From: Fibrobacteria bacterium
Lineage (GTDB): Bacteria > Fibrobacterota > Fibrobacteria > UBA11236 > JADFYW01
Reading direction: 5' to 3'
NCBI GenBank assembly: GCA_050294405.1
Contig: JBNKOC010000027.1
Location: 67,639 to 131,638 of the forward strand
DNA: 64,000 nucleotides
The notes beneath the pieces are model-generated. The model saw nothing but the letters and a program-made list of their open reading frames with translations, had not been told where the DNA came from and did not search any database. This document shows positions 1 to 64,000 of the stretch, one piece after another (position 1 is the first letter of the stretch; the number at the start of each line of letters is the position of its first letter). The translations under genes were made by a program, and so were the position numbers.

Positions 1-1
1 T

Positions 2-874
2 TATGTAGGGGTTTTCATTGGAATCCAGATGTATGTCACTGGTCCAGGCCACATTATCTGCATTTCCGGAATAAATTTTGGTGAAAGCATTGGGGTCGGG
101 ACCGTCTTCATCCCAGAAGTTATTATCAATTACATCCCCAAAGCTGTTGTATGTTTTGCCGCCTTTTAAATAGCCGTGGTACACGCTATTGTTGAAATCA
201 CGGGGATGGTGCTCGGTGGTAATAAAATGAATCACATCTTTGTTATTAGAGGCATAACGCACATAGGGCCTGCCGTAATGCACTACCAGGCGCCCCCCAT
301 ATTTCCAGGACTGCCCCTCATTATCCGACACAAAGGCATTGGGATTCCAGCCACGGCCTCTGTGAAAATTGTAAATGCGCCCATTGCCGTTATTTTCAGC
401 TGCCAGGTGAAATACATTGCTATAGGTGTTTTCGCCTCCCACATCCAGGGACTGGGGGTTAGACCAAACCGCACTATTCCCGGAATCGGAGAAAGCCCAG
501 AACATGTTGTTGTCGTAATTGTGGCCTGCAAACACGCACAAATAGCGTCCATCCTGGAGTGACAACAAAGCGCCTTGATCATGGTCATCGCCGCCGTGAG
601 GACCAGGAGCAATTCCCACCGTAACCGTTTCGGAACTTTTAGAGTTTAAGTTATATGTACTCACTCTTACATGTTTAGCCAGGGATTGCCCCCCAGGCCC
701 CGCAGAGTTAGCCACAGAGCTCACTATTATTTTTTCGTCGTGAACAATAATGCCCTCTGAATTAAACCAGCTCCAGCCCCCATTATCCGTAAAAACAATT
801 TCCTCAGAAATTTTCTGAATGATTTCCTGGTTCCAGCTAAAAGAAGCCAGTAATACAACTCCAACAGTTGCCAT
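2..874 (-). CDS. BNR-4/sialidase-like beta-propeller protein (start codon at 874; C-terminus cut by the window edge)
   Basis: My own reverse-strand translation from the ATG at 872-874 stays open to position 2. It reads MATVGVVLLASFSWNQ...GPHGGDDHDQGALLSLQDGRYLCVFAGHNYDNNMFWAFSDSG...RIYNFHRGRGWNPNAFVSDNEGQSWKYGG...HFITTEHHPRDFNNSVYHGYLKGGK...NVAWTSDIHLDSNENPYI. It is absent from the ORF track because it has no stop in the window. Family assignment is from memory of BNR-4-type proteins. Confidence 0.55.
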   Translation of the reverse strand, partial: MATVGVVLLASFSWNQEIIQKISEEIVFTDNGGWSWFNSEGIIVHDEKIIVSSVANSAGPGGQSLAKHVRVSTYNLNSKSSETVTVGIAPGPHGGDDHDQGALLSLQDGRYLCVFAGHNYDNNMFWAFSDSGNSAVWSNPQSLDVGGENTYSNVFHLAAENNGNGRIYNFHRGRGWNPNAFVSDNEGQSWKYGGRLVVHYGRPYVRYASNNKDVIHFITTEHHPRDFNNSVYHGYLKGGKTYNSFGDVIDNNFWDEDGPDPNAFTKIYSGNADNVAWTSDIHLDSNENPYI

Positions 875-1031
875 TTTAAAATGCCTGGGCCCAATGCGCA
901 TAAGTTCCCCTCTTTAAATTTTCACATCCCATTTCCAGACGCCCAGGATCTGAAACCTGTCCCATAAACTTAAACTCAAAAAGAAATTTTGAGTCAAAAA
1001 AAAGTCTTATAAAATAAATTTTCACTAATTT

Positions 1032-1049
1032 TATACTGTTAACAGTATA
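1032..1049. repeat. Perfect 18-bp palindrome TATACTGTTAACAGTATA in the divergent BNR-4/guaA intergenic region
   Basis: Read directly from the sequence. Function unknown. Confidence 0.9.
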
Positions 1050-1265
1050 TTTTAAATTAACTTTGGAAACATCAAGTGTTTGTTTTCCACATTTCCGGGT
1101 TTTAAAATATTTCGCCCGGAGCAAAAAAATAGCCCCCAATATAATTTCCCTGACTTTGCGTGCTGGACAGTCCCGTATTTTTCACAAAGGAAGATAAAAA
1201 CCCAGGGGACTATTTGGACAGCCGGTACACATTCAACCCAAAACAAATTTTATTAGATTGCCAAT

Positions 1266-3056
1266 ATGAAAAATAAACTAGCTGTAATTGATTTTGGCGG
1301 CCAATACGCCCATTTAATTGCCAATAGGGTAAGGCGTTTGGGAGTTTATGCCGAAGTGTTGCCATCTTATGCCAGCTTGGAAGAGCTGGAGCCCTTTAAG
1401 GCAGTTATTTTATCCGGTGGCCCGGCTTCGGTATATAGCCCCGATGCCCCGGAATTTAATCCGGAACTGCTCAAAACAAAGGTTCCCGTTTTGGGCATAT
1501 GTTATGGCCATCAATTGCTATGTATCCACTACGGCGGCAAAGTAGAGCAAAGCCCGCAAAGGGAATATGGCCCGGCTAAATTCAGCCCCCAGGGAGGTTC
1601 GCGTCTGCTTGAAGGTGTTTCCAGCCAAACCACTATGTGGATGAGCCACGGCGATGAGGTTCGTCACATTCCCGAGGACTTTCATGTTATTGGCCAAACA
1701 TCGGCTTGTCCTTTTGCAGCTATTTCCAATTCTTCCAACACACGCTTTGGCATCCAGTTCCACCCCGAGGTGACCCACTCCGTGGAAGGAAGCAAAGTGC
1801 TTGAAAATTTTCTCAATATTTGCGGACTTAGCAAAGACTGGGATATGGCCAGCTATCTGGAAAACTTAAAAGCCAGGTTAATAAAGCAATGCCAGGGAAA
1901 AAACGTCTTTTTGCTAGTGAGCGGCGGGGTCGATTCCACAGTGGCCTTTGGCCTTTTAAACAATGTATTGGGTCCCGAGCGGGTCAAAGGGCTCCACATA
2001 GATAACGGCCTCATGCGCAAAGACGAAAGCCGCGAAATTATGGACTTTATGTCGGCCCAGGGCTTTGAAAATTTGATTTTCTGCGACGCTAAAAAAGATT
2101 TTTTGAATAAGCTTGAAGGCGTTTACGAACCCGAGGCCAAACGCAAAATTATCGGCGATACTTTTTTGGAAGTCCTGGATAATCAGGTGTCCGCATTAAG
2201 ACTAGACCCCGAAAAATGGATTATGGCCCAAGGCACCACTTATCCCGATACTATCGAAAGCGGGGGCACCAAAAATTCCGCCACCATTAAAACCCACCAT
2301 AACCGCGTGCCCAAAGCAGTGGAAATGCTGGAGAAAGGCCTTATTATTGAACCCCTGGCAGAGCTTTATAAAGATGAAGTTCGCGCGCTGGGAACTGAAT
2401 TGGGCATCCCCGACCATTTAGTTTGGCGGCATCCATTTCCTGGACCTGGTTTAGGGGTTCGCTATTTATGCCTGGATGCTTTATCGGCTAAAGCCGCGGA
2501 CAATTCACCGGCTGGTCTATCCTCCTATCTGAAAGAAAAAAACCTAAAGGGAAAAATGCTGCCCATTAAAAGCGTGGGCGTGCAAGGAGATGGAAGAACT
2601 TACGCCCATCCCTGTTTGTTATCTTCCGTCCCAAATTGGGAGGCTGTAAAGGATGTATCTACAGAAATCACCAATCAATTTTCCGAGATAAACAGGGTGG
2701 TTTTGGAAATCGCCCATGCAGGCGATGGAGAATACATTGCCGTAGAACAGCAACTGGACGAAAACAAACTCCATTTTTTGCGGGAAGCCGACGCCCTTTG
2801 CACCGAGGCTTTATTTGCGAATAACCTGTATAAAGATATCTGGCAAATGCCTGTAGTGCTTTTGCCTCTGGAAATCGGAGGTAAACCTGTAGTGGTGATG
2901 CGCCCTATTCACAGCTCCGAGGCCATGACAGCCAATTATGCAGAAATTGATTTTGGCATATTAAACAATTTGTGGGAAAAACTAAAAGCCATTGGCACCG
3001 GGGCGCTTTTGTACGATATTACACATAAGCCTCCGGGAACCATAGAATGGGAATAA
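1266..3056 (+). CDS. guaA: GMP synthase (glutamine-hydrolysing), long form
   Basis: The N-terminal class-I amidotransferase has GICYGHQL and HPEV. The ATP-PPase P-loop is SGGVDSTV. The C-terminus is KPPGTIEWE. Length is 596 aa. Confidence 0.95.
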   Translation: MKNKLAVIDFGGQYAHLIANRVRRLGVYAEVLPSYASLEELEPFKAVILSGGPASVYSPDAPEFNPELLKTKVPVLGICYGHQLLCIHYGGKVEQSPQREYGPAKFSPQGGSRLLEGVSSQTTMWMSHGDEVRHIPEDFHVIGQTSACPFAAISNSSNTRFGIQFHPEVTHSVEGSKVLENFLNICGLSKDWDMASYLENLKARLIKQCQGKNVFLLVSGGVDSTVAFGLLNNVLGPERVKGLHIDNGLMRKDESREIMDFMSAQGFENLIFCDAKKDFLNKLEGVYEPEAKRKIIGDTFLEVLDNQVSALRLDPEKWIMAQGTTYPDTIESGGTKNSATIKTHHNRVPKAVEMLEKGLIIEPLAELYKDEVRALGTELGIPDHLVWRHPFPGPGLGVRYLCLDALSAKAADNSPAGLSSYLKEKNLKGKMLPIKSVGVQGDGRTYAHPCLLSSVPNWEAVKDVSTEITNQFSEINRVVLEIAHAGDGEYIAVEQQLDENKLHFLREADALCTEALFANNLYKDIWQMPVVLLPLEIGGKPVVVMRPIHSSEAMTANYAEIDFGILNNLWEKLKAIGTGALLYDITHKPPGTIEWE

Positions 3057-3134
3057 AACAAAATATTATTGGCCCCCTTTCCCTAAAAAATTTTAAATAA
3101 GGTATAGGGCAATTTTTTTGCCCGCAAAAATTGA

Positions 3135-4295
3135 ATGGAACCAAGACTTCACGAAACCGCTAAGAAAAAAGAAAAAGCTATGGTCGTTGGGGTAGCCACT
3201 AGAGGCACCTCTCCCCAAAAGGCTAAACTGCATTTGGAAGAATTGTCCCGACTGGTGGAAACGGCCGGAGCCGATGTGGTAGAGCGCGTGATTCAAAATC
3301 GCCCCAGTATCGACCCTGGCACCTTAATTGGCTCAGGAAAGTTGCGGGAAATTGGAATTTGGGTTAAAGAGAATAACATCGACCTGGTAGCCTTTGACGA
3401 AGACCTTTCCCCTTCCCAGGCCAAAAAAATAGAAATGGAACTTGGCGTAAAAGTTCTGGATAGAAGCGGCATCATTCTTGATATATTTGCCCGTAATGCC
3501 CAAACTGCCGAATCTCGTATCCAGGTGGAAGTAGCTCAACTGGAATATTATTTGCCGCGCTTAACCCGAGCCTGGACCCACTTAAGCCGTCAGGTGGGCG
3601 GAATAGGAACCAGAGGTCCCGGTGAAACCCAGTTGGAAGTGGACAGACGTTTAGTGCGCGACCGAATCAGCTTTCTGAAAAAAAAGTTAAAGAAAAACGA
3701 AGGCATATTAATAAGGCAGCACAAAAGAAGATATCCGGCCATGCATGTGGCTTTAGTGGGTTACACCAATACAGGCAAATCCTCTTTGATGAATCTTTTG
3801 ACCAATTCCGAAGTGCTAGTGGAAAACAAATTGTTTGCCACTTTAGATGCCACAACCCGCAAGCTGCCTTTGGGCAGACGGCAGGGGGCTGTGTTGTCGG
3901 ATACCGTAGGTTTTATCCGCAAACTTCCCCACCATCTGGTCCAGAGCTTTAAAAGCACATTAAGCGTGGTAAGTGAAGCCTCTCTCATATTGCATTTGGT
4001 GGATGGCAGCGATCCGGATTTTCAATCCCACATGGAAGTAACAGGACAAGTATTGGAAGAACTGGATACCGAACATATTCCCCGCATAACGGTTTTTAAT
4101 AAAATCGATATGCTGGACCCCGAACACTTAAAAATTTTAAAGTCCAATTTTCCCGATGCCTTTTTTATTTCCGTTTACGAGAAAGAAGGTATCGAAGCTT
4201 TAAAAGCGAAAATTATCGATGTATTTGAAAGACACAAAGTGCTGCATCAAAAAGAAGTGAACCGCCCGGCTAGCAAGGGCTGGTCCACCGCCTGA
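3135..4295 (+). CDS. hflX: GTPase HflX
   Basis: The HflX N-domain has IFARNAQTAESRIQVEVAQLEYYLPRL and GPGETQLEVDRR. G1 is GYTNTGKSS, followed by DTVGF and NKID. Confidence 0.93.
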   Translation: MEPRLHETAKKKEKAMVVGVATRGTSPQKAKLHLEELSRLVETAGADVVERVIQNRPSIDPGTLIGSGKLREIGIWVKENNIDLVAFDEDLSPSQAKKIEMELGVKVLDRSGIILDIFARNAQTAESRIQVEVAQLEYYLPRLTRAWTHLSRQVGGIGTRGPGETQLEVDRRLVRDRISFLKKKLKKNEGILIRQHKRRYPAMHVALVGYTNTGKSSLMNLLTNSEVLVENKLFATLDATTRKLPLGRRQGAVLSDTVGFIRKLPHHLVQSFKSTLSVVSEASLILHLVDGSDPDFQSHMEVTGQVLEELDTEHIPRITVFNKIDMLDPEHLKILKSNFPDAFFISVYEKEGIEALKAKIIDVFERHKVLHQKEVNRPASKGWSTA

Positions 4296-4305
4296 ACCAA
4301 AATTT

Positions 4306-5202
4306 ATGGCCCCCACTTCACCTAGCCTCAACAAGTATTTAACCCGCGATTATATTTCCAGCATTAAAAGCCTGCAATTAAAGGCCAATGCTATTATTAA
4401 AGGTTCGATGTTAGGTTTGCACTCCTCCCCTTTCAGGGGGTATTCCAGTGAATTTTTCCAATACCGCAGTTATTCTCCGGGCGATCCCATGAAGTATTTC
4501 GATTGGAAAATTTATGGCAAAAATGAAAAGAAAATGATTCGCCAATTCAAAAATGAAACCAATGCCAGAGTGTACGTGGTACTGGACAGCTCAAAGTCCA
4601 TGGCATTTAAGGGAGAAAAGGGCGAAGAAAAATTGGAATACGCCAAAGTATTGGGGGCTAGCATAGCCATGTTAGCACATCAACAACGAGACGCTTTTTC
4701 TTTTATACACGGAGCTAACAACATTAACATTAAAACAGAGTTGGGAAACTCAAACGCCCATCTAAAAAACAGCCTGACTGTTCTGGAAAAATTAAACTGC
4801 GAGGGGCAAACAGAATTAGGTGGCATGTTTAACAAATTGGCTCCCTATTTAAAATCGGGCAGCATGTGTTTTGTTTTTTCCGATTTTTGGCAGGACCCTT
4901 CCCAGTATTTAAACTCTCTTAAAAAAATTTGCCACAAAAGCGCTATTACTTTGGTGCAGGTTCACAGTCCTGAAGAATCGGCCTTTTTAAAAGGAAAAAA
5001 CTTGGAGTTGGTAGACATGGAAAGCGGCGAAAAAATCAAATTGTCCGGCTCCCAGTTAGACAATCAATATAAAGAAGCCTTAAAAGAATTCCAGTCCCGA
5101 TTGCATATTGAATTTTCCAAATTAAAACTCCGATATATCAAACTGTCCACAGATGAGCCCTTTATCCATAGCCTGCGCCAGGTTTTAAATCTTAAGTATT
5201 AA
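4306..5202 (+). CDS. DUF58 domain protein (MoxR/Bat-operon type)
   Basis: FRGYSSEFFQYRSYSPGDPMKYFDWKIYGK...VVLDSSKSM is typical of DUF58/vWA-like proteins. Confidence 0.8.
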   Translation: MAPTSPSLNKYLTRDYISSIKSLQLKANAIIKGSMLGLHSSPFRGYSSEFFQYRSYSPGDPMKYFDWKIYGKNEKKMIRQFKNETNARVYVVLDSSKSMAFKGEKGEEKLEYAKVLGASIAMLAHQQRDAFSFIHGANNINIKTELGNSNAHLKNSLTVLEKLNCEGQTELGGMFNKLAPYLKSGSMCFVFSDFWQDPSQYLNSLKKICHKSAITLVQVHSPEESAFLKGKNLELVDMESGEKIKLSGSQLDNQYKEALKEFQSRLHIEFSKLKLRYIKLSTDEPFIHSLRQVLNLKY

Positions 5203-5207
5203 CATAG

Positions 5208-7187
5208 ATGTGGGCTTTTTTAAATCCTTTTGCATTATGGGCCTTAGCCGCCGCAGCCATTCCCCTGGCTATTCATCTGCTTGGGCGCAACAAATTAAAA
5301 ACCAGTCCCTTCCCTTCCCTATTGCTTTTAAAAGAGGAACTCTCCCAGGCCTCCCGTCAAAACCAACTTAAGAACATATTGCTTTTAATATTGCGCACCC
5401 TGTTTATTTTATGCGTAGTCCTTGCCTTGGGCAATCCTGTTTATCGAACTTCTGGCCAGGGCGCATCCCGTGAAGTCCAACTGGCCTATGTATACAACAA
5501 CGGTGTATTAGCCGGGTTAAAAACAGAAAATAAAAACACTATTTTTGACCTGGAAAATCAATTTTCCCGGCAGTTGGATTCCAGCAGCAAACTGCCTCTA
5601 AAAAAGTTTTGGCTAATACCCAGCGCAAGCGACACCCACAGCCCAAAAATCCAGGAGCGTTACGGCAATTACAATGATGCAATGGAGCAAATCCGCGGTT
5701 TTTTATCCCAAAGTACCGCAGCCGACAACCATATATATATTCCTGTTTTGCGGTATAAAGATATGTTAAATAGCCTTTCCAGTTTGGAAAGGCTTTGCCA
5801 AAGTTTTCCCCAGTCCAAATTTTTTCTTTTAGATGGCACTCCATACATTCCCACTTTACCGGGAATCCACTTAAGCCATGCCAAGGTCCATGCAAAAAAG
5901 CCCATATTCCAACTGAGCTACCAGATTAGCAATAAAGAAAAGGCCAATCCAAAAGCCCGACTCAGAAATTTTTTAGGGGAAAATTTATTACAGGAAATGG
6001 ATTTACCATCCCAAAACCGGGAATTAGAACTAAACATACCCCTAAATGACAACGCTTTTTACACTGGGAAAATTGCCCTGGACCAAACAGAGGCTTTTCC
6101 TCAAATGGGATATTTTGTTTTTAAGGCACCCCAAATCCTGCATATATTGCATGTGGGAAGTGATTTAGCCTCCCTTGCCAGCTTAGGCAAGACCCAGCAG
6201 TTAAAAAACATAGATCACGTTCCTAACTTTTTAAGCAGCCATTCGGATTCTTTAAGCAAGTACAATGCTATTGTTATCGCCAACCCCAGCCTGATTCCCG
6301 ATGCGGTGTTTTCCAATTTGCAAAATTATATCAAACAAGGGGGAACATTGATTTTTATTCCCGGTGAAAACATCGATATCCCCCGCAGCAACCGAAACCT
6401 TTTGGTTCCTGCGCAAATGGGTTTTTTAAGCAATCGGGAAGAGACACGCCTGGCCGATAACCAAAATAACACGGAGCTCGAATTAAAAACCCAATCTCTG
6501 GGGGATATTCACGAAGCCCTTTTAGCCCTGAGCCCATCATCCTACATTGCCAAACAATATCAAATCACCCCCCATTTAAATGCCGAAGTGCTGTTGCAAT
6601 CCAAACAAGGGCCCTTATTGCTCCGCTCCAAAATGGAAAAAGGCTTTCTTTATTTATGGACTACCAACCTAGATAACCTGGAATGGACCTCACTGGGAGC
6701 CTCTGCTTTTTTACCCCTATTACACCAGCATATAATTGGAGCCACTGATTCGGATAACTGGAAAAACCAGGAAGTACATTCGGATTCCCAATATGTCATT
6801 CCCATAAACTCTGAAGCATCCAAAAAATTTGAAGTTATTAGCCCTTCGGGAAAAATATTTTCAGAAATAACGGAGCGCTATAATTCCAGGCTAATTGGTC
6901 CTTTTCCTAAAACCGGAGTGTACCAGATATTAAACGGCAAAGACAGTAATTACATTGCCGTAAATTTAGCACCTATGGAAGAATTAGAAAAAGAGGAACT
7001 GGACAAAAAATTGCAGAACATAAAAAACTCTGTAAAATGGATAGACTTCCAAAAAAGTATGGAGCTCATCCAATTAGAAGGCCGTATTTCCCTTTGGCCT
7101 TATTTTTTAATGGCGGCTGCTTTATGTCTTTTATTGGAATTGGCGTTGATTCGGTTATTAGCGCCTAAAATCCGGCTAAAATCTTAG
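5208..7187 (+). CDS. BatA-type N-terminal double-TM membrane protein with a C-terminal TM anchor
   Basis: The N-terminus FLNPFALWALAAAAIPLAIHLLGRNK matches the aerotolerance BatA N-terminal motif. A second TM follows, and there is a C-terminal hydrophobic helix. Confidence 0.6.
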   Translation: MWAFLNPFALWALAAAAIPLAIHLLGRNKLKTSPFPSLLLLKEELSQASRQNQLKNILLLILRTLFILCVVLALGNPVYRTSGQGASREVQLAYVYNNGVLAGLKTENKNTIFDLENQFSRQLDSSSKLPLKKFWLIPSASDTHSPKIQERYGNYNDAMEQIRGFLSQSTAADNHIYIPVLRYKDMLNSLSSLERLCQSFPQSKFFLLDGTPYIPTLPGIHLSHAKVHAKKPIFQLSYQISNKEKANPKARLRNFLGENLLQEMDLPSQNRELELNIPLNDNAFYTGKIALDQTEAFPQMGYFVFKAPQILHILHVGSDLASLASLGKTQQLKNIDHVPNFLSSHSDSLSKYNAIVIANPSLIPDAVFSNLQNYIKQGGTLIFIPGENIDIPRSNRNLLVPAQMGFLSNREETRLADNQNNTELELKTQSLGDIHEALLALSPSSYIAKQYQITPHLNAEVLLQSKQGPLLLRSKMEKGFLYLWTTNLDNLEWTSLGASAFLPLLHQHIIGATDSDNWKNQEVHSDSQYVIPINSEASKKFEVISPSGKIFSEITERYNSRLIGPFPKTGVYQILNGKDSNYIAVNLAPMEELEKEELDKKLQNIKNSVKWIDFQKSMELIQLEGRISLWPYFLMAAALCLLLELALIRLLAPKIRLKS

Positions 7188-7251
7188 CCAGCACTAATTT
7201 TTCAAATTAAGCCGGGATTCCAGTTTTCTGCCTTTTTTTTATAATTAAGCC

Positions 7252-8121
7252 ATGGAAATTAATGGCAACAGCAGGTTTATAGGTCTTTTTGGAAACCCTG
7301 TGGGCCATAGCCTTTCCCCGCAAATGCACAATCCTAATTTTGAAGATTGTGGCATAAACGCTATTTACATTCCTCTAAAAACCGACCCCAATAAAATTGC
7401 CACTGCCGTAGATGCTCTAAGGGCCTTTCATTTTTTAGGGGCTAATGTAACCATTCCTTTTAAGTCAGATGTTATTGCCCATTTAGATGAGGTTTCTGAA
7501 ATATCCCAAATCATTGGGGCGGTAAACACCATTGTAAATAAAGAAGGCAAATTGTGGGGCACTACCACAGATCCCGAAGGCTTTTTGACCAGTTTTAAAA
7601 CCATGGACGAAAATTTTGATAATAAATCCGTGGCCTTGTTTGGAACAGGCGGCACCGCGCGCACTTTGGCTTATGCTTTGAGCTTAATGGAATCCCCAAA
7701 ACAGATAAACATACTGGGGCGCAATAACGCAAAAGCCGCAAATTTGGCAGCCGAAGTGAAGGAAAAAACCGGTAAAAATATTAAGGGACACTCTATTTCT
7801 GATTTTTCAAAAATCACCCATGAAACAAATGTTATTATAAACGCCACTTCTGTGGGAATGGTTCCCAATACAGAAAATAGCGTGGCAAAATTCGAAGATT
7901 TAAATGAAGGGCAAGTGGTTTATGATGTTGTATACCAACCCGAAGAAACCGCCCTGCTGAAATCCGCCCGGCAAAAAGGCTTAAAATGTTTGGGAGGCTT
8001 GGGCATGTTAGTCTACCAGGGAATTTCCAGTTTTACCCATTGGACCGGTATTACTCCCAAGCCCGAACTTTATTTTAAAGCCCTACGACAAGCTCTTGAT
8101 AACAAAGAGGAGCACAAATAA
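7252..8121 (+). CDS. aroE: Shikimate 5-dehydrogenase
   Basis: GLFGNPVGHSLSPQMHN, GANVTIPFK, NTIV and the GTGGTARTLAY Rossmann motif. Confidence 0.9.
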   Translation: MEINGNSRFIGLFGNPVGHSLSPQMHNPNFEDCGINAIYIPLKTDPNKIATAVDALRAFHFLGANVTIPFKSDVIAHLDEVSEISQIIGAVNTIVNKEGKLWGTTTDPEGFLTSFKTMDENFDNKSVALFGTGGTARTLAYALSLMESPKQINILGRNNAKAANLAAEVKEKTGKNIKGHSISDFSKITHETNVIINATSVGMVPNTENSVAKFEDLNEGQVVYDVVYQPEETALLKSARQKGLKCLGGLGMLVYQGISSFTHWTGITPKPELYFKALRQALDNKEEHK

Positions 8122-9737
8122 TGGAATTCAAGCTCCCCAAGCGTATTTATTTTACGGGCTTTATGGCCACTGGAAAATCCAGAATGGCCGAGTTAACAGC
8201 TGCTGCCTTAAAATGGAAATTTTACGACACAGATCTATACATTGTCACTAAAACCGGGCTTACCATCTCCGAAATTTTTGAAAACGAAGGGGAAGCTGGC
8301 TTTAGAAAATTAGAGCTGGAAGCCCTTGAAGAATTAAGCAAAAAACGCCAGGCCGTAATTGCTTTAGGGGGAGGAAGCTTAACTCAACCCAAAGCCGTTG
8401 AATTGGTTAAAAACTCGGGCATTCTGGTGGGCCTTTGGGCCAAACCCTCCACCATTTTAGAAAGGGTCAACCGCAAAAACACCCGCCCCCTACTGGCCAA
8501 TTTGAGTGATGAAAAGAAAATGAAAAAAATTGTTCAGATGCTCGAAGAACGAAAAGACTATTACGACCTCGCGGACTTTCAGGTAGAGTCCAGAGAAGAT
8601 GTGCCTCACCATGTATTAACTCACAAAATTATAAATCGAATCCGTCTGGAATCTTTAAAACCCTTAACGGTGGAATTGGCGGAGAGAAGTTATCCCATAT
8701 ACATCGAGGAAAAAAACCTGCAATTGCTGCCTGCATTGTCAGAAAAACTGGAATTGCCCTCCCACTATGTCATTGTCACCGATGTGGTGCTAAAGGAAAA
8801 ACACAAAGAAGAACTAAAAAACCTATCGGCCCAACTGGGTAATTGCCGAAGCTTTTACTTTCGCACGGGAGAGGCCGAAAAATCTTTGGTTTCCATAAAC
8901 CGCCTTATTACATATTTGCTTAAACATAAATATTCCCGCAAAACCACCTTAATCGCTTACGGAGGAGGCATTGTGGGAGATATGGTTGGCTTTGCCGCTT
9001 CCATATTTTTAAGGGGAGTGCCCTTTGTTCAAGTACCCACCAGCTTATTGGCCATGGTAGACAGCTCCGTGGGAGGCAAAACGGGAGTCAACCACCGCTA
9101 TGGAAAAAATTTAATCGGGAGTTTTTACCAGCCCCGGGCCGTTATGATTCAAATAGCCGCCCTTAAAACTCTGCCCCATATTGAATACCTGGCAGGCATG
9201 GCCGAGGTGATTAAGTATGCCGTAATTTGGGATAAAAACTTTTTTGATTTTTTATGGGACAATTCAGAAGGCATTCTTAACAAAGATCCCGAACTGCTCC
9301 GAAAAATTTTGAAAAAATGCTGTGCCATAAAGGCCCAGGTGGTAAGCCAGGATGAAAAAGAATCCGGAATTAGAGCCATATTAAATTACGGACACACCTT
9401 TGGCCACGCCATCGAAACCCTGGCGGGTTACGGAAATTTAACTCACGGAATTGCCGTGGCCAGAGGAATGGTCGTAGCCATGCGGCTGGCAGTGCTTCTA
9501 AAAAAAATAAACCCATCAGCAGAAAGTAAACAGTTGGAGCTTTTGAAAAAATTTGACTTTCCTCTGAAATTTAATGTGAATGAGGAAAGCGCCTGGGATA
9601 TAATGGGAGTGGATAAAAAAGTCGAGGGAGATAAACGCATATATATTCTCCCCACGGAAATAGGAAAAGTGGAAAGGGTTTCTGGAGTTGCCAAGGAGTT
9701 GGTGCATCAGTCCTGGCAGGCTATTAAAAACCTGTAA
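8121..9737 (+). CDS. aroKB: Bifunctional shikimate kinase / 3-dehydroquinate synthase
   Basis: The N-terminal AroK P-loop is GFMATGKS. The C-terminal AroB has GGGIVGDMVGFAAS, VPTSLLAMVDSSVGGKTGVN and NYGHTFGHAIE. The start overlaps the aroE stop (TAATG). Confidence 0.92.
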   Translation: MEFKLPKRIYFTGFMATGKSRMAELTAAALKWKFYDTDLYIVTKTGLTISEIFENEGEAGFRKLELEALEELSKKRQAVIALGGGSLTQPKAVELVKNSGILVGLWAKPSTILERVNRKNTRPLLANLSDEKKMKKIVQMLEERKDYYDLADFQVESREDVPHHVLTHKIINRIRLESLKPLTVELAERSYPIYIEEKNLQLLPALSEKLELPSHYVIVTDVVLKEKHKEELKNLSAQLGNCRSFYFRTGEAEKSLVSINRLITYLLKHKYSRKTTLIAYGGGIVGDMVGFAASIFLRGVPFVQVPTSLLAMVDSSVGGKTGVNHRYGKNLIGSFYQPRAVMIQIAALKTLPHIEYLAGMAEVIKYAVIWDKNFFDFLWDNSEGILNKDPELLRKILKKCCAIKAQVVSQDEKESGIRAILNYGHTFGHAIETLAGYGNLTHGIAVARGMVVAMRLAVLLKKINPSAESKQLELLKKFDFPLKFNVNEESAWDIMGVDKKVEGDKRIYILPTEIGKVERVSGVAKELVHQSWQAIKNL

Positions 9738-9757
9738 AAAATTAATTTAGAGAAAAT

Positions 9758-10732
9758 ATGAGCGTACTTGTTACAGGCGGAACAGGCTGTTTAGGGTATC
9801 ACCTGTTATCCATTTTTACAAAGACTAAAGGTCAACTGATATCCTACAGCGATACTCCTCCCCTATCCTATCGCAAACTCAAACATGTTACTTATGTGGA
9901 AGGCGATTTGCAGGACGAGCGAAAATTAACCCAGGTTTTAAACGAATACAAACCCGAAGAAATTTACCACGCGGCCGCCCAAAATTCAGTAGGAATATCC
10001 AACGAAAAACCCGTGCACACTTTTCAGACCAACGTGCTGGGCACTCAAATCTTATTTGAAGCCATTCGTAAATCTGTGCCTAAAAGCCGGGTTATTTTCA
10101 TCAGCTCTTCAGAAATTTACGGGGCGGGAAAAGGAGTAGTGGATATTGTCCATGAAGAAGAAGATCCGCCGGTGCCTTTTACCGCCTTTGCCACCAGTAA
10201 GGCCTGCGGTGAATTGTTGGCCCACCAGTACATTAATGCCCATAAAATGGACATTGTAATTATCCGGCCTTTTCACTACACAGGGCCCTATCAATCCAGT
10301 ATGTATGTGCTTCCTTCCGTTGCCAAACAGCTGGTGGAAATTGAAAGGGACGATGGAGAGCTTTCCATATTTACCGGAAATTTAGATGTTTCCAGGGACT
10401 ATATTGATGTGCGGGACTTAGCCAGAGGAATTAGCCTTCTGGCCCATTCGGGTCAGTCGGGAGATGTATACAATATTTCCTCGGGCAAGGCCGCTCCTAT
10501 TCGCGATTTGGTAAACCGGCTCATTCAAATGACAGGCAATCCCATTGATATTTGTATTGACCCTTCCAAAGAACGTCCCAATGACATTCCCCTACTAGTG
10601 GGATCCCCCCAAAAAATGATGGATTTAACGGGCTGGACCCCAATTATTTCTATCGAAGACTCCCTCAGAGACTTATATTCTGAAATGAAAAATAGGGTAA
10701 AAACTTCCCGGCAAACCGGGGAAAAAATTTAA
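9758..10732 (+). CDS. Extended short-chain dehydrogenase (NAD-dependent sugar epimerase/dehydratase family)
   Basis: VTGGTGCLG glycine-rich loop, SSSEIYG, and an FATSK segment where YxxxK is expected. Confidence 0.8.
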   Translation: MSVLVTGGTGCLGYHLLSIFTKTKGQLISYSDTPPLSYRKLKHVTYVEGDLQDERKLTQVLNEYKPEEIYHAAAQNSVGISNEKPVHTFQTNVLGTQILFEAIRKSVPKSRVIFISSSEIYGAGKGVVDIVHEEEDPPVPFTAFATSKACGELLAHQYINAHKMDIVIIRPFHYTGPYQSSMYVLPSVAKQLVEIERDDGELSIFTGNLDVSRDYIDVRDLARGISLLAHSGQSGDVYNISSGKAAPIRDLVNRLIQMTGNPIDICIDPSKERPNDIPLLVGSPQKMMDLTGWTPIISIEDSLRDLYSEMKNRVKTSRQTGEKI

Positions 10733-10756
10733 GGAATAGTTTTTTAACGCAAAAAA

Positions 10757-11908
10757 ATGTTAGCCGAATTATTGTATGAAATTACAGGTTACAGCCTATT
10801 TCACGGAAGGCTTTTTCGGGCCGGGGCTGCGTCCATCACATCCATCTTGCTGGTTTTTATTTTTATGCCTATCCTTCTGCGTTGGGCGCAAAAAGTAAAC
10901 GCCAGTTCCGATTTTACCGAAGAGAAATCCAGCGCCCCTCCCATTTTAGGGGGAATATTATTGGTTCCGGTGGTTTTATTTTCCACCCTTTGCTTTACCA
11001 TTGTTAACAGTTATGTGTTATCCATTTTGGTTATTATGGTGGCCTTTTTTTCTATCGGCGCTGTGGACGACTTTGCCAAAATCTGGACTAAGCGTAAAAT
11101 CATGGAGGGAAAAGAAGAGAAAAAAAGCTACCAGGACAAGGCTGATGGCATCTCCGCACGTCTCAGACTGAGCCTTTATTTTTTCTTTTCTCTCATTGTT
11201 GCCATTTTCGCCTATAAATTTATTCCCGGCATGAACGGCCACATCAGCTTGCCCTTTATAAAGCCTGATGTTTGGTACCCGTATTTACCCAATTGGGCCT
11301 TCATAATTTTGATTTGCCTGGTCATCACCTCCACAGCCAACGGGGCCAACTTTACCGATGGCCTGGATAGCCTGGTTTCCATCCCCCTTATGACCACCGC
11401 TTTGTTTGTGGGAGTGGTCGCTTATATTTCGGGCAACACGGTTTTTTCCAAATATTTTTTAATACCCTATTTGCCCGGTGTAGACGAACTTTTTCCTTTA
11501 TGCGCCGCCATGATTGGCGCTCTGGCCGCCTATTTGTGGTTCAATAGCCCCCCTGCCCAGGTGTACATGGGCGATTCGGGCTCCATAGGATTTGGCGGAG
11601 CTATTGGTATGATGTTTGTGTTAATTAAAGCCGAATTTTTTATGCCCATTGTGGGCTTTGTATTTTTAATGGAAGCTCTTTCTGTTTTTTTCCAAATTGG
11701 ATGGTTTAAAATCACAAAAAACTTGCGGGCGGATAAACAAGGACAAAGGCTTTTTTTGCGGGCCCCCCTCCACCATCATTTCCAAATGTTATGGAAACAT
11801 CAATACCCAAATGCCAAGGAACTCAATTCAAAAATTGTATGGCGCTTTCATTTGGTGTCGCTTTTTGCGCTGGTTCTGGGTTCCCTCATATTTTTTAAAA
11901 TCAGATAA
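10757..11908 (+). CDS. mraY: Phospho-N-acetylmuramoyl-pentapeptide transferase
   Basis: AVDDFAKIW, NGANFTDGLDSL, MGDSGSIGFGGAIG and APLHHHFQ. It is polytopic. Confidence 0.88.
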   Translation: MLAELLYEITGYSLFHGRLFRAGAASITSILLVFIFMPILLRWAQKVNASSDFTEEKSSAPPILGGILLVPVVLFSTLCFTIVNSYVLSILVIMVAFFSIGAVDDFAKIWTKRKIMEGKEEKKSYQDKADGISARLRLSLYFFFSLIVAIFAYKFIPGMNGHISLPFIKPDVWYPYLPNWAFIILICLVITSTANGANFTDGLDSLVSIPLMTTALFVGVVAYISGNTVFSKYFLIPYLPGVDELFPLCAAMIGALAAYLWFNSPPAQVYMGDSGSIGFGGAIGMMFVLIKAEFFMPIVGFVFLMEALSVFFQIGWFKITKNLRADKQGQRLFLRAPLHHHFQMLWKHQYPNAKELNSKIVWRFHLVSLFALVLGSLIFFKIR

Positions 11909-12859
11909 TACCAGTTTTTTTCCCAGAGGGGCAGTGCTCTGGTTGCGGCTTTCTAAAATAGCGCTTTCTAAGGGGAAAAAATCCGTTAAATATATACATG
12001 CTAAAAATTCCACCCAGGGGTCCAGTTCCTCGCATTGGGGAAGGGTCCTGTAGTCAATATCCACTTCACATTTAAGGTTATTGTAGCTAAACTCGTAATG
12101 TTCGCCAGACACCACGCCCTCGCCATCCAGATTATAGTGATTCACCACTGTGGCTTTTCGGCTGCGAAGAAAAAGTTCGTAGCTTTGACAGCTTTTATCC
12201 TGAAACTGGAGGTTTTGAGACAATAGCCCCAGCGCATTGGAAATATCGGGAACGCTATCCACAAACACATCGTACATAAAATTAAACTCTTCCAAAACCA
12301 CCCAATCTGTAAAACTCGCCAGCTCACATAAGTTGGCTTCAATAACCGAGTACATGGAATCATTTTCAAAGCTGAAGGTTTCCAGCATATTATTTACCTG
12401 AAAAGTATCTGGAGGCGAAATAGAATCGCAAAGACTGCTTACTTCAAAACCTTCCGGAATAGCACCCGTTTGAGAATTGACACTAATCCAATCTCCCTCA
12501 AAAGGCAGTCCTTCTTCCGATTCATAGACCCAGGCTTCACAACGGTTAAAAGACCACAATTTTAAAGTATTGCCCTTAAACTCATAATACTGGGAATAGC
12601 CCAAAGAATCGTAAACCACACCTGAATCTGTGCACACGGGAAAATATTCGTAATAATCTATGGTGCTGCTGCTATCCTCAGCACTATAACTAAAAGCCGT
12701 TTTGAGGATAACTTTTCGCTTTGTGTAATCCACTTGAGGGATTTCAGGTGGGGGATCGGGGTCTTTATCCTTCGAACCGGCTCCATTCCCTCCGGTAAGA
12801 CAGCCCACTACCATAAAGGAAGATAAAAACACCAATGCCCAAATATTAAAAGCAGCCAT
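11828..12859 (-). CDS. Hypothetical lipoprotein
   Basis: The signal peptide has a lipobox-like FMVVGC, followed by a GNGAGSKDKDPDPPP linker. No family was recognised. Confidence 0.55.
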   Translation of the reverse strand: MAAFNIWALVFLSSFMVVGCLTGGNGAGSKDKDPDPPPEIPQVDYTKRKVILKTAFSYSAEDSSSTIDYYEYFPVCTDSGVVYDSLGYSQYYEFKGNTLKLWSFNRCEAWVYESEEGLPFEGDWISVNSQTGAIPEGFEVSSLCDSISPPDTFQVNNMLETFSFENDSMYSVIEANLCELASFTDWVVLEEFNFMYDVFVDSVPDISNALGLLSQNLQFQDKSCQSYELFLRSRKATVVNHYNLDGEGVVSGEHYEFSYNNLKCEVDIDYRTLPQCEELDPWVEFLACIYLTDFFPLESAILESRNQSTAPLGKKLVLSDFKKYEGTQNQRKKRHQMKAPYNF

Positions 12860-12924
12860 AATAAACTTTAAAATACTTTAACTTTTATGATACAATAAAG
12901 ACTTAAAAAAATATAGAGGGTCCC

Positions 12925-14040
12925 ATGAGCCTAGTTCAAACAGAATCCCCCAAATCCTCCACAAGAATTTTGGCCAAAATTTTAATCATCGACGACGAAG
13001 AATCCATTGGAATTGGAGTTTCCGATTTGCTCAATAGCTACGAATATTCTGCCGATTACGTTATGTCCGCAGAAGCGGGAGTAAAATATCTGGAATCCAA
13101 TCCCGATGTGGATATTGTGCTATTGGACATTAATTTGGGCACGGGAATGTCAGGCCTGGAAGCATTGCCGGTAATAAAAGATCGTTTTCGCTATGTGCAA
13201 ATTATAATGCTCACCAGCCACGACTCCATTGAAGTAGGCATAAAGGCCATGAAAAACGGGGCCCACGACTACCTCACCAAGCCTTTTGACGAGCGGAATT
13301 TTTTTGAGTTAGTTCCCCAAGCCCTGGAAAAGAAAAAACTCACACAGCTTAGCGATTTGTATTTGGGCATATTAGTTCACGATATGAACAACCCCCTCAA
13401 CAACATCAGCCTGGGCATGGATATGTTGAAAATTACTTTAAAGGAAAACCTGAATCCCAGACAAGAACGGCTTTTTGGGGTGGTCCATTCGGGCCTTTGG
13501 GAAATAAAAAACATGGTGCGCAACATTTTAAATGTGAACAAGTTTGAGCAGGGAGGTGTGGCTGCCCGCATCACCGAATTCGAGCTGCGTCCCTGTCTGG
13601 AAAAAACCCTGTCTATTTTTTCCGGCCTTATCCAAATTACCGAGAAAAAAATTAAAACCGAATTTTTATTGCCAGAAAATTCAAAAATCCATGCGGATAA
13701 GGAACTACTCAATCAGGTCATTGGCAATTTGCTTTCCAATTCCTTGCGATATTGCCCCAAAAATGAGGAAGTGGAATTTAAGGTGCAGTATTCTGAGCCA
13801 AAACTTTTGAAGTTTTCGGTGACCAACCCCGGTTCTTTTGTGCCTGATTCCATGAAAAATGAAATCTTCAACAAATTTTTTATCGGGCAAGCCCAGGAAA
13901 AAGGCAAATCCAACCGTAATTTTGGCCTGGGACTCTCCTATAGTAAAATGGCTGTGGAAGCCATGAATGGCCATATTTGGGTTGAAAGTCAGGAAAGTCC
14001 AGAAATAACAACTTTTCATTTCACAATCCCCCAATCCTGA
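12925..14040 (+). CDS. Soluble response-regulator receiver / histidine kinase hybrid (REC-HisKA-HATPase)
   Basis: The REC domain has IIDDEE, an acceptor Asp in VLLDINL (D68) and KPFD. The H-box is LVHDMNNPL (H152), the N-box is GNLLSNSLRY and the G2 box is FGLGLSY. Confidence 0.9.
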   Translation: MSLVQTESPKSSTRILAKILIIDDEESIGIGVSDLLNSYEYSADYVMSAEAGVKYLESNPDVDIVLLDINLGTGMSGLEALPVIKDRFRYVQIIMLTSHDSIEVGIKAMKNGAHDYLTKPFDERNFFELVPQALEKKKLTQLSDLYLGILVHDMNNPLNNISLGMDMLKITLKENLNPRQERLFGVVHSGLWEIKNMVRNILNVNKFEQGGVAARITEFELRPCLEKTLSIFSGLIQITEKKIKTEFLLPENSKIHADKELLNQVIGNLLSNSLRYCPKNEEVEFKVQYSEPKLLKFSVTNPGSFVPDSMKNEIFNKFFIGQAQEKGKSNRNFGLGLSYSKMAVEAMNGHIWVESQESPEITTFHFTIPQS

Positions 14041-14173
14041 AAAAATTGTTTGTTTTAAAAATCAAAAAGTTTTACCAAATTTATCCACAACCTTAAATCG
14101 ATATTGTTGAAAGCTGTAAATATTTTCGACAATCACATGCCATTTTAAGCAACTATTAACTCTTACTCACAAC

Positions 14174-14215
14174 TTTCCAACATCTTTTTGGCTAATGTTT
14201 ATTGAATGTTGGAAA
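14174..14215. repeat. 10-bp inverted repeat TTTCCAACAT-N22-ATGTTGGAAA upstream of the SRPBCC-PilZ gene
   Basis: Read directly from the sequence. It lies about 135 nt upstream of the ATG at 14351. Confidence 0.85.
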
Positions 14216-14350
14216 CAATTGTCTCCATTCCCCAATTCTAAATTTGCTGGAGCGCTAATTAGCTTGTGATGGACCTTGCGGGGATTTATATTTCTAAAAA
14301 GGCAATGAGTTTTAGTTAATGTTAACGAGTTGGGCACTCAAGGGGTTGTT

Positions 14351-15103
14351 ATGTCCATTCAGACTATAATCGCAGAAACATTTTTTGAAGGAATGAACCG
14401 CCAGGATAAAGTCTGGGATGTTATTAGCCATATTGAAGAACATTCTCAAAAACTGGCTAATGTATTAGACTTGTATTCCTTAAAAACTATGGCCACGGAA
14501 AAACATCTTTCCTGGAATGCCATGTTGGATGACGCTCCCTTTAGTTGGATAGAAAAAAATATTTTTGATTCGCAAAATAAAGTTCTCCAATTTGAGTCCC
14601 TTAGCGGTGACTTTGATATATGGAGAGGTAAATGGAAGGTGGGCCTTAACTCGAAAAACGCAGTGAGCCTAAAAATTAAATTGGAGTACGAATTAGGTAT
14701 TCCAGTTCTGGAAGAAAACATCAGCGACATTCTCCAAACAAAAGTTCATGGGTACTTAAAGTTGTTGCTTCTTAGTATTGGGCGAATTGTGGAGAACAAG
14801 CAAAGAGATGAAAGAGTTAATCCACGTTATTATTTAGATGCTTTTCACAATGCCACATTAAATGGGCTTAATTCTCCCATTAGCATTGTTGATATATCCA
14901 GGGGTGGGGCTAGAATCAAAATAAGCTCAGCTGTTGGAAAGTATACAGAGTCCATTACTATTGGACAAACTGAGCATGAAGTTGGAGAATTTATCCCTGA
15001 ACATGGCAATTTTGGTAGAATAATTTTTGCCCACGAATTATCTGATGAATCTTTATCAAGTATTCTTGACGAAGCAGAATACATTCGGGCCAACAGCAAT
15101 TAA
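14351..15103 (+). CDS. SRPBCC (cyclase/dehydrase-like ligand-binding) domain fused to a PilZ domain
   Basis: The ATG at 14351 is preceded by AAGGGG; the track start at 14330 is TTG. N-terminal motifs are KVWDVISHIEEH...SGDFDIWRGKWKV...LEYELGIPVLEE. The C-terminal PilZ motifs are RVNPR (RxxxR) and DISRGG (DxSxxG). Confidence 0.72.
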   Translation: MSIQTIIAETFFEGMNRQDKVWDVISHIEEHSQKLANVLDLYSLKTMATEKHLSWNAMLDDAPFSWIEKNIFDSQNKVLQFESLSGDFDIWRGKWKVGLNSKNAVSLKIKLEYELGIPVLEENISDILQTKVHGYLKLLLLSIGRIVENKQRDERVNPRYYLDAFHNATLNGLNSPISIVDISRGGARIKISSAVGKYTESITIGQTEHEVGEFIPEHGNFGRIIFAHELSDESLSSILDEAEYIRANSN

Positions 15104-15314
15104 CAAATTTAAAAAAGGAAATTCTTTACCGGAATTCCTTGTTCTTGGAGCCTTTATCTTTAATATTTAGTTATAGATAAATGTTTATTTAGTTTTTAAA
15201 GAAGTCATTTCCCGATAACATGGTTACAGCGCAAAAACCTGGCAAGTTTGCATTAATAAAACATGCTGCTAAAGAATATAGATACATAGTAGCTGATCCA
15301 GTTTAGGAATTATT

Positions 15315-16394
15315 TTGGAAAAAATTGCCTTTTTCATTAGTCCTGCAAATTGGGAAATTTTTTCTCAAAACTTAAACCAACTCAAGCCATCTAAAATATA
15401 CAGGGAAGAGCTTATAAAGCCAATGTTACAATGGGCTAACCCTAAGGTATTCAAAAGCTTTTCAGAACTTACATTCGATTCAAAAAAATATTTTGAAGGG
15501 TGTATAATTCTTGTTCCTTTTTTCCCGGATCGCCACTATAAAGACAGCAAATTTGTATTAGACAAAATAGAATCAGCTTTTGAGGTAGCAAAAAAAGAAA
15601 ACTGCACTATTGCAACATTAACAGGTTTTAATTCAATTGCTGTCCAAAGCAGAGAGTCTTATTTTGAGAAGAAATATAATATAAAGGTTACATCTGGAAA
15701 TACAACTACGGCGACAATAATCGTTAAATCAATATTGGACATATCCGATAAATTTAATCTTGATTTATCAGTTTCATCCTTAGCCATTATTGGAGCCACC
15801 GGAGACATTGGAAGAGGCTGCTTTTTAGGATTAGCCGAATATTTTCAAAAAATTTGGCTAACGGGCAGAGGTCTTAAGCCGCTGGAAGAGTTATACAATA
15901 CATATGCAAGCATCTATGATTGCGATATGGAAATTACAATGGATTCTGAATTTGCCATTTCTGAAAGCCAAATAGCCATTTTTGTAACAAGTTCCCCTAA
16001 AGAGCTATTTCATTTAAATGACTTACCAAAAAAGACAATAATTTGCGATGCTTCTTCTCCCATTAATATAAAAACCGGCGACTCGTTGAGAGATGACGTT
16101 TTTTTATACCACGGAGGAATAGTAAATATTCCCTTTGAGTTTAACTTGGGATTCGATTCAGGTTTGTCCAGCCAGAGTCATGTGTACGGCTGCGAACTTG
16201 AAGGTATGTTAATGGGTGTAAATCCCGATTTATCGGGGTCCCACGGAAGAGGAAATATAGACAGCTTTAGACTTAATACCTTTGAATCTGAGCTTATAAA
16301 ATATCCTAATATTAGTTTAGCTTATTCGTGGAAAAACAAACAGTATCACAACATGGAACTATTAACCTATGCGAACTATTGGCGGAACTCTTAA
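15315..16394 (+). CDS. Acyl-ACP reductase (AAR)-like NAD(P)-dependent reductase
   Basis: TLTGFNSI, TSGNTTTA, IIGATGDIGRG and YGCELEGML align by eye with cyanobacterial AAR (LGGFTSI, TTGNTHTA, VVGATGDIGSA, FACFAEAML). It has a TTG start. Confidence 0.65.
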   Translation: MEKIAFFISPANWEIFSQNLNQLKPSKIYREELIKPMLQWANPKVFKSFSELTFDSKKYFEGCIILVPFFPDRHYKDSKFVLDKIESAFEVAKKENCTIATLTGFNSIAVQSRESYFEKKYNIKVTSGNTTTATIIVKSILDISDKFNLDLSVSSLAIIGATGDIGRGCFLGLAEYFQKIWLTGRGLKPLEELYNTYASIYDCDMEITMDSEFAISESQIAIFVTSSPKELFHLNDLPKKTIICDASSPINIKTGDSLRDDVFLYHGGIVNIPFEFNLGFDSGLSSQSHVYGCELEGMLMGVNPDLSGSHGRGNIDSFRLNTFESELIKYPNISLAYSWKNKQYHNMELLTYANYWRNS

Positions 16395-19300
16395 AGGCCC
16401 ATTTCTTCCGCGATTTTAAAGGATAATTTTTCCACCGTAGAGTTTTCCAACACGTCCATTGAATTTATTTCGACAGCTAACTCCATTGAGATGGCTGAGA
16501 CTAATTCAACCGCTAATATGGAATCAATACCAAGATCATTTATCAGCGCATGATTTGAAATTTGACCGACATCAATGTTAAGCATTTTTGAAAGTGTTTC
16601 CTTTAAAAAAGTATGAATTGAATTAATGTCCTTTTTTATTGAATCTTGAACCCATTCAACTTGAGCCTTTTCTATTTTATACTTTTCTATAACTTTTCCA
16701 AAATATTTCGCATCATAAAAATCAGGGTATTTTTTTAGCCACTTACTCCAATCAGACTTGAAACATCCAATTTGAGGCTGATTAGTTCGCAGTGTCAGAT
16801 TAATAGTATTTAAAACATCGTCAATAGTTAAGTATTCCAGACCAATTGATTTTAAATAATTTTGGGCTGCCTGGTTCTTCGCCGCAGCGCCTACGGCTTC
16901 CACAGGCCCTAAATTTATAGAAAAGCTTGCAAAGCCTTGTAACCTCATATGCTGCATAAGACCATCTAAAAAGCCGTTTGACGCCCCGTAGGCCAACTGA
17001 CCCTGGTTTCCGACAATTGAAGTTATAGAAGAAAAACTAATGAAAAATTTTATTCTTTTTTTGTCCAATAGTTCAAAAATATTTAGGGCTCCTACAACTT
17101 TTGGGTTAAGTGTCTTAACAAAATTATTTCTTGTGACATTTTCAAATAATTTGTCTTCAATAACAGCTGCAGAGTGAAAAACACCTGAAATTTTAAATCC
17201 GGTACTCTGAATTTTATCGAAAAATTGTTTTAGTTCTGCTTTATTGGCTATGTCCATTTTACCTGAAAAAATTTGAATTCCAGATTCATTCGAGTTACGA
17301 ATGAAATTAATAGCTTCTTCGGATTTAGGCCCGCTCCTTCCGCACAATGCAATGTTTTTGGCCCCATTTTTTATCAACCATTTTGCCACCTCAATTCCCA
17401 GCCCTCCAAACCCTCCGGTAATCAGGAAAACATCCTTTGAATTAATAATGTTTTGTTTGATGTTTGCATCACAGACTGGAATTGGGAGGCGGGTTTCTTT
17501 ATTAATGTCTTCCACTCTTTTTAGACGCGCAAGATCCATCGGATCCAGAAAAATTGTATAAAATTTGTTTTTGATGCTGCATAAGCAATCTGTGTTACCG
17601 GCCATAAGGGTTAATTCTGAAGGAATATTATAATTAATAGCAAACCTCATATTCCGAAGTTCAATAGCCGCCGTTTTTAAGAAGCTGCTTATCATAGTAA
17701 ACTCGGGATTTTCCAAAGGGTTTTCATTTTTAGAATGCATTTTAACAATTACATTTCGAATATTGCCCGACTTGCCTGCCAAAGAAATAATGTTTTGAAG
17801 CCTGGCTAGGGTATCGGCAGTTTTATTGCCGTAAAAATTATTACTAGATGTAATATTTTGGATACTCAATGTATTTTTATTCTTAATATCCACGAAATTT
17901 TTGGAAGATACTTTTGCATTTAGACCCAATTTAATTACATCTACATTTGAAATGTCTAATACTTTATTTCTATCAATTTCCGTTAAGGATGGATTATAGT
18001 ATATCCAATTCTTAAATCCTGGAGATGGTATGGACTTGAACACTAAGTTTTCGACAACGGCTAATATGTGACCGTATTGGGATATTACCTTTAAGTTAAC
18101 AGCCATTTTTTCCTCTGAAGAGGTGTGGATTTCTCCATATACATAAAAACCCTCCTCTGGTAGAGAAAATATTGAAATTTTTTTAATCTCACTGGGTACA
18201 TATTTTTCATTATTTGGAACAAAAGCCAGACAAGCCTGAAGACATGCATCCAAATTTCCAGAAAAGTACTTAAAACCATCAATACTTTCGAAATTAAAAT
18301 TTATCTCGGCAAGGAATTCACTATCAAGCAGGAATAAATTCTTAATTGAAGCAAAACTTCTTTTATAATCGTACCCCAACTCCCGAAAGTAATCATATAC
18401 GTCATCTCCCAATATTGAAACTTTACCGAACTTTTGTTTCAATGTGACCAATTCAATTCCCGAAGGCTCTTCAAATTCACTAACATCAATATTTGCCCGA
18501 GCACATAAATTCCATGGAGATTCATTAGACACTTGCTTAGTATAGAATAATATATCAGATGCTTGTTCATTATAGTGGGTTTGCATATCCACTACATCTT
18601 CGTCTGGAATGACAATCATTTTCAATATTTTGAAGTTATGGATATCAAGCTTTTTTATACTCTCCTGATATTTTGTGAAATGTAATATTGAATCAATAAA
18701 ACCCATGCCGGGAAACACTTTTTTACCCAAGACACAGTGGTCAGGCAAAAATGGAAAAAAATAATCATTTAACTCCGCGTTCCATACTTCCCCAGGTACA
18801 TTCATTTTCACCTGCATAAATGGGCTATTGCCGGGGTTCCCTACCCTGGCTACCTTGGATTCTGGAGATTCTGACCAATGGTAGGATTTTTGCCAGGGAT
18901 AGCTTGGTATTCTTATAAAATTACCTCTCGGGTGAATAATTTGCTCCCAATTTATGTTCCCACCTATCGTAAAAAAAGAGGAAAGGGATTGAAAAAAGCA
19001 TTCCACCGCATCTTGCTCCCGTAACAGAGAATTAACATAGTTAAATGGTATCCTTTTTACATCACAGACTTTTTTAATTGATGATTTCAGCACATGATGT
19101 GCACTTATTTCAACAATAACATCATAACCGTCTTTCAGTGCTTCTTCGAATGCCTTGTGAAAATATACCGGTTGCCTGATGTTATTACACCAGTAATCTG
19201 GGTTGAAAACAGCATCATTTACTTTTTCGCCAAATACTGAAGAATAAAGATTAATAGCCGGAGCCTTAGACTTCAGGCCCTTTATTGATTTTCTGAATTT

Positions 19301-21514
19301 GGGTAATATGTGATCAATTATCGGACTGTGGTAGGGAACATTTACATTTAGCATTCTTGAAACTATTTTATTTTCATAAAGGATTGCTTTTAACCTTTTT
19401 AATTCTTCATGATCACCAGATAGTGTCACAGTATTAAAATCGTTGTATGCTCCTATTCCTATTGATTCAGGAACTAATTCAAATAACTCTTTCTTGTTTT
19501 CCTCCGTATAACTCACGGCTAACATTGAACCCTTTCCCTGGATACTTTTGTATGCCTGGCCTTTTCTAATAGACAGCAAAACTGCTTCACGCAATGTTAA
19601 ACACCCTGCGGCATGGGCTGCCGCTGTTTCTCCCAAACTATGGCCAATGCAGCCATCCGGTGTGACCCCATAGTGTTTCCACAGTTCCGTCAAGCTTAAT
19701 TGAAGACAAACCAAGGCTACTTGTAAAACTTCGGTATCATTTATTCGCGACTTTTCCTTTGACTTTGAAAGTTCTTTTACCAAAGACCAACCGGCATATT
19801 TACTTACAATCTTGTCGCATCTATCCAGAACATTTTTATAAATAGAGTTTTTTTTGTAAAGTTCTTTCCCCATTGCATGCCACTGCGGGCCCGAACCCGG
19901 AAAAACAAATAGTACTTTTGAATTTTTAGTTGCAACGGATCCACGAATTATATTTGCGTTCTTTTTTAAATCTTTTAAAAGGCTTAGTTTTTCTTTTAGT
20001 TCCTCTGTGTTTTTGCCAATAATAACAGCTCTCTCCGAATGATGGGTTCTTCGATAGCTGAGTGTGTAAGCAAAATCATTCAAGTTTATGCTTTTTTTAT
20101 TCAAAAAATCATGGTAACGGCTCGCTGTTTCGGCTAGAGCCCGTTCCCCTCTTGCTGTAATTGGGAGCATATAAAAAGGCTCAAGTATTTTTGCTGATTT
20201 TATTTTTTCTGTTTTAGTCCAATTGCTCAAAATCGCATGTCCGTTTGAGCCCCCATAGCCAAAAGAATTGACTGAAGCCAAAAGATATTTCTTTGAGGGA
20301 AGTTTCTTATTTTTTTGGGTGACATGGATTAACAGCGATTTAAAATCAATCTCCGGGTTCAATTTCGCGGAATGGAGTGAGGGGACAACAGCCTGATGCT
20401 TCAAGATCAGAGACGCCTTTATGATTCCAGCAATCCCCGCTGCTGCTTCGGTATGGCCTATATTTGACTTAATGGACCCCACATCAACCTTTGACTTCAC
20501 TCCCTCACTTTTTAGTAACTCGTTGATGGACCAGCTTTCTGCCTTGTCTCCTGCATCAGTACCTGTTCCGTGAGCCTCAAAATAAACCAAGTTTTTTACG
20601 GATTTTGGTATTTCAGAATAGGCTTTCTTCATTAATTTTAATTGAGCCTCGGGACTGGGCAATGTAATTCCGTTGGTTCTACCGTCCTGGTTAATTCGGA
20701 CATTTTCAATAACTGCATAAATTTTGTCCCCATTTTTTACTGCATCTTCAAGCGGTCTAACAACCACTACTCCCGCACCTTCTCCTCTGCCGTATCCATT
20801 GGCATTATCTCCAAAAGCTCTGGAACGGTTTGAAATTAAACTACCTTTTGCAAGATTCACCATTGAAATAGGGTTAAAAATCACGTTAACTCCCCCAATT
20901 AAGGCAACATCTGATTCCTTATTTTGAATTGATTGAAACGCCAGGGCCAAAGCCGTCATTGAGGAAGAGCAGGCAGTATCCACAGATAAACTTGGGCCTT
21001 TAAAATCAAATACATAAGAAACTTTATTTGAAATGACAGACATCATCACATTTATAGCATGTTCTTTTTTTATAGAATAACGATTTAGATACCCGCTTTG
21101 GTGCAGATAATTTTCTAAGTGAAAGGCTCCAACGAACACTCCAGTTGTCATTTTTTGTAATTCAGACAATGTGAGTCCACTATCCTCTATAGCCTCCCAT
21201 GAGGATTCAAGAATTAACCTTTGTTGCGGGTCTATGGAATCCACTTCGTTTGCATTGAGACCAAAAAATAGAGGGTCAAATTCCCACAATGAGCTTGTGA
21301 GAAAACCGGCTTCAAGTGCGTTTGATTTTCCAGGTTTATTAGGATTGGGATGGTAGAATTTCCTTAAATCCCACCTGTCTGTTGGAATTTTTCTGAAGCA
21401 GTCTTTCCCTGAAACTAAGTTGTTCCACAAGGCCTCCACAGAGTCTGCCCCGCCGGGAAATCGACAGCCTATGCCAGTTATGGCAAGAGGGCTTTTTCTC
21501 AGATTTTTCATCAA
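16391..21514 (-). CDS. Type I polyketide synthase, single module KS-AT-DH-KR-ACP
   Basis: KS has DTACSSS (C182), EAHGTGT and NIGHTEAAAG. AT has GHSLGE (S626). DH has HCVLGKKVFP (H926) and DACLQ. KR has ITGGFGGLG and Y1509. ACP has LGIDS (S1665). The protein ends 42 aa after the ACP Ser. Confidence 0.95.
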   Translation of the reverse strand: MMKNLRKSPLAITGIGCRFPGGADSVEALWNNLVSGKDCFRKIPTDRWDLRKFYHPNPNKPGKSNALEAGFLTSSLWEFDPLFFGLNANEVDSIDPQQRLILESSWEAIEDSGLTLSELQKMTTGVFVGAFHLENYLHQSGYLNRYSIKKEHAINVMMSVISNKVSYVFDFKGPSLSVDTACSSSMTALALAFQSIQNKESDVALIGGVNVIFNPISMVNLAKGSLISNRSRAFGDNANGYGRGEGAGVVVVRPLEDAVKNGDKIYAVIENVRINQDGRTNGITLPSPEAQLKLMKKAYSEIPKSVKNLVYFEAHGTGTDAGDKAESWSINELLKSEGVKSKVDVGSIKSNIGHTEAAAGIAGIIKASLILKHQAVVPSLHSAKLNPEIDFKSLLIHVTQKNKKLPSKKYLLASVNSFGYGGSNGHAILSNWTKTEKIKSAKILEPFYMLPITARGERALAETASRYHDFLNKKSINLNDFAYTLSYRRTHHSERAVIIGKNTEELKEKLSLLKDLKKNANIIRGSVATKNSKVLFVFPGSGPQWHAMGKELYKKNSIYKNVLDRCDKIVSKYAGWSLVKELSKSKEKSRINDTEVLQVALVCLQLSLTELWKHYGVTPDGCIGHSLGETAAAHAAGCLTLREAVLLSIRKGQAYKSIQGKGSMLAVSYTEENKKELFELVPESIGIGAYNDFNTVTLSGDHEELKRLKAILYENKIVSRMLNVNVPYHSPIIDHILPKFRKSIKGLKSKAPAINLYSSVFGEKVNDAVFNPDYWCNNIRQPVYFHKAFEEALKDGYDVIVEISAHHVLKSSIKKVCDVKRIPFNYVNSLLREQDAVECFFQSLSSFFTIGGNINWEQIIHPRGNFIRIPSYPWQKSYHWSESPESKVARVGNPGNSPFMQVKMNVPGEVWNAELNDYFFPFLPDHCVLGKKVFPGMGFIDSILHFTKYQESIKKLDIHNFKILKMIVIPDEDVVDMQTHYNEQASDILFYTKQVSNESPWNLCARANIDVSEFEEPSGIELVTLKQKFGKVSILGDDVYDYFRELGYDYKRSFASIKNLFLLDSEFLAEINFNFESIDGFKYFSGNLDACLQACLAFVPNNEKYVPSEIKKISIFSLPEEGFYVYGEIHTSSEEKMAVNLKVISQYGHILAVVENLVFKSIPSPGFKNWIYYNPSLTEIDRNKVLDISNVDVIKLGLNAKVSSKNFVDIKNKNTLSIQNITSSNNFYGNKTADTLARLQNIISLAGKSGNIRNVIVKMHSKNENPLENPEFTMISSFLKTAAIELRNMRFAINYNIPSELTLMAGNTDCLCSIKNKFYTIFLDPMDLARLKRVEDINKETRLPIPVCDANIKQNIINSKDVFLITGGFGGLGIEVAKWLIKNGAKNIALCGRSGPKSEEAINFIRNSNESGIQIFSGKMDIANKAELKQFFDKIQSTGFKISGVFHSAAVIEDKLFENVTRNNFVKTLNPKVVGALNIFELLDKKRIKFFISFSSITSIVGNQGQLAYGASNGFLDGLMQHMRLQGFASFSINLGPVEAVGAAAKNQAAQNYLKSIGLEYLTIDDVLNTINLTLRTNQPQIGCFKSDWSKWLKKYPDFYDAKYFGKVIEKYKIEKAQVEWVQDSIKKDINSIHTFLKETLSKMLNIDVGQISNHALINDLGIDSILAVELVSAISMELAVEINSMDVLENSTVEKLSFKIAEEMGL

Positions 21515-21655
21515 TTTTTACATCCTTCCAAGAATCCAAAACAAATTCTCAAACCAATTCATTACTGCATTCAATCTAAAAACTAATGAACTTTAAATAA
21601 GAATTCTAAAAACATATAGTTTTTTGTTAAAAAAATGAATTTAGGTAGGTAAACA

Positions 21656-21664
21656 TGATATAAT
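21656..21664 (+). promoter_or_regulatory. Extended -10 element TGATATAAT upstream of the giant kinase gene
   Basis: The TGnTATAAT element lies about 125 nt upstream of the ATG at 21788, in the PKS/kinase divergent region. Confidence 0.35.
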
Positions 21665-21787
21665 CTGCAAATAATCTACAAAAACTCTATTTGGACTTAA
21701 TCGAAAGAAGAACATGATTTTAAATACTACTTTTGATTTAATCAGGCAAGGTTTTAGTCTATATAGGTGAAAAGGATTTAGCCAAAT

Positions 21788-24700
21788 ATGATTCCAAAGC
21801 AATTAGGGAAGTATAGAATCATTTCACCCATTGGAAAGGGATATGATAGCACAGTTTATCTTTGCCAGGATCTAGAAACCAACAAAAAGTATATTCTAAA
21901 ATCGCTCTCCAAAGTAAATTCAAATTTGGAAAAGGTTATAAGCTCAAGTGTAAGGTTTAAAAATGAAATTGATATTTTAGATACTATAAATCACGAAAAT
22001 ATTAATTCCATCCATGATTCATTTTTGCATGATGAACATTATCAAATTGTCTTTCCCTATGAGCCCGGAGTTACACTAAACGAAAGAATTGAATCTTCAG
22101 GTGTCATAGACACTGAAAACGCAATTAAAATTATTTCCCAAATCTTGGAAGGGTTAAAGTACATTCATTCGAGAGGGTATGTGCACTGTGACATTAACCC
22201 AAATAACATCTATATTCTGGAAAACGGACTTGTCAAAATATTGGATTTTGGATTCGCATTTCTTGATTCCGAAAATATGTCTAAGAATCCGGGAAGTATT
22301 GTGGGAACCATACCTTATCTGGCTCCGGAACAAACTGGTTACACAAACTTTAAAATTGATGCGCGAACAGATACATTTTGTACCGGTGTCATTTTATATC
22401 GACTACTTGCCAATAAATTACCGTTTGAAATTAAAGATAATTCTATCACCGAATTGATTGATTCCATTTTAAAATGTGATATCAAGCCGTTAAAAAATAT
22501 TCCCATAAAGTTCAATCAGATCTTAATCAAGTCATTGCAGCCCAATCCAGCCGACAGATACCAAACAGCCCAGGGGTTTTTGGAAGATTTAAACCAAGCT
22601 ATGAAATTAGAAGAAAGTGAAGTATGGAAAGTTGGGGATAAGGATAGAGTTATATCCATTAACAGAAAAAAAATATTTATCGGCAGGAACAATGAATTAT
22701 CACAAATATCCGATGTTTTAAAAATACACAACTCAACAAGGGCAGGATCCCTATTGGTATATGGCTCGTCAGGAATGGGAAAATCTTTCTTAATAAAACA
22801 TTTAAAATCAAAAAACATAATAACTGCACCTGTTATAATTGAAAGTAAATGCAACAGGTTCAGCAAAAGCCAACCCTTCTCTACGCTGCGTGATTTAATA
22901 TTGAATTTTTTGTATGATCAGGTGAAATCGTCCACGGACTTAGCAAACCTCGAGAGCTTTGTTAATGAAAAATATGGCTCGAAATCGGGGCATATATTAG
23001 AAGCTATCCCCGAATTAGCTCCTTTTTTTAAATCCGTAAATTTTGAGAAAAGTGTTGAAAATCAATCAAACAGGTTAAACCATTATCTTTTTAATTTTTT
23101 CAGGGAATTAGGGAACAAATACAAAATAATGCTGCACATTGATGATTTTCAATGGATTGACCATCCCAGTTTTTTAGTTATATCAAAGTTATTGGAGTCC
23201 AAAAACAGGCCGTTTATAATAATCAGTTACCGCACGGAAAAACAAAATTCGGATTTATTTGTTGATGATTATGACTTAAATAAAATTGAGTTTACAGCCA
23301 CTATTAACCTTAAAGCTTTTGATAAGAAAGATGTTATTGCATATTTGGACACCAAGTTTGGAAGTTTTGGAAACCAAAGCCAATTAGCAGACATTTTAAT
23401 TTCTAAAACGAATTCATCTCCCTTTGAAATTGAAGAAGCGTTAATACATCTAACAAATAATAATCTGATTATTCCAAAGGACAAGGATTGGAAAATAAGT
23501 ATCAAAACAATACAAGCTGTAGGTGAAAAATTTAACATAATTGATATCCTTTCTCATAAAATTAAGTTTTTGTCTATTGAAGAAAAGAAAATATTAGAAT
23601 TTGCAAGCGCTTCTCAAAAACCCATTAACCCTTCTTTGCTTATATCAATCTTTAATTTGCCTAGGAAAGAAACACATTTAATTATCAATGATTTACTGTC
23701 CCAGGGTTTATTAAAAATGGACATTTCTGGAAAATTTGCTTTTACTCACGATCAAATCAGAGACATTATATATTTAGGAATCAGCAGTAGCAAACAAATT
23801 CAAATAAATGAACAATATGCAAAACATTTTGAAGGCTTAATTGAACTGAATAATGAAATTATTTTTGATACAGCTGAATACTATTTAAAAACGAATAATT
23901 CTTCCATGACCCTAAAATATTTAAAAATGGCTTCGGAACATGCAGAATCAAAACACGACCTAACCCTGGCTAAATATTACCTAAGAAAGACCCTGCAAAT
24001 CTATTCGATTGTACCGGATCAAAAGTCAAAAAAAACAGTAGACATTACTTTGGAAAATATACGCTTAGCAAAGTTAATGCTGATGAGCGGAAACAACCGT
24101 GAAGTCATTGGTTTTTTAGAAAAGTTTATATACAAAAACAAACTCCCCGAATTGCAAAAATTAGAATGCAAATACATACTAGGCTCTGCATACCAATATA
24201 CGTCAAATTTTGATGAAGCCATCAAATGTTACATGGGCGCTTTACAATCACTAAAGAAAAATTTTCCAAAAAACCGCATTACCCTCATTACAAAAACATT
24301 ATTTCAAATATTTATACAATACAGTACATCTTGGGTTTTTATTAATTTTTATCAAAAACCAAAGAAAGCAGAGTATCAACTAAAAATTAACATATACCGA
24401 AGACTAGTACATTGCTTCTTTTATAAAGACCTTCTTTCTTGTGTTTATGTCGCATTTTGTGCAAAAAATATGGCCGACAAAAGCATTGATACAAAAGAAA
24501 AAATAGAAGCTTATTTACAGCATTCTTACGGATTGTATTTTATGTATTTAAAAAAATCTTCATTTAACCTAATGAATAAAGCAATGAGGATTGCATTGAG
24601 AATCCAAAGAGTGGACACCATAGCAGAGGCCCACTGTTGGAAAGGAATGATAGAGTACTGCGATGGGAAATGGATTACGGCAAAAACAGAATTAAAAGAA

Positions 24701-26920
24701 AGTATAAAAAAGTACCAATCTATAGCGGATATCAACTCTTCATTACTACCGGAGTCTCATTTGTGGAGAATATATTTATACACAGGCAACCTACAGGAAG
24801 CCTATTCGCTAGCTGTAGATTCAGTGTCAAAATCCAAAATCTGCAAGGACATTCACTTCCGTACAATTTCTGAACTGTGTATAGAATACATTAATGCCTT
24901 ACAAATCAAAGACTATTACAAAAAAAACGGGACACAGCTAAGTTCTTTTGGTCAAACAAAAACCGAAATACTTACAAGCATCATGATGTCTATTCAAATA
25001 GCAAAAATTCATCTATTATTTAATGAAACAAAACTTTCATACAATTGTCTCGTTCCACATATAAAGGAAATTAAATCAAGAAATTTAAAGCAAGAGTATG
25101 TTACTCCTATTTTCAATTTAATTTGCGAGACCTTATATAAAGACATCCTCTTAGGGAAAGAGGGCAATTTAAATTTTAGTAAAAAGAAAAAAATGTCTTT
25201 ATTTAGAAAGTTCATAACCTTGTCCCTGATAAACTGCACAAATTTCCCAGCCCATGTGGGATCTATATATAGAAGTATTGCATGGTATTCCTATTTTAGG
25301 GGTTGGAAATCCATGTCTGTATTTTTCTTTAAAAAAGCAATCGGAAAATTTCACAAGCTGAATATGAGTCTTGAGGAAGGACAAACCTACGAAGATATTG
25401 CCAAATTTTATTATTTAGAAGGAATCTCCGGTGACTACATAGATAATATTGAAAAAGCATATAAATATTATTCCGATTGCAACGCCTCTGTTCTTATTGA
25501 AAGACTAACCAATTTACATTCGCACGAAATACCACAAACATCTAAGTTTGAGAGTGCATCAAGCCTAAACAATTCTATTATAGAATCAGATATCAACCAT
25601 CTCAGAGTGAATACCATTCTTGATGTGTCTAACACAATTATCGAAAATACGGATATAAATCTAATAATGGAACAAACTGTAATGGCACTCATTAAAACAA
25701 CGGGCGCCCAAAATGGATACATGTTTCTTGTTTCGGATAATCAATCTAAAAAAAAATTATTTCTGGATTTTAATGGTAAAGAAATTAGAGATGCCGAATC
25801 AAATTACTCTGATGAGATAATTGAATGGGTAAACAATAGCAGAAAATCCATTTTATTAAAGGATGGATCCGATACAGATATCATTAAAACTATCCCGAAA
25901 AGCAAAATCAGGTCCGTCTTATGTATTCCCCTTATAAGAAAGGATAACTATTTGGGATGTGTTTATCTTAGTAACGATAGAATTTCAGGTTTATTTACCA
26001 GTACATCCGAAAAAGCCGCTAAATTACTTGTTGCTCAAGCTTCCATACTCTTAGAAAACGCTTATTTATTAAACAGTTACAAACAATTAAATGAAAATTT
26101 AGAAGAAATTGTAAAAGAACAAACCGCTGACATTAGAAGTAAAAAAGAAGAGCTGGAAGACTTTAATTTAAAGCTAATAGAATCTGAGCGGATGAAGGAT
26201 ATTTTAACAGGCACCTTAGTACACGATATTAAAAATTATGTAGCGGGCATTGAAGGAAATTTAAAAGTATTAAAAAGAAAACTTGGGGATGAGGAAAAAA
26301 ACTTTCGCAGCTTGCATACGGCAGCCATGGCATGTATGGATATAGCTTCTCTTTCTTCGAACCTCTTAGATATTGGTAGAATGGAAGAAGGCCATTTAGA
26401 AATCAAGCCTCAAAAAGTTTCCTACAATGTAATAAGCCATATAATTTCGAAATTAAGAGAGGCAGCCCCCTTTGAAGAAAAAAACATTGATGTTGAATTA
26501 ATAAAACCTGAATTTGATGTTAACTTTGAATGGGACCACAGATTATTGGACAGAGTTATCCAAAATTTATTTAATAATGCGGCTAAATATACTCCAGAAC
26601 AGGGAAAAGTAAAAGTATACTTCGAAAACCACAATTCTGAATATGTAATGGTAATTTACAACTCTGGAAATCCCATTGAAGAAGAATACAAACAGGAACT
26701 TTTCAACAAATACGCCCGTGCAGGGGCTAAGTGGTCGCCTTATTCAAAGGGACTGGGCCTATTTTTTTGCAAAATGGTTGTTCAGGCCCATAAGGGGAAT
26801 ATATGGGTAGATACGGATATAAGCGGAAATTATTTTAAAATTTCCTGTAGCAAAAATTTTTCCCATAAGGCCAAAGAATCACATATGGCCAGCCCTGAAA
26901 GAGATTCCCAGCCTGTTTGA
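21788..26920 (+). CDS. Multidomain Ser/Thr protein kinase - AAA(STAND-like) ATPase - TPR/helical - GAF - histidine kinase (HstK-like)
   Basis: STK motifs are GKGYDSTV, K38, HCDINPNN, DFG and APE. FIGRNNEL is followed by the P-loop GSSGMGKS and Walker B MLHIDDF. The GAF-like region includes CIPLIRKDNYLGCVYLSN. The H-box is LVHDIKN (H1479), the N-box is QNLFNNAAKY and the G2 box is GLGLFF. Confidence 0.9.
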   Translation: MIPKQLGKYRIISPIGKGYDSTVYLCQDLETNKKYILKSLSKVNSNLEKVISSSVRFKNEIDILDTINHENINSIHDSFLHDEHYQIVFPYEPGVTLNERIESSGVIDTENAIKIISQILEGLKYIHSRGYVHCDINPNNIYILENGLVKILDFGFAFLDSENMSKNPGSIVGTIPYLAPEQTGYTNFKIDARTDTFCTGVILYRLLANKLPFEIKDNSITELIDSILKCDIKPLKNIPIKFNQILIKSLQPNPADRYQTAQGFLEDLNQAMKLEESEVWKVGDKDRVISINRKKIFIGRNNELSQISDVLKIHNSTRAGSLLVYGSSGMGKSFLIKHLKSKNIITAPVIIESKCNRFSKSQPFSTLRDLILNFLYDQVKSSTDLANLESFVNEKYGSKSGHILEAIPELAPFFKSVNFEKSVENQSNRLNHYLFNFFRELGNKYKIMLHIDDFQWIDHPSFLVISKLLESKNRPFIIISYRTEKQNSDLFVDDYDLNKIEFTATINLKAFDKKDVIAYLDTKFGSFGNQSQLADILISKTNSSPFEIEEALIHLTNNNLIIPKDKDWKISIKTIQAVGEKFNIIDILSHKIKFLSIEEKKILEFASASQKPINPSLLISIFNLPRKETHLIINDLLSQGLLKMDISGKFAFTHDQIRDIIYLGISSSKQIQINEQYAKHFEGLIELNNEIIFDTAEYYLKTNNSSMTLKYLKMASEHAESKHDLTLAKYYLRKTLQIYSIVPDQKSKKTVDITLENIRLAKLMLMSGNNREVIGFLEKFIYKNKLPELQKLECKYILGSAYQYTSNFDEAIKCYMGALQSLKKNFPKNRITLITKTLFQIFIQYSTSWVFINFYQKPKKAEYQLKINIYRRLVHCFFYKDLLSCVYVAFCAKNMADKSIDTKEKIEAYLQHSYGLYFMYLKKSSFNLMNKAMRIALRIQRVDTIAEAHCWKGMIEYCDGKWITAKTELKESIKKYQSIADINSSLLPESHLWRIYLYTGNLQEAYSLAVDSVSKSKICKDIHFRTISELCIEYINALQIKDYYKKNGTQLSSFGQTKTEILTSIMMSIQIAKIHLLFNETKLSYNCLVPHIKEIKSRNLKQEYVTPIFNLICETLYKDILLGKEGNLNFSKKKKMSLFRKFITLSLINCTNFPAHVGSIYRSIAWYSYFRGWKSMSVFFFKKAIGKFHKLNMSLEEGQTYEDIAKFYYLEGISGDYIDNIEKAYKYYSDCNASVLIERLTNLHSHEIPQTSKFESASSLNNSIIESDINHLRVNTILDVSNTIIENTDINLIMEQTVMALIKTTGAQNGYMFLVSDNQSKKKLFLDFNGKEIRDAESNYSDEIIEWVNNSRKSILLKDGSDTDIIKTIPKSKIRSVLCIPLIRKDNYLGCVYLSNDRISGLFTSTSEKAAKLLVAQASILLENAYLLNSYKQLNENLEEIVKEQTADIRSKKEELEDFNLKLIESERMKDILTGTLVHDIKNYVAGIEGNLKVLKRKLGDEEKNFRSLHTAAMACMDIASLSSNLLDIGRMEEGHLEIKPQKVSYNVISHIISKLREAAPFEEKNIDVELIKPEFDVNFEWDHRLLDRVIQNLFNNAAKYTPEQGKVKVYFENHNSEYVMVIYNSGNPIEEEYKQELFNKYARAGAKWSPYSKGLGLFFCKMVVQAHKGNIWVDTDISGNYFKISCSKNFSHKAKESHMASPERDSQPV

Positions 26921-27004
26921 GTCTCACTAAGACCAAAAAATCTAAAGCTACTAAAGTTTCTAAACTTATATGTGCCCGTCTGCCGGGATTCCCCTAAAAA
27001 TTGG

Positions 27005-27013
27005 TGGTATAAT
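27005..27013 (+). promoter_or_regulatory. Extended -10 element TGGTATAAT upstream of the minor-pilin operon
   Basis: The TGnTATAAT element lies about 90 nt upstream of the ATG at 27104. Confidence 0.35.
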
Positions 27014-27103
27014 AATAGTAGTTAGTGATATCTGAAAAGGACTCAAATTTAGTTTCAATGGTCCTTTGATTTGGGTTGTTTTAAACGCTATTAATCGCAT
27101 TAA

Positions 27104-27625
27104 ATGAATTTTAACTGGACCAAAAGCATATACGGATCCAAGGAGAGTCCTGAAAAGGGATTCACTATTATGGAGCTTGTAATGGTATTGGCTATCATCA
27201 CCATTTTGACCACACTAGCCGCTCCCAAATTTAAATCCTGGAAGGAAATAATTGATTTACACAATACCACCAGGCAAATAAAAGGGCAATTGGACTTTGC
27301 CAAGGTAAGGGCATTGACCAACCCACTGGTCCATTGTGGAGTTTATTTTAAAACAAGTTCACCCTCTTACTCCGCCATCTTTTTTGACACTGCAATGGTT
27401 GGGTCATACGATTATAACATGGGCCAGGACCCCTTATATCAGGCAGCTTTGGAAATCCCCCCCGGTCTTAACGTTTCATTATCCATCCCAGGCGGCAAAG
27501 ACGAGGTTATTTTCCGAGGAGACGGCTCCTCTAACACAAATGCAAACATAATAATTTCCAATGGATTTATGTCTGATACCATTAACATTCTTGCAAGCAC
27601 TGGCAGAATTAAAATATTAAAATGA
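27104..27625 (+). CDS. Type IV minor pilin / pseudopilin, FimT-GspH-like
   Basis: The prepilin cleavage/methylation motif KG/FTIMELV has Glu at +5, followed by a hydrophobic helix. Confidence 0.78.
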   Translation: MNFNWTKSIYGSKESPEKGFTIMELVMVLAIITILTTLAAPKFKSWKEIIDLHNTTRQIKGQLDFAKVRALTNPLVHCGVYFKTSSPSYSAIFFDTAMVGSYDYNMGQDPLYQAALEIPPGLNVSLSIPGGKDEVIFRGDGSSNTNANIIISNGFMSDTINILASTGRIKILK

Positions 27626-28026
27626 AAATCAAAAATCAGCGCCATCAATCCGGTTTTGCTCTAATGGAAATTTTAGTCGCTATGGCCATTCTTGGGGTCG
27701 GTTTCAGTTTTATTTTAATGTCAGATAAAATTTCCTGGAATACCACGAAAAGTTCAATAAAGATGCTGAAAGCCGGGCACTTAATTGAAAAGAATATTGA
27801 GCAGCTTAGAATACATATAAGCTCAAATCCAGCAGCTAACTTTCCTCCTACAGACACCAGCTTCACTGAAGATGGAATTACATTTCAACGAAAAATAACA
27901 ACGGCTTACTCTCCAAAAACGGGAACCGCCCTATCTAACATCCGAAAATTGGAAATAACTACCGCTTGGGGTAGTAGCGTAAACGATTCTTTAAATATTC
28001 AAACTTACATATCCAGAGATTTTTAG
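27622..28026 (+). CDS. Type IV minor pilin / pseudopilin, PilV-GspI-like
   Basis: SG/FALMEILVAMAILGVG has Glu at +5. There is an ATGA overlap with the upstream gene. Confidence 0.72.
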   Translation: MKIKNQRHQSGFALMEILVAMAILGVGFSFILMSDKISWNTTKSSIKMLKAGHLIEKNIEQLRIHISSNPAANFPPTDTSFTEDGITFQRKITTAYSPKTGTALSNIRKLEITTAWGSSVNDSLNIQTYISRDF

Positions 28027-28027
28027 C

Positions 28028-28825
28028 ATGTTTCACTTTAGCAACAGCAGTTCCGGGTTTTCCATTTTAGAACTCATGGTAGCCATGATGATTTCAGGAA
28101 TATTTTTGTTAGCACTGGGAAAAATGTTAAATGATACTCAAGTAAGCTACCAAGCTCAAAGTGAAATATTAGAGGTAAATCAAAATGCTCAGTACACCAT
28201 AAACAAGTTATCCGATGCCCTGATGGAAGCGGGAGCAACCCTCCCCTCTGGGGGATGGAATATCATAGAAACAGCTTCCAACCCTTCTGACAGTTTTAAA
28301 GTCCATATTAATCCTGAAGGAGGATATCAGGTTATCCAACAAAGTTCCATTACCACAAACAAAATCCCTGTAGACAATGGAGCAGGATTTAGCAAGGCGT
28401 TAAAAATCAAATACATTCCTTATAACCCGGTAATGTTCAAGGCAGATTTAAATATTGAAACCAGCTACAATTCAAATGGGTATGTAGATGGGATAAAAAC
28501 AGTATCTGGATCCTATGATTCTGTAAAAGTTACTACCACTAAAACTTTTTATAAAGGTGACACTATATACTCTTACTCCTCACATAACTACTACAAAAAC
28601 GGAACAAACTTGTATTACAATAATGAAATTTTTGCAGAAAATATTGATACTCTGGCCATAACCTTTTTAGATGCGAGCCATAGCATCACTTCCAATTGGG
28701 ATAACATGGCATTTATTGACATTAAAGTAACAGCCAGGTCTTTAAGTAATAATACTCTAAGTGTTGGAGATGGTTACCGACGCTCAACCTTATCGAAAAA
28801 GTTTCGCTTAAAAAATAAAATTTGA
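28028..28825 (+). CDS. Type IV minor pilin / pseudopilin, PilW-GspJ-like
   Basis: SG/FSILELMVAMMISGIF has Glu at +5. Length is 265 aa. Confidence 0.68.
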   Translation: MFHFSNSSSGFSILELMVAMMISGIFLLALGKMLNDTQVSYQAQSEILEVNQNAQYTINKLSDALMEAGATLPSGGWNIIETASNPSDSFKVHINPEGGYQVIQQSSITTNKIPVDNGAGFSKALKIKYIPYNPVMFKADLNIETSYNSNGYVDGIKTVSGSYDSVKVTTTKTFYKGDTIYSYSSHNYYKNGTNLYYNNEIFAENIDTLAITFLDASHSITSNWDNMAFIDIKVTARSLSNNTLSVGDGYRRSTLSKKFRLKNKI

Positions 28826-28833
28826 GGCATTGC

Positions 28834-30543
28834 ATGGCGACTAATCATTTAAAAAAAGAAGGCGGATTTGCGATTATTGCCACTCTGTTAATTTTATTGG
28901 GCGTCACTATTATGGCCATTGGCGCTCTATATAACGGCCAAATCAGCAATATGATTGCCAACAATTATAAAAAGAAAATTCAGTCCTTTTATTCCTCCGA
29001 TGGTATGATGACATTGCTCACACAGGAAATTATTGATGGCCGCGGAAACAGTTATGCGCCGCTTGTAAATTACAACAATGGCATTACCATGGAAGTTTGG
29101 AATGGGATTTCCGGAAATAGTATTTCAAGTCTTATCAATAATCCCGACTACCCAAATTATCCATCCACTACTACCACCTTAACATCTTATTTTGAAGCGC
29201 CCTCAAATTACGGCAATAATTTTGGAGCTAGAATACATGGTTATATCCATCCTCCAGATAATGGATTTTATAATTTTTGGATAGCAGCCGATGACAATTG
29301 CCAGCTCTATTTAAGCACAGATGACAATCCCGAAAATATTAAAAAAATTGGGGGACACACGTCATACACAAATTCCAGAGAATGGACAAAACACCCTAAT
29401 CAATTATCCGCCCCCATTTATTTGAAAGGAGGGGAGCGCTATTATATTTGCGCTTTATACAAAGAAGGCAATGGAGGTGATAACTTAGCTGTAGGTTGGG
29501 GCTGGTATAGAGACGATTTTTCATGGAATATGGAAAGACCTATCCCAGGAAGCCGGCTATCACCCTTCGGGTCTATACTGTCGCAAGGAAGTGACACTAT
29601 TCAATTTGCTGGGTTTAATTTAAAGTATGAAATAACCGAAACCAGAAAAGATATGTTTACAATTGGCACAGAATCCTTTTTAAACAATTTTGGATCGAAA
29701 AAAACTTTTGCCACTCCTTTATTACAATCCATTGACAGAGGCTATGAAGGAATTAATATCGACAATTCACAATCTAGCGTTAAACTTCCAGTAACATTTT
29801 ACGACCACAAATCCCGGGCAACCAGCGATCCCTGTGATAACAACCCCTTTAACCCCTGTCCCATATCGGGTCTTATGACAGGACTGGTCCAGGATACACT
29901 TGGCCAAAATGGCCTTCCTTTGTTTAAACCTCACCCTTTGTTAAATAATGGCTGCACAAACTGCGGGTTTTATAACGATAAGGTTGGCAAATGGTTTACG
30001 GCCAATCCCCCTGCATGGGTGCCCGGAAGTGAACTCTTTGATATTATCTATAAAGATTCGCTTACATTTACAAAACTGCCTAATGGGAGTTACCGCTACC
30101 AAAACAACAACTTTTTTCCTTTGGATAACTTCCCTAACACTCTAGTTAAACAGGGGTTGGAAAGCAACATATATGGTAGTGATTTCAATTGGCATAACTT
30201 TGGGTTTGCCATGCACATGACCAGGCGTTTTACCTACAACGCTGCAACCGCCCCATACCAAAATTTTTACTTTACCGGCGATGATGATGTTTGGGTGTTT
30301 ATTGATGGAAAATTAGTAATGGATTTGGGAGGCATTCATACTGCAGTAAGCGGAAGCTTTAATCTAAAAATTGTTGCCGATGCCATCGGACTTATTGATG
30401 GCCAAACATATAACTACGACTTTTTCTACGCCGAAAGACATTGCTGTTCCTCGACCATCCAAATTACCACTAACATTAATTTGTTTGATCCTCCAACTCC
30501 TCCCAAACGAAGCTGGCAAAGGGATTATGGCTATTTAGATTGA
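28834..30543 (+). CDS. PilX/GspK-like minor pilin anchor fused to PA14 and fibro-slime domains
   Basis: The ATG at 28834 follows GAGG; the track start at 28822 is TTG. The GGFAIIATLLILLGV anchor has no Glu at +5. PA14-like sequence is GARIHGYIHPPDNGFYNFWIAADDNCQLYL...GNGGDNLAVGW. Fibro-slime-like sequence is PVTFYDHK...FFPLDNF...HNFGFAMHM...FTGDDDVWVFIDGKLVMDLGGIH. Confidence 0.72.
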   Translation: MATNHLKKEGGFAIIATLLILLGVTIMAIGALYNGQISNMIANNYKKKIQSFYSSDGMMTLLTQEIIDGRGNSYAPLVNYNNGITMEVWNGISGNSISSLINNPDYPNYPSTTTTLTSYFEAPSNYGNNFGARIHGYIHPPDNGFYNFWIAADDNCQLYLSTDDNPENIKKIGGHTSYTNSREWTKHPNQLSAPIYLKGGERYYICALYKEGNGGDNLAVGWGWYRDDFSWNMERPIPGSRLSPFGSILSQGSDTIQFAGFNLKYEITETRKDMFTIGTESFLNNFGSKKTFATPLLQSIDRGYEGINIDNSQSSVKLPVTFYDHKSRATSDPCDNNPFNPCPISGLMTGLVQDTLGQNGLPLFKPHPLLNNGCTNCGFYNDKVGKWFTANPPAWVPGSELFDIIYKDSLTFTKLPNGSYRYQNNNFFPLDNFPNTLVKQGLESNIYGSDFNWHNFGFAMHMTRRFTYNAATAPYQNFYFTGDDDVWVFIDGKLVMDLGGIHTAVSGSFNLKIVADAIGLIDGQTYNYDFFYAERHCCSSTIQITTNINLFDPPTPPKRSWQRDYGYLD

Positions 30544-31451
30544 GCTCGGAAAATACCTGCACTTGTTCCTGCATATATGAATTCGCCGGCTTTGGAAAGG
30601 GACAACAGTTGTGTTCCCTCTGCAATTCCAGAGCTAAATTTCACCCAAGTCTTTCCATCATCGGTGGAAAAAAATATACCGTCTTTATTAGTACCAGCAT
30701 AAAGTACCTCATTGGCAGATAATAAACAGGTTATCCCCTCAAGACTTGAGTTATACACATTCCATTTAACGCCATTGTCTTTCGAAAAATAGACTTCGCT
30801 CCGGCTAACAGCAAACAACTGAGTCTTATGTGTCCCAATTTGGCTTAGTTGAATGTTGGAAATTCCAGAATCCATTTTATCCCAACCTGTTCCAAGGGTC
30901 ATAAAAATTCCGCTGTTTTCACTAGCTGCAAAAACCATTTTTAAAATACCTGTAAAAGAAATTATGCTAACATTATCTGGAATACCGGAATTCATATTTG
31001 CCCATGTCATTCCGTTGTCTATTGATTTGTAAACTCCTTCGCCGGTACTCGCAAAAAAGATACCGTGAAAACCCCAAAGAGACCATACAGGATTATTTGA
31101 CATTCCCACAGTGCCGCCCGGCTCCCAATTAATAACCTTTGATAAAGAACGAGCCAAACCCTCAGTGGTGCCCGCAAAAAGAATATTATCAACCGCAAAT
31201 AAGGATAAAACACCTGCATTTTTATAAGGAGCAGGTACGATTATCCAATTTACTCCCTGATTATTTGAGCGATAAAGGACTTTATTAATAGCAACAAAGA
31301 CACTGTTATTGGATTCACAAATAGCCCCTACCTTTCCACCTGGCAAGCCATTTACCAAAGCCCACTCTCCATACAGTACAGGCGGCCAGACAACAAATAA
31401 AATTGCAAAAAAATGTATTTTAAACCTTAATTTCATAAATAAAGAAGCCAT
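30531..31451 (-). CDS. BNR/Asp-box repeat beta-propeller protein (Ycf48/sortilin-like), secreted
   Basis: It has a signal peptide and repeated SxDxGxxW boxes: SNNQGVNW, SIDNGMTW, SKDNGVKW, STDDGKTW. Confidence 0.7.
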   Translation of the reverse strand: MASLFMKLRFKIHFFAILFVVWPPVLYGEWALVNGLPGGKVGAICESNNSVFVAINKVLYRSNNQGVNWIIVPAPYKNAGVLSLFAVDNILFAGTTEGLARSLSKVINWEPGGTVGMSNNPVWSLWGFHGIFFASTGEGVYKSIDNGMTWANMNSGIPDNVSIISFTGILKMVFAASENSGIFMTLGTGWDKMDSGISNIQLSQIGTHKTQLFAVSRSEVYFSKDNGVKWNVYNSSLEGITCLLSANEVLYAGTNKDGIFFSTDDGKTWVKFSSGIAEGTQLLSLSKAGEFIYAGTSAGIFRAQSK

Positions 31452-31667
31452 TGCGTATCCTCTAAAGATACAGAAAAATAAATCAAAAAAATGAGCTCTC
31501 TGTTTTTTTCCTTACTTGGAGCTATATTATTTAAAAGTCAAATATATGCTTTTTACTGGGTACTGGAGTCATTACTCCAAAAAACAACATCTGTTAGCTA
31601 TTCTTTGCAGATAGGCGACATTAGAATAATTCTAATCTAATTATGAATTAGCTACAAGGAGGGATAG

Positions 31668-33413
31668 ATGCTCTTGAGATCCACCATTTCTGTTTTTATT
31701 CATTTTCACAATAAAATAATATGGTTTATTGCATTCGTTCTTTGTTTCGCACATAACCTTGAAGCACAACTGAAATCACACCCTGGTTACGACATAGTTG
31801 ATGTTACCGTATCGGGTTTTAACAAGGGTATCACAGGGTTGGACTTTTTACCCGATGGTAGAATGGTTGTTCTCACCTACAGAGGCAATATGGACAAACC
31901 CAGTGTTCAAGGAAATGATTTACCCCTAACTCGGACCGAATGGGGAGAAGCCTACATCATAGATAACATTGGTGGTTCAGGCAGCGCTACCGCCACCAAA
32001 ATATTTGACAAATTTATTGATGCTATGGGGGTTTTGGTTCATAATGGAAATATTATCGTAGCTGACCAGAATAAACTCCTTAAGTTGGTGGATAATGGAA
32101 GCGGTTCCTACGAAGCCGAAACCCTAGCCGATATCCCTACCGGCGATGGCTGGTTCGAATACTCATTCGGTCCAGTGGCGCCAGGAGACGGTTATTTTTA
32201 TGTTGGCAACAGCAACCACACCGAGCCCCCCATTGGCTATCTTACAGAACAAGGAGCTCCCGATAGAGGAACTATTATCCGAATTCCAGAGGAAGGAGGC
32301 GACTATGAAGTATATGCTACAGGTATCCGTATGCCGGATGGCATGGGCATAGGGCCAAATAACCAACTCATTGTCACAGAAAATCAGGGCATTTGGCGAC
32401 CAGCCAGCACTCTTGAACACATTCAACAGGGAAAATTTTATGGCTACGCCCATGACGAGGCAGATAGAAACCCCGATGACGTAACTCCACCTAGCATCTG
32501 GTTGCCCTACCAAACCTTCGTGAATTCCCCTACCCAACCAGTTTATATGAAGTCAGGTCGATATAAAGGACAAATGTTGTTCGGAGATTGGGGAAAGTCA
32601 GGCTTATTCCGGGCTTTTTTAGATCCCATTAAAGACAAGAATGGAGAGGATACTTACCAGGGAGCTTGTTTTTTTGTTACGGATGGGTTTAAGCAATACG
32701 CCTTAAGATTACACCTTGATCCCAATACTGGCGAGATATATACCGGTAATATAGGAATGGCCGCCACAGGACCTGGTCCACAAAAAGTTATTCCAAATGA
32801 TGATGTTTCCGTATTTGAAATGCTCGCTATTAGAGCTCGCAATGGCGGAATGGAAATTGAATTTACGGAGCCGGTCGGAGATATGGCCAGCCAAACCAAC
32901 ATGTACAGTCTTGAACATTGGTACTACGAATTTAACATCGAATATTACAATGACCCAATGGGCATAACTGATTTGGATATTTCAGGAGTGCAAATTTCTG
33001 AAGACAAAACTAAAGTTTTTCTTGAAATCAGCAATTTAACTACTGATAGAGTTATCCATTTTGAATTAAGTGGCAATCTGAAATCACAAAATGGAGGAAG
33101 TTTGTTATATAACGAAGCTTGGTACACACTTAATTACATGAATCAAAGTGAACCGTTTACCTCGGTCAACCCTAACCATAGAGTAATCCCTTCTGATGTT
33201 AGCATAAATAATGCTGCAGGCAATATTTATTTTGAATGGTCTTTAAATTACAATAGCCTTTCCATTTTCAATTTAGATGGATCTGAAATCGACAACTTCA
33301 ATATCCGGGGGCTCACTGAATTTAAAATTCCAAAGGATTATCAATATAAGGGAGTCTTGCTTGTTCAGTTGAAAGGCAATGAGTTCTCTTCTCTCAAAAA
33401 AGTTGCGTTTTAA
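31668..33413 (+). CDS. Secreted beta-propeller protein (glucose/sorbosone-dehydrogenase-like fold?) with a T9SS-type C-terminal domain
   Basis: It has a signal peptide, propeller-like segments (GLDFLPDGRMVV, GIGPNNQLIVTENQG) and the C-terminus KGVLLVQLKGNEFSSLKKVAF. The fold assignment is tentative. Confidence 0.5.
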   Translation: MLLRSTISVFIHFHNKIIWFIAFVLCFAHNLEAQLKSHPGYDIVDVTVSGFNKGITGLDFLPDGRMVVLTYRGNMDKPSVQGNDLPLTRTEWGEAYIIDNIGGSGSATATKIFDKFIDAMGVLVHNGNIIVADQNKLLKLVDNGSGSYEAETLADIPTGDGWFEYSFGPVAPGDGYFYVGNSNHTEPPIGYLTEQGAPDRGTIIRIPEEGGDYEVYATGIRMPDGMGIGPNNQLIVTENQGIWRPASTLEHIQQGKFYGYAHDEADRNPDDVTPPSIWLPYQTFVNSPTQPVYMKSGRYKGQMLFGDWGKSGLFRAFLDPIKDKNGEDTYQGACFFVTDGFKQYALRLHLDPNTGEIYTGNIGMAATGPGPQKVIPNDDVSVFEMLAIRARNGGMEIEFTEPVGDMASQTNMYSLEHWYYEFNIEYYNDPMGITDLDISGVQISEDKTKVFLEISNLTTDRVIHFELSGNLKSQNGGSLLYNEAWYTLNYMNQSEPFTSVNPNHRVIPSDVSINNAAGNIYFEWSLNYNSLSIFNLDGSEIDNFNIRGLTEFKIPKDYQYKGVLLVQLKGNEFSSLKKVAF

Positions 33414-33552
33414 TGTAAGGTTAAAAGGTTAACCCAATTTTCCGCTAGAAAAATCAAGTCTTAAGGCTTTTGCTTTGCTCCAATCTTCAATTGGTAAAGC
33501 CTAAAATTTACATTATACGTTCAGTAGCTTTAACTTCTAATTTTATTAAGGA

Positions 33553-35634
33553 ATGAATAAACTAAAACAAACTGGCGGGTGGTGGAAAAATGGCGGATTA
33601 GCACTTTTATCCATCCTTATCTTTGCCGGTATCTTAGAAGGTATAGGGGTTTTACTACGAATAGAGCCGCTAGCCCTCTCCCAAGACAGCATGATGAGAT
33701 ATGCTTCAAGTACCCCTCTCTTCATTCCCTCCCCTTCCGATCCAAAAAAAATGACGACGGCTCCCAATAAATTGAAACCTTTTAATATTCAAACTTTTCT
33801 GAAAAAAAAACCAAAGGGGACAAAACGAATATTCTGTTTGGGAGGCTCCACAACTTATGGGCGCCCTTATAATGACAAGGCATCCTTTTGCAATTGGTTA
33901 AGGCAAATGCTTCCCGTAGCAGATCCCACAGCCGATTGGGAACTCATTAATGCGGGTGGAATTTCTTATGCCAGTTACCGTATTGCCGAGTTGATGAAGG
34001 AACTAGTAAAATACGAACCCGACCTGTTTATTTTGTATTCAGGACATAATGAATTTCTGGAACAACGTACATACGCCCACATTGCAAAATTGCCATTTAT
34101 TGTAAGACAGAGTGCCTGGATTTTAGAACACACCCGTGGATATTCTCTTTTAAAACGCGTTTACATGTCTATACGGAATTCAAAGGCTCCAGACAATGAA
34201 ATCCATACTATGCAGGCTGATGTAACTGCCATTCTGGATAACAGCTATGGTCCAAAGTTCTACAGTCGGGACGACACCCTGAGCCGAAATATTATAACTC
34301 ATTATAAACAGTCTGTTTCCAGAATTATTAACAAAGCAAAATACGCCAACGCCAATATTCTTGTTATCTCCACTCCTTCCAATCTTCTCCATTGCTCGCC
34401 ATTTAAAAGCCAATATTCTTCCAGCTTAAACCAAGCCCAAAAATTAAAACTTGACTCTTTGCTAAATGTTGGTAAAAAACATTTCAATAAGGGAATGTAT
34501 CCCTTATCCTTAAAAATATTTAAAGCTGCCCATAACATCGACAAGCGTCATGCTGAGGTCTTATATTTTTTGGGCAAATCCTATTTTGAAACAGGGGAAC
34601 CCCAATTAGCTTATACTTATCTTCAAAAGGCTAAGGACGAAGACATCTGCCCACTTCGAGCATTTTCAGATGAGCCACGCTGGTTGGAACATATCGCTAA
34701 TGAGGAAAAGGTGCCTTTTTTGGACTTTAATAGCATTTTGGAAGAACAGTCCATGGAAAAAACCGGACATCGGTTACTGGGCAAATCCGACTTTTACGAT
34801 CACGTTCACCTAACTATTGAAAACCACAAGTTGCTTGCCATAAAGATCATCGATAAAATGGCGAAATACCAGTTACTTCAGACAAGCCCCCATTGGAAAA
34901 AGAATATCCAGGGAATTTCCAAAGATGTTATGGCAAGTCTGGATAAACGCGCCTATGGATTTGCCATGCACAATTTGGCTAAAGTTTTAAACTGGGCGGG
35001 AAAACACGAAGATGCCGTGTTAGCTGCAGAAAGCGCCTTAGCTGTTGTGGATGATGACATTCAGGCTTTAGGCAGTGCTTTATACATTGGCACCTCTTAT
35101 CAGAGAAAAAAAATGCTGGATAGTGCCATTTATTATTACCAACTTGCCTTTAGACTGGATTCCAATAACTTTGAAGCCAACGATTTTTTGGGAAAGGCCT
35201 ATTTCCTTAAACAATCTTTTTCGGAAGCTGAACCTTTTTTGGAAAGAGCTTTAAGGCTTTCCGGAAATAATTCTCAAGATTTATTAGCAAAGCTTGGACA
35301 GCTTAATATTTTTCTCAAGCGTCCGGAAAAAGCATTAGCGTTTTTTGAACGACGAGCGAACCTCTCACCCCATAACCCTAAAGCCCAATGTGATTTTGGT
35401 TACGCTCTTTTACATGCTTATCAAATAAATAGAGCCGAACTAATTTTTAGTAGAATCATGCAAGCCTCTCCCAATTACCCCGATGCCATGGCAGGTATTG
35501 GTGAAGTACTAATGGTTAAAAATCAGCCAACGGAAGCCATAAAATATTTTTCAAGGGCTATGGAGGCAGACCCTACAAATCTGCGTTATCAAAACTTAAT
35601 CCAACGCCTACTTAATTATGAGAAGCCTAATTAA
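33553..35634 (+). CDS. SGNH/GDSL-like hydrolase domain fused to TPR repeats
   Basis: It has an N-terminal TM segment, RIFCLGGSTTYG and ILYSGHNEF blocks, DHVHL, and C-terminal TPR repeats (several A..YF..A...P motifs). Confidence 0.62.
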   Translation: MNKLKQTGGWWKNGGLALLSILIFAGILEGIGVLLRIEPLALSQDSMMRYASSTPLFIPSPSDPKKMTTAPNKLKPFNIQTFLKKKPKGTKRIFCLGGSTTYGRPYNDKASFCNWLRQMLPVADPTADWELINAGGISYASYRIAELMKELVKYEPDLFILYSGHNEFLEQRTYAHIAKLPFIVRQSAWILEHTRGYSLLKRVYMSIRNSKAPDNEIHTMQADVTAILDNSYGPKFYSRDDTLSRNIITHYKQSVSRIINKAKYANANILVISTPSNLLHCSPFKSQYSSSLNQAQKLKLDSLLNVGKKHFNKGMYPLSLKIFKAAHNIDKRHAEVLYFLGKSYFETGEPQLAYTYLQKAKDEDICPLRAFSDEPRWLEHIANEEKVPFLDFNSILEEQSMEKTGHRLLGKSDFYDHVHLTIENHKLLAIKIIDKMAKYQLLQTSPHWKKNIQGISKDVMASLDKRAYGFAMHNLAKVLNWAGKHEDAVLAAESALAVVDDDIQALGSALYIGTSYQRKKMLDSAIYYYQLAFRLDSNNFEANDFLGKAYFLKQSFSEAEPFLERALRLSGNNSQDLLAKLGQLNIFLKRPEKALAFFERRANLSPHNPKAQCDFGYALLHAYQINRAELIFSRIMQASPNYPDAMAGIGEVLMVKNQPTEAIKYFSRAMEADPTNLRYQNLIQRLLNYEKPN

Positions 35635-35651
35635 AATGGTATTTTAATAAT

Positions 35652-36164
35652 ATGGGATTAAGGATATTTATCAAACTTCAGGCGAGCATTTATTTGTCTT
35701 TTACCTTTCTGGCTTTCTGCGATAAACCAGCTCATTCCGCTGAACTAAAAATTGAAAAAAATCTGAATACTAATTCTTTGGAAAATTGGCTTGGTATCTA
35801 CGAATATTCAGAATGGTATTTGCCACAAGGGAAAAAAAATAAATTGCTTCTCACTTATAATCTTTATATCACTGAATCAGACACGAACATTAGCTGCATT
35901 TTTGAAATTAACGGATTAAAGCAAAAAGAGCAGGCACAGTGTTCACTTCAATTAGAAAGCCAAAACTTGAATGTATATTTTAAAAGCCATCTATCTGAGA
36001 GTTATGGCGGACAGCTATCTAGAAAAAATCATTTGTTTGAACTTTCCCAAGATCCAATGGGTAGTTTGACCACAAGATGGGTTGAATTTTCACCCAAAAA
36101 TGAAACTTCCGAAGAAGGCTCTTTTTTTATCAAAGTGGATCCCAACAAACAGGACAGCGAATAA
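35652..36164 (+). CDS. Hypothetical secreted protein
   Basis: Only a signal-like N-terminus is visible. No motif was recognised. Confidence 0.4.
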   Translation: MGLRIFIKLQASIYLSFTFLAFCDKPAHSAELKIEKNLNTNSLENWLGIYEYSEWYLPQGKKNKLLLTYNLYITESDTNISCIFEINGLKQKEQAQCSLQLESQNLNVYFKSHLSESYGGQLSRKNHLFELSQDPMGSLTTRWVEFSPKNETSEEGSFFIKVDPNKQDSE

Positions 36165-36165
36165 A

Positions 36166-37524
36166 TTAAGAGTTAACTATTATTTTGCCTGAGTAATGCT
36201 TCCGGCCCAGGTTGATTTGAAAATAATACAGGCCCGGACTTAAACTAACTCCCTGGGAATCCTTTAAATCCCAAGTTATTTTGGTCGATGTTTCTCCATT
36301 TAAATTGGAAATCACAATCACAGTTTTTTTAGTCTTGTCCAAAATTTTAATTTGAGATTTTATTGGGCTGTTTTTTAGGTTCCTAAAGGAAAATAAAATT
36401 GATTTGGAATTTTTTTGAACTACCCAAAAGGACGATGGCCCCGTATAGTCGTAATTGTCCGATGGCAGATAAACAAGCTGGGCCATGTTTTTTGCCCAGT
36501 ACTCACACCATTTAACCTCTCCCCTGGCGCTCAAGTGAACTCCATCTTCAGATAAATACTTCGGATTTGATTTTATTAAGGAATAAAAATCAACAAGCCC
36601 TTTCCTCTTATTCCAGTTGTAAAAATCTGGGCTATAGCGAGCAATAAGAGGATCATATATTTTATATACATAAGGCCCGGATCCATTGCTGTCGGGAGGA
36701 ACAATATAGGGTTCAGCGTATTTTCTATAACTTATTCTGGACAATACAGGAATTTTTCCTGCCTTTTTTATTTCCTCTAACAGAATTTGAAGTGAATTTT
36801 GTAATTCTTCTGCTCCGCCTGGATAAGGCCTGTTTTTAGAAATGTTGTTACCCCCGACGTGCAACAATACAAAACTGGCGTAGGGATGCGATTCAAACAT
36901 GGCAGGCAAGGCTCCAATAACATCCTCCACCCCCCAACCTTTAACAGCCATATTAAACAAAATTGGGTTGGAACCTGATACTCTTCTGCGAATTTCCGGG
37001 TTAAAAATACTGTGGCGCATACTTTGGTTTTGAATACTGGCTCCTAATGCCAACCAGTAATCATTAATATGCTGCGAAGAAGGTTTATATATCCCCAAAT
37101 TCCAGACCTTGACGGCCTTTTTGCCCTTTCTAAATAATCTGAAGCGATATCGGTTTTCGCCTTCCAACCGAAAACTTACTTTATTCAAAAATGGTCCAGG
37201 TTCCAGGTTTTCGATGTTTTTCCAAATTCCTTTGGCAGAATCCAACAGTTCTTCAAAGACACCTGATGTATACGGAGCTACATTGTAAGTTAAGATATAG
37301 TCTGACGCTTCTTCAGATTCGATTCTAAAACTAAACCAACTGTCTCCAGGCCCCGTGGTATTCCAGCTGGCCTGTTTTTTCTTTTTTAAAGAAAAAAGAG
37401 AGCTTTTATTTTCGCTGGCTTCAATGGACTTAGCTGCAATAAACCAATTGCCCTTAGGCTTTAGGGGATTTTCCTGGGCTGCCCAGGAAAAGCTGACCAA
37501 AAAAAGAATAGCAATGGCTTTCAT
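36166..37524 (-). CDS. SGNH hydrolase with a T9SS-type C-terminal sorting domain
   Basis: It has a signal peptide, VLLHVGGNNI, DGVHLSARG and the C-terminus LSPGLYYFQINLGRKHYSGKIIVNS. Confidence 0.7.
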   Translation of the reverse strand: MKAIAILFLVSFSWAAQENPLKPKGNWFIAAKSIEASENKSSLFSLKKKKQASWNTTGPGDSWFSFRIESEEASDYILTYNVAPYTSGVFEELLDSAKGIWKNIENLEPGPFLNKVSFRLEGENRYRFRLFRKGKKAVKVWNLGIYKPSSQHINDYWLALGASIQNQSMRHSIFNPEIRRRVSGSNPILFNMAVKGWGVEDVIGALPAMFESHPYASFVLLHVGGNNISKNRPYPGGAEELQNSLQILLEEIKKAGKIPVLSRISYRKYAEPYIVPPDSNGSGPYVYKIYDPLIARYSPDFYNWNKRKGLVDFYSLIKSNPKYLSEDGVHLSARGEVKWCEYWAKNMAQLVYLPSDNYDYTGPSSFWVVQKNSKSILFSFRNLKNSPIKSQIKILDKTKKTVIVISNLNGETSTKITWDLKDSQGVSLSPGLYYFQINLGRKHYSGKIIVNS

Positions 37525-37646
37525 CCAGTTTAAATTAATTTTCCCAATTTATTGCGGGTAAAAAAGATTTGGGATATACAGGGCTGTTTTAAAATAGGGT
37601 TTCACTGCCCTCTTTTAAACTCGGTTTTGACATTGTTTGCGCATTT

Positions 37647-37674
37647 TTGACTGTAAAAATTAAAAACCTATATT
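37647..37674 (+). promoter_or_regulatory. Candidate promoter TTGACT-N16-TATATT upstream of rubrerythrin
   Basis: The hexamers lie at 37647-37652 and 37669-37674. A perfect TATAAT also occurs at 37694-37699. Confidence 0.5.
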
Positions 37675-37697
37675 AATCGTATATTTCGATTAATATA
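37669..37697. promoter_or_regulatory. Perfect 11-bp inverted repeat TATATTAATCG-N7-CGATTAATATA (candidate OxyR/PerR-type operator)
   Basis: The arms lie at 37669-37679 and 37687-37697. The repeat contains a T-N11-A core (TCGTATATTTCGA) and overlaps both -10-like hexamers. Confidence 0.55.
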
Positions 37698-37771
37698 ATA
37701 AATTTATTTCGTTAGACTCAATTAATATTTCTAGCTATACTAATAACATATTCAAAAACAAGGAGAACAAA

Positions 37772-38242
37772 ATGTCTGAGTCACAAACCATAAAAAATCT
37801 GGAATCTGCTTTTGCAGGCGAGTCCATGGCGAACAGAAAATACCTTTATTTTGCCAAACTTTGCCGAAAATTAGGCGCTAACGATGTGGCTGAAGTTTTT
37901 GAAGCCACTGCAGAACAAGAAACAGCTCACGCCCACGGGCATTTGGAACTTTTGTTTCCTCCCGAATCTCTTACAGTTGAAAAAATGTTGCAATTAGCCA
38001 TAGAGGGAGAAACCTACGAATACACCGAAATGTACCCTGGCTTTAAAACCACCGCCTTGGAAGAAGGAAATGCAAAAGCCGCTTCTGAAATGGGCGAGCA
38101 AATAGACGAATCCAAAGAACATGCAGAACGTTTTTCCAAACTTTTGGAAAAAGCCGCCAAGCGTTTTACAGCTCTGGCCAAGGTGGAAGAACGTCATGCA
38201 AACCATTATCAAAAAACCTTAAACGAATTTGCCAGCAAATAG
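37772..38242 (+). CDS. Rubrerythrin-family diiron protein lacking the rubredoxin domain
   Basis: [48 protein letters not shown] and KEHAERF. The RBS is AAGGAG. Confidence 0.87.
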
Positions 38243-38252
38243 GAGCAGTATC

Positions 38253-38429
38253 ATGAGCGAATTTAAAAAATACGAATGCGTAGTCTGTGGTTTTATCTAC
38301 GACGAAAAAGAAGGCATGCCAGACGAGGGAATCGCCCCGGGCACAAAATGGGATGATATTCCCGAAGACTGGAATTGCCCCGATTGCGGAGTAGCTAAAG
38401 AAGACTTTGAAATGGTGGAAGTGGATTAA
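38253..38429 (+). CDS. Rubredoxin
   Basis: [18 protein letters not shown]...WNCPDCG carries two CxxC pairs. The ATG at 38253 has an AGGAG RBS; the track start at 38229 is an upstream non-ATG codon. Confidence 0.93.
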
Positions 38430-38458
38430 AAAATTTTCTTCATTAATAAACTTAATGT

Positions 38459-38493
38459 CATGTATAGGCCTTAAAGGTCTGTACATGCGTTTT
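38459..38493 (+). terminator. Hairpin plus U-tract after rubredoxin (terminator/attenuator, or an OxyR autoregulatory palindrome)
   Basis: A 12-bp stem (two G-U pairs) spans 38459-38470 and 38476-38487, with loop TTAAA. CGTTTT follows. The hairpin ends 10 nt before the oxyR ATG. Confidence 0.45.
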
Positions 38494-38502
38494 AAAAAGT
38501 AA

Positions 38503-39399
38503 ATGTTTCATTCTCCTCCCAGTTTTAGACAGCTGCAGTATCTGGTAGCCCTGGTTCAATGCGAACATTTTGGAAAAGCCGCCCAACAATGCCATGTAAC
38601 TCAGTCCACTTTGAGCGCTGGAATATCTGAAGTGGAAGATATCCTCGGGTTCCCCCTTGTGGAAAGGATAAATAAAAGAAACATCCGAATCACCCCACTG
38701 GCCCAAGAGTTGGCCCAAAAGGCCCAAGAATTGTTGGCGCTTGGCGAAAAATGGATGGAGTATGCTAACATCCTCAACGACCCCCTCAGTGTAAAAGTTA
38801 AAATTGGGATTATCCCTACTATCGCTCCTTTTTTATTGCCTGCTTTTCTTCCCTTGAGCCGAAAGCGATATCCGAAATTGGATGTGGAAATTATGGAATC
38901 CACAAGCCAGTCCATTGTTGGAGCTGTGGAATCTGGAAACATGGACTTTGGAATTTTGGCTCTTCCCTACGAACTGGGACGTCTTGAAGTTAAAAAGCTT
39001 TTTCCCGACAATTTTATGGCCGCCATTCCAAACCAACACCCCCTAGGCAAGTTGAAAAAAATTACAGCGGATAAATTGTCTGGAGAACAATTGCTGCTTT
39101 TATCTGAAGGCCATTGCCTAACGGACCATGCGCTGCAAATTTGCAAATTAAGCTTTGACAAACGGGTGGCCGGTTCAAGCCTGTTTACCCTCATGCAACT
39201 GGTAAAAGGGGGTAGCGGAATCACCATTGTTCCGGAAATGTCGGTTCCCAGCCTGTCCCGCCTAAACAGCCAAATTTCTTTTGTTCCCCTGGCTGAGCCG
39301 GGACCTCATAGGGAAATAGCCCTTTTGTACCGCAACAGTTGGAGCAACCAGGCTGTGGTGGACGTCCTATTTGAGCTGCTAACATCCTCTCACAAATAA
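38503..39399 (+). CDS. oxyR: LysR-family peroxide-sensing regulator OxyR
   Basis: The HTH is LQYLVALVQCEHFGKAAQQCHVTQSTLSAGI. EGHCLTDHALQIC reproduces the C199/C208 spacing of E. coli OxyR (HCLRDQAMGFC). Confidence 0.87.
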   Translation: MFHSPPSFRQLQYLVALVQCEHFGKAAQQCHVTQSTLSAGISEVEDILGFPLVERINKRNIRITPLAQELAQKAQELLALGEKWMEYANILNDPLSVKVKIGIIPTIAPFLLPAFLPLSRKRYPKLDVEIMESTSQSIVGAVESGNMDFGILALPYELGRLEVKKLFPDNFMAAIPNQHPLGKLKKITADKLSGEQLLLLSEGHCLTDHALQICKLSFDKRVAGSSLFTLMQLVKGGSGITIVPEMSVPSLSRLNSQISFVPLAEPGPHREIALLYRNSWSNQAVVDVLFELLTSSHK

Positions 39400-39511
39400 A
39401 ACTCAAAATTTGAAAATTTGGCAGGAAATTGGATTGTCCCAATAAGAGATTACAATTTATTATGTTTTAAGAATTAATTTAAAAATGGAATTTTCCATTC
39501 AATTTTTATAG

Positions 39512-41752
<2,241 letters not shown>

Positions 41753-41755
41753 GCA

Positions 41756-43096
41756 CTAGGGATTGTATCGACCTGAAATGCTATAGCTAAAGTTTTTGGA
41801 AACCCGGTTTCCCTGATATAAAACCCTGATGCTTGTCCCGGAAGGGTCTAAAAATAACGTCGGGGTTAGTTTAGTGTTTAAATTGCTTTTGTCAAATATC
41901 AGGATACTTGTGGGAGCGGTTTGGCTGAAACAAAGAGAACCAAATCCGAGTTGGTCAAAACCGCCACTTGTGTTTCCGTAATTCCCCCCACCCCCTTCCG
42001 GCCTCAATTGTTCGGCGAAGCTCCCGCTGTATGGGGCATACAATCCTTTTTCCACAACATAGTGGTTGTATATAAGTTCCCACACAGGCCGCAAATTGCC
42101 CCTTCCTTCCGGAGATACGGCTAACATTTCCTTACCTTCACAATTGCTGTAATCGGTCCAGGGAACATCCTCCCCCAAATTATATTTAGCGGTGTATTCC
42201 GCAAGGGCCAATACCTTGTTATCCTTGTAGCCAAACAAATCCTCTCCTTGATCGTAGGCCATTTTGCAAAAACTGCCCACCAGGGCTATGCATAACATGG
42301 CATGGCCCTGGTCTCTTCCCGATTCCTGACCCTGTCCCAAAAAATGCCCAGGTTTATCCCCTGGATATATATGATTCACCAGCCTGTCAATTTGGCCCGT
42401 TCCTGAGCCATTTTTAAAATAGTCCACAGCTTCTGAATACATACTTGAATCGTCGGCAAAAATTCCAATCGCCAAAATGGTATTCATATTAGCCAAATCC
42501 CAGTTAGCCCAATAGTGGTCAAAGCAAGTGTTGTTATGCCGGATTAGAAAATCAGAGCTAATGGGATAAAAAATGGAAACTAACATATTTTTAAATTTGT
42601 TAAAATCCTCCGCAGCCCATCCGGGGTAGTCTCGCAACAGCTCGCCCGCTACAGCAAACTGGTATCCGTACAAGCCTGCTCTTAAGCCCGCATTGGAATC
42701 TCCGGTAAAACCCGTGAAAATAAAAGACCAGTCATTGAGTATTTGAACTGCCGCCTGGGCGTATTGAGAGTCCAGAGAGATGCGGTATCTCAATGCCAGT
42801 TGGTAGGCCGCCGCGCAGTCTCTGGCCATGGCCATGTATGTTTCCCCATTTGGGCACCCGCTGCCGCCCGCGCAAACTTCTTCTTTGGGATTGGAGTTGT
42901 ATTGAAGTTGAGAATAGGAATTTGAAATAAGCAGATCATAACTGCCTATCCAGGGTTCTTGCTGCGCTAATACCTTTTGGCGCATCCGGGCAATTTCAGA
43001 CTCGGTGTGTAAAATTCCCGGATGAACAAATCCGAATGCGGAAGGAATAGCAAAAACGAATATCGGGATTATTCTAACGGTTATTTTTTTTAGCAT
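41756..43096 (-). CDS. Alginate-lyase-family (PF05426-like) secreted polysaccharide lyase
   Basis: HPGILHTESEIARMRQKV..EPW, GLYGYQFAVAGELL, YWANWDLANM and QESGRDQGHAM. The likely start is the ATG at 43096 (MLKKITVRIIP signal). The track start at 43153 adds 19 aa. Confidence 0.7.
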   Translation of the reverse strand: MLKKITVRIIPIFVFAIPSAFGFVHPGILHTESEIARMRQKVLAQQEPWIGSYDLLISNSYSQLQYNSNPKEEVCAGGSGCPNGETYMAMARDCAAAYQLALRYRISLDSQYAQAAVQILNDWSFIFTGFTGDSNAGLRAGLYGYQFAVAGELLRDYPGWAAEDFNKFKNMLVSIFYPISSDFLIRHNNTCFDHYWANWDLANMNTILAIGIFADDSSMYSEAVDYFKNGSGTGQIDRLVNHIYPGDKPGHFLGQGQESGRDQGHAMLCIALVGSFCKMAYDQGEDLFGYKDNKVLALAEYTAKYNLGEDVPWTDYSNCEGKEMLAVSPEGRGNLRPVWELIYNHYVVEKGLYAPYSGSFAEQLRPEGGGGNYGNTSGGFDQLGFGSLCFSQTAPTSILIFDKSNLNTKLTPTLFLDPSGTSIRVLYQGNRVSKNFSYSISGRYNP

Positions 43097-43404
43097 ATAA
43101 TTATTAGAAAATATATTGGAAATAGTGCTAATTTTACCCTTCTTTGCCCACAATCAATCCAGCAATATTTAATTTAAGCCATTTTTAAAACCAGAAATGT
43201 GAAATTCGCAAAATTTAGCCGTTTATCAGGGTCAAATGGCCTCAGCCAAAGTGTTAAATTTGTGCTATTATATTGTTAAGATTAAAGTATTTAAAATAGC
43301 GAAAAGGCCTTAAATTTAGGGAGAAGTTTGGGATTTGGTGGATTGTTATGTCTGGGGTCGCCAAAATCCCGGACTAAGATGAATCCTGGGCACAAGGAGG
43401 GGGT

Positions 43405-44514
43405 ATGGAAATTTCAAAAAAACGCTTAAATCTGATTAGTCTGGTAGTTCTTGCCGTTTTAGCCTTAATTGGCGAATCTTTTTCAAATGTCGCAGGAGAT
43501 ACCATTCAAGGAGATGGCGAAATATATGTATCTCGTTTAAAACGCCTTTTGGTTTTGCAAGAAGAACACCACAGTAAAAATATTGTGGGTGACGAAATCA
43601 AAGCCCTTTTGGAACCAAACGGGGTGGAAGTAGAAGTTGTTGCCACTTCTAATAGTTCTTCTGTTTTAAACAATGCGGTTTTAGCCGATTTTGATGCATT
43701 ACTTTGGTCCTATGCATGGGAACCCCAGGACAGATACAATGCCGCCATGAAGCAGGCCGTAGAAGATTGGTACGCACAGGGCAACAGAGGGGTAGGTTGC
43801 TTGCACTCTTGCCAACGCTCCCATGATTGGCCTTTTTACAAAGAAGTTTTTGGCTCTTTGTATGCGTATGAATGGAATATTCCCAGCAATTCTCAAACTA
43901 TGATCCTTGACGATAGCTTTAAAGACAACATGTTGTACAACGAAAGCGAAGATAAAAACTGGGACAATCCCGGTGGCCAGGAAGAGTATTACCTCTATGA
44001 TTTAAACCCAAGAGATCTTCCCAATACTCAAATCCATTACCGCATTGAAGAAAACGACATTCAATCTATTTCCATGGGAGGCGACCACCCTGTAGTTTGG
44101 ACAAGAGAAGTTATGGGCGGACGCAGTTATATGAATGTTTTAAACCACGCTTCTCATTTAATCAATGAATTAAAGCGTCAGGAATATGTGGACAACTTAA
44201 CTAAGAGTTTGTACTGGCTCCCAGGTTACGATACTGTAAAAATAGAAGTGGATACCACAGATACTACCACAAATATCGATTTGGATAAGAATCAACTGGG
44301 TAACCAATCTGAAATCTTTCACATTGCCTCAGATAACAAAACTCTGCATATTGGCGATGTTAATAACCAAATAAAAATTTTCGATGCCCGCGGAACTGTG
44401 GTTTATGAGTCCCGCGGTTTGAATAATTATGATTTATCTTCCCTCAAGGGAATTCATTATATTCAAATAAATTTGAATAATAAATCTTATAGAAACAAAG
44501 TTATATTACTTTAA
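43405..44514 (+). CDS. ThuA-like domain protein with a T9SS-type C-terminal domain
   Basis: It has a signal peptide, FDALLWSY, HPVVWTREVMGGRSYMNVLNH and the C-terminus LKGIHYIQINLNNKSYRNKVILL. The RBS is AAGGAGGGGG. Confidence 0.6.
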   Translation: MEISKKRLNLISLVVLAVLALIGESFSNVAGDTIQGDGEIYVSRLKRLLVLQEEHHSKNIVGDEIKALLEPNGVEVEVVATSNSSSVLNNAVLADFDALLWSYAWEPQDRYNAAMKQAVEDWYAQGNRGVGCLHSCQRSHDWPFYKEVFGSLYAYEWNIPSNSQTMILDDSFKDNMLYNESEDKNWDNPGGQEEYYLYDLNPRDLPNTQIHYRIEENDIQSISMGGDHPVVWTREVMGGRSYMNVLNHASHLINELKRQEYVDNLTKSLYWLPGYDTVKIEVDTTDTTTNIDLDKNQLGNQSEIFHIASDNKTLHIGDVNNQIKIFDARGTVVYESRGLNNYDLSSLKGIHYIQINLNNKSYRNKVILL

Positions 44515-44579
44515 AATTCTAAAACATTTTCTTTAAGCTGAATTCTCAGTCTTTTACCTGTATTAGTTTAGGTGTTATT

Positions 44580-45986
44580 ATGAAATTATTAATTGTCTTT
44601 GTATCCCTTTTTTCCTTTGCCTCCGTACTGCAAGCCGATATTGAGCTTAAACCGGTTACCACTAAGGTTGGCGTGGAGCTGGGCCAATTTATGGGCGGCC
44701 AATATTCTGAAAGAAAAGATATTGATATGCAAGGCCATGTGGAAAGACGCATACTATTTTCAATCGGAAGGGAAATAGAGGTGGACCCTAGCTTTACCTT
44801 ACATTTTGCATTAGGCGGGGCTCTTTTCTATGCCTTTCCTGCAGACAACACCCAATACTTTACTAAAGGCACTAAAACGGCCCTCACTTTAGGTTATGGT
44901 TATGGCAACAAAAGTTGGGATTGGGGTGGAAGCCTCAAGTTTGGAATATTCCCATATAAGTACAACCCCAATGCCAAAAATTTAGGGGAATATCTTTTTA
45001 GAAGCGGCACATATCCCAGTATTAGATACACCGGTGGTTTTTCAAACGTGAACTCCGCATATTACCCTGCCGAGGGAATAAATTTCAGTTTTGAACATTT
45101 GGAAGGCATGTTAAAACATGAGTTTATTTTATTTTCAGAAAGATTCCAGTCCCCCACAGTGGATTTAACCCCCAGCTACTTAGTAACGCTCAATTTAACA
45201 AACATTATTGAAATTGAAGCGGGTGTGGCGTTTAACAGATACATTCCAGCCAAACCTTCAAAGCTAAATCCAAAAACGGAAGAAAACAGCTATGTTACTA
45301 TGATTGACCCTTTCCCCGATTCAGTATTATATGGCGGTGAAAAAATTGCGCCTGTGAACGAAGGGCCAGGCTGGCTGCTTAATAACTATCGCGACACCAC
45401 ATCCCGAGAACGCTTATTATCCTTAACCCAGGAGGTAGTGGGTCCTTTGGGCGATACACTGGAAGTAAACCTATACAATAGAAACACCACCTACTACAGC
45501 CAAAAAGGGATTAAGTTAATGGGAAGCATTGCAGCCAACCTCCCTGGAAACTCAAAAATTTATGCGGAAATTGCGTTATTAGGTTTGGAAAATCACCCTT
45601 TTTATTACGAAAGCCAGAAAGAACGCATGCCCATTATGGCTGGCGTATCCTTTCCTACTTTTGGGCTATTGGATAACCTATCTTTTGAGGTGGAATATTT
45701 AAAAGCCAAGTTTGCCAATGATAAATCCATTCTATACAACACCACCGATGTTATTTATGTGAATTCGCAGGAATCTTATGAAGCCAGTCTGGAACAGGCA
45801 AAAAAAGAAACTTGGAAGTGGTCCTTTTTTGCTGAAAGGAAAATCGGAGAAACCATGAAAGCCTTTTTGCAAGTGGCTAGCGATCATTTCCGAACGATTG
45901 ATTATGAAGTAAGACCTTCCCATGCCAGCATTATTAAATCGCCTTCGGACTGGTACTACATGGGAAAATTTGAATTTGGTTTTTAG
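44580..45986 (+). CDS. Hypothetical outer-membrane beta-barrel protein
   Basis: It has a signal peptide, an alternating aromatic/Gly-rich composition and a C-terminal ...GKFEFGF (terminal Phe). Confidence 0.45.
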   Translation: MKLLIVFVSLFSFASVLQADIELKPVTTKVGVELGQFMGGQYSERKDIDMQGHVERRILFSIGREIEVDPSFTLHFALGGALFYAFPADNTQYFTKGTKTALTLGYGYGNKSWDWGGSLKFGIFPYKYNPNAKNLGEYLFRSGTYPSIRYTGGFSNVNSAYYPAEGINFSFEHLEGMLKHEFILFSERFQSPTVDLTPSYLVTLNLTNIIEIEAGVAFNRYIPAKPSKLNPKTEENSYVTMIDPFPDSVLYGGEKIAPVNEGPGWLLNNYRDTTSRERLLSLTQEVVGPLGDTLEVNLYNRNTTYYSQKGIKLMGSIAANLPGNSKIYAEIALLGLENHPFYYESQKERMPIMAGVSFPTFGLLDNLSFEVEYLKAKFANDKSILYNTTDVIYVNSQESYEASLEQAKKETWKWSFFAERKIGETMKAFLQVASDHFRTIDYEVRPSHASIIKSPSDWYYMGKFEFGF

Positions 45987-46189
45987 TAATAAATTCAAAT
46001 CTTGCCTCATTTGGCTATATTCTTTTTAAGAAATCTCACTTAAAAACATAGCCTAAAACAATTTATTTGCCTTTTTCCAGGATACAAATATGTATCTTAA
46101 GGACTTCGTCCCAAAATTTCAGAAAAAAATCAGTTAGAATTTTCCCTGGAAATGTTTGCGGGAGAATTTCCCCAATTTTAATAGTAAAA

Positions 46190-46219
46190 AATCTGAATTT
46201 TTCTGGAAAAATTCAGATT
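46190..46219. repeat. Perfect 13-bp inverted repeat AATCTGAATTTTT-CTGG-AAAAATTCAGATT
   Basis: Read directly from the sequence. It lies in the 418-bp leader of the CE15 esterase gene. Confidence 0.85.
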
Positions 46220-46404
46220 ACTTCCAAATAATAGCGTTGAACATCGACTGAGATATATAAAACTCAGATCCTTCCAGATTTATACAAATATGACTTTTTT
46301 CAGGATACACAAAAAGGATATTGTATGAGATTTTAAGCATATATTTTAAAATTCTACGGTATATTTTTTTATGTCGGAAAGGTTCATTAACGGGAGGAGA
46401 GCCC

Positions 46405-48159
46405 ATGAAACCCAAACTATTCCTGCTTATTGGCTTATTTGTTGGTATAACTTTAACCTATAGCCAAAACGTTTCTCTTAGTGGGATTGTAAGGGAAGCT
46501 GGCAACAACAACCCTATTTCAGGTGCACAGTTACGCTTGTTAAATTCCGGACTGACCGCCACTACAGACGCTCAAGGCTCATTTTCGATATCAGCTGTTC
46601 TATCTGTTCACAAATCTGACAATTTTCACCCGGATTTAAGTTTTGAGCTTAAGGGCAATATGTTAATAGTCCGGTCCGGAAATTTAAGTGAAAATACAAC
46701 AGTGGAATTATACAGCACCACGGGAAGTTTGATGTATGCATCGAATTTTGAAGAAAATTCTTCATCTGATTTTGAGATTGAAATTCCCGATTTTAAGCCT
46801 GGAGTTTCGATTTTGCTTGTAAAGGCAAATGGAAAATCTATTTCACAAAAACTGTTCCGTCTTGGAGATAACATATTCAGTCAGGATTATTCCTCATTTG
46901 AAAAGGGTGGAAGCCTTAAAGCTTCCGCAGCATTTTTAGCTGTAGATAGCCTAATGATCAGCAAAACAGGGTATCTGGATGCTAAAATAGGCATTGATAG
47001 TTACACTATGGAAAATCTGGAAATCACTTTGGAATCCAGTAACTGTGATATTCCAGAAATGCCTTCCCGCACTCAACTGGATATAAATATTCCCAAATTG
47101 CCCAACCCTTTTACTTTCAAAATTGCAGACTATCCTGATGTTACAAAACGCGAAGACTGGAACTGCCGCAGAGAAGAAATAAACAAAGCCATGCAAGCCT
47201 ATATTTATGGAGAAAACCCTGCACCTGAAAAAGTGGAAGCGAACTATTCTGGCAATACCCTGGAAATTACAGTGAGCTACGGAGGAAAATCAATATCATT
47301 TGACTTGGATATATCTGGCGGTGATCCGCAAAACCCAAAACCCCTTTTATTGAAATACGGTGGGTTCGGATCTCTACCAGGGCTGCCTAATGGAATTGTG
47401 TCCGCAACTATGCCAATTAATGATATTGCTGCGGATGCGACCTCATCCAGTGGTCTATTTTATAATTTATACGGAACCAATCATTCCGCTGGTGAATTGG
47501 CCGCCTGGGCATGGGGAGTGGGCAGAGTAATAGATGCTTTAGAAATGACGCCTGAAGTTGGTATTGATCCCACTAAGGTGGCAGTTCATGGATGTTCCCG
47601 TTATGGCAAAGGAGCGCTGGCTGCAGGGGCACTGGAGCCTCGCGTCGCCCTTACAATTCCAGAAGAGGCTGGTTCCGGTGGGGGTTCTGCCTGGAGGATA
47701 ATTGCCGCAGAAAAATCTTCCGGAAGAGACATTCAAACTCTGAGCAGTGCATGTAGTGAAAGAAACTGGATGCATCAGAATTTTTGCGACTGGAGCGGGC
47801 TTGAGAGCCGTTTGCCAGTAGACATGCATGAAGCCATGGGCTTGGTAGCTCCCAGAGGTCTTTTATTCCTAGATGGAGATGCAGGAAATGATTGGTTAGG
47901 TGTTACTGCTAGCTCCTGGTCGGCCCACGGGACCGCTGAAATTTATAAGGCGCTGGGTTCTGAAAGCGGATTTACTTATTCTCAAATTAATTCTTCTCAT
48001 TGCACTACCCCACAAGGTCAGGGAAAATATGTTACTGCTTATATGAATTATTACCTATTGGGAGAAGGCGAACCTCCTGAAGGTGGCGTTGTTACTCAAG
48101 CTACAAGACAATTTAATAGAGCTGATTGGATTGATTGGGAAACTCCCAGCCTGGAGTAA
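46405..48159 (+). CDS. Glucuronoyl esterase (carbohydrate esterase family 15) with an N-terminal carboxypeptidase-regulatory-like domain
   Basis: The ATG at 46405 follows GGAGGAG. It has a signal peptide and the N-terminal segment NVSLSGIVREAGNNNPISGAQLRLL. The CE15 nucleophile motif is HGCSRYGKGAL. Confidence 0.8.
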   Translation: MKPKLFLLIGLFVGITLTYSQNVSLSGIVREAGNNNPISGAQLRLLNSGLTATTDAQGSFSISAVLSVHKSDNFHPDLSFELKGNMLIVRSGNLSENTTVELYSTTGSLMYASNFEENSSSDFEIEIPDFKPGVSILLVKANGKSISQKLFRLGDNIFSQDYSSFEKGGSLKASAAFLAVDSLMISKTGYLDAKIGIDSYTMENLEITLESSNCDIPEMPSRTQLDINIPKLPNPFTFKIADYPDVTKREDWNCRREEINKAMQAYIYGENPAPEKVEANYSGNTLEITVSYGGKSISFDLDISGGDPQNPKPLLLKYGGFGSLPGLPNGIVSATMPINDIAADATSSSGLFYNLYGTNHSAGELAAWAWGVGRVIDALEMTPEVGIDPTKVAVHGCSRYGKGALAAGALEPRVALTIPEEAGSGGGSAWRIIAAEKSSGRDIQTLSSACSERNWMHQNFCDWSGLESRLPVDMHEAMGLVAPRGLLFLDGDAGNDWLGVTASSWSAHGTAEIYKALGSESGFTYSQINSSHCTTPQGQGKYVTAYMNYYLLGEGEPPEGGVVTQATRQFNRADWIDWETPSLE

Positions 48160-48313
48160 CCCGAATTGACTAGTGTTCATGCCCAAACGGCGATCCCCCC
48201 ACAGTACCCTTCGATTTTAACTTGGGGTACTGTGACTTTTTCCACGCTATACCAAAGAGTTTGTGATATGGCCGAAATTTCCTACCTTTGGTCCTTTTTA
48301 ACAGGTTTGATAG

Positions 48314-50185
48314 ATGCTCCAAGTAAACAATCTTACCAAAGGCTATGGCGACCAAATCCTTTTAGACAAGGTAAGCTTTGTAGTTAACCCAGGTGAAAAA
48401 ATTGGCCTAATTGGTCGAAATGGGCATGGCAAAACAACTCTTTTTCGCATGCTTATGGGGGAAGAAAAACCCGATGATGGAGAATGGACAGCCCCTAACC
48501 GGTACAAAATTGGTGTATTGTCCCAGTACTTTGATTTCAAAGAGCCCACTGTATTGCAGGAAGCTTGCACCGCATTAGAAGATCACGGTGGATGGAAAGA
48601 AGAATACAAAGCTGAAGCCATACTAATGGGACTTGGCTTTTCAGAAGCCGATTTTCACCGCGCCCCTAAGGAAATGTCGGGCGGCTTTCAAATGCGTCTC
48701 AACCTCACTATGTTACTACTTTCCGAACCGAATCTTTTGTTGTTGGATGAACCCACTAACTACCTGGATATTGTTTCCATCCGCTGGCTGGAACGTTTTC
48801 TAAAATCATGGGAAAATGAGTTTATTCTCATTACACACGATAGAAATTTTATGGATACCGTATGCACGCATACCATGGGTATTTTAAGAAAGCAGTTGCG
48901 GAAAATTCCTGGCCCCACCCGAAAATGGTACAGCCAAACTGCCGAAGAAGACGAAATTTATGAAAAGACTCGCTTAAACCAAGAAGCCAAGCGCGCTCAA
49001 ACTGAGCGATTTATCCAACGCTTCAAGGCAAAAGCAAGCAAAGCCGCCGCCGTCCAGTCAAAAGTAAAGTTATTAGAAAAGCAGGGCATTGCTGAAAAAC
49101 TGGAAACAGAAAGTGACTTAAGTTTTAAATTTCGTGAAACTGAATTTCCTGGCACCCGGTTCCAAACTGTAAAAGGGCTGACATTTGGTTATAGCCCCGA
49201 TAAGATATTACTAAATGATATTAACATAGATATACATCCGGGAGATAGAATTGGAATTATCGGTCCAAACGGAAAAGGCAAATCTACTTTACTTTCCCTT
49301 TTAGCAGGAGAATTACAACCATTAGAAGGCTCTATTCAAAACCATGATTTGACCCGTATTGGATATTTTGGCCAAACTAATGTGGATAGAATGGATTTTG
49401 AAAATATGGTTTACGAGGAAATTGGACGGGAAAATCCAGACTTGGGTATCGGCGGCTCCAGAAGCATTGCCGGACTCATGATGTTTGAGGGAGATAATGC
49501 CAAGAAAAAAATTAAGGTATTGAGCGGCGGGGAAAAAAGCCGGGTCTTATTGGGAAAAATTTTAGCAAGCCCCGTTGGTTTATTGTTATTGGATGAACCC
49601 ACTCATCACCTTGATATGCAGTCTGTTGAATCTCTAAAAATCGCTTTGGAAAAATTTAACGGAGCCGTGGTCATTGTATCTCATGATGAAGAAATTATTG
49701 GGGAAATAGCAAACAAACTAATAGTGTATGATGAAGATAAATGTTTTGTTTTTGATGGAACATACCAGGACTTTTTAGACCGTATTGGATGGTCCTTCGA
49801 GCGCAATGAAGGCACAGCCCAGTTAAAAACGAATACAAAAAATAATGACAGTAAAAAAGGCGGAAAGAAAAAGAACAAAAAAAATAGATCGTTCAATTCC
49901 ACGTCTCAATCAGATACTCAGGCAGAACAAGCAGGCATATCAAAAGAATCCGACGGAACTAGTAAGCTAAGTTTCAAAGAAAAAGAGCTATTAGAAACAT
50001 TGCCTGAAAAAATTGAAAAGTTAGAAACTCAGCAGGCTGAAATTGTAGCGAAAATGGCCAATCCCGATATATACCAACAAAATCCGGATGAGGTAAAAAA
50101 GCTAAGCGTTCAAAGCGAAGAAATAGCCCGGGAATTGGAAAAATATTATGCTAGCTGGCAAGAGCTTGAGGCCCGTAACAAATAG
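48314..50185 (+). CDS. ABC-F family ATPase (Uup-like)
   Basis: It has two ABC cassettes (GRNGHGKTT / LSGGFQ / LLLDEPTNYLD, and GPNGKGKST / LSGGEK / LLLDEPTHHLD). A Lys-rich linker and a C-terminal coiled coil follow. Confidence 0.92.
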   Translation: MLQVNNLTKGYGDQILLDKVSFVVNPGEKIGLIGRNGHGKTTLFRMLMGEEKPDDGEWTAPNRYKIGVLSQYFDFKEPTVLQEACTALEDHGGWKEEYKAEAILMGLGFSEADFHRAPKEMSGGFQMRLNLTMLLLSEPNLLLLDEPTNYLDIVSIRWLERFLKSWENEFILITHDRNFMDTVCTHTMGILRKQLRKIPGPTRKWYSQTAEEDEIYEKTRLNQEAKRAQTERFIQRFKAKASKAAAVQSKVKLLEKQGIAEKLETESDLSFKFRETEFPGTRFQTVKGLTFGYSPDKILLNDINIDIHPGDRIGIIGPNGKGKSTLLSLLAGELQPLEGSIQNHDLTRIGYFGQTNVDRMDFENMVYEEIGRENPDLGIGGSRSIAGLMMFEGDNAKKKIKVLSGGEKSRVLLGKILASPVGLLLLDEPTHHLDMQSVESLKIALEKFNGAVVIVSHDEEIIGEIANKLIVYDEDKCFVFDGTYQDFLDRIGWSFERNEGTAQLKTNTKNNDSKKGGKKKNKKNRSFNSTSQSDTQAEQAGISKESDGTSKLSFKEKELLETLPEKIEKLETQQAEIVAKMANPDIYQQNPDEVKKLSVQSEEIARELEKYYASWQELEARNK

Positions 50186-50213
50186 CCATAAACATGGCTA
50201 ATTTTTGAGATCT

Positions 50214-50798
50214 ATGATGAGCGCAAAAGAAATATATAGTATCACCGCTATAATTCTTACTTTTGTAGGTTTTTATCCATATATCACATCTATACTTCGC
50301 GGAAAAACCAAACCCCATGTTTTTTCCTGGGTAATTTGGGGTGTTACCACTACTGTTGTTTATGCCGCCCAAGTGGCGGACCATGGCGGCGTTGGGGCCT
50401 GGCCAACCGGCATTTCCGGGCTCATAACATTTTATGTGGCCTGGTTAGCCTATAAACATAAGTCAGATACCCATATAAGCCGTAGCGATTGGGGCTTTTT
50501 TATTACTGCCCTTTTATCCATCCCCCTTTGGTATATTACCTCTTCCCCGCTTTGGTCGGTAATTATCCTTACCTCCATTGACGGAATCGGCTTTATCCCC
50601 ACTTATCGAAAAGCATTTATTCTTCCCCACGAAGAACAGATCACATTTTATGGATTATTTACATTTCGAAATATATTTTCCATCCTTGCCCTGGAAAATT
50701 TTTCAATAACCACTTTGCTTTTTCCTGTGGTAACTGCCATAGGCTGCATCCCCTTAATGTTTATGATATATTGGCGTAGGAAGTTGGCTGAGATTTAA
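50214..50798 (+). CDS. Hypothetical polytopic membrane protein (~6 TM)
   Basis: Hydrophobic helices run throughout. No family was recognised. The ATG at 50214 is preferred over the TTG at 50205. Confidence 0.45.
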   Translation: MMSAKEIYSITAIILTFVGFYPYITSILRGKTKPHVFSWVIWGVTTTVVYAAQVADHGGVGAWPTGISGLITFYVAWLAYKHKSDTHISRSDWGFFITALLSIPLWYITSSPLWSVIILTSIDGIGFIPTYRKAFILPHEEQITFYGLFTFRNIFSILALENFSITTLLFPVVTAIGCIPLMFMIYWRRKLAEI

Positions 50799-50909
50799 AA
50801 GTTCGTCCATTCTGAACCATTTTTCCCAAATTGTCAAAATAATTTTAGTTTTGAATTTTGGTTTTTCGGTTTATATTAAAATAGACTCAATTTTCAGGAA
50901 AAACAAAAA

Positions 50910-51668
50910 ATGAATATTCGATGGATCGTACTTAGCCTTCTTGGTGTTTTTTTGGCAACTGTTTCAGTTAGTGGACAAGATGGTAAAAATTTGGCATATG
51001 AAGTATCTGAAGAATTATTACCCCCTGACTCTTTGATTCAGAAATTTCAATCCGATATCGCCTTAATAAAAACGGCTTATCCCGAAATAAAAGATATTCA
51101 CAAGTATTATGACTGGATTCCAGGAACTATTACTATTTGGTTTTCTGATACAGCTAGCCTTAAATACCAAAACAATCAACTCCCGGAATTTGACAGTTTA
51201 AACAATGCCTTAGGTATTGTGGAAATAATAGAATTAAATTCACTCAAAGAAATCCAGCTAATATTTTCTAAAGAATATAATCCTATATTTTTAATTCCTT
51301 TATATAATGATATTTCTGGTGTGCGCCCAAGTTTAGTTGATTCTGGCTACAATTTCTCAGGAACTAACATTAGCTATAAAAATGAAATTTACACTTTTGA
51401 ACAAGGCTGGGGAGATTGCCCGGCGGGCTGCATTTATGCACATTTTTGGGATTTTAAAGTTGAGGGGGGTGCTGTCACCCTCCTGGACTCCTATGGAAGT
51501 CCACTTTCCACTTCCCCTTATCCAACTTCAGCAAAGAGCAAGTTAGTGTCCGGTCCAAATATTACTTCATCTGAGAATAAATGGAGAGTTACCATAAATA
51601 AAAGCCATGGAGAAAATTTTAAATCTTTTCTTATAAATGGAGTTCTTTACCAACAAATAAATCGGTAA
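50910..51668 (+). CDS. Hypothetical secreted protein
   Basis: It has a signal peptide (IVLSLLGVFLATVSVSG). No motif was recognised. Confidence 0.45.
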   Translation: MNIRWIVLSLLGVFLATVSVSGQDGKNLAYEVSEELLPPDSLIQKFQSDIALIKTAYPEIKDIHKYYDWIPGTITIWFSDTASLKYQNNQLPEFDSLNNALGIVEIIELNSLKEIQLIFSKEYNPIFLIPLYNDISGVRPSLVDSGYNFSGTNISYKNEIYTFEQGWGDCPAGCIYAHFWDFKVEGGAVTLLDSYGSPLSTSPYPTSAKSKLVSGPNITSSENKWRVTINKSHGENFKSFLINGVLYQQINR

Positions 51669-51669
51669 A

Positions 51670-52167
51670 ATGAAGGAGGTTCATCGGTTCCATGTATTTA
51701 AAGTCTTGCTGTTGGTTTTAATTATATCCACTCAAAGCACTTCCTCCACCCAAACCTTTAAGTTGGATGGACCTTACTTCTCCTTCGGTTACTCCCTAAA
51801 TTTTCATATAAATACCCCAATTATAGTATCCAGTGGGCCTGAGATTTCCATCGGCCGTTTTATAAATAGCCACAAGTTTATGTCCGCTTTACTTGGCCTG
51901 GATTTAACTCATGGAAATCATGATTGGTCTGTAAAATCCAAGCTACAATATGGTTACTACGAAATAGGCTGGTCTGCGGGTCCCTTTCTGGCAAGTCACA
52001 AGGGAAAAAAGAAATTTGGAGCAGACATTGATTTCTGGTTTGGTATGGGGTTATATGGAATGGTAACATATAAATTAAACCCCGCTTACTCTTGGCTCTC
52101 AACTTCTGGTAAAATAAAAACCGGTTTTCCCCTCTGCATGTTTTCTAATTTTTGCACCGCAAATTAG
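51670..52167 (+). CDS. Hypothetical secreted/outer-membrane protein
   Basis: It has a signal-like N-terminus and a Gly/aromatic-rich sequence. It starts 1 nt after the upstream stop. Confidence 0.4.
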   Translation: MKEVHRFHVFKVLLLVLIISTQSTSSTQTFKLDGPYFSFGYSLNFHINTPIIVSSGPEISIGRFINSHKFMSALLGLDLTHGNHDWSVKSKLQYGYYEIGWSAGPFLASHKGKKKFGADIDFWFGMGLYGMVTYKLNPAYSWLSTSGKIKTGFPLCMFSNFCTAN

Positions 52168-52212
52168 TACTCCCATTTTTACAGCTTTGGTGGATAAACT
52201 CTATTTCCACCT

Positions 52213-53433
52213 TTATCTACCAACATCAACAGCGTTGCCAATCACTGCAAAATCATTTTTAATGCGAATATTTGTTACAGCTTCTCCCAGTTGTTGCTGC
52301 TTGCGTGTCCAGGGAGAGTCGAAAAGGCTAAGTTGGCCTTCATCTTCACCTCGTTGCGGCACCGCAATAGAAATACGTTTTAGAGCCACACGCCTTGTAT
52401 ACATATTTCCAAAAGCTTCACTTGCCACATTAAGCAAAGTTAAAAAATCATTGCTGGCTTTTACCAATTTTACACTACGCCGAACTGCTTTGCCATCTCC
52501 ATAACGAAGCTCCATTTTTAAGCTTTTTGCTAAAATGTTTTGTTGTTTTAACTCAAAACCAAGCTTATCCACAGTCTGTCGCAATTTCTCTAATAAAAAT
52601 TTAATGTCATTACTGTCTTTGGGAATACTCACATCAACTTGAATGGACTTTTTTGACTGGGATTGTGAAACGTCCTTTTCCGATGTATCTGATATACAAT
52701 GGACCATGGCGTAAAGCTTATTCCCTTCCGGGCCGAAACGCGATAAAATGTGCTGCCGGCTGAGCTTCTGCACCTGGCCTATGGTTTTAAGACCGAAAAG
52801 GTGCAGCCGCTCACGGCATTTTGGGGACAAGCGCGGCAGGAGTGATGAGGGCAGGGAAGCGAGGGTAGATTCTTCCTTATCTGCCGCGCAGAGGTTCAAC
52901 CGTCCCGGCAAGGCCAACCGGGATAAAACTTCAGCCACCAGACGGGAATGGGAAATACCCACTGCCACATCAAAGAAACTGAGATGTTTTTTTAAGTCCA
53001 TCTGGAAAAGCCGCCCCATATCTTCCATGTTATGACTTCGAAAAAGAGGCGTGCCTGTTAAGTTTAAAATAGTGGTGGAATTATAACCGATTTCAAAAGA
53101 AGGTGTGTACCATTGGCACAGCAAACTCAGTTCCCCTTCCAGGTTAGCTTCAGCAGCTTTATCTCTGGCCCAGGGCACAATCAGCGAGCTTTTTCGCCGG
53201 GCAATAAAAAGGGGCATTCCCGCTTCAACTCCCATGGCTCGTGCCAGAGGAGATACGGCTAGAATGCTGGTTTTGTGACTTTCTTCTTCCTGCTCCACTA
53301 CCACAAAGGGTTCTTTGCGAAGAAGAGGATACATGGACCAAAGGGCTTGAGCAGAAAATTCCGGAAAACGGAGCACAGCAAACAACTCTTTTTTAACATC
53401 AAGCTTTTTAGGCTGCTCGTAAATTGTTAACAT
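52213..53433 (-). CDS. imuB: ImuB-like Y-family polymerase homologue lacking catalytic carboxylates
   Basis: The Y-family fold pattern has LRFPEFSAQAL where DMDAFFASVE is expected. It also has LPSSLLPRLSPKCRERLHLFGLKTIGQV (HhH/little finger). It lies immediately downstream of dnaE2 and overlaps it by 26 nt. Confidence 0.72.
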   Translation of the reverse strand: MLTIYEQPKKLDVKKELFAVLRFPEFSAQALWSMYPLLRKEPFVVVEQEEESHKTSILAVSPLARAMGVEAGMPLFIARRKSSLIVPWARDKAAEANLEGELSLLCQWYTPSFEIGYNSTTILNLTGTPLFRSHNMEDMGRLFQMDLKKHLSFFDVAVGISHSRLVAEVLSRLALPGRLNLCAADKEESTLASLPSSLLPRLSPKCRERLHLFGLKTIGQVQKLSRQHILSRFGPEGNKLYAMVHCISDTSEKDVSQSQSKKSIQVDVSIPKDSNDIKFLLEKLRQTVDKLGFELKQQNILAKSLKMELRYGDGKAVRRSVKLVKASNDFLTLLNVASEAFGNMYTRRVALKRISIAVPQRGEDEGQLSLFDSPWTRKQQQLGEAVTNIRIKNDFAVIGNAVDVGR

Positions 53434-56400
53434 CGCTATACCTTTCGTATTTTTGAAGTGAGAGAGACAGTTTCTGGGAGGCTAATTCAAAATCCACTAA
53501 ATTGGGATTAAAAGGAAGCATTCGAACGGAATCGGCTTCCAGTGAGTAACTCCCCCAATCCTCAGTTACCTTTCCATAGACTTCGAAATATTTAGAGGAG
53601 GCCAGAGTATCCTGAAAGCGATCCAACACATCGGGCCAAAAAATAACATCCACGTTTTCTGTTTTGTCTTCCAAAGTCAAAAACAGCATATTTTTTTTCG
53701 AATGGGTGATTTCATGAAAACGTTCCGTGACTTGTTTTCCAACTATTTTAATACGCCTTCCCAGATATTGAGGGATTTGGTTAGCGGGTACCGCTCCTTT
53801 GGCTGCAGGATGGAGTTCCAAAACATCCAGCATATTGCCGCTCAATATATAGCCCAAAATTCTCTCCTCATTAAGACATTTTTCCATAAGCGTATAATCG
53901 CTAAGCCCGGGATGCTCCTCGCCAAAATCAGAAGGAAGCCCGCCTGTAAAAAAACTTGGTTTTTTTTCATCACTGCCTGGGTGGAGCACTTCTAACTGAT
54001 ACAAAAGTTCGGGTTGGCTAAGTCCAAGCCCGTCAAAGGCTCCCACCAAAATGAGACTTTCTGTTTCTTTTTTTCCCAAAGAAGTCCTACTTGCAAAATC
54101 CCTCAAAGATCGATATATTCCACTTTCTTTTCTTTCCGCTACAACCTGTTCCATGCTGCGGGAAGACAACCCTCGTACATGCATAAAACCTGGCCTTATC
54201 CAATCGTCTTTCCCATAATATTTGATATCAGAATGGTTGATGTGAAGGGCAAGAATATTTAAACCCCAACGCCTGGCTTCATTTATATAAACATCACGGG
54301 AATAAAAACCATGGCTGTTAGAAATAACCGCCGACAAAAACTGGGCCGGATAATGGGCTTTGAGAAAAGCGCAACGAAAACTAAGCTGAGCATAAGAAGC
54401 AGAATGTGATTTGCAAAAAGAAAAACCGGTAAACGAAGACACCCGAGTCCAAAGCTCTACGGCTTGTTCCAAAGAAAGCCCGCTGGTGGTTTGACAACCC
54501 TCTATAAATTCCCGGGATGTTTCCTCCCACTCCGTCTCGCTGACTTTTCCGTCGTGCAGGGAGTTCATCATCTTGCGAATTTTATCAGCTTTTTTGTAGC
54601 TAAGCCCCGCCACCATATGGCAGGCTTTCGTCACATCTTCCTGAAAGGCAAATACATCATGGGTATCCGGCAAAATGGGCTTTAATGAAGGATGTAAATA
54701 CTCCCAATCCACAATACCCATTTTTTTCTTACGGTGCCGCTCCACAAAAGTTTTGGCATATTCCGCCCCCGCAGGACGCACCAGGCTCGATGTAATGGTA
54801 ATTTCCTCAAAGCTTTGAGCCTGGCACTTTTTATTGAGGCGGGATTGGGCCGGGCTTTCAATGTAAAAAATACCCCGAGTCCGTCCCTGTGAAAGCAAGT
54901 TTTGGACTTTTTTATCCGTATAACATTTTTCCAAATTCCAAACACCGGGATCGGGAAAATGCTGTCGATGTAACTGTTCCAAACTGTCACGTAACACCGA
55001 CAGCGATCCGTTGCCGAGTAAATCGAATTTGATAAGGCCCAATTCGTCAATACCGCTATGCATATCTATTTGAGTGATAACCCGGTTTGTTTCTCCGCCG
55101 CTTCGCTCCAGTGCCACGTGGCGGCAGATGGGCTGGTTGGTGATCAAAAGTCCACCGGGATGTTGTCCTAAAAAACGGGGTCTTCCATTAAGTTGGTATG
55201 ACAAATATTTGAGTTTTTCCAAATCGGCATCTTTTATTTTAAAATTAGTGGTTCGTTCCCTGTCCTGAATCAAACTGATTTCTTCGTCGCTATAGCCATG
55301 CACTTTAGCTACTTCGCGAAAGGCGGCCCGACCGCGAAAACAGTTAGTGGTGCAGGTAATGGCCACCCGCTCTTCTCCAAAACGATGCCGGACATAGTCG
55401 AGAACTTCTTCCCGCTCATCCCAACCAAAGTCCAAATCGGCATCGGGAGGGGAAGCCCTGTCTTCGTTTAAGAAGCGCTGGAAATAAAGTTTTTGGCTGA
55501 TGGGATCCAAACTTCCCACACCCAGATTGTAAAAGCTGATGGAATTGGCGGCACTACCCCTTAATATACAACTATCTCCAGAACGACGGTATCCCCCGGA
55601 AAAATGTTGGCCGGTCCAGTCCCATACATCTTTAACCATTAAGAAATAAGAAGAATACCCCAATTTTTTAATAACATCTAATTCCATTTTCTGGATGTCT
55701 CTTGCTTTTTCATATTCAGCACTACTGCCGTAGTTTTTTTCCAGCCCTTTCAAAGCGAGTTTTTGCAGGTAACTATCCGGTGTAAAGCCCTTGGGAACAG
55801 GAATCTCAGGCATAATCCACTTACCAAATTTAAAAGATACATTGCAGTTATCTGCGATTTTTAAAGTGTTTGAAAGAGCTTCGCAATGGTTTGGAAAAAG
55901 GTCGTACATTTTTTCGGCGCTTCGCAAGTGACTTTCTTTGGGAACCAAATCCTCTTCCTGCAAAAAAGAAAGGGAGGCGTTTAAATCTATGGCCCGTAAA
56001 AGCCTATGTATTTCCCAGTCACTTTGCTCCAGCAAATAAACATCGTTAGTGACAACCATAGGTAGCATTAATTTGCGGGCCCGCTTTTCCAACTCCCGGC
56101 TGCGACAGCGGGTTTTAGGATTATGATTCACAAGCTCAGCATAGAGATTATGCCGGTTAGGGGTTTTGGCCAATGTTTCCAAGGAAAAGATATCGGATGT
56201 AATCCATACTAAATTCGGACGATGTACATTAAAAAATTTGAAAACTTCTTTACTCCCATGTAATTGGCGCTGTGAAATAAGCTCGCACAAATCCCCATAA
56301 CCCTCCAAATTTTTCGCCAGTACCACCGCACTTAAAGAGTTCGCAGAAAGCTCCGCCCCCAGGATAGGCTTGATACCCGCGCCGAGGCAGGCCTTATAAA

Positions 56401-56548
56401 ATGAAATAAGCCCGGACATGCGATTGCAATCGGTTAGGGCCAGCGCCTTAAAACCCAAATTCTTAGCTTTTTCCACTAAATCATCGATTTTAGCCGTTCC
56501 GGCCAGGAAACTAAGCTCGCTATGGACATGCAAATGAACAAAACACAT
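53408..56548 (-). CDS. dnaE2: Error-prone DNA polymerase III alpha homologue DnaE2 (ImuC)
   Basis: The PHP domain starts MCFVHLHVHSELSFLAG. Length is about 1046 aa, typical of DnaE2. It has FCKSHSASYA and an OB-fold C-terminus. The ATG at 56548 is preferred over the TTG at 56557. Confidence 0.92.
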   Translation of the reverse strand: MCFVHLHVHSELSFLAGTAKIDDLVEKAKNLGFKALALTDCNRMSGLISFYKACLGAGIKPILGAELSANSLSAVVLAKNLEGYGDLCELISQRQLHGSKEVFKFFNVHRPNLVWITSDIFSLETLAKTPNRHNLYAELVNHNPKTRCRSRELEKRARKLMLPMVVTNDVYLLEQSDWEIHRLLRAIDLNASLSFLQEEDLVPKESHLRSAEKMYDLFPNHCEALSNTLKIADNCNVSFKFGKWIMPEIPVPKGFTPDSYLQKLALKGLEKNYGSSAEYEKARDIQKMELDVIKKLGYSSYFLMVKDVWDWTGQHFSGGYRRSGDSCILRGSAANSISFYNLGVGSLDPISQKLYFQRFLNEDRASPPDADLDFGWDEREEVLDYVRHRFGEERVAITCTTNCFRGRAAFREVAKVHGYSDEEISLIQDRERTTNFKIKDADLEKLKYLSYQLNGRPRFLGQHPGGLLITNQPICRHVALERSGGETNRVITQIDMHSGIDELGLIKFDLLGNGSLSVLRDSLEQLHRQHFPDPGVWNLEKCYTDKKVQNLLSQGRTRGIFYIESPAQSRLNKKCQAQSFEEITITSSLVRPAGAEYAKTFVERHRKKKMGIVDWEYLHPSLKPILPDTHDVFAFQEDVTKACHMVAGLSYKKADKIRKMMNSLHDGKVSETEWEETSREFIEGCQTTSGLSLEQAVELWTRVSSFTGFSFCKSHSASYAQLSFRCAFLKAHYPAQFLSAVISNSHGFYSRDVYINEARRWGLNILALHINHSDIKYYGKDDWIRPGFMHVRGLSSRSMEQVVAERKESGIYRSLRDFASRTSLGKKETESLILVGAFDGLGLSQPELLYQLEVLHPGSDEKKPSFFTGGLPSDFGEEHPGLSDYTLMEKCLNEERILGYILSGNMLDVLELHPAAKGAVPANQIPQYLGRRIKIVGKQVTERFHEITHSKKNMLFLTLEDKTENVDVIFWPDVLDRFQDTLASSKYFEVYGKVTEDWGSYSLEADSVRMLPFNPNLVDFELASQKLSLSLQKYERYSDVNNLRAA

Positions 56549-56567
56549 ACTGTACAAATGTGCAGTA
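56548..56567 (-). promoter_or_regulatory. Putative LexA/SOS box TACTGCACATTTGTACAGTA; its last base is the A of the dnaE2 ATG
   Basis: It has a CTG-N10-CAG inverted repeat with TACTG/CAGTA arms. The core is TGCAC-N4-GTACA. Its position in front of an SOS mutagenesis cassette fits known LexA regulons. Confidence 0.6.
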
Positions 56568-56585
56568 TTTTTTTATAATAGTCAA
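56557..56585 (-). promoter_or_regulatory. Candidate sigma70-type promoter TTGACT-N17-CACATT for dnaE2-imuB
   Basis: On the minus strand the -35 TTGACT lies at 56585-56580, followed by a 17-nt spacer and the -10 CACATT at 56562-56557. The -10 lies inside the SOS box. Confidence 0.35.
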
Positions 56586-56829
56586 GAGAAATCCTGCGGT
56601 TACAGGGGCAATTTTTGTCCCCTCAAACCGACCTTTAAATTTGAGCCAAAAACAAAGGTAGCCTTTGTGCGCAGCACAGGTTGATGTTAAGAGTCATTTT
56701 ATGGGTTATGTATATGAGATAGGATTCGACTCAGCTTCAGAATAGAGACAAGATTAAGGCACGGCTAAACCAAGGCTCGCACGCTTGGCGCGCCGTTTTT
56801 TATCGGCTAAAGACAAGATATTTAGTGAC

Positions 56830-57756
56830 CTACGCCTCCACTTGCGCCACAGTCTTTCTAAATTCCCGAGGCGATACGCCTTGTATGCGCTTAAAAACCT
56901 TGCTGAATACAAAAGGATCTCCATAGCCCACTCGTTCGGCAATCTTTTCCATGTTATCGTCAGTAGAACGCAATAAATCCATAGCTCTCTGGATACGCAC
57001 TCTTGCTAAGTAGTGGGCGGGAGTATCCCCAGCCAGGCGTTTGAAACGCTGGGCGAAAGCGGCTCGGGAAAGCCCCGATGTTTTTGCCAGAGTTTCCAAA
57101 TTCCATTCTTGTTCTGGCCTGGCGTGGATATTTTCAATGGCGCGGCTAAGAGCTTTATCCTTAAATACCTGGCCCCAATGAGCAACTTCACCCCCTTGTT
57201 TGTGAACCTGGCGGGTTAACCAGTCCCTAAGAATATAATGAAACATAACATCTACCAGAGCCTTAACTACGGATTCGCTTCCCTGTCCTTCCTGAGAAAG
57301 CTCTGCAGACATCAATTGCTGGGTCGCATACAAAGGACTGTGCGCAGGAATATCTCCAGCGCGAATCACAATCCATTCTGGAAGCTCGTTAAAAAGTGGA
57401 TGTATGGGAGGAGTCTGGAATTGATATAATCCTGCCACGATAACAGCCAGGGGAGAAACATCAGATTCTTCCGACACACTGGAGGTTGTAGGGCATTCAT
57501 CCACAGGTTCAAGGGAAGGGTGGGTAGCAATTACATGTTCAAAACCCCGTTTAATTAAAATAACATCTCCCCGTTCGAGCTTTACAGCTTCCTCAAATTT
57601 GGGAGCGTTAATGTAAGCACTACCGTGAGTTATAATATGAAAACCCATGCTGCGCTCACAGGGAAAACGCATGGACCAGGGTTTGTAAAAAGCCCGACGC
57701 AAAAGCAGGGATTTTCGAAGGCCAGCCGAGTTTAAAATGTCCGTTAAAACATCCAT
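56830..57756 (-). CDS. AraC-family transcriptional regulator with an N-terminal cupin-like domain
   Basis: The C-terminal AraC HTH pair is LETLAKTSGLSRAAFAQRFKRLAGDTPAHYL...IAERVGYGDPFVFSKVFKR. The ATG at 57756 is preferred over the TTG at 57774. Confidence 0.87.
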   Translation of the reverse strand: MDVLTDILNSAGLRKSLLLRRAFYKPWSMRFPCERSMGFHIITHGSAYINAPKFEEAVKLERGDVILIKRGFEHVIATHPSLEPVDECPTTSSVSEESDVSPLAVIVAGLYQFQTPPIHPLFNELPEWIVIRAGDIPAHSPLYATQQLMSAELSQEGQGSESVVKALVDVMFHYILRDWLTRQVHKQGGEVAHWGQVFKDKALSRAIENIHARPEQEWNLETLAKTSGLSRAAFAQRFKRLAGDTPAHYLARVRIQRAMDLLRSTDDNMEKIAERVGYGDPFVFSKVFKRIQGVSPREFRKTVAQVEA

Positions 57757-57895
57757 ATTTGAAATATAGCACAAAATGTCAAAAAAAATTATTAAAAATA
57801 CGAATTGACATAAATTAAAGACTTATACCCATTTTTAATCTCGGATAATTTCATAAATTATTCATAGATAAATTTAAACTCATGGAGGAAAAAGC

Positions 57896-58768
57896 ATGTC
57901 AAACTCAAAAACGGATAAGATTTTAGTAGTAGGCGGTACTGGAACCGTCGGCTCTGAAGTGACTTCCCAATTAAAAAAAGAGGGGTATCAGGTTCGCATT
58001 ACCAGCAGCAAACCCAGCCAAAACCCAGAAGCCGTACAGGTGAATTTAATTAGCGGCGAAGGTCTGGAGGCTGCATTTTCCGGAATTGACCGCGCCTTTT
58101 TTCTTTCCCCCGGAGGGTACGCCGATCAGTACCAAATGTTAGCGCCCCTTATTGAAAAAGCAAAAGAAAACAAACTTAAAAAAGTGGTACTAATGAGCGC
58201 CATGGGTGCGGAACAAAACGCCGAATCGCCTTTACGTCGCGCCGAAGTTTTGCTTGAAAATTCTGGTCTTGCCTACAACATCATCCGGCCCAGCTGGTTT
58301 ATGCAAAACTTTAACAGCTTTTGGGTTTATAACATCCAGACTCAAAACCAAATCCGTTTACCAGTGGCTGATGGAAAAACTGGTTTTATCGACACCCGGG
58401 ATATTGCAGCAGTGGCCGCCAAGTTACTCACATCCGATAAACATAATAACGAGGCTTTCGGACTAACCGGACCTGAATTGCTGGACCACAGCCAGGTGGC
58501 AGAGTTAATTTCCAATGCAGCCGGAAGAACTATTGAATTCATAGACATCGATCCTGAAGAACTAAAACAAACCTTATTAGGCATTGGCTTACCCGCGGAT
58601 TACACCGAATTTCTATTGCTGATTCTTGGTTTTTTGAAAGCAGGATACAGCGCAGTACTGACAAATTCAGTTCAGGACATCCTGGGCAGAGAACCGATTT
58701 CTTTCAAGCAATACGCTGAAGATTATAAAAACGCCTGGAAAGCGGCCAAAGAATTAAGCCCGTCTTAA
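57896..58768 (+). CDS. NmrA-like / atypical SDR NAD(P)H-binding oxidoreductase
   Basis: ILVVGGTGTVGSEV Rossmann motif and IIRPSWFMQNF. It is divergent from the AraC gene. The RBS is GGAGG. Confidence 0.83.
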   Translation: MSNSKTDKILVVGGTGTVGSEVTSQLKKEGYQVRITSSKPSQNPEAVQVNLISGEGLEAAFSGIDRAFFLSPGGYADQYQMLAPLIEKAKENKLKKVVLMSAMGAEQNAESPLRRAEVLLENSGLAYNIIRPSWFMQNFNSFWVYNIQTQNQIRLPVADGKTGFIDTRDIAAVAAKLLTSDKHNNEAFGLTGPELLDHSQVAELISNAAGRTIEFIDIDPEELKQTLLGIGLPADYTEFLLLILGFLKAGYSAVLTNSVQDILGREPISFKQYAEDYKNAWKAAKELSPS

Positions 58769-58815
58769 TTAAATAGGTTATACATTATTTTTATACCGGT
58801 TTATTTTTCTAATGT

Positions 58816-58842
58816 ATCCCCCGTTTGCGGGGGATTTTTTTT
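58816..58842 (+). terminator. Rho-independent terminator after the NmrA-like gene
   Basis: ATCCCCCG-TTTG-CGGGGGAT forms a perfect 8-bp GC-rich stem. An 8-T run follows. Confidence 0.8.
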
Positions 58843-58995
58843 ATCTGTAATTTTTCTTACGATTTTTGCCTAAAAAAGGCGCAATTCCCCAAATTTCCTG
58901 GAGGAAGACAAAAATACCTGCCTAATTTGCGAATGTCGGCCTGCTCAAAAAAATATAAATTGCCTAAGAGAGCTTGAATCAACTTGGATGCATAC

Positions 58996-60144
58996 ATGAA
59001 TCGCAAATTTTCTTTATTTTTAATTATTGTTTTTATTGTTGGCGCCTTAACCGGTTTCACCCAAAACTACAGCTGGAATAACCCCAGCTCCAACCTTCCC
59101 AATGGCATCAGCCACCATACATATCGCAGCGAAGTTTTGAATACAGATGTTGGCTATAGTATTTACCTGCCTCCGAATTACAGCAATAGCGAAGAAGAGT
59201 ATCCTGTAATTTATTCTCTTCACGGAATGGGAGGAAACGAAAATTCAAATTGCGGCCTATTTGGAGGAATCCTTCAGGATGGCATTAACAACAACGACTT
59301 CCCGCCAGTAATTATGGTTTTTGTAAACGGCAGAGGAAATACTTTTTACAGCGACTCCAAAGACGGCAGCCTCAAATGCGAAACATCTATAATCACAGAG
59401 TTGATTCCTCACATTGATGAAACTTACCGCACCAAATCCTATAGAGGCCAACGAGCCATTGAAGGTATCTCCATGGGTGGTTTTGGGGCGCTTATGTTAG
59501 GTTTTAAATACCCAGATACATTTGGAAGCATTGGTTCTTATGATGCGGCCCTTGTAACCTGGGATACGTTAAGCGAACAGCAATTCGACCAATCTATCCC
59601 CAACCAAATTTTTGGCGGTGACAGGGAATATTTCAACCAAAATAGCTACCCTCCCACGTTGGCCACTAAAAACGCAGACAGCATTAAAGCGCTTAACATT
59701 AAAGTTCGTATGACTACTGGTGATAACGATTTTCAAATGGGGCCCTTGTATAATTACAATCTTTCCATGCGGGACACCCTAAACGCTTTGGGTATCGAAC
59801 TGGACTTTAATGTTATCCCCGGCGGCACTCACGGCGCGGGAATGAATCAAAATTCTGGAAAGGCGAATATCCTTTTTCATTTAGAAAATTTCACCGAAGA
59901 GCCCCTGTTTGTTTTTAATCCGAATAATGCAGAAAACAAAACATCAACATTTCGCCAAAGTTATTTTTATTACACTCCCGGAAAATTTAACCTTTATTCA
60001 AAGAAGCTAAATCTCAAAAACCAACGTATCGAAATATACCATGTTAGTGGAAAAAAAATTGGAATATTCAATTTTGCCGATATTAAAAATGGCCTGAAAA
60101 ACAGGCCATTGACAGAAGGTTTTTATATTTTCAACTTTCTATAA
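58996..60144 (+). CDS. Secreted alpha/beta-hydrolase 'putative esterase' (esterase D / CE1-like) with a T9SS-like tail
   Basis: YPVIYSLHGMGGNENS, the nucleophile elbow GISMGGFGAL, and a C-terminal beta-rich tail ending EGFYIFNFL. Confidence 0.72.
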   Translation: MNRKFSLFLIIVFIVGALTGFTQNYSWNNPSSNLPNGISHHTYRSEVLNTDVGYSIYLPPNYSNSEEEYPVIYSLHGMGGNENSNCGLFGGILQDGINNNDFPPVIMVFVNGRGNTFYSDSKDGSLKCETSIITELIPHIDETYRTKSYRGQRAIEGISMGGFGALMLGFKYPDTFGSIGSYDAALVTWDTLSEQQFDQSIPNQIFGGDREYFNQNSYPPTLATKNADSIKALNIKVRMTTGDNDFQMGPLYNYNLSMRDTLNALGIELDFNVIPGGTHGAGMNQNSGKANILFHLENFTEEPLFVFNPNNAENKTSTFRQSYFYYTPGKFNLYSKKLNLKNQRIEIYHVSGKKIGIFNFADIKNGLKNRPLTEGFYIFNFL

Positions 60145-60309
60145 AGTTGCCGCGATTGGGCTCGTCTTCCGAGGCCTTCGCTTTTGCCAACCACAATCAG
60201 AACCCTATTTCTTCTGCAAAATCTTACCACTCCGATTTTGCCCAACCTATTGCCGTGCAAAAACAGTGAAAAGGCTTAAATTGTGGATTTTTTTTGTATT
60301 TTTGTGCTT

Positions 60310-63009
60310 ATGTACCACCAAAGCCTATTTGACCTCAAGGTCGCCGCCAAATTTGAGCTGTATAACAGCCTTTTTCTTCGCCTACCCTTCAATCAGGTAA
60401 AAAAGTCTGGAACTATGCTCCCGGTTTTCACAGATTTTTGCCACTCAAAACTACAAGATGGTCTGGGACCACTTAAAATTATCGAGTCCTTTTTCGACAG
60501 AGTGGAAGATGTGAAAAACGATAAGCAAATCATAGATAGGCTATTTGATTTTCTTCGTTTTGTGGAACGCCAGGTTGTGCTTTTTGATGCCCTTGAGGAT
60601 GCCGCCTATGGAGAATTACATGATATATACGGCCCTGGCTCTTTAAAAGATGTTCTGAATCAAATCGAATCCAATGAGTTTGAAGATAAATACAAAAAAC
60701 TATTGGAGTCTTTTAATGTAAGAGTTGTATTAACGGCTCACCCCACCCAATTCTATACGCCGCAGGTTCTAGGTATTTTAGATGATTTGGTAGAACAAAT
60801 GAAGGGAAATGACCTGGCCAAAATCAATGATTTGCTTTTGCAAATGGGCAAAACCCCCTTTAAGAAAAAGAGCAAACCTTCTCCTGTGGATGAGGCGGAA
60901 GCTCTCATATGGATTTTAGAAAATGTTATGTACAACATTATTCCAGATTTGAATTTTGCCTTTCATAGAACTGTTGATGGGGTAAAAAACCTGGGGCAAA
61001 AACCCATTGTGGAATTGGGATTCTGGCCGGGAGGCGATAGAGATGGAAATCCATTTGTAGACTCACGAGTGACAAGGCAAGTGGCCATTACCTTGCATCA
61101 AAAACTGGTGTCCTTGTATTTATCAGAAATCTCCGTATTGAAAAGGCGATTGACTTTTGAGGGAATTTTTGAATCCCTACTAACCATTGAAGACAAATTG
61201 GAAATAACTTTCAACCCCTTAAAAGAAGAATTGTTAGCTGCACGGGAGCTAGATCCAAGTGAAAGCTCCGACCTTAAATTCCTCTCCTTAAAACACAATG
61301 GCTACCACCGTCCCCAGGAATTAATCGGAGATTTAATGGAATTGCGTCAGCAATTGCTGGCAAATCACGACGGCTTGTTTCTAAATGATTTGGATAAATT
61401 TATTTCCAAAGTGCAAACATTCGGGTTTCACTTCGCCATCCTCGATATCAGGCAGGACTCCCGTATCCATGGGCAGGCTTTAGAAGCAATATGGGATAAA
61501 CTCAAAAGTTTCTCAGGAAATTTTCAAAAATTCAAATCCTATTTGGACTTATCCGAGACTAAAAAAATTGAGGCTCTGTTACAACTCCTACCTAATATTG
61601 AGCAATTAAGTTCCAAAGAAAAAAAGGCCCTTTTAGATGTATGTCTGGGAGAATTGAGCGATCCGGTACACAAAGATTGCTTTGAAAGCATCCAGGCTTT
61701 ACAATGGGTTCAGGAATTAAACGGACCTAGCTCTTGCGAGCGCTATATAATCAGCAATTTCAAAGGTATTAGTGATTTATTAACCGTATGGCTTTTCGCC
61801 ACAATGTGTGGATTGAAGAAAAACTCTTTTAATATTGACATTGTCCCTCTTTTTGAAAGCATCGAAGATTTAAAAAAATCTCATAAAATAATGGATGAGT
61901 TGTATAACATCGCCTCATACCGTAAGTATTTAAAAAGCAGAAATGACAGGCAATATATAATGCTTGGCTTTTCAGATGGCACTAAGGATGGCGGTTATTT
62001 AACCGCTAATTGGGAAATTTTAAGCGCAAAACAAAGGTTAACGGAAGTAGCAAATACTCATGGGTTAGAAGCTGCATTCTTTGATGGTCGTGGCGGTCCT
62101 CCTGCCCGAGGAGGGGGAAAGACTCATAAATTTTATCGTTCTCTGGGATCGAAAGTAAACAGTCATTACATACATATTACTATCCAGGGCCAAACCATCA
62201 CTTCAAATTTCGGAACTCCCATTAGCGCACGCCATAACTTTGAGCAATTGGCCACTGCAGGTATTGAGAACGAGCTTTTTCCTTTGGGATCCTCCGAACT
62301 GGAAAAAACAGAAACCCGATTGATTCAGCAGTTATCTAACATCGCCTTTGAACACTATTCCAACTTAAAACACGACCCTCTTTTCATTGAATATCTGGAA
62401 GAAGTAACCCCTCTTGCCTACTATGGTGATGCAAACATTGCCAGCCGGCCCACCAAAAGAAAGGCGGAAGGCAAATTGCAACTGGGTCATTTGCGAGCCA
62501 TTCCCTTTGTGGGCTCCTGGAGCCAAATGAAACAAAATGTTCCGGGATATTTTGGCTTAGGGACAGCCCTAAAAACATTGGGTGAAAAAGGAAAATTAGA
62601 GGAACTCAAAAAATTATACCAACACTCTTTGTTTTTTAAAACTCTTTTGGACAACTCCATGCAAAGCCTGAGCAAAACCAATTTTGAGTTAACTCAATAT
62701 TTGGCCAAGGACAAAAAATTTGGAAAGTTCTGGAGTCAACTAAAAACAGAAGCAAATTTAACAGAAGAGTGGCTCAAAAAAGTAAGCGGCCATGATTCTT
62801 TAATGGGCTACGATAGAAACAATCAAAAGTCTATTGAATTGCGAGAATCATTAACATTGCCCGTAGCTGTTATCCAGCAATATGCTTTACAAAAAATCAG
62901 GGCATTAAAAAAAGACAGTTCAAAAAACCAAAAAGAAATAACAGTCCTTGGAAAAATGGTTATTAAAAGTATGGCGGCATGTGTGAACGCCATGCGTAAC
63001 TCTGTTTAA
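60310..63009 (+). CDS. ppc: Phosphoenolpyruvate carboxylase
   Basis: VLTAHPTQ, GFWPGGDRDGNP and FFDGRGGPPARGGG. The ATG at 60310 is preferred over the track start at 60283. Confidence 0.93.
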   Translation: MYHQSLFDLKVAAKFELYNSLFLRLPFNQVKKSGTMLPVFTDFCHSKLQDGLGPLKIIESFFDRVEDVKNDKQIIDRLFDFLRFVERQVVLFDALEDAAYGELHDIYGPGSLKDVLNQIESNEFEDKYKKLLESFNVRVVLTAHPTQFYTPQVLGILDDLVEQMKGNDLAKINDLLLQMGKTPFKKKSKPSPVDEAEALIWILENVMYNIIPDLNFAFHRTVDGVKNLGQKPIVELGFWPGGDRDGNPFVDSRVTRQVAITLHQKLVSLYLSEISVLKRRLTFEGIFESLLTIEDKLEITFNPLKEELLAARELDPSESSDLKFLSLKHNGYHRPQELIGDLMELRQQLLANHDGLFLNDLDKFISKVQTFGFHFAILDIRQDSRIHGQALEAIWDKLKSFSGNFQKFKSYLDLSETKKIEALLQLLPNIEQLSSKEKKALLDVCLGELSDPVHKDCFESIQALQWVQELNGPSSCERYIISNFKGISDLLTVWLFATMCGLKKNSFNIDIVPLFESIEDLKKSHKIMDELYNIASYRKYLKSRNDRQYIMLGFSDGTKDGGYLTANWEILSAKQRLTEVANTHGLEAAFFDGRGGPPARGGGKTHKFYRSLGSKVNSHYIHITIQGQTITSNFGTPISARHNFEQLATAGIENELFPLGSSELEKTETRLIQQLSNIAFEHYSNLKHDPLFIEYLEEVTPLAYYGDANIASRPTKRKAEGKLQLGHLRAIPFVGSWSQMKQNVPGYFGLGTALKTLGEKGKLEELKKLYQHSLFFKTLLDNSMQSLSKTNFELTQYLAKDKKFGKFWSQLKTEANLTEEWLKKVSGHDSLMGYDRNNQKSIELRESLTLPVAVIQQYALQKIRALKKDSSKNQKEITVLGKMVIKSMAACVNAMRNSV

Positions 63010-63071
63010 TTTTGACATATACATCGTAATTTATTTGCGATAAAAACTTTTTTTAAATTCTGGAGGTTGAT

Positions 63072-63443
63072 ATGAAATTGGGCGTATTTTCTGTAAGTCT
63101 TGCCGTTAAAAACCTGGAAACATCCAAACAGTTTTATGAAAAAATCGGTTTTTCTGTTTTTGCAGGCAACCCTGAGCACAATTATCTGATTATGAAAAAT
63201 GGCTCTACAATTATAGGTCTTTTTCAGGGCATGTTTGAAAAGAACATTCTTACCTTTAATCCAGGCTGGGATGAAAACGCCGATACTCTGGAAAATTATA
63301 CAGATGTCAGGGAGTTAAATAGAGAGATGAAAAAAGCTGGCTTATCCACTGAACAAGAGGTTTTAGAAGGTGAATCCGGCCCTGGTAGTTTTGTATTAGT
63401 CGACCCCGATGGAAATCCTGTATTAATTGATCAGCATGTATGA
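63072..63443 (+). CDS. VOC/glyoxalase-family protein
   Basis: The sequence has the beta-alpha-beta-beta-beta pattern FYEKIGFSV...DPDGNPVLIDQ. The RBS is GGAGG. Confidence 0.78.
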   Translation: MKLGVFSVSLAVKNLETSKQFYEKIGFSVFAGNPEHNYLIMKNGSTIIGLFQGMFEKNILTFNPGWDENADTLENYTDVRELNREMKKAGLSTEQEVLEGESGPGSFVLVDPDGNPVLIDQHV

Positions 63444-63503
63444 TAGTTTAATAGAACAAGTATTCTATTTGTAAGGTCAAATTAAACTTTAGGATATTCG
63501 ATT

Positions 63504-63935
63504 ATGTCAGTTGAAAAGGACTCGCTTTTTATACAGGTTAAAGATCAAATAAAGAACTACGAAAAAGCAGCGGCACATCACAAAAGGCTAAACCGCATTT
63601 TGTGGGGGTTATCTTCATTGGTATCCATAATTGTCGCAATATCAGCTAATCTGAAGTTTACGCTTTTTGGTATTTCATCTAATCACATAACAAGTATTTT
63701 TGCCATATTAGCCCCAGTTGTAACAGGATATGTCATTTTACGCAGTCCGGAAAGCCTTTGGGTGCTGGAGATTGATATGCGAAATCGTCTCAGAGATTTA
63801 CAAAAAAAAATCGAGTTTTCTTATGAAAAAAGCCCTGGCTACAATCGCGAAACCCTCGAAAAGGAATATTTCGCTATAATGGGTGAGGCCAACAAAAAAT
63901 GGAGGGAGCTAAAAGAAAATCAGGGAAATTCATAA
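63504..63935 (+). CDS. Small 2-TM protein, possibly SLATT/DUF4231-like
   Basis: An N-terminal helix is followed by two TM helices (ILWGLSSLVSIIVAISA; ITSIFAILAPVVTGYVIL). An amphipathic helix follows (WVLEIDMRNRLRDLQKKIE). The family call is tentative. Confidence 0.35.
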   Translation: MSVEKDSLFIQVKDQIKNYEKAAAHHKRLNRILWGLSSLVSIIVAISANLKFTLFGISSNHITSIFAILAPVVTGYVILRSPESLWVLEIDMRNRLRDLQKKIEFSYEKSPGYNRETLEKEYFAIMGEANKKWRELKENQGNS

Positions 63936-64000
63936 AATTGTCGTACCCTGTTTCTACCCCGGCTCCCATTTTTGTGTGGGTAAACCAAAATTCATTTTTA

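Follow-up and report, generated by a model that had tools for sequence, protein, structure and literature searches.

PilZ proteins are classic receptors of c-di-GMP, in which the output is set by the partner domain. The 64-kb stretch of DNA analysed here (referred to as the window) encodes a protein whose PilZ domain is joined to a domain of the SRPBCC/START superfamily, and the corresponding gene lies beside genes for a histidine kinase, a thioester reductase and a polyketide synthase (PKS). The first-pass annotation of this region had proposed a two-input adaptor or enzyme that couples the product of the locus, or a tailoring step, to c-di-GMP. This raises the question of which of the neighbouring genes the protein is functionally connected with, and whether it serves biosynthesis or signal transduction.

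Gene and overall architecture of the SRPBCC-PilZ protein

The SRPBCC-PilZ gene (positions 14351-15103, forward strand) is an intact open reading frame, with a stop-free translation of 250 aa followed by a stop codon. Its start is likely to be ATG 14351 and not TTG 14330, since an AAGGGG Shine-Dalgarno-like run precedes this ATG and the related proteins align from M1. Two independent assemblies contain the protein with identical sequence (100%). The gene of the window starts 310 nt (14041-14350) after the end of the kinase gene upstream and ends 211 nt before the reductase gene downstream. A scan for consensus promoters and terminators around the gene performed no better than on shuffled sequences, and Rfam identified no RNA family in the window, thus no riboswitch, c-di-GMP riboswitches included.

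The AlphaFold2 model obtained with a 45-sequence alignment as input had a pLDDT of 92 and a pTM of 0.79 (a single-sequence run reached a pLDDT of only 32). In this model, a helix-grip domain is joined by a linker of 10 residues to a six-stranded part that ends in a C-terminal helix; at the domain junction DSSP assigns the long helix that closes the helix-grip domain (118-149), coil (150-159) and a strand (160-170). Pfam searches, the related proteins, PDB profile matches and this model all agree that both domains of the fusion described in the first-pass annotation are real. The three strings quoted there (VWDVISHIEEH, SGDFDIWRGKWKV and LEYELGIPVLEE) are present in the translation, and the PilZ motifs R155-V-N-P-R159 and D181-I-S-R-G-G186 occupy exactly the residues given, as verified from the codons on the DNA.

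The N-terminal domain is of the START type

Residues 1-149 (14351-14797, forward strand) form a TTHA0849-like SRPBCC/START domain, whose helix-grip fold is evident from both the Foldseek matches and the secondary structure of the model. The match of the window protein to Pfam PF03364 (Polyketide_cyc) is a marginal pass (E=5.9e-5, 23.8 bits vs a gathering threshold of 23.4), and the same model was matched by all 45 full-length relatives (best E 6.2e-20). No NCBIfam model matched the window protein, even at E ≤10. The closest solved structure is the START protein TTHA0849 of Thermus thermophilus (2d4r), detected by PDB sequence search (E=4.7e-5) and by Foldseek with the whole model (TM 0.95, rmsd 1.4 Å, E=1.4e-12, 21% identity). 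Foldseek returned 341 PDB matches at E ≤0.001 and the best 50 of these were all START-superfamily proteins, none of them PilZ. Among the matches listed are START receptors and carriers (PYL2, PR-10 and a cytokinin-binding protein), as well as the aromatic polyketide ARO/CYC enzymes ZhuI, TcmN, WhiE and StfQ (10-14% identity).

Residues R17, W22, W55, P63, W66, G86-D87-F88, G93, W95, Y113, P118 and E121 are near-invariant among the 45 relatives, and the model and alignment place the conserved aromatics W55, W66, F88, W95 and Y113 on strands of the sheet. The pattern W...W...GDFD...G.W...YEL.IP is common to the SRPBCC domain and TTHA0849. The latter differs in being a single-domain protein of unassigned function, with no PilZ domain and with an unusually small cavity (approximately 18 cubic angstroms; 2026 START review), which means that a lipid-sized ligand is not assured for the SRPBCC domain. 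Sequestration of metabolic intermediates is put forward in the same review as a possible role of START proteins with cavities this small, TTHA0849 among them.

The PilZ signature is conserved

The C-terminal domain (residues 150-250; 14798-15100, forward strand) comprises a linker loop, six beta-strands and a C-terminal helix. Profile searches, which the first-pass annotation had named as a check on both domains, supported the PilZ assignment through the relatives, but not with the window protein alone: the latter scored below threshold against Pfam PilZ (PF07238; E=0.084, 13.7 bits vs a gathering threshold of 22.5), with an alignment restricted to the N-terminal half of the profile, whereas 37 of the 45 full-length relatives matched it at E ≤0.01 (best 6.5e-12). 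When a family profile of the C-terminal half was compared with the PDB, the top matches were the c-di-GMP-binding PilZ proteins PA4608/MapZ, YpfA and Alg44 (best E=1.6e-3), with YcgR, MrkH and VCA0042 lower among the matches. In the register of this comparison, R155 and R159 fall on the RxxxR motif of PA4608.

The predicted model has the layout of a PilZ core, i.e. a six-stranded barrel (strands 160-170, 173-182, 186-191, 201-204, 207-216 and 221-226) and a helix (232-249). The RxxxR motif (14813-14827, forward strand) is located in the coil 150-159 of the interdomain linker, ahead of the first of these strands. The second motif, [D/N]hSxxG in the refined definition (10.1101/814665), lies at 14891-14908 (forward strand) and spans the beta2-beta3 turn, from the end of strand 173-182 to the start of strand 186-191. 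Both arginines were present in all 45 full-length relatives, while D/N was found at position 181 in 43, a hydrophobic residue at 182 in 44, and S183 and G186 in 44 relatives each, against an overall identity of approximately 25%. The conservation of these residues and the register with PA4608 support the view that the PilZ signature is intact, as the first-pass annotation had stated, and under selection.

A rare family with a conserved gene cluster

An exhaustive HMMER search identified approximately 45 full-length two-domain relatives with 20-34% identity; by comparison, a word-indexed search retrieved only the window protein itself when this was used as the query, and five proteins when the 45-sequence profile was used. 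The architecture is not unique to the window but belongs to a small family (approximately 45-50 clusters at 50% identity), with nearly all of its members in Fibrobacterota. PilZ-less relatives of the SRPBCC domain exist as well. The earlier statement that no SRPBCC-PilZ protein is known to have been characterised agrees with the PilZ and START literature that we searched: the fusion is mentioned neither in two PilZ surveys nor in the 2026 review of bacterial START proteins, and papers on PilZ with SRPBCC or polyketide cyclase contained incidental co-mentions only. Judged from sequence comparison, SRPBCC-PilZ is a rare, uncharacterised family of Fibrobacterota with a conserved gene cluster.

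The gene neighbourhood was analysed in 54 related loci, gathered with a 10-sequence alignment. The most tightly coupled neighbour of the SRPBCC-PilZ gene is that of a REC-HisKA-HATPase kinase (12925-14040, forward strand; Pfam), located directly upstream in 30 of 34 related loci and absent from the remaining four. The distance from the kinase stop to the SRPBCC-PilZ start has a median of 3 nt (≤5 nt in 19/35 loci, often 1-3 nt). The catalytic residues of the REC and histidine-kinase parts are conserved in these kinases, with D23, D24, D68, T97 and K119, the H152 box and the N and G boxes all retained. In one subgroup (L017-L019 and L036) the kinase still adjoins SRPBCC-PilZ, although no reductase, ligase or TPP enzyme gene is present within up to 9.9 kb downstream. 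Conversely, L011, L035 and L051 carry the reductase and no kinase.

The conserved downstream partner, which the first-pass annotation had named simply as a reductase, is an acyl-ACP-reductase-like thioester reductase (15315-16394, forward strand), distantly homologous to acyl-ACP reductase (AAR) and to the PigE N-terminal domain. It matched NCBIfam TIGR04058 (E=1.4e-18, 67 bits vs a cut-off of 450), the PigE N-terminal domain model (E=2.9e-16, 59 bits vs a cut-off of 850) and PDB entry 6jzq (E=1.1e-10), and it retains the Rossmann motif GxxGxxG (160-166) and a conserved cysteine (C293), which aligns with the active-site Cys of acyl-ACP reductase. The reductase gene is directly downstream of SRPBCC-PilZ in 28 of 33 two-domain loci (not adjacent in five), with a median gap of 50 nt, and it was also found next to or near all six PilZ-less SRPBCC relatives for which downstream sequence was available. 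The relatives usually carry, in addition, a FadD-like acyl-CoA ligase, an acetolactate-synthase-like TPP enzyme (the best 25 NCBIfam matches of which are acetolactate-synthase-type models, none of them PigD) and a giant sensor kinase. The latter is a Ser/Thr kinase-AAA-GAF-HisKA-HATPase protein of 1710 aa (21788-26920, forward strand; Pfam), with homologues of 30-37% identity in 17 of 22 loci with enough downstream sequence. The conserved order is REC-HisKA-HATPase kinase, SRPBCC-PilZ and reductase, usually followed by ligase, TPP enzyme and giant kinase; as far as the sequences compared indicate, the kinase/SRPBCC-PilZ/reductase cluster is specific for Fibrobacterota. Both kinases had been omitted from the first-pass account of the neighbourhood.

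Proposed function and resemblance to known systems

The best reading of these observations, to which we assign a probability of roughly 45% as a whole, including the steps of its mechanism, is that the gene product is a soluble two-domain signalling adaptor: responsive to c-di-GMP, it would take up a small hydrophobic compound made by the reductase pathway and modulate the presumably co-translated kinase. The two-input adaptor proposed in the first-pass annotation remains the most economical interpretation, with the exception of the link to the PKS, which was not supported.

Judging from its motifs, the PilZ domain would bind c-di-GMP, probably a c-di-GMP monomer, since the residue preceding RxxxR is E or D (E154 in the window protein) and not R. 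In two-domain PilZ proteins c-di-GMP binding is located in the interdomain linker (PilZ review). As the RxxxR loop of SRPBCC-PilZ is itself this linker, the bound nucleotide would probably lock the SRPBCC domain onto the barrel, by analogy with proteins of the YcgR/PlzD type. The SRPBCC pocket may hold a small hydrophobic carbonyl compound (an aldehyde or keto-aldehyde) originating from the adjacent thioester-reductase pathway, and the doubly loaded protein may dock on the REC-histidine kinase and alter its phosphotransfer. That the reductase gene lies next door would be expected just as well if the protein had a purely biosynthetic role. Other points against the adaptor model are the sub-threshold PilZ score of the window protein, the small cavity of TTHA0849, the gaps of 310 and 211 nt that separate the gene from its neighbours in the window, the loci that lack the kinase (four of 34) or an adjacent reductase (five of 33), and the lack of c-di-GMP turnover genes in the window and the related loci.

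A precedent for the docking on the kinase comes from Pseudomonas aeruginosa, in which the PilZ receptor HapZ (PA2799) attaches at high c-di-GMP to the REC domain of SagS, a hybrid kinase, and alters phosphotransfer. SRPBCC-PilZ is similarly associated with a REC-containing histidine kinase, being encoded 0-5 nt after it in 19 of 35 loci, a gene order that suggests an interaction. In contrast, HapZ is a single-domain PilZ protein without a ligand-binding partner domain, and no specific sequence relationship between the two was detectable beyond the PilZ fold. In domain order SRPBCC-PilZ resembles YcgR, PlzD (VCA0042) and MrkH, in which an N-terminal accessory domain precedes a canonical PilZ domain and RxxxR lies in the interdomain linker, so that c-di-GMP binding can re-orient both domains. 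However, the N-terminal domain of those proteins is a degenerate PilZ-like barrel (PilZN, PilZNR, PilZN2), while here it is an unrelated helix-grip domain.

The PYR/PYL/RCAR abscisic-acid receptors have this helix-grip fold in common with the SRPBCC domain, at the fold level only (Foldseek E ~2e-7, 14-16% identity). When a ligand occupies the START pocket of PYR/PYL proteins, a surface is formed through which a PP2C phosphatase is bound and regulated, and the adaptor model follows this logic. They differ in being eukaryotic single-domain proteins with a PP2C partner and no nucleotide second-messenger input. As regards the pathway, the TPP enzyme, acyl-CoA ligase and AAR/PigE-N-like reductase of the relatives recall the route to a keto-aldehyde in the MAP branch of prodigiosin biosynthesis, catalysed by PigD (TPP) and PigE (thioester reductase). 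PigE differs in that the cluster reductase scores far below the equivalog cut-offs and lacks an aminotransferase domain, and the PigE paper mentions no SRPBCC or PilZ partner for PigD/PigE/AAR systems.

A broader version of the adaptor model, speculative and rather unlikely as it stands, is a lipid-signal circuit of Fibrobacterota, complete in itself and confined to that phylum. An AAR-type pathway would make a small hydrophobic aldehyde or keto-aldehyde signal, and SRPBCC-PilZ would be its intracellular receptor, forming an AND-gate with c-di-GMP; in its loaded state it would directly switch a REC-histidine kinase/Ser-Thr-kinase phosphorelay. The proposed signal pathway would be PKS-fed in the genome of the window and ligase/TPP-fed in the relatives.

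Alternative explanations

The protein might instead be a c-di-GMP-gated biosynthetic accessory, in which the SRPBCC domain acts as an acceptor, carrier or chaperone for a reactive aldehyde, PilZ gates the flux, and the kinases regulate transcription only; we consider this possible but doubtful. In cyanobacteria, the aldehyde released by AAR is passed to aldehyde-deformylating oxygenase, and in BcsA and Alg44 c-di-GMP-dependent flux is exerted through PilZ. Apart from the frequent reductase adjacency (28/33 two-domain loci) and the three loci with reductase and no kinase, an indication comes from L048, L054, L056 and L057, in which genes of PilZ-less SRPBCC proteins lie directly beside the reductase gene, sometimes overlapping it; the pairing of SRPBCC and reductase is thus older than the fusion with PilZ and also occurs where there is no kinase. 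Sequestration of intermediates, as suggested for small-cavity STARTs in the 2026 review, would also fit. Against this, SRPBCC-PilZ is coupled more tightly to the kinase than to the reductase (median gaps of 3 and 50 nt, respectively), and L017-L019 and L036 maintain the kinase and SRPBCC-PilZ in the absence of the reductase, ligase and TPP enzyme genes. The accessory role and the adaptor model are not mutually exclusive.

It is improbable that the PilZ domain is a protein-protein module deaf to c-di-GMP, or a binder of another nucleotide, which would leave the protein as a START adaptor of the kinase with the ligand as its sole input. RRxxxR is typical of many strong c-di-GMP binders, and the residue before RxxxR is acidic (E/D) in 34 of the 45 relatives. 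Besides this difference, such a reading could account for the sub-threshold, half-profile PilZ match of the window protein and for the lack of c-di-GMP turnover genes nearby: neither the window nor the related loci showed a GGDEF, EAL or HD-GYP gene, the GG[DE]EF pattern did not occur in any of the six reading frames of the window or of loci L001-L022, and an EAL-type pattern yielded, in the window, one weak match (EVLSR) inside an ImuB-like gene. Some PilZ lineages have indeed lost c-di-GMP binding (PilZ reviews). However, PilZ proteins without binding have lost the motifs, whereas here these are invariant or near-invariant at approximately 25% identity, a conservation not easily accounted for unless a nucleotide is bound.

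The connection with polyketide biosynthesis was suggested by the window itself, in which SRPBCC-PilZ does lie, as the first-pass annotation had described, directly upstream of the reductase/PKS pair. The PKS (16391-21514, reverse strand; Pfam, NCBIfam) is a single-module type I enzyme (KS-AT-DH-KR-ACP), convergent with the reductase gene and located 1.3 kb from the SRPBCC-PilZ gene. It proved to be window-specific. The comparison with relatives proposed in the first-pass annotation revealed no PKS homologue in any of the 54 related loci, where the FadD-like ligase and the acetolactate-synthase-like TPP enzyme occupy its place. A catalytic cyclase/dehydratase that modifies what the neighbouring PKS makes, under c-di-GMP control, the other possibility raised initially, is consequently very unlikely and found no specific support. 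The Foldseek matches to ZhuI, TcmN, WhiE and StfQ, the proximity of the PKS and the invariant polar residues R17, D87, Y113 and E121 might speak for it, but the conserved residues are common to TTHA0849, and the identity to ARO/CYC enzymes is 10-14%, as opposed to a TM of 0.95 to the non-enzymatic-looking TTHA0849. ARO/CYC enzymes serve type II PKS systems. No type II minimal PKS (KS-alpha, KS-beta, ACP) was found nearby, and the PKS of the window, being of type I, reducing (DH, KR) and convergent, is not a system of the kind served by these enzymes. The PKS-tailoring cyclase was rejected on the basis of the 54 related loci.

Finally, the names "ribosome-associated toxin RatA" and "RatA family toxin", under which relatives appear in public records (JGI, NCBI), and the fact that PF03364 also covers RatA/Coq10 would be in line with a RatA (PasT/Coq10-like) type II toxin or a ubiquinone-binding protein, but this is scarcely credible, and the toxin identity was rejected, as no NCBIfam model, RatA included, matched at E ≤10, the gene is flanked by those of a kinase and a reductase and has no RatB-like partner, the names disregard the PilZ half, and the toxin-antitoxin status of RatA/PasT has itself been disputed (2026 START review).

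Significance for Fibrobacterota and START proteins

Fibrobacterota are known largely from metagenome-assembled genomes. For this phylum, the present analysis defines a six-gene signalling-plus-lipid-carbonyl cluster, corrects a tempting link to polyketide biosynthesis and identifies the "RatA toxin" labels in public records as a systematic mis-annotation. Bacterial START proteins typically contain a single START domain and are poorly understood (2026 review); the conserved fusion and its operon provide a testable handle on the role of the TTHA0849-like subfamily. A START/SRPBCC partner would add to c-di-GMP signalling a logic that combines the second messenger with a small hydrophobic ligand. 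The lipid-signal circuit, if true, would make SRPBCC-PilZ the first START-domain c-di-GMP effector and the equivalent, in bacteria, of plant START receptors of the PYR/PYL type.

Identification of the two domains

The gene at 14351-15103 (+) is an unbroken open reading frame of 250 codons, the opposite strand of which is riddled with stop codons. Its ATG at position 14351 is preceded by AAGGGG, and alignments of the homologues begin at Met1. The sequence segments cited in the first-pass annotation for an SRPBCC domain (VWDVISHIEEH, SGDFDIWRGKWKV and LEYELGIPVLEE) are present exactly as quoted, all within residues 1-122, and the residue numbers given for the two PilZ motifs are also exact (R155-V-N-P-R159, codons 14813-14827; D181-I-S-R-G-G186, codons 14891-14908).

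Analysis of the single sequence revealed a match of residues 19-121 to the Pfam family Polyketide_cyc (23.8 bits vs a gathering threshold of 23.4; E=5.9e-5), while PilZ was seen only when the C-terminal 101 residues were scanned alone (E=0.084; 13.7 bits vs 22.5). A word-indexed search of 5.8 billion proteins retrieved only the protein itself. Exhaustive HMMER comparison with 1.84 billion cluster representatives yielded 220 relatives (E <=1e-3): approximately 45-50 proteins of 250-400 aa, aligned over both halves with 20-34% identity, the remainder being stand-alone SRPBCC proteins of ~150 aa. Among the 45 full-length relatives that were aligned, Polyketide_cyc was detected in all and PilZ in 37 (best value 6.5e-12). 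The conserved columns of this alignment (R155 and R159, 45/45 each; D/N181, 43/45; a hydrophobic residue at 182, S183 and G186, 44/45 each; background column identity ~25%) match the motifs RxxxR and [D/N]hSxxG, as defined in a structural survey of PilZ proteins (10.1101/814665). When a profile of the C-terminal half was compared with all PDB sequences, the top matches were PilZ proteins known to bind c-di-GMP, namely PA4608/MapZ (E=1.6e-3), YpfA/MotI and Alg44, with YcgR, MrkH and VCA0042 ranking lower, below matches to Exoribonuclease 2; in this register R155 and R159 fall on the RxxxR of PA4608. The evidence for the predicted PilZ domain is of the family level and not of the single sequence. 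Both domain assignments stand, which confirms the original observation, and we consider the SRPBCC-PilZ architecture highly probable.

In six relatives of 340-376 aa (P0004, P0005, P0010, P0018, P0022, P0047) the full-length and the 10-sequence alignments show that the first PilZ domain is followed by another PilZ-like repeat, with a segment of the 'xxxNxSxxGM' type and a C-terminal helix (SRPBCC-PilZ-PilZ).

Predicted structure

AlphaFold2 modelling gave a pLDDT of 32 without an alignment, and of 92 (pTM 0.79) with the alignment of the 45 relatives. In the latter model the N-terminal half is a helix-grip domain (strands 4-12 and 38-114, helices 18-34 and 118-149), followed by a coil (150-159) that bears RxxxR. 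The C-terminal half consists of six strands (160-226) and a terminal helix (232-249), i.e. the elements of the canonical PilZ core (10.1101/814665). All of the listed Foldseek matches of the full model in the PDB align to the N-terminal domain. The first of these is TTHA0849 (2D4R; TM 0.95 on the target, rmsd 1.4 A, 21% identity), the cavity of which measures only ~18 cubic angstroms (2026 review of bacterial START proteins), followed by ARO/CYC polyketide cyclases, thebaine and norcoclaurine synthases, PYL abscisic-acid receptors and PR-10/cytokinin-binding proteins.

Genetic context in the window

On sequence evidence the window (40% GC) derives from the chromosome of a divergent member of the Fibrobacterota: its HflX is 63-66% identical to proteins named Fibrobacterota or Fibrobacteria, and the SRPBCC-PilZ protein is identical in two assemblies (a 498-kb contig of NCBI GCA_050293925.1 and an independent Logan assembly). 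The lowest GC content was found in 14001-28000 (0.32-0.375 per 2 kb vs 0.40 overall and 0.42-0.46 in the left flank). This stretch, which begins right at the SRPBCC-PilZ gene (the upstream kinase gene has 0.42), may be a compositional island, or may just reflect fast-evolving signalling genes.

The upstream gene (12925-14040, +) encodes, according to Pfam, a REC-HisKA-HATPase kinase without a sensor domain. It retains REC residues D23, D24, D68, T97 and K119, H152 of the H box, and the N and G boxes, and is likely to be an active phosphorelay element. Downstream lies a gene (15315-16394, +) for a 359-aa protein with no Pfam match, which resembles cyanobacterial acyl-ACP reductase (AAR) structures (6jzq, E=1.1e-10); all of its family and structure scores are far under equivalog cut-offs. 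Both GxxGxxG (160-166) and C293 show at least 95% conservation among 27 homologues, and in a phmmer alignment C293 stands opposite the Cys of the AAR segment 'FACFAE', a residue that serves as the acyl-enzyme nucleophile. For these reasons the label "reductase", proposed previously, is right. The next gene (16391-21514, -) encodes a single-module KS-AT-DH-KR-ACP polyketide synthase (PKS); it is convergent with the reductase gene, the stops overlapping by 4 nt. It is followed by a gene (21788-26920, +) for a 1710-aa Pkinase-AAA_16-GAF-HisKA-HATPase protein which, as it has no REC domain, is a plausible upstream phosphodonor to the REC-histidine kinase. Given the gaps of 310 nt (kinase side) and 211 nt (reductase side) that flank the SRPBCC-PilZ gene, the operon structure in the window is unproven.

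Several other features were observed in the window. A 343-aa ORF (11828-12859, -) with no Pfam or NCBIfam match appears among the gene calls of both assemblies, and overlaps by ~80 nt the 3' end of a GT4 glycosyltransferase gene (10757-11908) on the opposite strand; no counterpart was found among related loci L003-L022. Directly after the giant kinase gene there is a pseudopilin/adhesin-like set: two small proteins that bear N-terminal methylation motifs of the prepilin type (27104-27625 and 28028-28825) and a PA14-domain protein (28822-30543), whose gene overlaps the second of these. At 52213-56557 (-), the gene for a 1049-aa protein of the DNA polymerase III alpha type is overlapped at its end by one for a Y-family polymerase-like protein (IMS/IMS_C, 406 aa), a layout typical of imuB-dnaE2 error-prone repair cassettes. 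A fused shikimate kinase-dehydroquinate synthase (SKI and DHQ_synthase, 538 aa) is encoded at 8121-9737 (+). Genes for an alginate-lyase-domain protein, a ThuA-like protein and a glucuronyl esterase (GCE_fung domain) at 41756-48159 would fit a lifestyle of polysaccharide or lignocellulose degradation.

Gene order in related loci

Pattern scans seeded from the 10-sequence alignment identified 20 loci in GTDB species genomes (18 of them Fibrobacterota MAGs or SAGs of Chitinispirillaceae, Chitinivibrionales and Fibrobacteria) and 36 in JGI metagenomes. All ORFs of these loci were compared with the proteins of the window cluster and two proteins of locus L004. Neighbours were counted for the 46 loci with the two-domain protein, at least 1.2 kb of flank being required for the kinase and reductase denominators. 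The REC-HisKA-HATPase gene lies directly upstream in 30 of 34 loci and the AAR-like reductase gene directly downstream in 28 of 33; a FadD-like acyl-CoA ligase is present in 18/25, an acetolactate-synthase-like TPP enzyme in 14/22 and a Ser/Thr-kinase-GAF-histidine kinase in 17/22. The conserved Fibrobacterota cluster (window 12925-26920; loci L003-L016, L020, L023, L031, L037, L041, L045 and L051) comprises these genes, the last encoding a ~1700-aa Ser/Thr-kinase-AAA-GAF-histidine kinase. No ligase or TPP enzyme gene was found in the 64 kb of the window, and the convergent PKS gene in their position suggests an exchange of the module that supplies acyl thioesters.

The ligase gene seems split or frameshifted in L011 (12628-15324), L013 (12519-13932) and L014 (12618-13980), which could be due to decay or assembly errors; the ligase remnant of L011 is separated from the TPP gene by a gene for a B12-binding radical SAM protein (14017-15324, -).

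One subgroup from Chitinispirillaceae, made up of L017-L019 and L036, retains the kinase and SRPBCC-PilZ genes and has no reductase genes. In L019 (1894-8360), Pfam instead places there a glycosyltransferase of family 2 and an exporter of the TolC/HlyD/ABC/MacB type, which may point to an output of the envelope or exopolysaccharide type. Conversely, L011, L035 and L051 carry the reductase set without the kinase.

Proposed function and alternative explanations

From the architecture, motif conservation and gene order we infer a mechanism in which the PilZ domain would bind c-di-GMP, a step that we regard as probable. RxxxR is preceded by an acidic residue (E or D) in 34/45 relatives, and by Arg in PA4608; in the comparison of PP4397 and VCA0042 by Ko et al. 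in 2010, a non-Arg residue at this site reportedly favours a c-di-GMP monomer. Given the E/D, c-di-GMP would probably be bound as a monomer. Since RxxxR lies in the 10 residues that join the C-terminal helix of SRPBCC to barrel strand 1, nucleotide binding should fix the relative position of the domains, i.e. lock SRPBCC against the PilZ barrel; in two-domain PilZ proteins the interdomain linker is the binding site and the ligand fixes the domains (10.1101/814665). The C-terminal helix of START folds forms one wall of the ligand cavity (2026 review of bacterial START proteins), so ligand and c-di-GMP inputs could be coupled allosterically through it.

The SRPBCC pocket may hold a small, hydrophobic carbonyl compound that the reductase pathway forms as its product or as an intermediate; the small cavity of TTHA0849 is a caveat here. 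In the relatives, the set of ligase, TPP enzyme and AAR-like reductase is reminiscent of the PigD/PigE pathway leading to a keto-aldehyde; in the window genome the reducing PKS module could instead supply an ACP-bound acyl chain. The output would be regulation of the co-translated REC-histidine kinase, with precedents in HapZ, whose binding target at high c-di-GMP is the REC domain of SagS, and, for START-based output, in the PYL receptors found among the Foldseek matches. The full adaptor mechanism, from c-di-GMP and ligand to kinase, has in our estimate slightly under an even chance (roughly 0.45). No GGDEF, EAL or HD-GYP gene was seen in the window or related loci (GG[DE]EF pattern, window and L001-L022; EAL-type pattern, window only).

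Instead, the protein might serve the reductase as a c-di-GMP-gated accessory that accepts or chaperones the product, without direct contact with the kinase. This is a weaker but sizeable possibility, favoured by the stand-alone SRPBCC-reductase pairs: an AAR-like gene is adjacent or near in all six loci in which a PilZ-less SRPBCC gene (~150 aa) has downstream sequence (L048, L050, L052, L054, L056, L057), and the two genes overlap in three of them (pairs on metagenome contigs: L048 8001-9588, L054 10-1499, L056 3-1393, L057 266-2103). The pairing is thus older than the PilZ fusion and, judging from these loci, exists independently of PilZ and the kinase, whose recruitment the fusion accompanies. 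As the whole story, however, this explanation conflicts with the reductase-free subgroup and with the tighter coupling to the kinase: the gap between the kinase stop and the SRPBCC-PilZ start is <=5 nt in 19/35 loci (median 3 nt), and that between the SRPBCC-PilZ stop and the reductase start has a median of 50 nt.

Loss of nucleotide binding by the PilZ domain is unlikely, as it is hard to square with the invariant motif residues. Slightly less credible still is a catalytic cyclase acting with the PKS, which failed the conservation test: homologues of the window PKS were found in 0/54 related loci. The PKS link of the first-pass annotation was therefore not borne out; its fusion and reductase link hold, and the partnership with the kinase had been overlooked.

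Public databases name the relatives 'hypothetical protein' or 'RatA toxin'. P0004, P0005, P0010, P0012 (NCBI MFC1584032.1), P0019 and P0024 are called 'ribosome-associated toxin RatA of RatAB toxin-antitoxin module' or 'RatA family toxin', names in which PilZ is unmentioned. A toxin identity is highly improbable, since NCBIfam gave no match and the neighbouring genes lend no support; the naming looks like systematic over-annotation from the PF03364/COG level.

PilZ fusions described in the survey 10.1101/814665 include PilZ dimers, PilZN/PilZNR, HlyD (Alg44), cellulose synthase, REC, GGDEF, EAL, HD-GYP, MCP and CheC. A large similarity-network survey of PilZ proteins makes no mention of START, lipid or polyketide domains, and when full texts were searched for PilZ together with SRPBCC or polyketide cyclase, incidental co-mentions alone came up. 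In line with the first-pass annotation, which knew of none, the literature searched contains no characterised SRPBCC-PilZ protein. The fusion may already be an InterPro architecture entry; precomputed Pfam annotation of four relatives lists SRPBCC families only. We rate the protein as a PilZ effector whose partner domain is new, encoded in a conserved, previously undescribed operon. With all of its function inferred, it overturns no principle, but would provide a directly testable lead for the c-di-GMP/START field.

What the first reader, a model, noticed from the sequence alone, without database searches (positions are those of the whole stretch)
15315..21514. Orphan KS-AT-DH-KR-ACP polyketide synthase without a release domain, tail-to-tail with an acyl-ACP-reductase-like gene
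Seen in sequence: the 1707-aa PKS has all condensing and reducing catalytic motifs (C182, H315, H354; GHSLGE; HxxxGxxxxP plus DxxxQ; KR Tyr; ACP Ser1665). It stops 42 aa after the ACP serine and has no TE, R, C, ER, MT or loading domain.
The convergent 359-aa neighbour shares its stop with the PKS in a TTAA tetranucleotide (16391-16394). By eye it aligns with cyanobacterial acyl-ACP reductase over GFNSI, TSGNTTTA and the GATGDIG Rossmann loop. A Cys (C293, YGCELEGML) sits where AAR has its acyl-thioester nucleophile (FACFAEAML; Cys294 as I recall).
Inference: the reductase off-loads the ACP-bound chain in trans as an aldehyde. The product would be a hydroxy, enoyl or polyene long-chain aldehyde or alcohol.
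The window contains no aldehyde-deformylating oxygenase, PPTase, glycosyltransferase or starter-loading enzyme. This is therefore not the textbook alkane pathway or a heterocyst-glycolipid cluster. A PKS paired with a free-standing AAR-family release enzyme would be an unusual biosynthetic logic.
Basis: partly seen in the sequence, partly recalled or inferred. Interest (0 to 1): 0.75.

Follow-up and report, generated by a model that had tools for sequence, protein, structure and literature searches.

The report
Polyketide synthase with AAR-type release reductase
A bacterium of the little-studied phylum Fibrobacterota carries a polyketide synthase with no built-in release domain, lying tail-to-tail with a free-standing relative of the cyanobacterial fatty-aldehyde-forming reductase, inside a conserved gene cassette that also encodes a lipid-binding c-di-GMP receptor and two large sensor kinases; the reductase most likely cuts the finished chain off the synthase as an aldehyde.

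Summary
ORF 16391-21514(-) is an intact KS-AT-DH-KR-ACP type I PKS that ends 42 residues after the ACP serine. ORF 15315-16394(+) is a free-standing AAR-superfamily (COG5322) enzyme. Its AlphaFold model matches AAR best (TM 0.77-0.80), and Cys293 aligns with the AAR nucleophile Cys294.

The pair is not orphan. In about 60 related loci, mostly Fibrobacterota, the reductase sits in a conserved cassette: REC-histidine kinase, SRPBCC-PilZ protein, reductase, stand-alone ACP, fatty-acyl-AMP ligase (with or without a B12-radical-SAM and a ThDP enzyme), then a giant Ser/Thr-kinase/STAND/GAF/histidine kinase. In one monophyletic subclade (five loci including the window), a release-domain-less PKS replaces ACP plus ligase, and its ACP end abuts the reductase.

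This supports trans reductive off-loading from a carrier protein. It is inferred, not shown. There is precedent: TamA/TamH, PigE and the prediction for KecF, all fused to aminotransferases.

New here are the free-standing enzyme, the type I PKS partner and the recurrent PilZ-SRPBCC-reductase triad, which is fused into one protein in other phyla.

Verdict: new variant of a known kind, in an uncharacterised and possibly signalling-linked cassette. Interest 0.6.

The parts
12925..14040 (+). REC-HisKA-HATPase protein (response-regulator receiver fused to a histidine kinase), the first gene of the conserved cassette
   Evidence: Pfam finds Response_reg 19-129, HisKA 148-210 and HATPase_c 258-370. 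Orthologues at 38-61% identity lie directly upstream of the SRPBCC gene in most related loci. It is present in 13 of 20 loci with long flanks.
14351..15103 (+). SRPBCC (START-like, lipid-binding fold) plus C-terminal PilZ-type c-di-GMP-binding module; 250 aa from the ATG (the mechanical ORF starts at 14330)
   Evidence: Pfam Polyketide_cyc hits res 19-121. The family profile hits the START-fold protein TTHA0849 (2d4r) at E 6e-22. R155xxxR159 and S183 of D181xS183xxG186 are invariant and G186 is >=90% conserved in 19 orthologues. Pfam PilZ hits 15 of 19 orthologues, best 1e-8; the window copy itself is below threshold. An orthologue lies directly upstream of the reductase in 43 of 50 loci. It is fused to the reductase in other phyla.
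15315..16394 (+). Free-standing AAR-superfamily (COG5322) thioester reductase ('AARL'), 359 aa. GATGDIG is at res 160-166 (nt 15792-15812). The predicted acyl-accepting Cys293 is at nt 16191-16193.
   Evidence: TIGR04058 scores 1.4e-18, 67 bits against a cut-off of 450. The family profile hits AAR 6jzq at 3.6e-38. The AF2 model has pLDDT 90.9 and Foldseek ranks AAR first at TM 0.77-0.80. C293, G160, G163-G166, S127-N129 and G311-R312-G313-N314 are invariant in 29 homologues.
16391..21514 (-). Single-module type I PKS with KS-AT-DH-KR-ACP and no release domain. KS nt 20372-21493, AT 18977-19909, DH 18020-18793, KR 16898-17428, ACP 16424-16606 (Ser1665 at 16520-16522).
   Evidence: Pfam domains and catalytic motifs. 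The nearest solved relatives are DEBS, CurL and MAS-type modules. Orthologues at 38-47% identity in L004 and L085 are KS-AT-DH-ER-KR-ACP of 2093-2102 aa; the L003 fragment (cut by the contig end) shows DH-ER-KR-ACP. All three end at the ACP.
16391..16394 (.). TTAA shared by the two convergent stop codons
   Evidence: Read directly from the sequence. The same 4-nt stop overlap occurs in L083/L084.
21788..26920 (+). Giant Ser/Thr kinase - AAA_16 (STAND) - GAF - HisKA - HATPase protein, 1710 aa, divergent from the PKS; the last gene of the conserved cassette
   Evidence: Pfam domains. Orthologues at 27-37% identity over about 1700 aa close the cassette in 18 of 20 loci with long flanks. It also occurs with distant reductase clades in Gemmatimonadota L030 and in L126/L127.

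Best explanation
The locus is a clade-specific version of a conserved, uncharacterised Fibrobacterota cassette. Its catalytic core is a free-standing AAR-family NADPH-dependent thioester reductase (AARL) that works on an acyl chain held on a carrier protein.

In most relatives a fatty-acyl-AMP ligase loads the chain onto a stand-alone ACP encoded right after the reductase. In the window's subclade, ligase plus ACP were replaced by one MAS-like type I PKS that ends at its ACP.

Proposed steps (all inferred):
1. The PKS primes with an acyl starter and extends it with malonyl-type units. Whether it runs once or iteratively is unknown. KR and DH, with no ER, leave a 2-enoyl or polyenoyl chain on Ser1665. 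The ER-containing relatives would leave a saturated chain.
2. AARL takes the chain from the phosphopantetheine arm onto Cys293.
3. NADPH, bound at GATGDIG, R185 and R312, reduces the thioester and a free aldehyde leaves.
4. The upstream SRPBCC-PilZ protein binds the hydrophobic substrate or product and couples the step to c-di-GMP.
5. The REC-histidine kinase and the giant STK/GAF/histidine kinase either control the cassette or respond to its product.
For: Fold and active site
- The AF2 model (pLDDT 90.9) matches AAR first: E 5e-22, TM 0.77-0.80.
- Cys293 aligns with AAR Cys294 and is invariant.
- GATGDIG is identical to AAR residues 162-168.
- Two of the three AAR arginines that hold the 2'-phosphate are kept: R189 corresponds to R185 and R314 to R312 (AAR residues from PMC7089970).

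Carrier-protein linkage
- Among 49 unique close-clade loci with at least 600 bp downstream, 39 have a stand-alone ACP directly after the reductase. Four have the ACP end of a convergent PKS. A fifth, L083/84, has a shorter flank.
- ACP identity was confirmed by Pfam.
- The ligase is FadD-like.

Replacement
- PKS-linked reductases form one clade in an NJ tree.
- The window has no AMP-ligase, stand-alone ACP, ThDP or rSAM homologue.
- The PKSs of the window, L003, L004 and L085 end at the ACP with no release domain, and the L083 fragment likewise ends just after its ACP.

Partner
- SRPBCC lies directly upstream in 43 of 50 loci.
- SRPBCC-AARL, PilZ-SRPBCC-AARL and HTH-PilZ-SRPBCC-AARL fusions exist (also P0089 and P0090).

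Precedent
- The TamH TR domain (AAR family) reduced acyl chains only when TamA (ANL-ACP) loaded them, not acyl-CoA (PMC9594044).
- The PigE N-terminal domain reduces a thioester (PMC8341465).
- The KecF COG5322 domain is predicted to release a type II PKS chain (PMC6498172).
Against: - There is no biochemical evidence. The product is unknown.
- The protein scores far below the AAR equivalog cut-off (67 against 450 bits). Function transfer is therefore at superfamily level only.
- The superfamily also contains the TAD domain, whose chemistry is probably not a simple reduction (bioRxiv 10.1101/2024.10.28.620694). TAD matches the model nearly as well by fold, TM 0.72-0.78.
- AAR R193 and Y247 are not conserved: the window has P189 and S248.
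- The two genes are convergent, so they are not co-transcribed.
- L004 lacks the SRPBCC gene next to the reductase.
- No PPTase is in the window. The rest of the 498-kb contig and the genome could not be searched for a TE or PPTase.
- The NJ tree has no support values.
- AT specificity is non-canonical: VPYHS in place of HAFH or YASH.
Confidence: 0.6

Rival explanations
1. The reductase works on another thioester, such as fatty-acid-synthase acyl-ACP or acyl-CoA as in cyanobacterial AAR. The PKS chain is released by an unlinked hydrolase or acyltransferase, as mycobacterial MAS is off-loaded by PapA5. On this reading the PKS simply landed in a permissive slot of the cassette.
For: - AAR itself accepts FAS acyl-ACP and acyl-CoA (PMC7089970).
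- The genes are convergent, not co-transcribed.
- MAS-type PKSs without a TE are normally released by trans acyltransferases (own knowledge). The PKS does resemble MAS and Pks2.
- Esterase-family and GDSL-family genes exist elsewhere in the window.
Against: - The slot the PKS occupies is exactly the one held by ACP plus ligase in 39 of 49 relatives, and the PKS presents its ACP end to the reductase.
- The pairing persists across 42-48% reductase divergence in five loci.
- Neither the window nor the L004 and L085 loci contain a release enzyme.
- The closest tested relative, TamH, rejects acyl-CoA and needs the carrier protein.
Confidence: 0.15
2. The enzyme takes the chain onto Cys293 but does not release a free aldehyde. 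It might carry out TAD-like chemistry, transfer the acyl group to an acceptor, or reduce by four electrons to the alcohol.
For: - The TAD domain shares the fold and the cysteine but is linked to amide termini. No simple reductase activity was seen for it.
- TAD matches the model at TM 0.72-0.78.
- A PlsC-type acyltransferase-AARL fusion exists (P0369).
- AAR residues R193 and Y247 are not conserved.
Against: - The sequence profile is far closer to AAR (3.6e-38) and PigE (8e-24) than to TAD (5.5e-8).
- TAD excludes NADP through an Asp. This family keeps the AAR arginines R185 and R312.
- No nitrogen-donating or acceptor enzyme is conserved in the cassette.
Confidence: 0.12
3. The PKS is one module of a larger split assembly line whose remaining modules and thioesterase are encoded elsewhere in the genome.
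For: Only 64 kb of a 498-kb contig, and one contig of the genome, were visible. Split PKS systems exist (own knowledge).
Against: - No other PKS or NRPS gene is in the window.
- In L004 the single PKS is bracketed by the reductase and the giant kinase; in L085 the contig ends at the PKS start, so its far side was not seen.
- The PKS begins directly with a KS and ends 42 aa after the ACP serine with no further domain by Pfam. Docking domains were not tested.
- The relatives have the complete FAS/MAS-like reducing set, typical of stand-alone iterative enzymes.
Confidence: 0.05

Closest known systems
Cyanobacterial acyl-ACP reductase AAR (TIGR04058; PDB 6JZQ/6JZU/6JZY)
   Same: Free-standing protein of about 340-360 aa with the same three-domain fold (TM 0.77-0.80). 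It has an identical GATGDIG loop, an aligned catalytic Cys (294 and 293), TxGNT and GRxN motifs, and two of the three 2'-phosphate arginines. The expected mechanism is ping-pong: acyl transfer to Cys, then NADPH reduction to aldehyde.
   Different: Identity is only about 19-20%, and the score is 67 bits against a 450-bit cut-off. No ADO partner is present and the ADO-binding basic residues are not conserved. The substrate source is a dedicated ACP plus ligase, or a PKS, rather than the FAS pool. The family always travels with an SRPBCC-PilZ protein and sensor kinases.
TamA/TamH (tambjamine) and PigE (prodigiosin MAP branch)
   Same: An AAR-family reductase domain releases a carrier- or thioester-bound acyl chain as an aldehyde. 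TamA is an ANL-ACP that loads a fatty acid, mirroring the ligase-plus-ACP pair of the canonical cassette (PMC9594044; PMC8341465). The PigE N-terminal region hits the window protein at 2.9e-16 and the family profile at 8e-24. PigE also works next to a ThDP enzyme (PigD), and many cassette relatives carry a ThDP enzyme.
   Different: In those systems the reductase is fused to a PLP aminotransferase and the aldehyde becomes an amine. Here it is free-standing and no aminotransferase is in the cassette. The cassette's ThDP enzyme is acetolactate-synthase-like and not assignable to PigD. The window version has no ThDP enzyme at all.
KecF of the koreenceine cluster (Pseudomonas koreensis)
   Same: A COG5322 domain is predicted to reduce an ACP-bound polyketide to an aldehyde. 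This is AAR-type release of a PKS product (PMC6498172).
   Different: KecF serves a type II (discrete KS) system and is fused to an aminotransferase. Its function is predicted only. Here the PKS is a type I megasynthase and the reductase is a separate protein.
Mycocerosic-acid-synthase-like iterative PKSs (MAS, Pks2, Pks5) released in trans
   Same: A single-module KS-AT-DH-(ER)-KR-ACP enzyme with no TE depends on a separate protein for off-loading. The window PKS hits MAS structures (E 1.6e-153) and the Pks2 model.
   Different: The mycobacterial enzymes are released by acyltransferases such as PapA5 as esters (own knowledge), not reductively. The window PKS lacks the ER.
SDR-type terminal reductase (R/TR) domains of PKS, NRPS and carboxylic acid reductases
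   Same: Same net chemistry: NAD(P)H-dependent reductive release of a phosphopantetheine thioester as an aldehyde. The canonical cassette (ligase + ACP + reductase) is in effect a split carboxylic acid reductase.
   Different: The fold and mechanism differ. SDR domains use a Tyr/Ser/Lys site with no covalent Cys intermediate, and they act in cis. No NAD_binding_4 or SDR release domain is present in the window PKS.
CarI/VatR terminal amidation domain (TAD; PDB 9E4S-9E56)
   Same: Same superfamily and fold (TM 0.72-0.78). It has an invariant Cys reached by the carrier-protein arm.
   Different: TAD is a C-terminal domain of NRPS modules. It binds NAD and not NADP, and it is linked to amide formation. 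The sequence relation is weak (5.5e-8 against 3.6e-38 for AAR).

Membership tests
Long-chain acyl-ACP reductase, equivalog level (NCBIfam TIGR04058) | Whole-protein score above the curated cut-off (449.7 bits) | tested here: not met
   67.3 bits, E 1.4e-18. It is not an orthologue of the cyanobacterial enzyme.
Long-chain acyl-ACP reductase, equivalog level (NCBIfam TIGR04058) | Works with aldehyde-deformylating oxygenase: adjacent ado gene and the ADO-binding residues R73, R79 and K80 | tested here: not met
   No ADO-like gene is in the window. The only ferritin-like gene is a rubrerythrin about 20 kb away. The basic residues are not conserved in the alignment. The rest of the genome was not visible.
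AAR superfamily (COG5322: AAR, PigE/TamH TR domains, TAD) | Three-domain AAR fold | tested here: met
   AF2 model pLDDT 90.9, pTM 0.91. Foldseek ranks AAR first at TM 0.77-0.80, then TAD. GluTR and shikimate dehydrogenase reach only about 0.3.
AAR superfamily (COG5322: AAR, PigE/TamH TR domains, TAD) | Catalytic cysteine at the start of the C-terminal-domain helix, aligned with AAR Cys294 | tested here: met
   YGC293ELEGML aligns with FAC294FAEAML. The Cys is invariant in 29 homologues.
AAR superfamily (COG5322: AAR, PigE/TamH TR domains, TAD) | Dinucleotide loop GxxGxxG and NADPH 2'-phosphate pocket (AAR R189, R193, R314) | tested here: inconclusive
   GATGDIG is identical. The counterpart of R189 (R185) is at least 90% conserved and that of R314 (R312) is invariant. 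The counterpart of R193 is Pro189. NADPH is likely but NADH is not excluded.
AAR superfamily (COG5322: AAR, PigE/TamH TR domains, TAD) | NAD(P)H-dependent reduction of an acyl thioester to an aldehyde | not testable with these tools
   This needs an enzyme assay.
Type I modular/iterative polyketide synthase | KS, AT and ACP on one polypeptide with intact active sites | tested here: met
   Pfam domains and the motifs C182, H315, H354, S626 and S1665.
Type I modular/iterative polyketide synthase | Cis release domain (TE, R or C) | tested here: not met
   Nothing follows PP-binding 1637-1697 in a 1707-aa protein. L003, L004 and L085 likewise end at the ACP with no release domain.
PilZ c-di-GMP receptors (PF07238), for the 14351-15103 protein | RxxxR and (D/N)xSxxG motifs in a PilZ barrel | tested here: inconclusive
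   R155xxxR159 and D181xS183xxG186 are present in the window copy; R155, R159 and S183 are invariant and G186 is >=90% conserved across orthologues. Pfam PilZ hits 15 of 19 orthologues, but the window copy stays below E 0.01. The fold was not modelled and binding was not tested.
SRPBCC/START superfamily, for the 14351-15103 protein | Helix-grip fold domain recognised by profile | tested here: met
   Polyketide_cyc hits 19 of 19 orthologues. The profile hits the START-fold protein 2d4r at 6e-22.

The most novel reading that the evidence does not exclude
The cassette is a self-contained lipid-signal module of a kind not yet described. A carrier-protein-bound acyl or polyketide chain is released as a fatty or 2-enal aldehyde by a reductase whose activity is gated by c-di-GMP through the PilZ-SRPBCC partner. 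That aldehyde, or an acyloin made from it by the ThDP enzyme in relatives, is the ligand sensed by the GAF domain of the co-conserved giant Ser/Thr-kinase/histidine-kinase, which signals through the REC-histidine kinase.

This would be a fatty-aldehyde counterpart of DSF/Rpf or CAI-1 signalling. The PKS swap would be a way for one lineage to change its signal's structure.
Probability: 0.15. Interest if true: 0.85.

Novelty: new variant of a known kind. Interest (0 to 1): 0.6.

Why it matters
- It would add a new trans-acting reductive release enzyme to the polyketide toolbox. The enzyme is small, free-standing and of the covalent-cysteine AAR type. It could be paired with TE-less PKSs to make aldehydes.
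- It extends AAR-family biology well beyond cyanobacterial alkane synthesis. The family profile finds 377 protein clusters at 50% identity with E<=1e-30, and almost none are studied.
- The recurrent PilZ-SRPBCC-reductase triad points to direct c-di-GMP control of a lipid-modifying enzyme. The triad is fused in some phyla and always sits next to GAF-type sensor kinases. This link has not been described in the papers searchable here.
- Fibrobacterota have essentially no characterised secondary metabolism. A conserved cassette with swappable acyl-supply modules gives a concrete entry point.

Tried and rejected
1. Shikimate dehydrogenase or GluTR identity for the 359-aa protein was rejected. Pfam Shikimate_DH scores E 0.27 and the fold TM is about 0.3.
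2. The textbook alkane pathway was rejected: there is no ADO and the ADO-binding residues are absent.
3. A heterocyst-glycolipid-type cluster was rejected. The organism is Fibrobacterota-like: GuaA best named hits are Fibrobacteria MAGs at 57-60%. No Hgl-type genes are present.
4. A PigD-type identity for the relatives' ThDP enzyme could not be supported. It looks acetolactate-synthase-like.
5. The word-indexed homology search with the SRPBCC-PilZ protein found only itself. This blocked an MSA-based structure model. I used locus-derived alignments instead.
6. I tested whether the PKS ACP resembles the cassette's stand-alone ACPs. Similarity is only generic.
7. The L004 296-aa ORF upstream of the reductase is not a divergent SRPBCC-PilZ (hhalign probability 0.1%).
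8. The promoter and terminator scan of 12700-22000 gave counts within shuffle expectation.
9. Literature searches for COG5322, 'AAR-like', PilZ+SRPBCC and Fibrobacteres+AAR found no description of this cassette. The library lacks most subscription journals, so absence there is weak evidence.
10. PADLOC (defence systems) was not searched.

Full report
**What is at the coordinates**

The window comes from assembly GCA_050293925.1, contig JBNKNQ010000002.1 (498 kb). Its GMP synthase is closest to Fibrobacteria/Fibrobacterota MAG proteins, but only at 57-64% identity. The source is therefore a deep, poorly sampled Fibrobacterota lineage.

ORF 16391-21514(-) is a type I PKS with KS, AT, DH, KR and ACP, and nothing else. 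The likely true start is the ATG one codon downstream, giving 1706 aa. The AT specificity motif is non-canonical (VPYHS), so I do not assign the extender unit. The KR carries an 'IED' version of the LDD motif. By the established KR rules (own knowledge) this suggests a B-type KR feeding the DH, which would give an E-2-enoyl product per cycle.

ORF 15315-16394(+) shares TTAA with the PKS stop.

**The 359-aa protein is an AAR-superfamily enzyme**

- Pfam finds nothing significant; Shikimate_DH scores E 0.27.
- NCBIfam gives the AAR equivalog model at 1.4e-18, far below its cut-off, and the PigE N-terminal region at 2.9e-16.
- A profile of 29 homologues hits AAR structures at 3.6e-38, PigE at 8e-24, the CarI terminal amidation domain at 5.5e-8 and GluTR at 5.7e-6.
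- An AlphaFold model (pLDDT 90.9) matches AAR best (TM 0.77-0.80). TAD follows at 0.72-0.78. GluTR and shikimate dehydrogenases reach only about 0.3.
- Cys293 aligns with the AAR acyl-accepting Cys294 and is invariant.
- GATGDIG is identical to AAR residues 162-168.
- Of the three arginines that hold the NADPH 2'-phosphate in AAR (PMC7089970), two are conserved (R185, R312) and one is not (P189).
- Y247 and the ADO-binding residues are not conserved.

So this is a superfamily member with an intact catalytic apparatus. It is not an AAR orthologue.

**The pair is not orphan**

Homologues at 34-48% identity are almost all from Fibrobacterota MAGs and peat, sediment or wetland metagenomes. I classified neighbours in 62 unique close-clade loci by tblastn and spot-checked them with Pfam and NCBIfam. 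The canonical order is:

1. REC-histidine kinase
2. SRPBCC protein
3. reductase
4. stand-alone ACP of about 95 aa
5. FadD-like AMP ligase of about 450 aa
6. optional B12-radical-SAM enzyme
7. optional acetolactate-synthase-like ThDP enzyme
8. a roughly 1700-aa Ser/Thr kinase-STAND-GAF-histidine kinase

The counts are as follows.

| Loci considered | Feature | Count |
|---|---|---|
| 49 with >=600 bp downstream | stand-alone ACP directly after the reductase | 39 |
| 49 with >=600 bp downstream | ACP end of a convergent PKS | 4 |
| 50 with >=1 kb upstream | SRPBCC gene directly upstream | 43 |
| 20 with long flanks | giant kinase | 18 |
| 20 with long flanks | AMP ligase | 18 |
| 20 with long flanks | REC-histidine kinase | 13 |
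| 20 with long flanks | ThDP enzyme | 11 |
| 20 with long flanks | radical-SAM enzyme | 7 |

**The PKS replaces ACP plus ligase**

Five loci carry a PKS in the slot normally held by ACP and ligase:

- the window;
- L083/L084 (P0002, 48% identity; only the KR-ACP end is on the contig, with the same 4-nt stop overlap);
- L003/L087 (P0004);
- L004;
- L085 (P0006).

In L004 and L085 the PKS is KS-AT-DH-ER-KR-ACP, 2093-2102 aa; the L003 copy is cut by the contig end and shows DH-ER-KR-ACP. All three end at the ACP with no release domain. The window copy lacks the ER.

The five reductases form one clade in a neighbour-joining tree, though the tree has no support values. The window holds no ligase, stand-alone ACP, ThDP or radical-SAM homologue. 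It also holds no TE, PPTase or second PKS.

The simplest reading is a single ancestral swap of the acyl-supply module. The constant requirement is that a carrier-protein thioester be presented to the reductase.

**The upstream protein is an SRPBCC-PilZ fusion and a true partner**

The 250-aa product of 14351-15103 has an SRPBCC domain. Its family profile hits the START-fold protein TTHA0849 at 6e-22.

Its C-terminal region carries the c-di-GMP-binding signature R155xxxR159 and D181xS183xxG186. R155, R159 and S183 are invariant and G186 is >=90% conserved in 19 orthologues. Pfam PilZ hits 15 of those 19, but the window copy itself is sub-threshold.

An exhaustive profile search found 377 family clusters (50% identity) at E<=1e-30. 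Many of the listed hits are longer, fusion-length proteins; of the ten scanned with Pfam, nine proved to be SRPBCC-reductase, PilZ-SRPBCC-reductase or HTH-PilZ-SRPBCC-reductase, and one a PlsC-acyltransferase-reductase. These Rosetta-stone fusions argue for a physical and functional triad.

**Wider pattern**

More distant clades (24-31% identity) keep the theme.

- Chloroflexota and Acidobacteriota loci have ligase-ThDP-SRPBCC-reductase.
- Gemmatimonadota L030 and metagenomic L126/L127 have SRPBCC-reductase-ThDP-giant kinase.
- L128/L142 have discrete KS genes, an FAD amine-oxidase-like enzyme, the reductase, two GAF histidine kinases, a REC-HD-GYP-type protein and FabG.

Acyl-building enzymes, GAF kinases and c-di-GMP components recur around this reductase across phyla.

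**Mechanism proposed**

Shown:
- domain content, motifs and fold;
- conserved adjacency to carrier proteins;
- the partner fusions.

Inferred:
- the PKS builds an enoyl or polyenoyl chain on Ser1665 (saturated in the ER-containing relatives);
- the reductase takes it onto Cys293 and NADPH releases an aldehyde;
- SRPBCC binds the hydrophobic chain and PilZ imposes c-di-GMP control;
- the kinases regulate or sense.

The closest tested precedent is TamA/TamH. There an ANL-ACP loads a fatty acid, and an AAR-family TR domain reduces the carrier-bound chain but not acyl-CoA (PMC9594044). PigE (PMC8341465) and the predicted KecF (PMC6498172) are further precedents. All three are fused to aminotransferases.

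**Rivals**

1. The reductase acts on another thioester and the PKS is released otherwise (0.15).
2. The Cys-bound chain meets a non-aldehyde fate, TAD-like or alcohol-forming (0.12). The TAD work shows that this fold need not be a simple reductase.
3. The PKS belongs to a larger split assembly line (0.05).

The best explanation stands at 0.6.

**Novelty and score**

AAR-type reductive off-loading of carrier-bound chains is known. A free-standing enzyme serving a type I, MAS-like PKS is not described in the papers I could search. Neither is the PilZ-SRPBCC-reductase triad embedded between sensor kinases. That library lacks most subscription journals.

I rate it a new variant of a known kind, with interest 0.6. 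The most novel reading not excluded is a c-di-GMP-gated fatty-aldehyde signalling module, with probability about 0.15.

Noticed in passing
window 14001-30000: The cassette, the giant kinase and the downstream pseudopilin genes form the lowest-GC stretch of the window (0.32-0.38, against 0.41-0.46 in the flanks at 1-14 kb and 38-44 kb). This may be a horizontally acquired or fast-evolving island.
   Followed up: no
window 27104-30543: Three consecutive small proteins carry the prokaryotic N-terminal methylation motif (pilin or pseudopilin-like). A 573-aa PA14-domain protein follows, directly downstream of the giant kinase.
   Followed up: no
L128 1-11330 and L142: A distant reductase (29% identity) sits between discrete KS genes, an FAD amine-oxidase-like enzyme, a 7TM-GAF histidine kinase, a GAF histidine kinase, a REC-HD-domain (HD-GYP-like) protein and FabG. 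This is a type II counterpart of the same theme, with a c-di-GMP phosphodiesterase-type regulator.
   Followed up: partly
proteins P0295, P0314, P0322, P0369 (representative library): Natural fusions exist: PilZ-SRPBCC-reductase, HTH-PilZ-SRPBCC-reductase and PlsC-type acyltransferase-reductase. The HTH fusion suggests a DNA-binding version. The PlsC fusion suggests a link to glycerolipid acylation.
   Followed up: partly
related loci, e.g. L009 14192-15496(-) and 15557-17347(+); L005 12903-14684: Many canonical cassettes add a B12-binding radical-SAM enzyme (HpnJ/HpnR-like, possibly a lipid C-methylase) and an acetolactate-synthase-like ThDP enzyme. An aldehyde plus a ThDP carboligase could give an acyloin (alpha-hydroxyketone). 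The window lacks both.
   Followed up: partly
window 7252-9737: A shikimate dehydrogenase gene is followed, with a 1-nt overlap, by a fused shikimate kinase / 3-dehydroquinate synthase gene of 538 aa.
   Followed up: no
window 52213-56557 (-): A Y-family polymerase-like gene (IMS domains, 406 aa) overlaps the start of a DnaE2-like error-prone polymerase III alpha gene of 1049 aa. This is the arrangement of an ImuB-DnaE2 mutagenesis cassette.
   Followed up: no
window 41756-48159: Polysaccharide-degradation genes fit a Fibrobacterota lifestyle: an alginate-lyase-family protein, a ThuA-like protein and a glucuronyl esterase with a CarboxypepD_reg domain.
   Followed up: no
L003 (CAZLBO010000156.1): The contig is labelled 'uncultured Bifidobacteriales' but carries the Fibrobacterota-type cassette: giant kinase fragment, SRPBCC, reductase and PKS. 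It is identical in layout to metagenomic L087. The bin assignment is probably wrong.
   Followed up: no
window 11828-12859 (-): A 343-aa ORF has no Pfam or NCBIfam match. It is convergent with the family-4 glycosyltransferase gene and overlaps its 3' end by 81 nt. It is not conserved next to the cassette in relatives.
   Followed up: no
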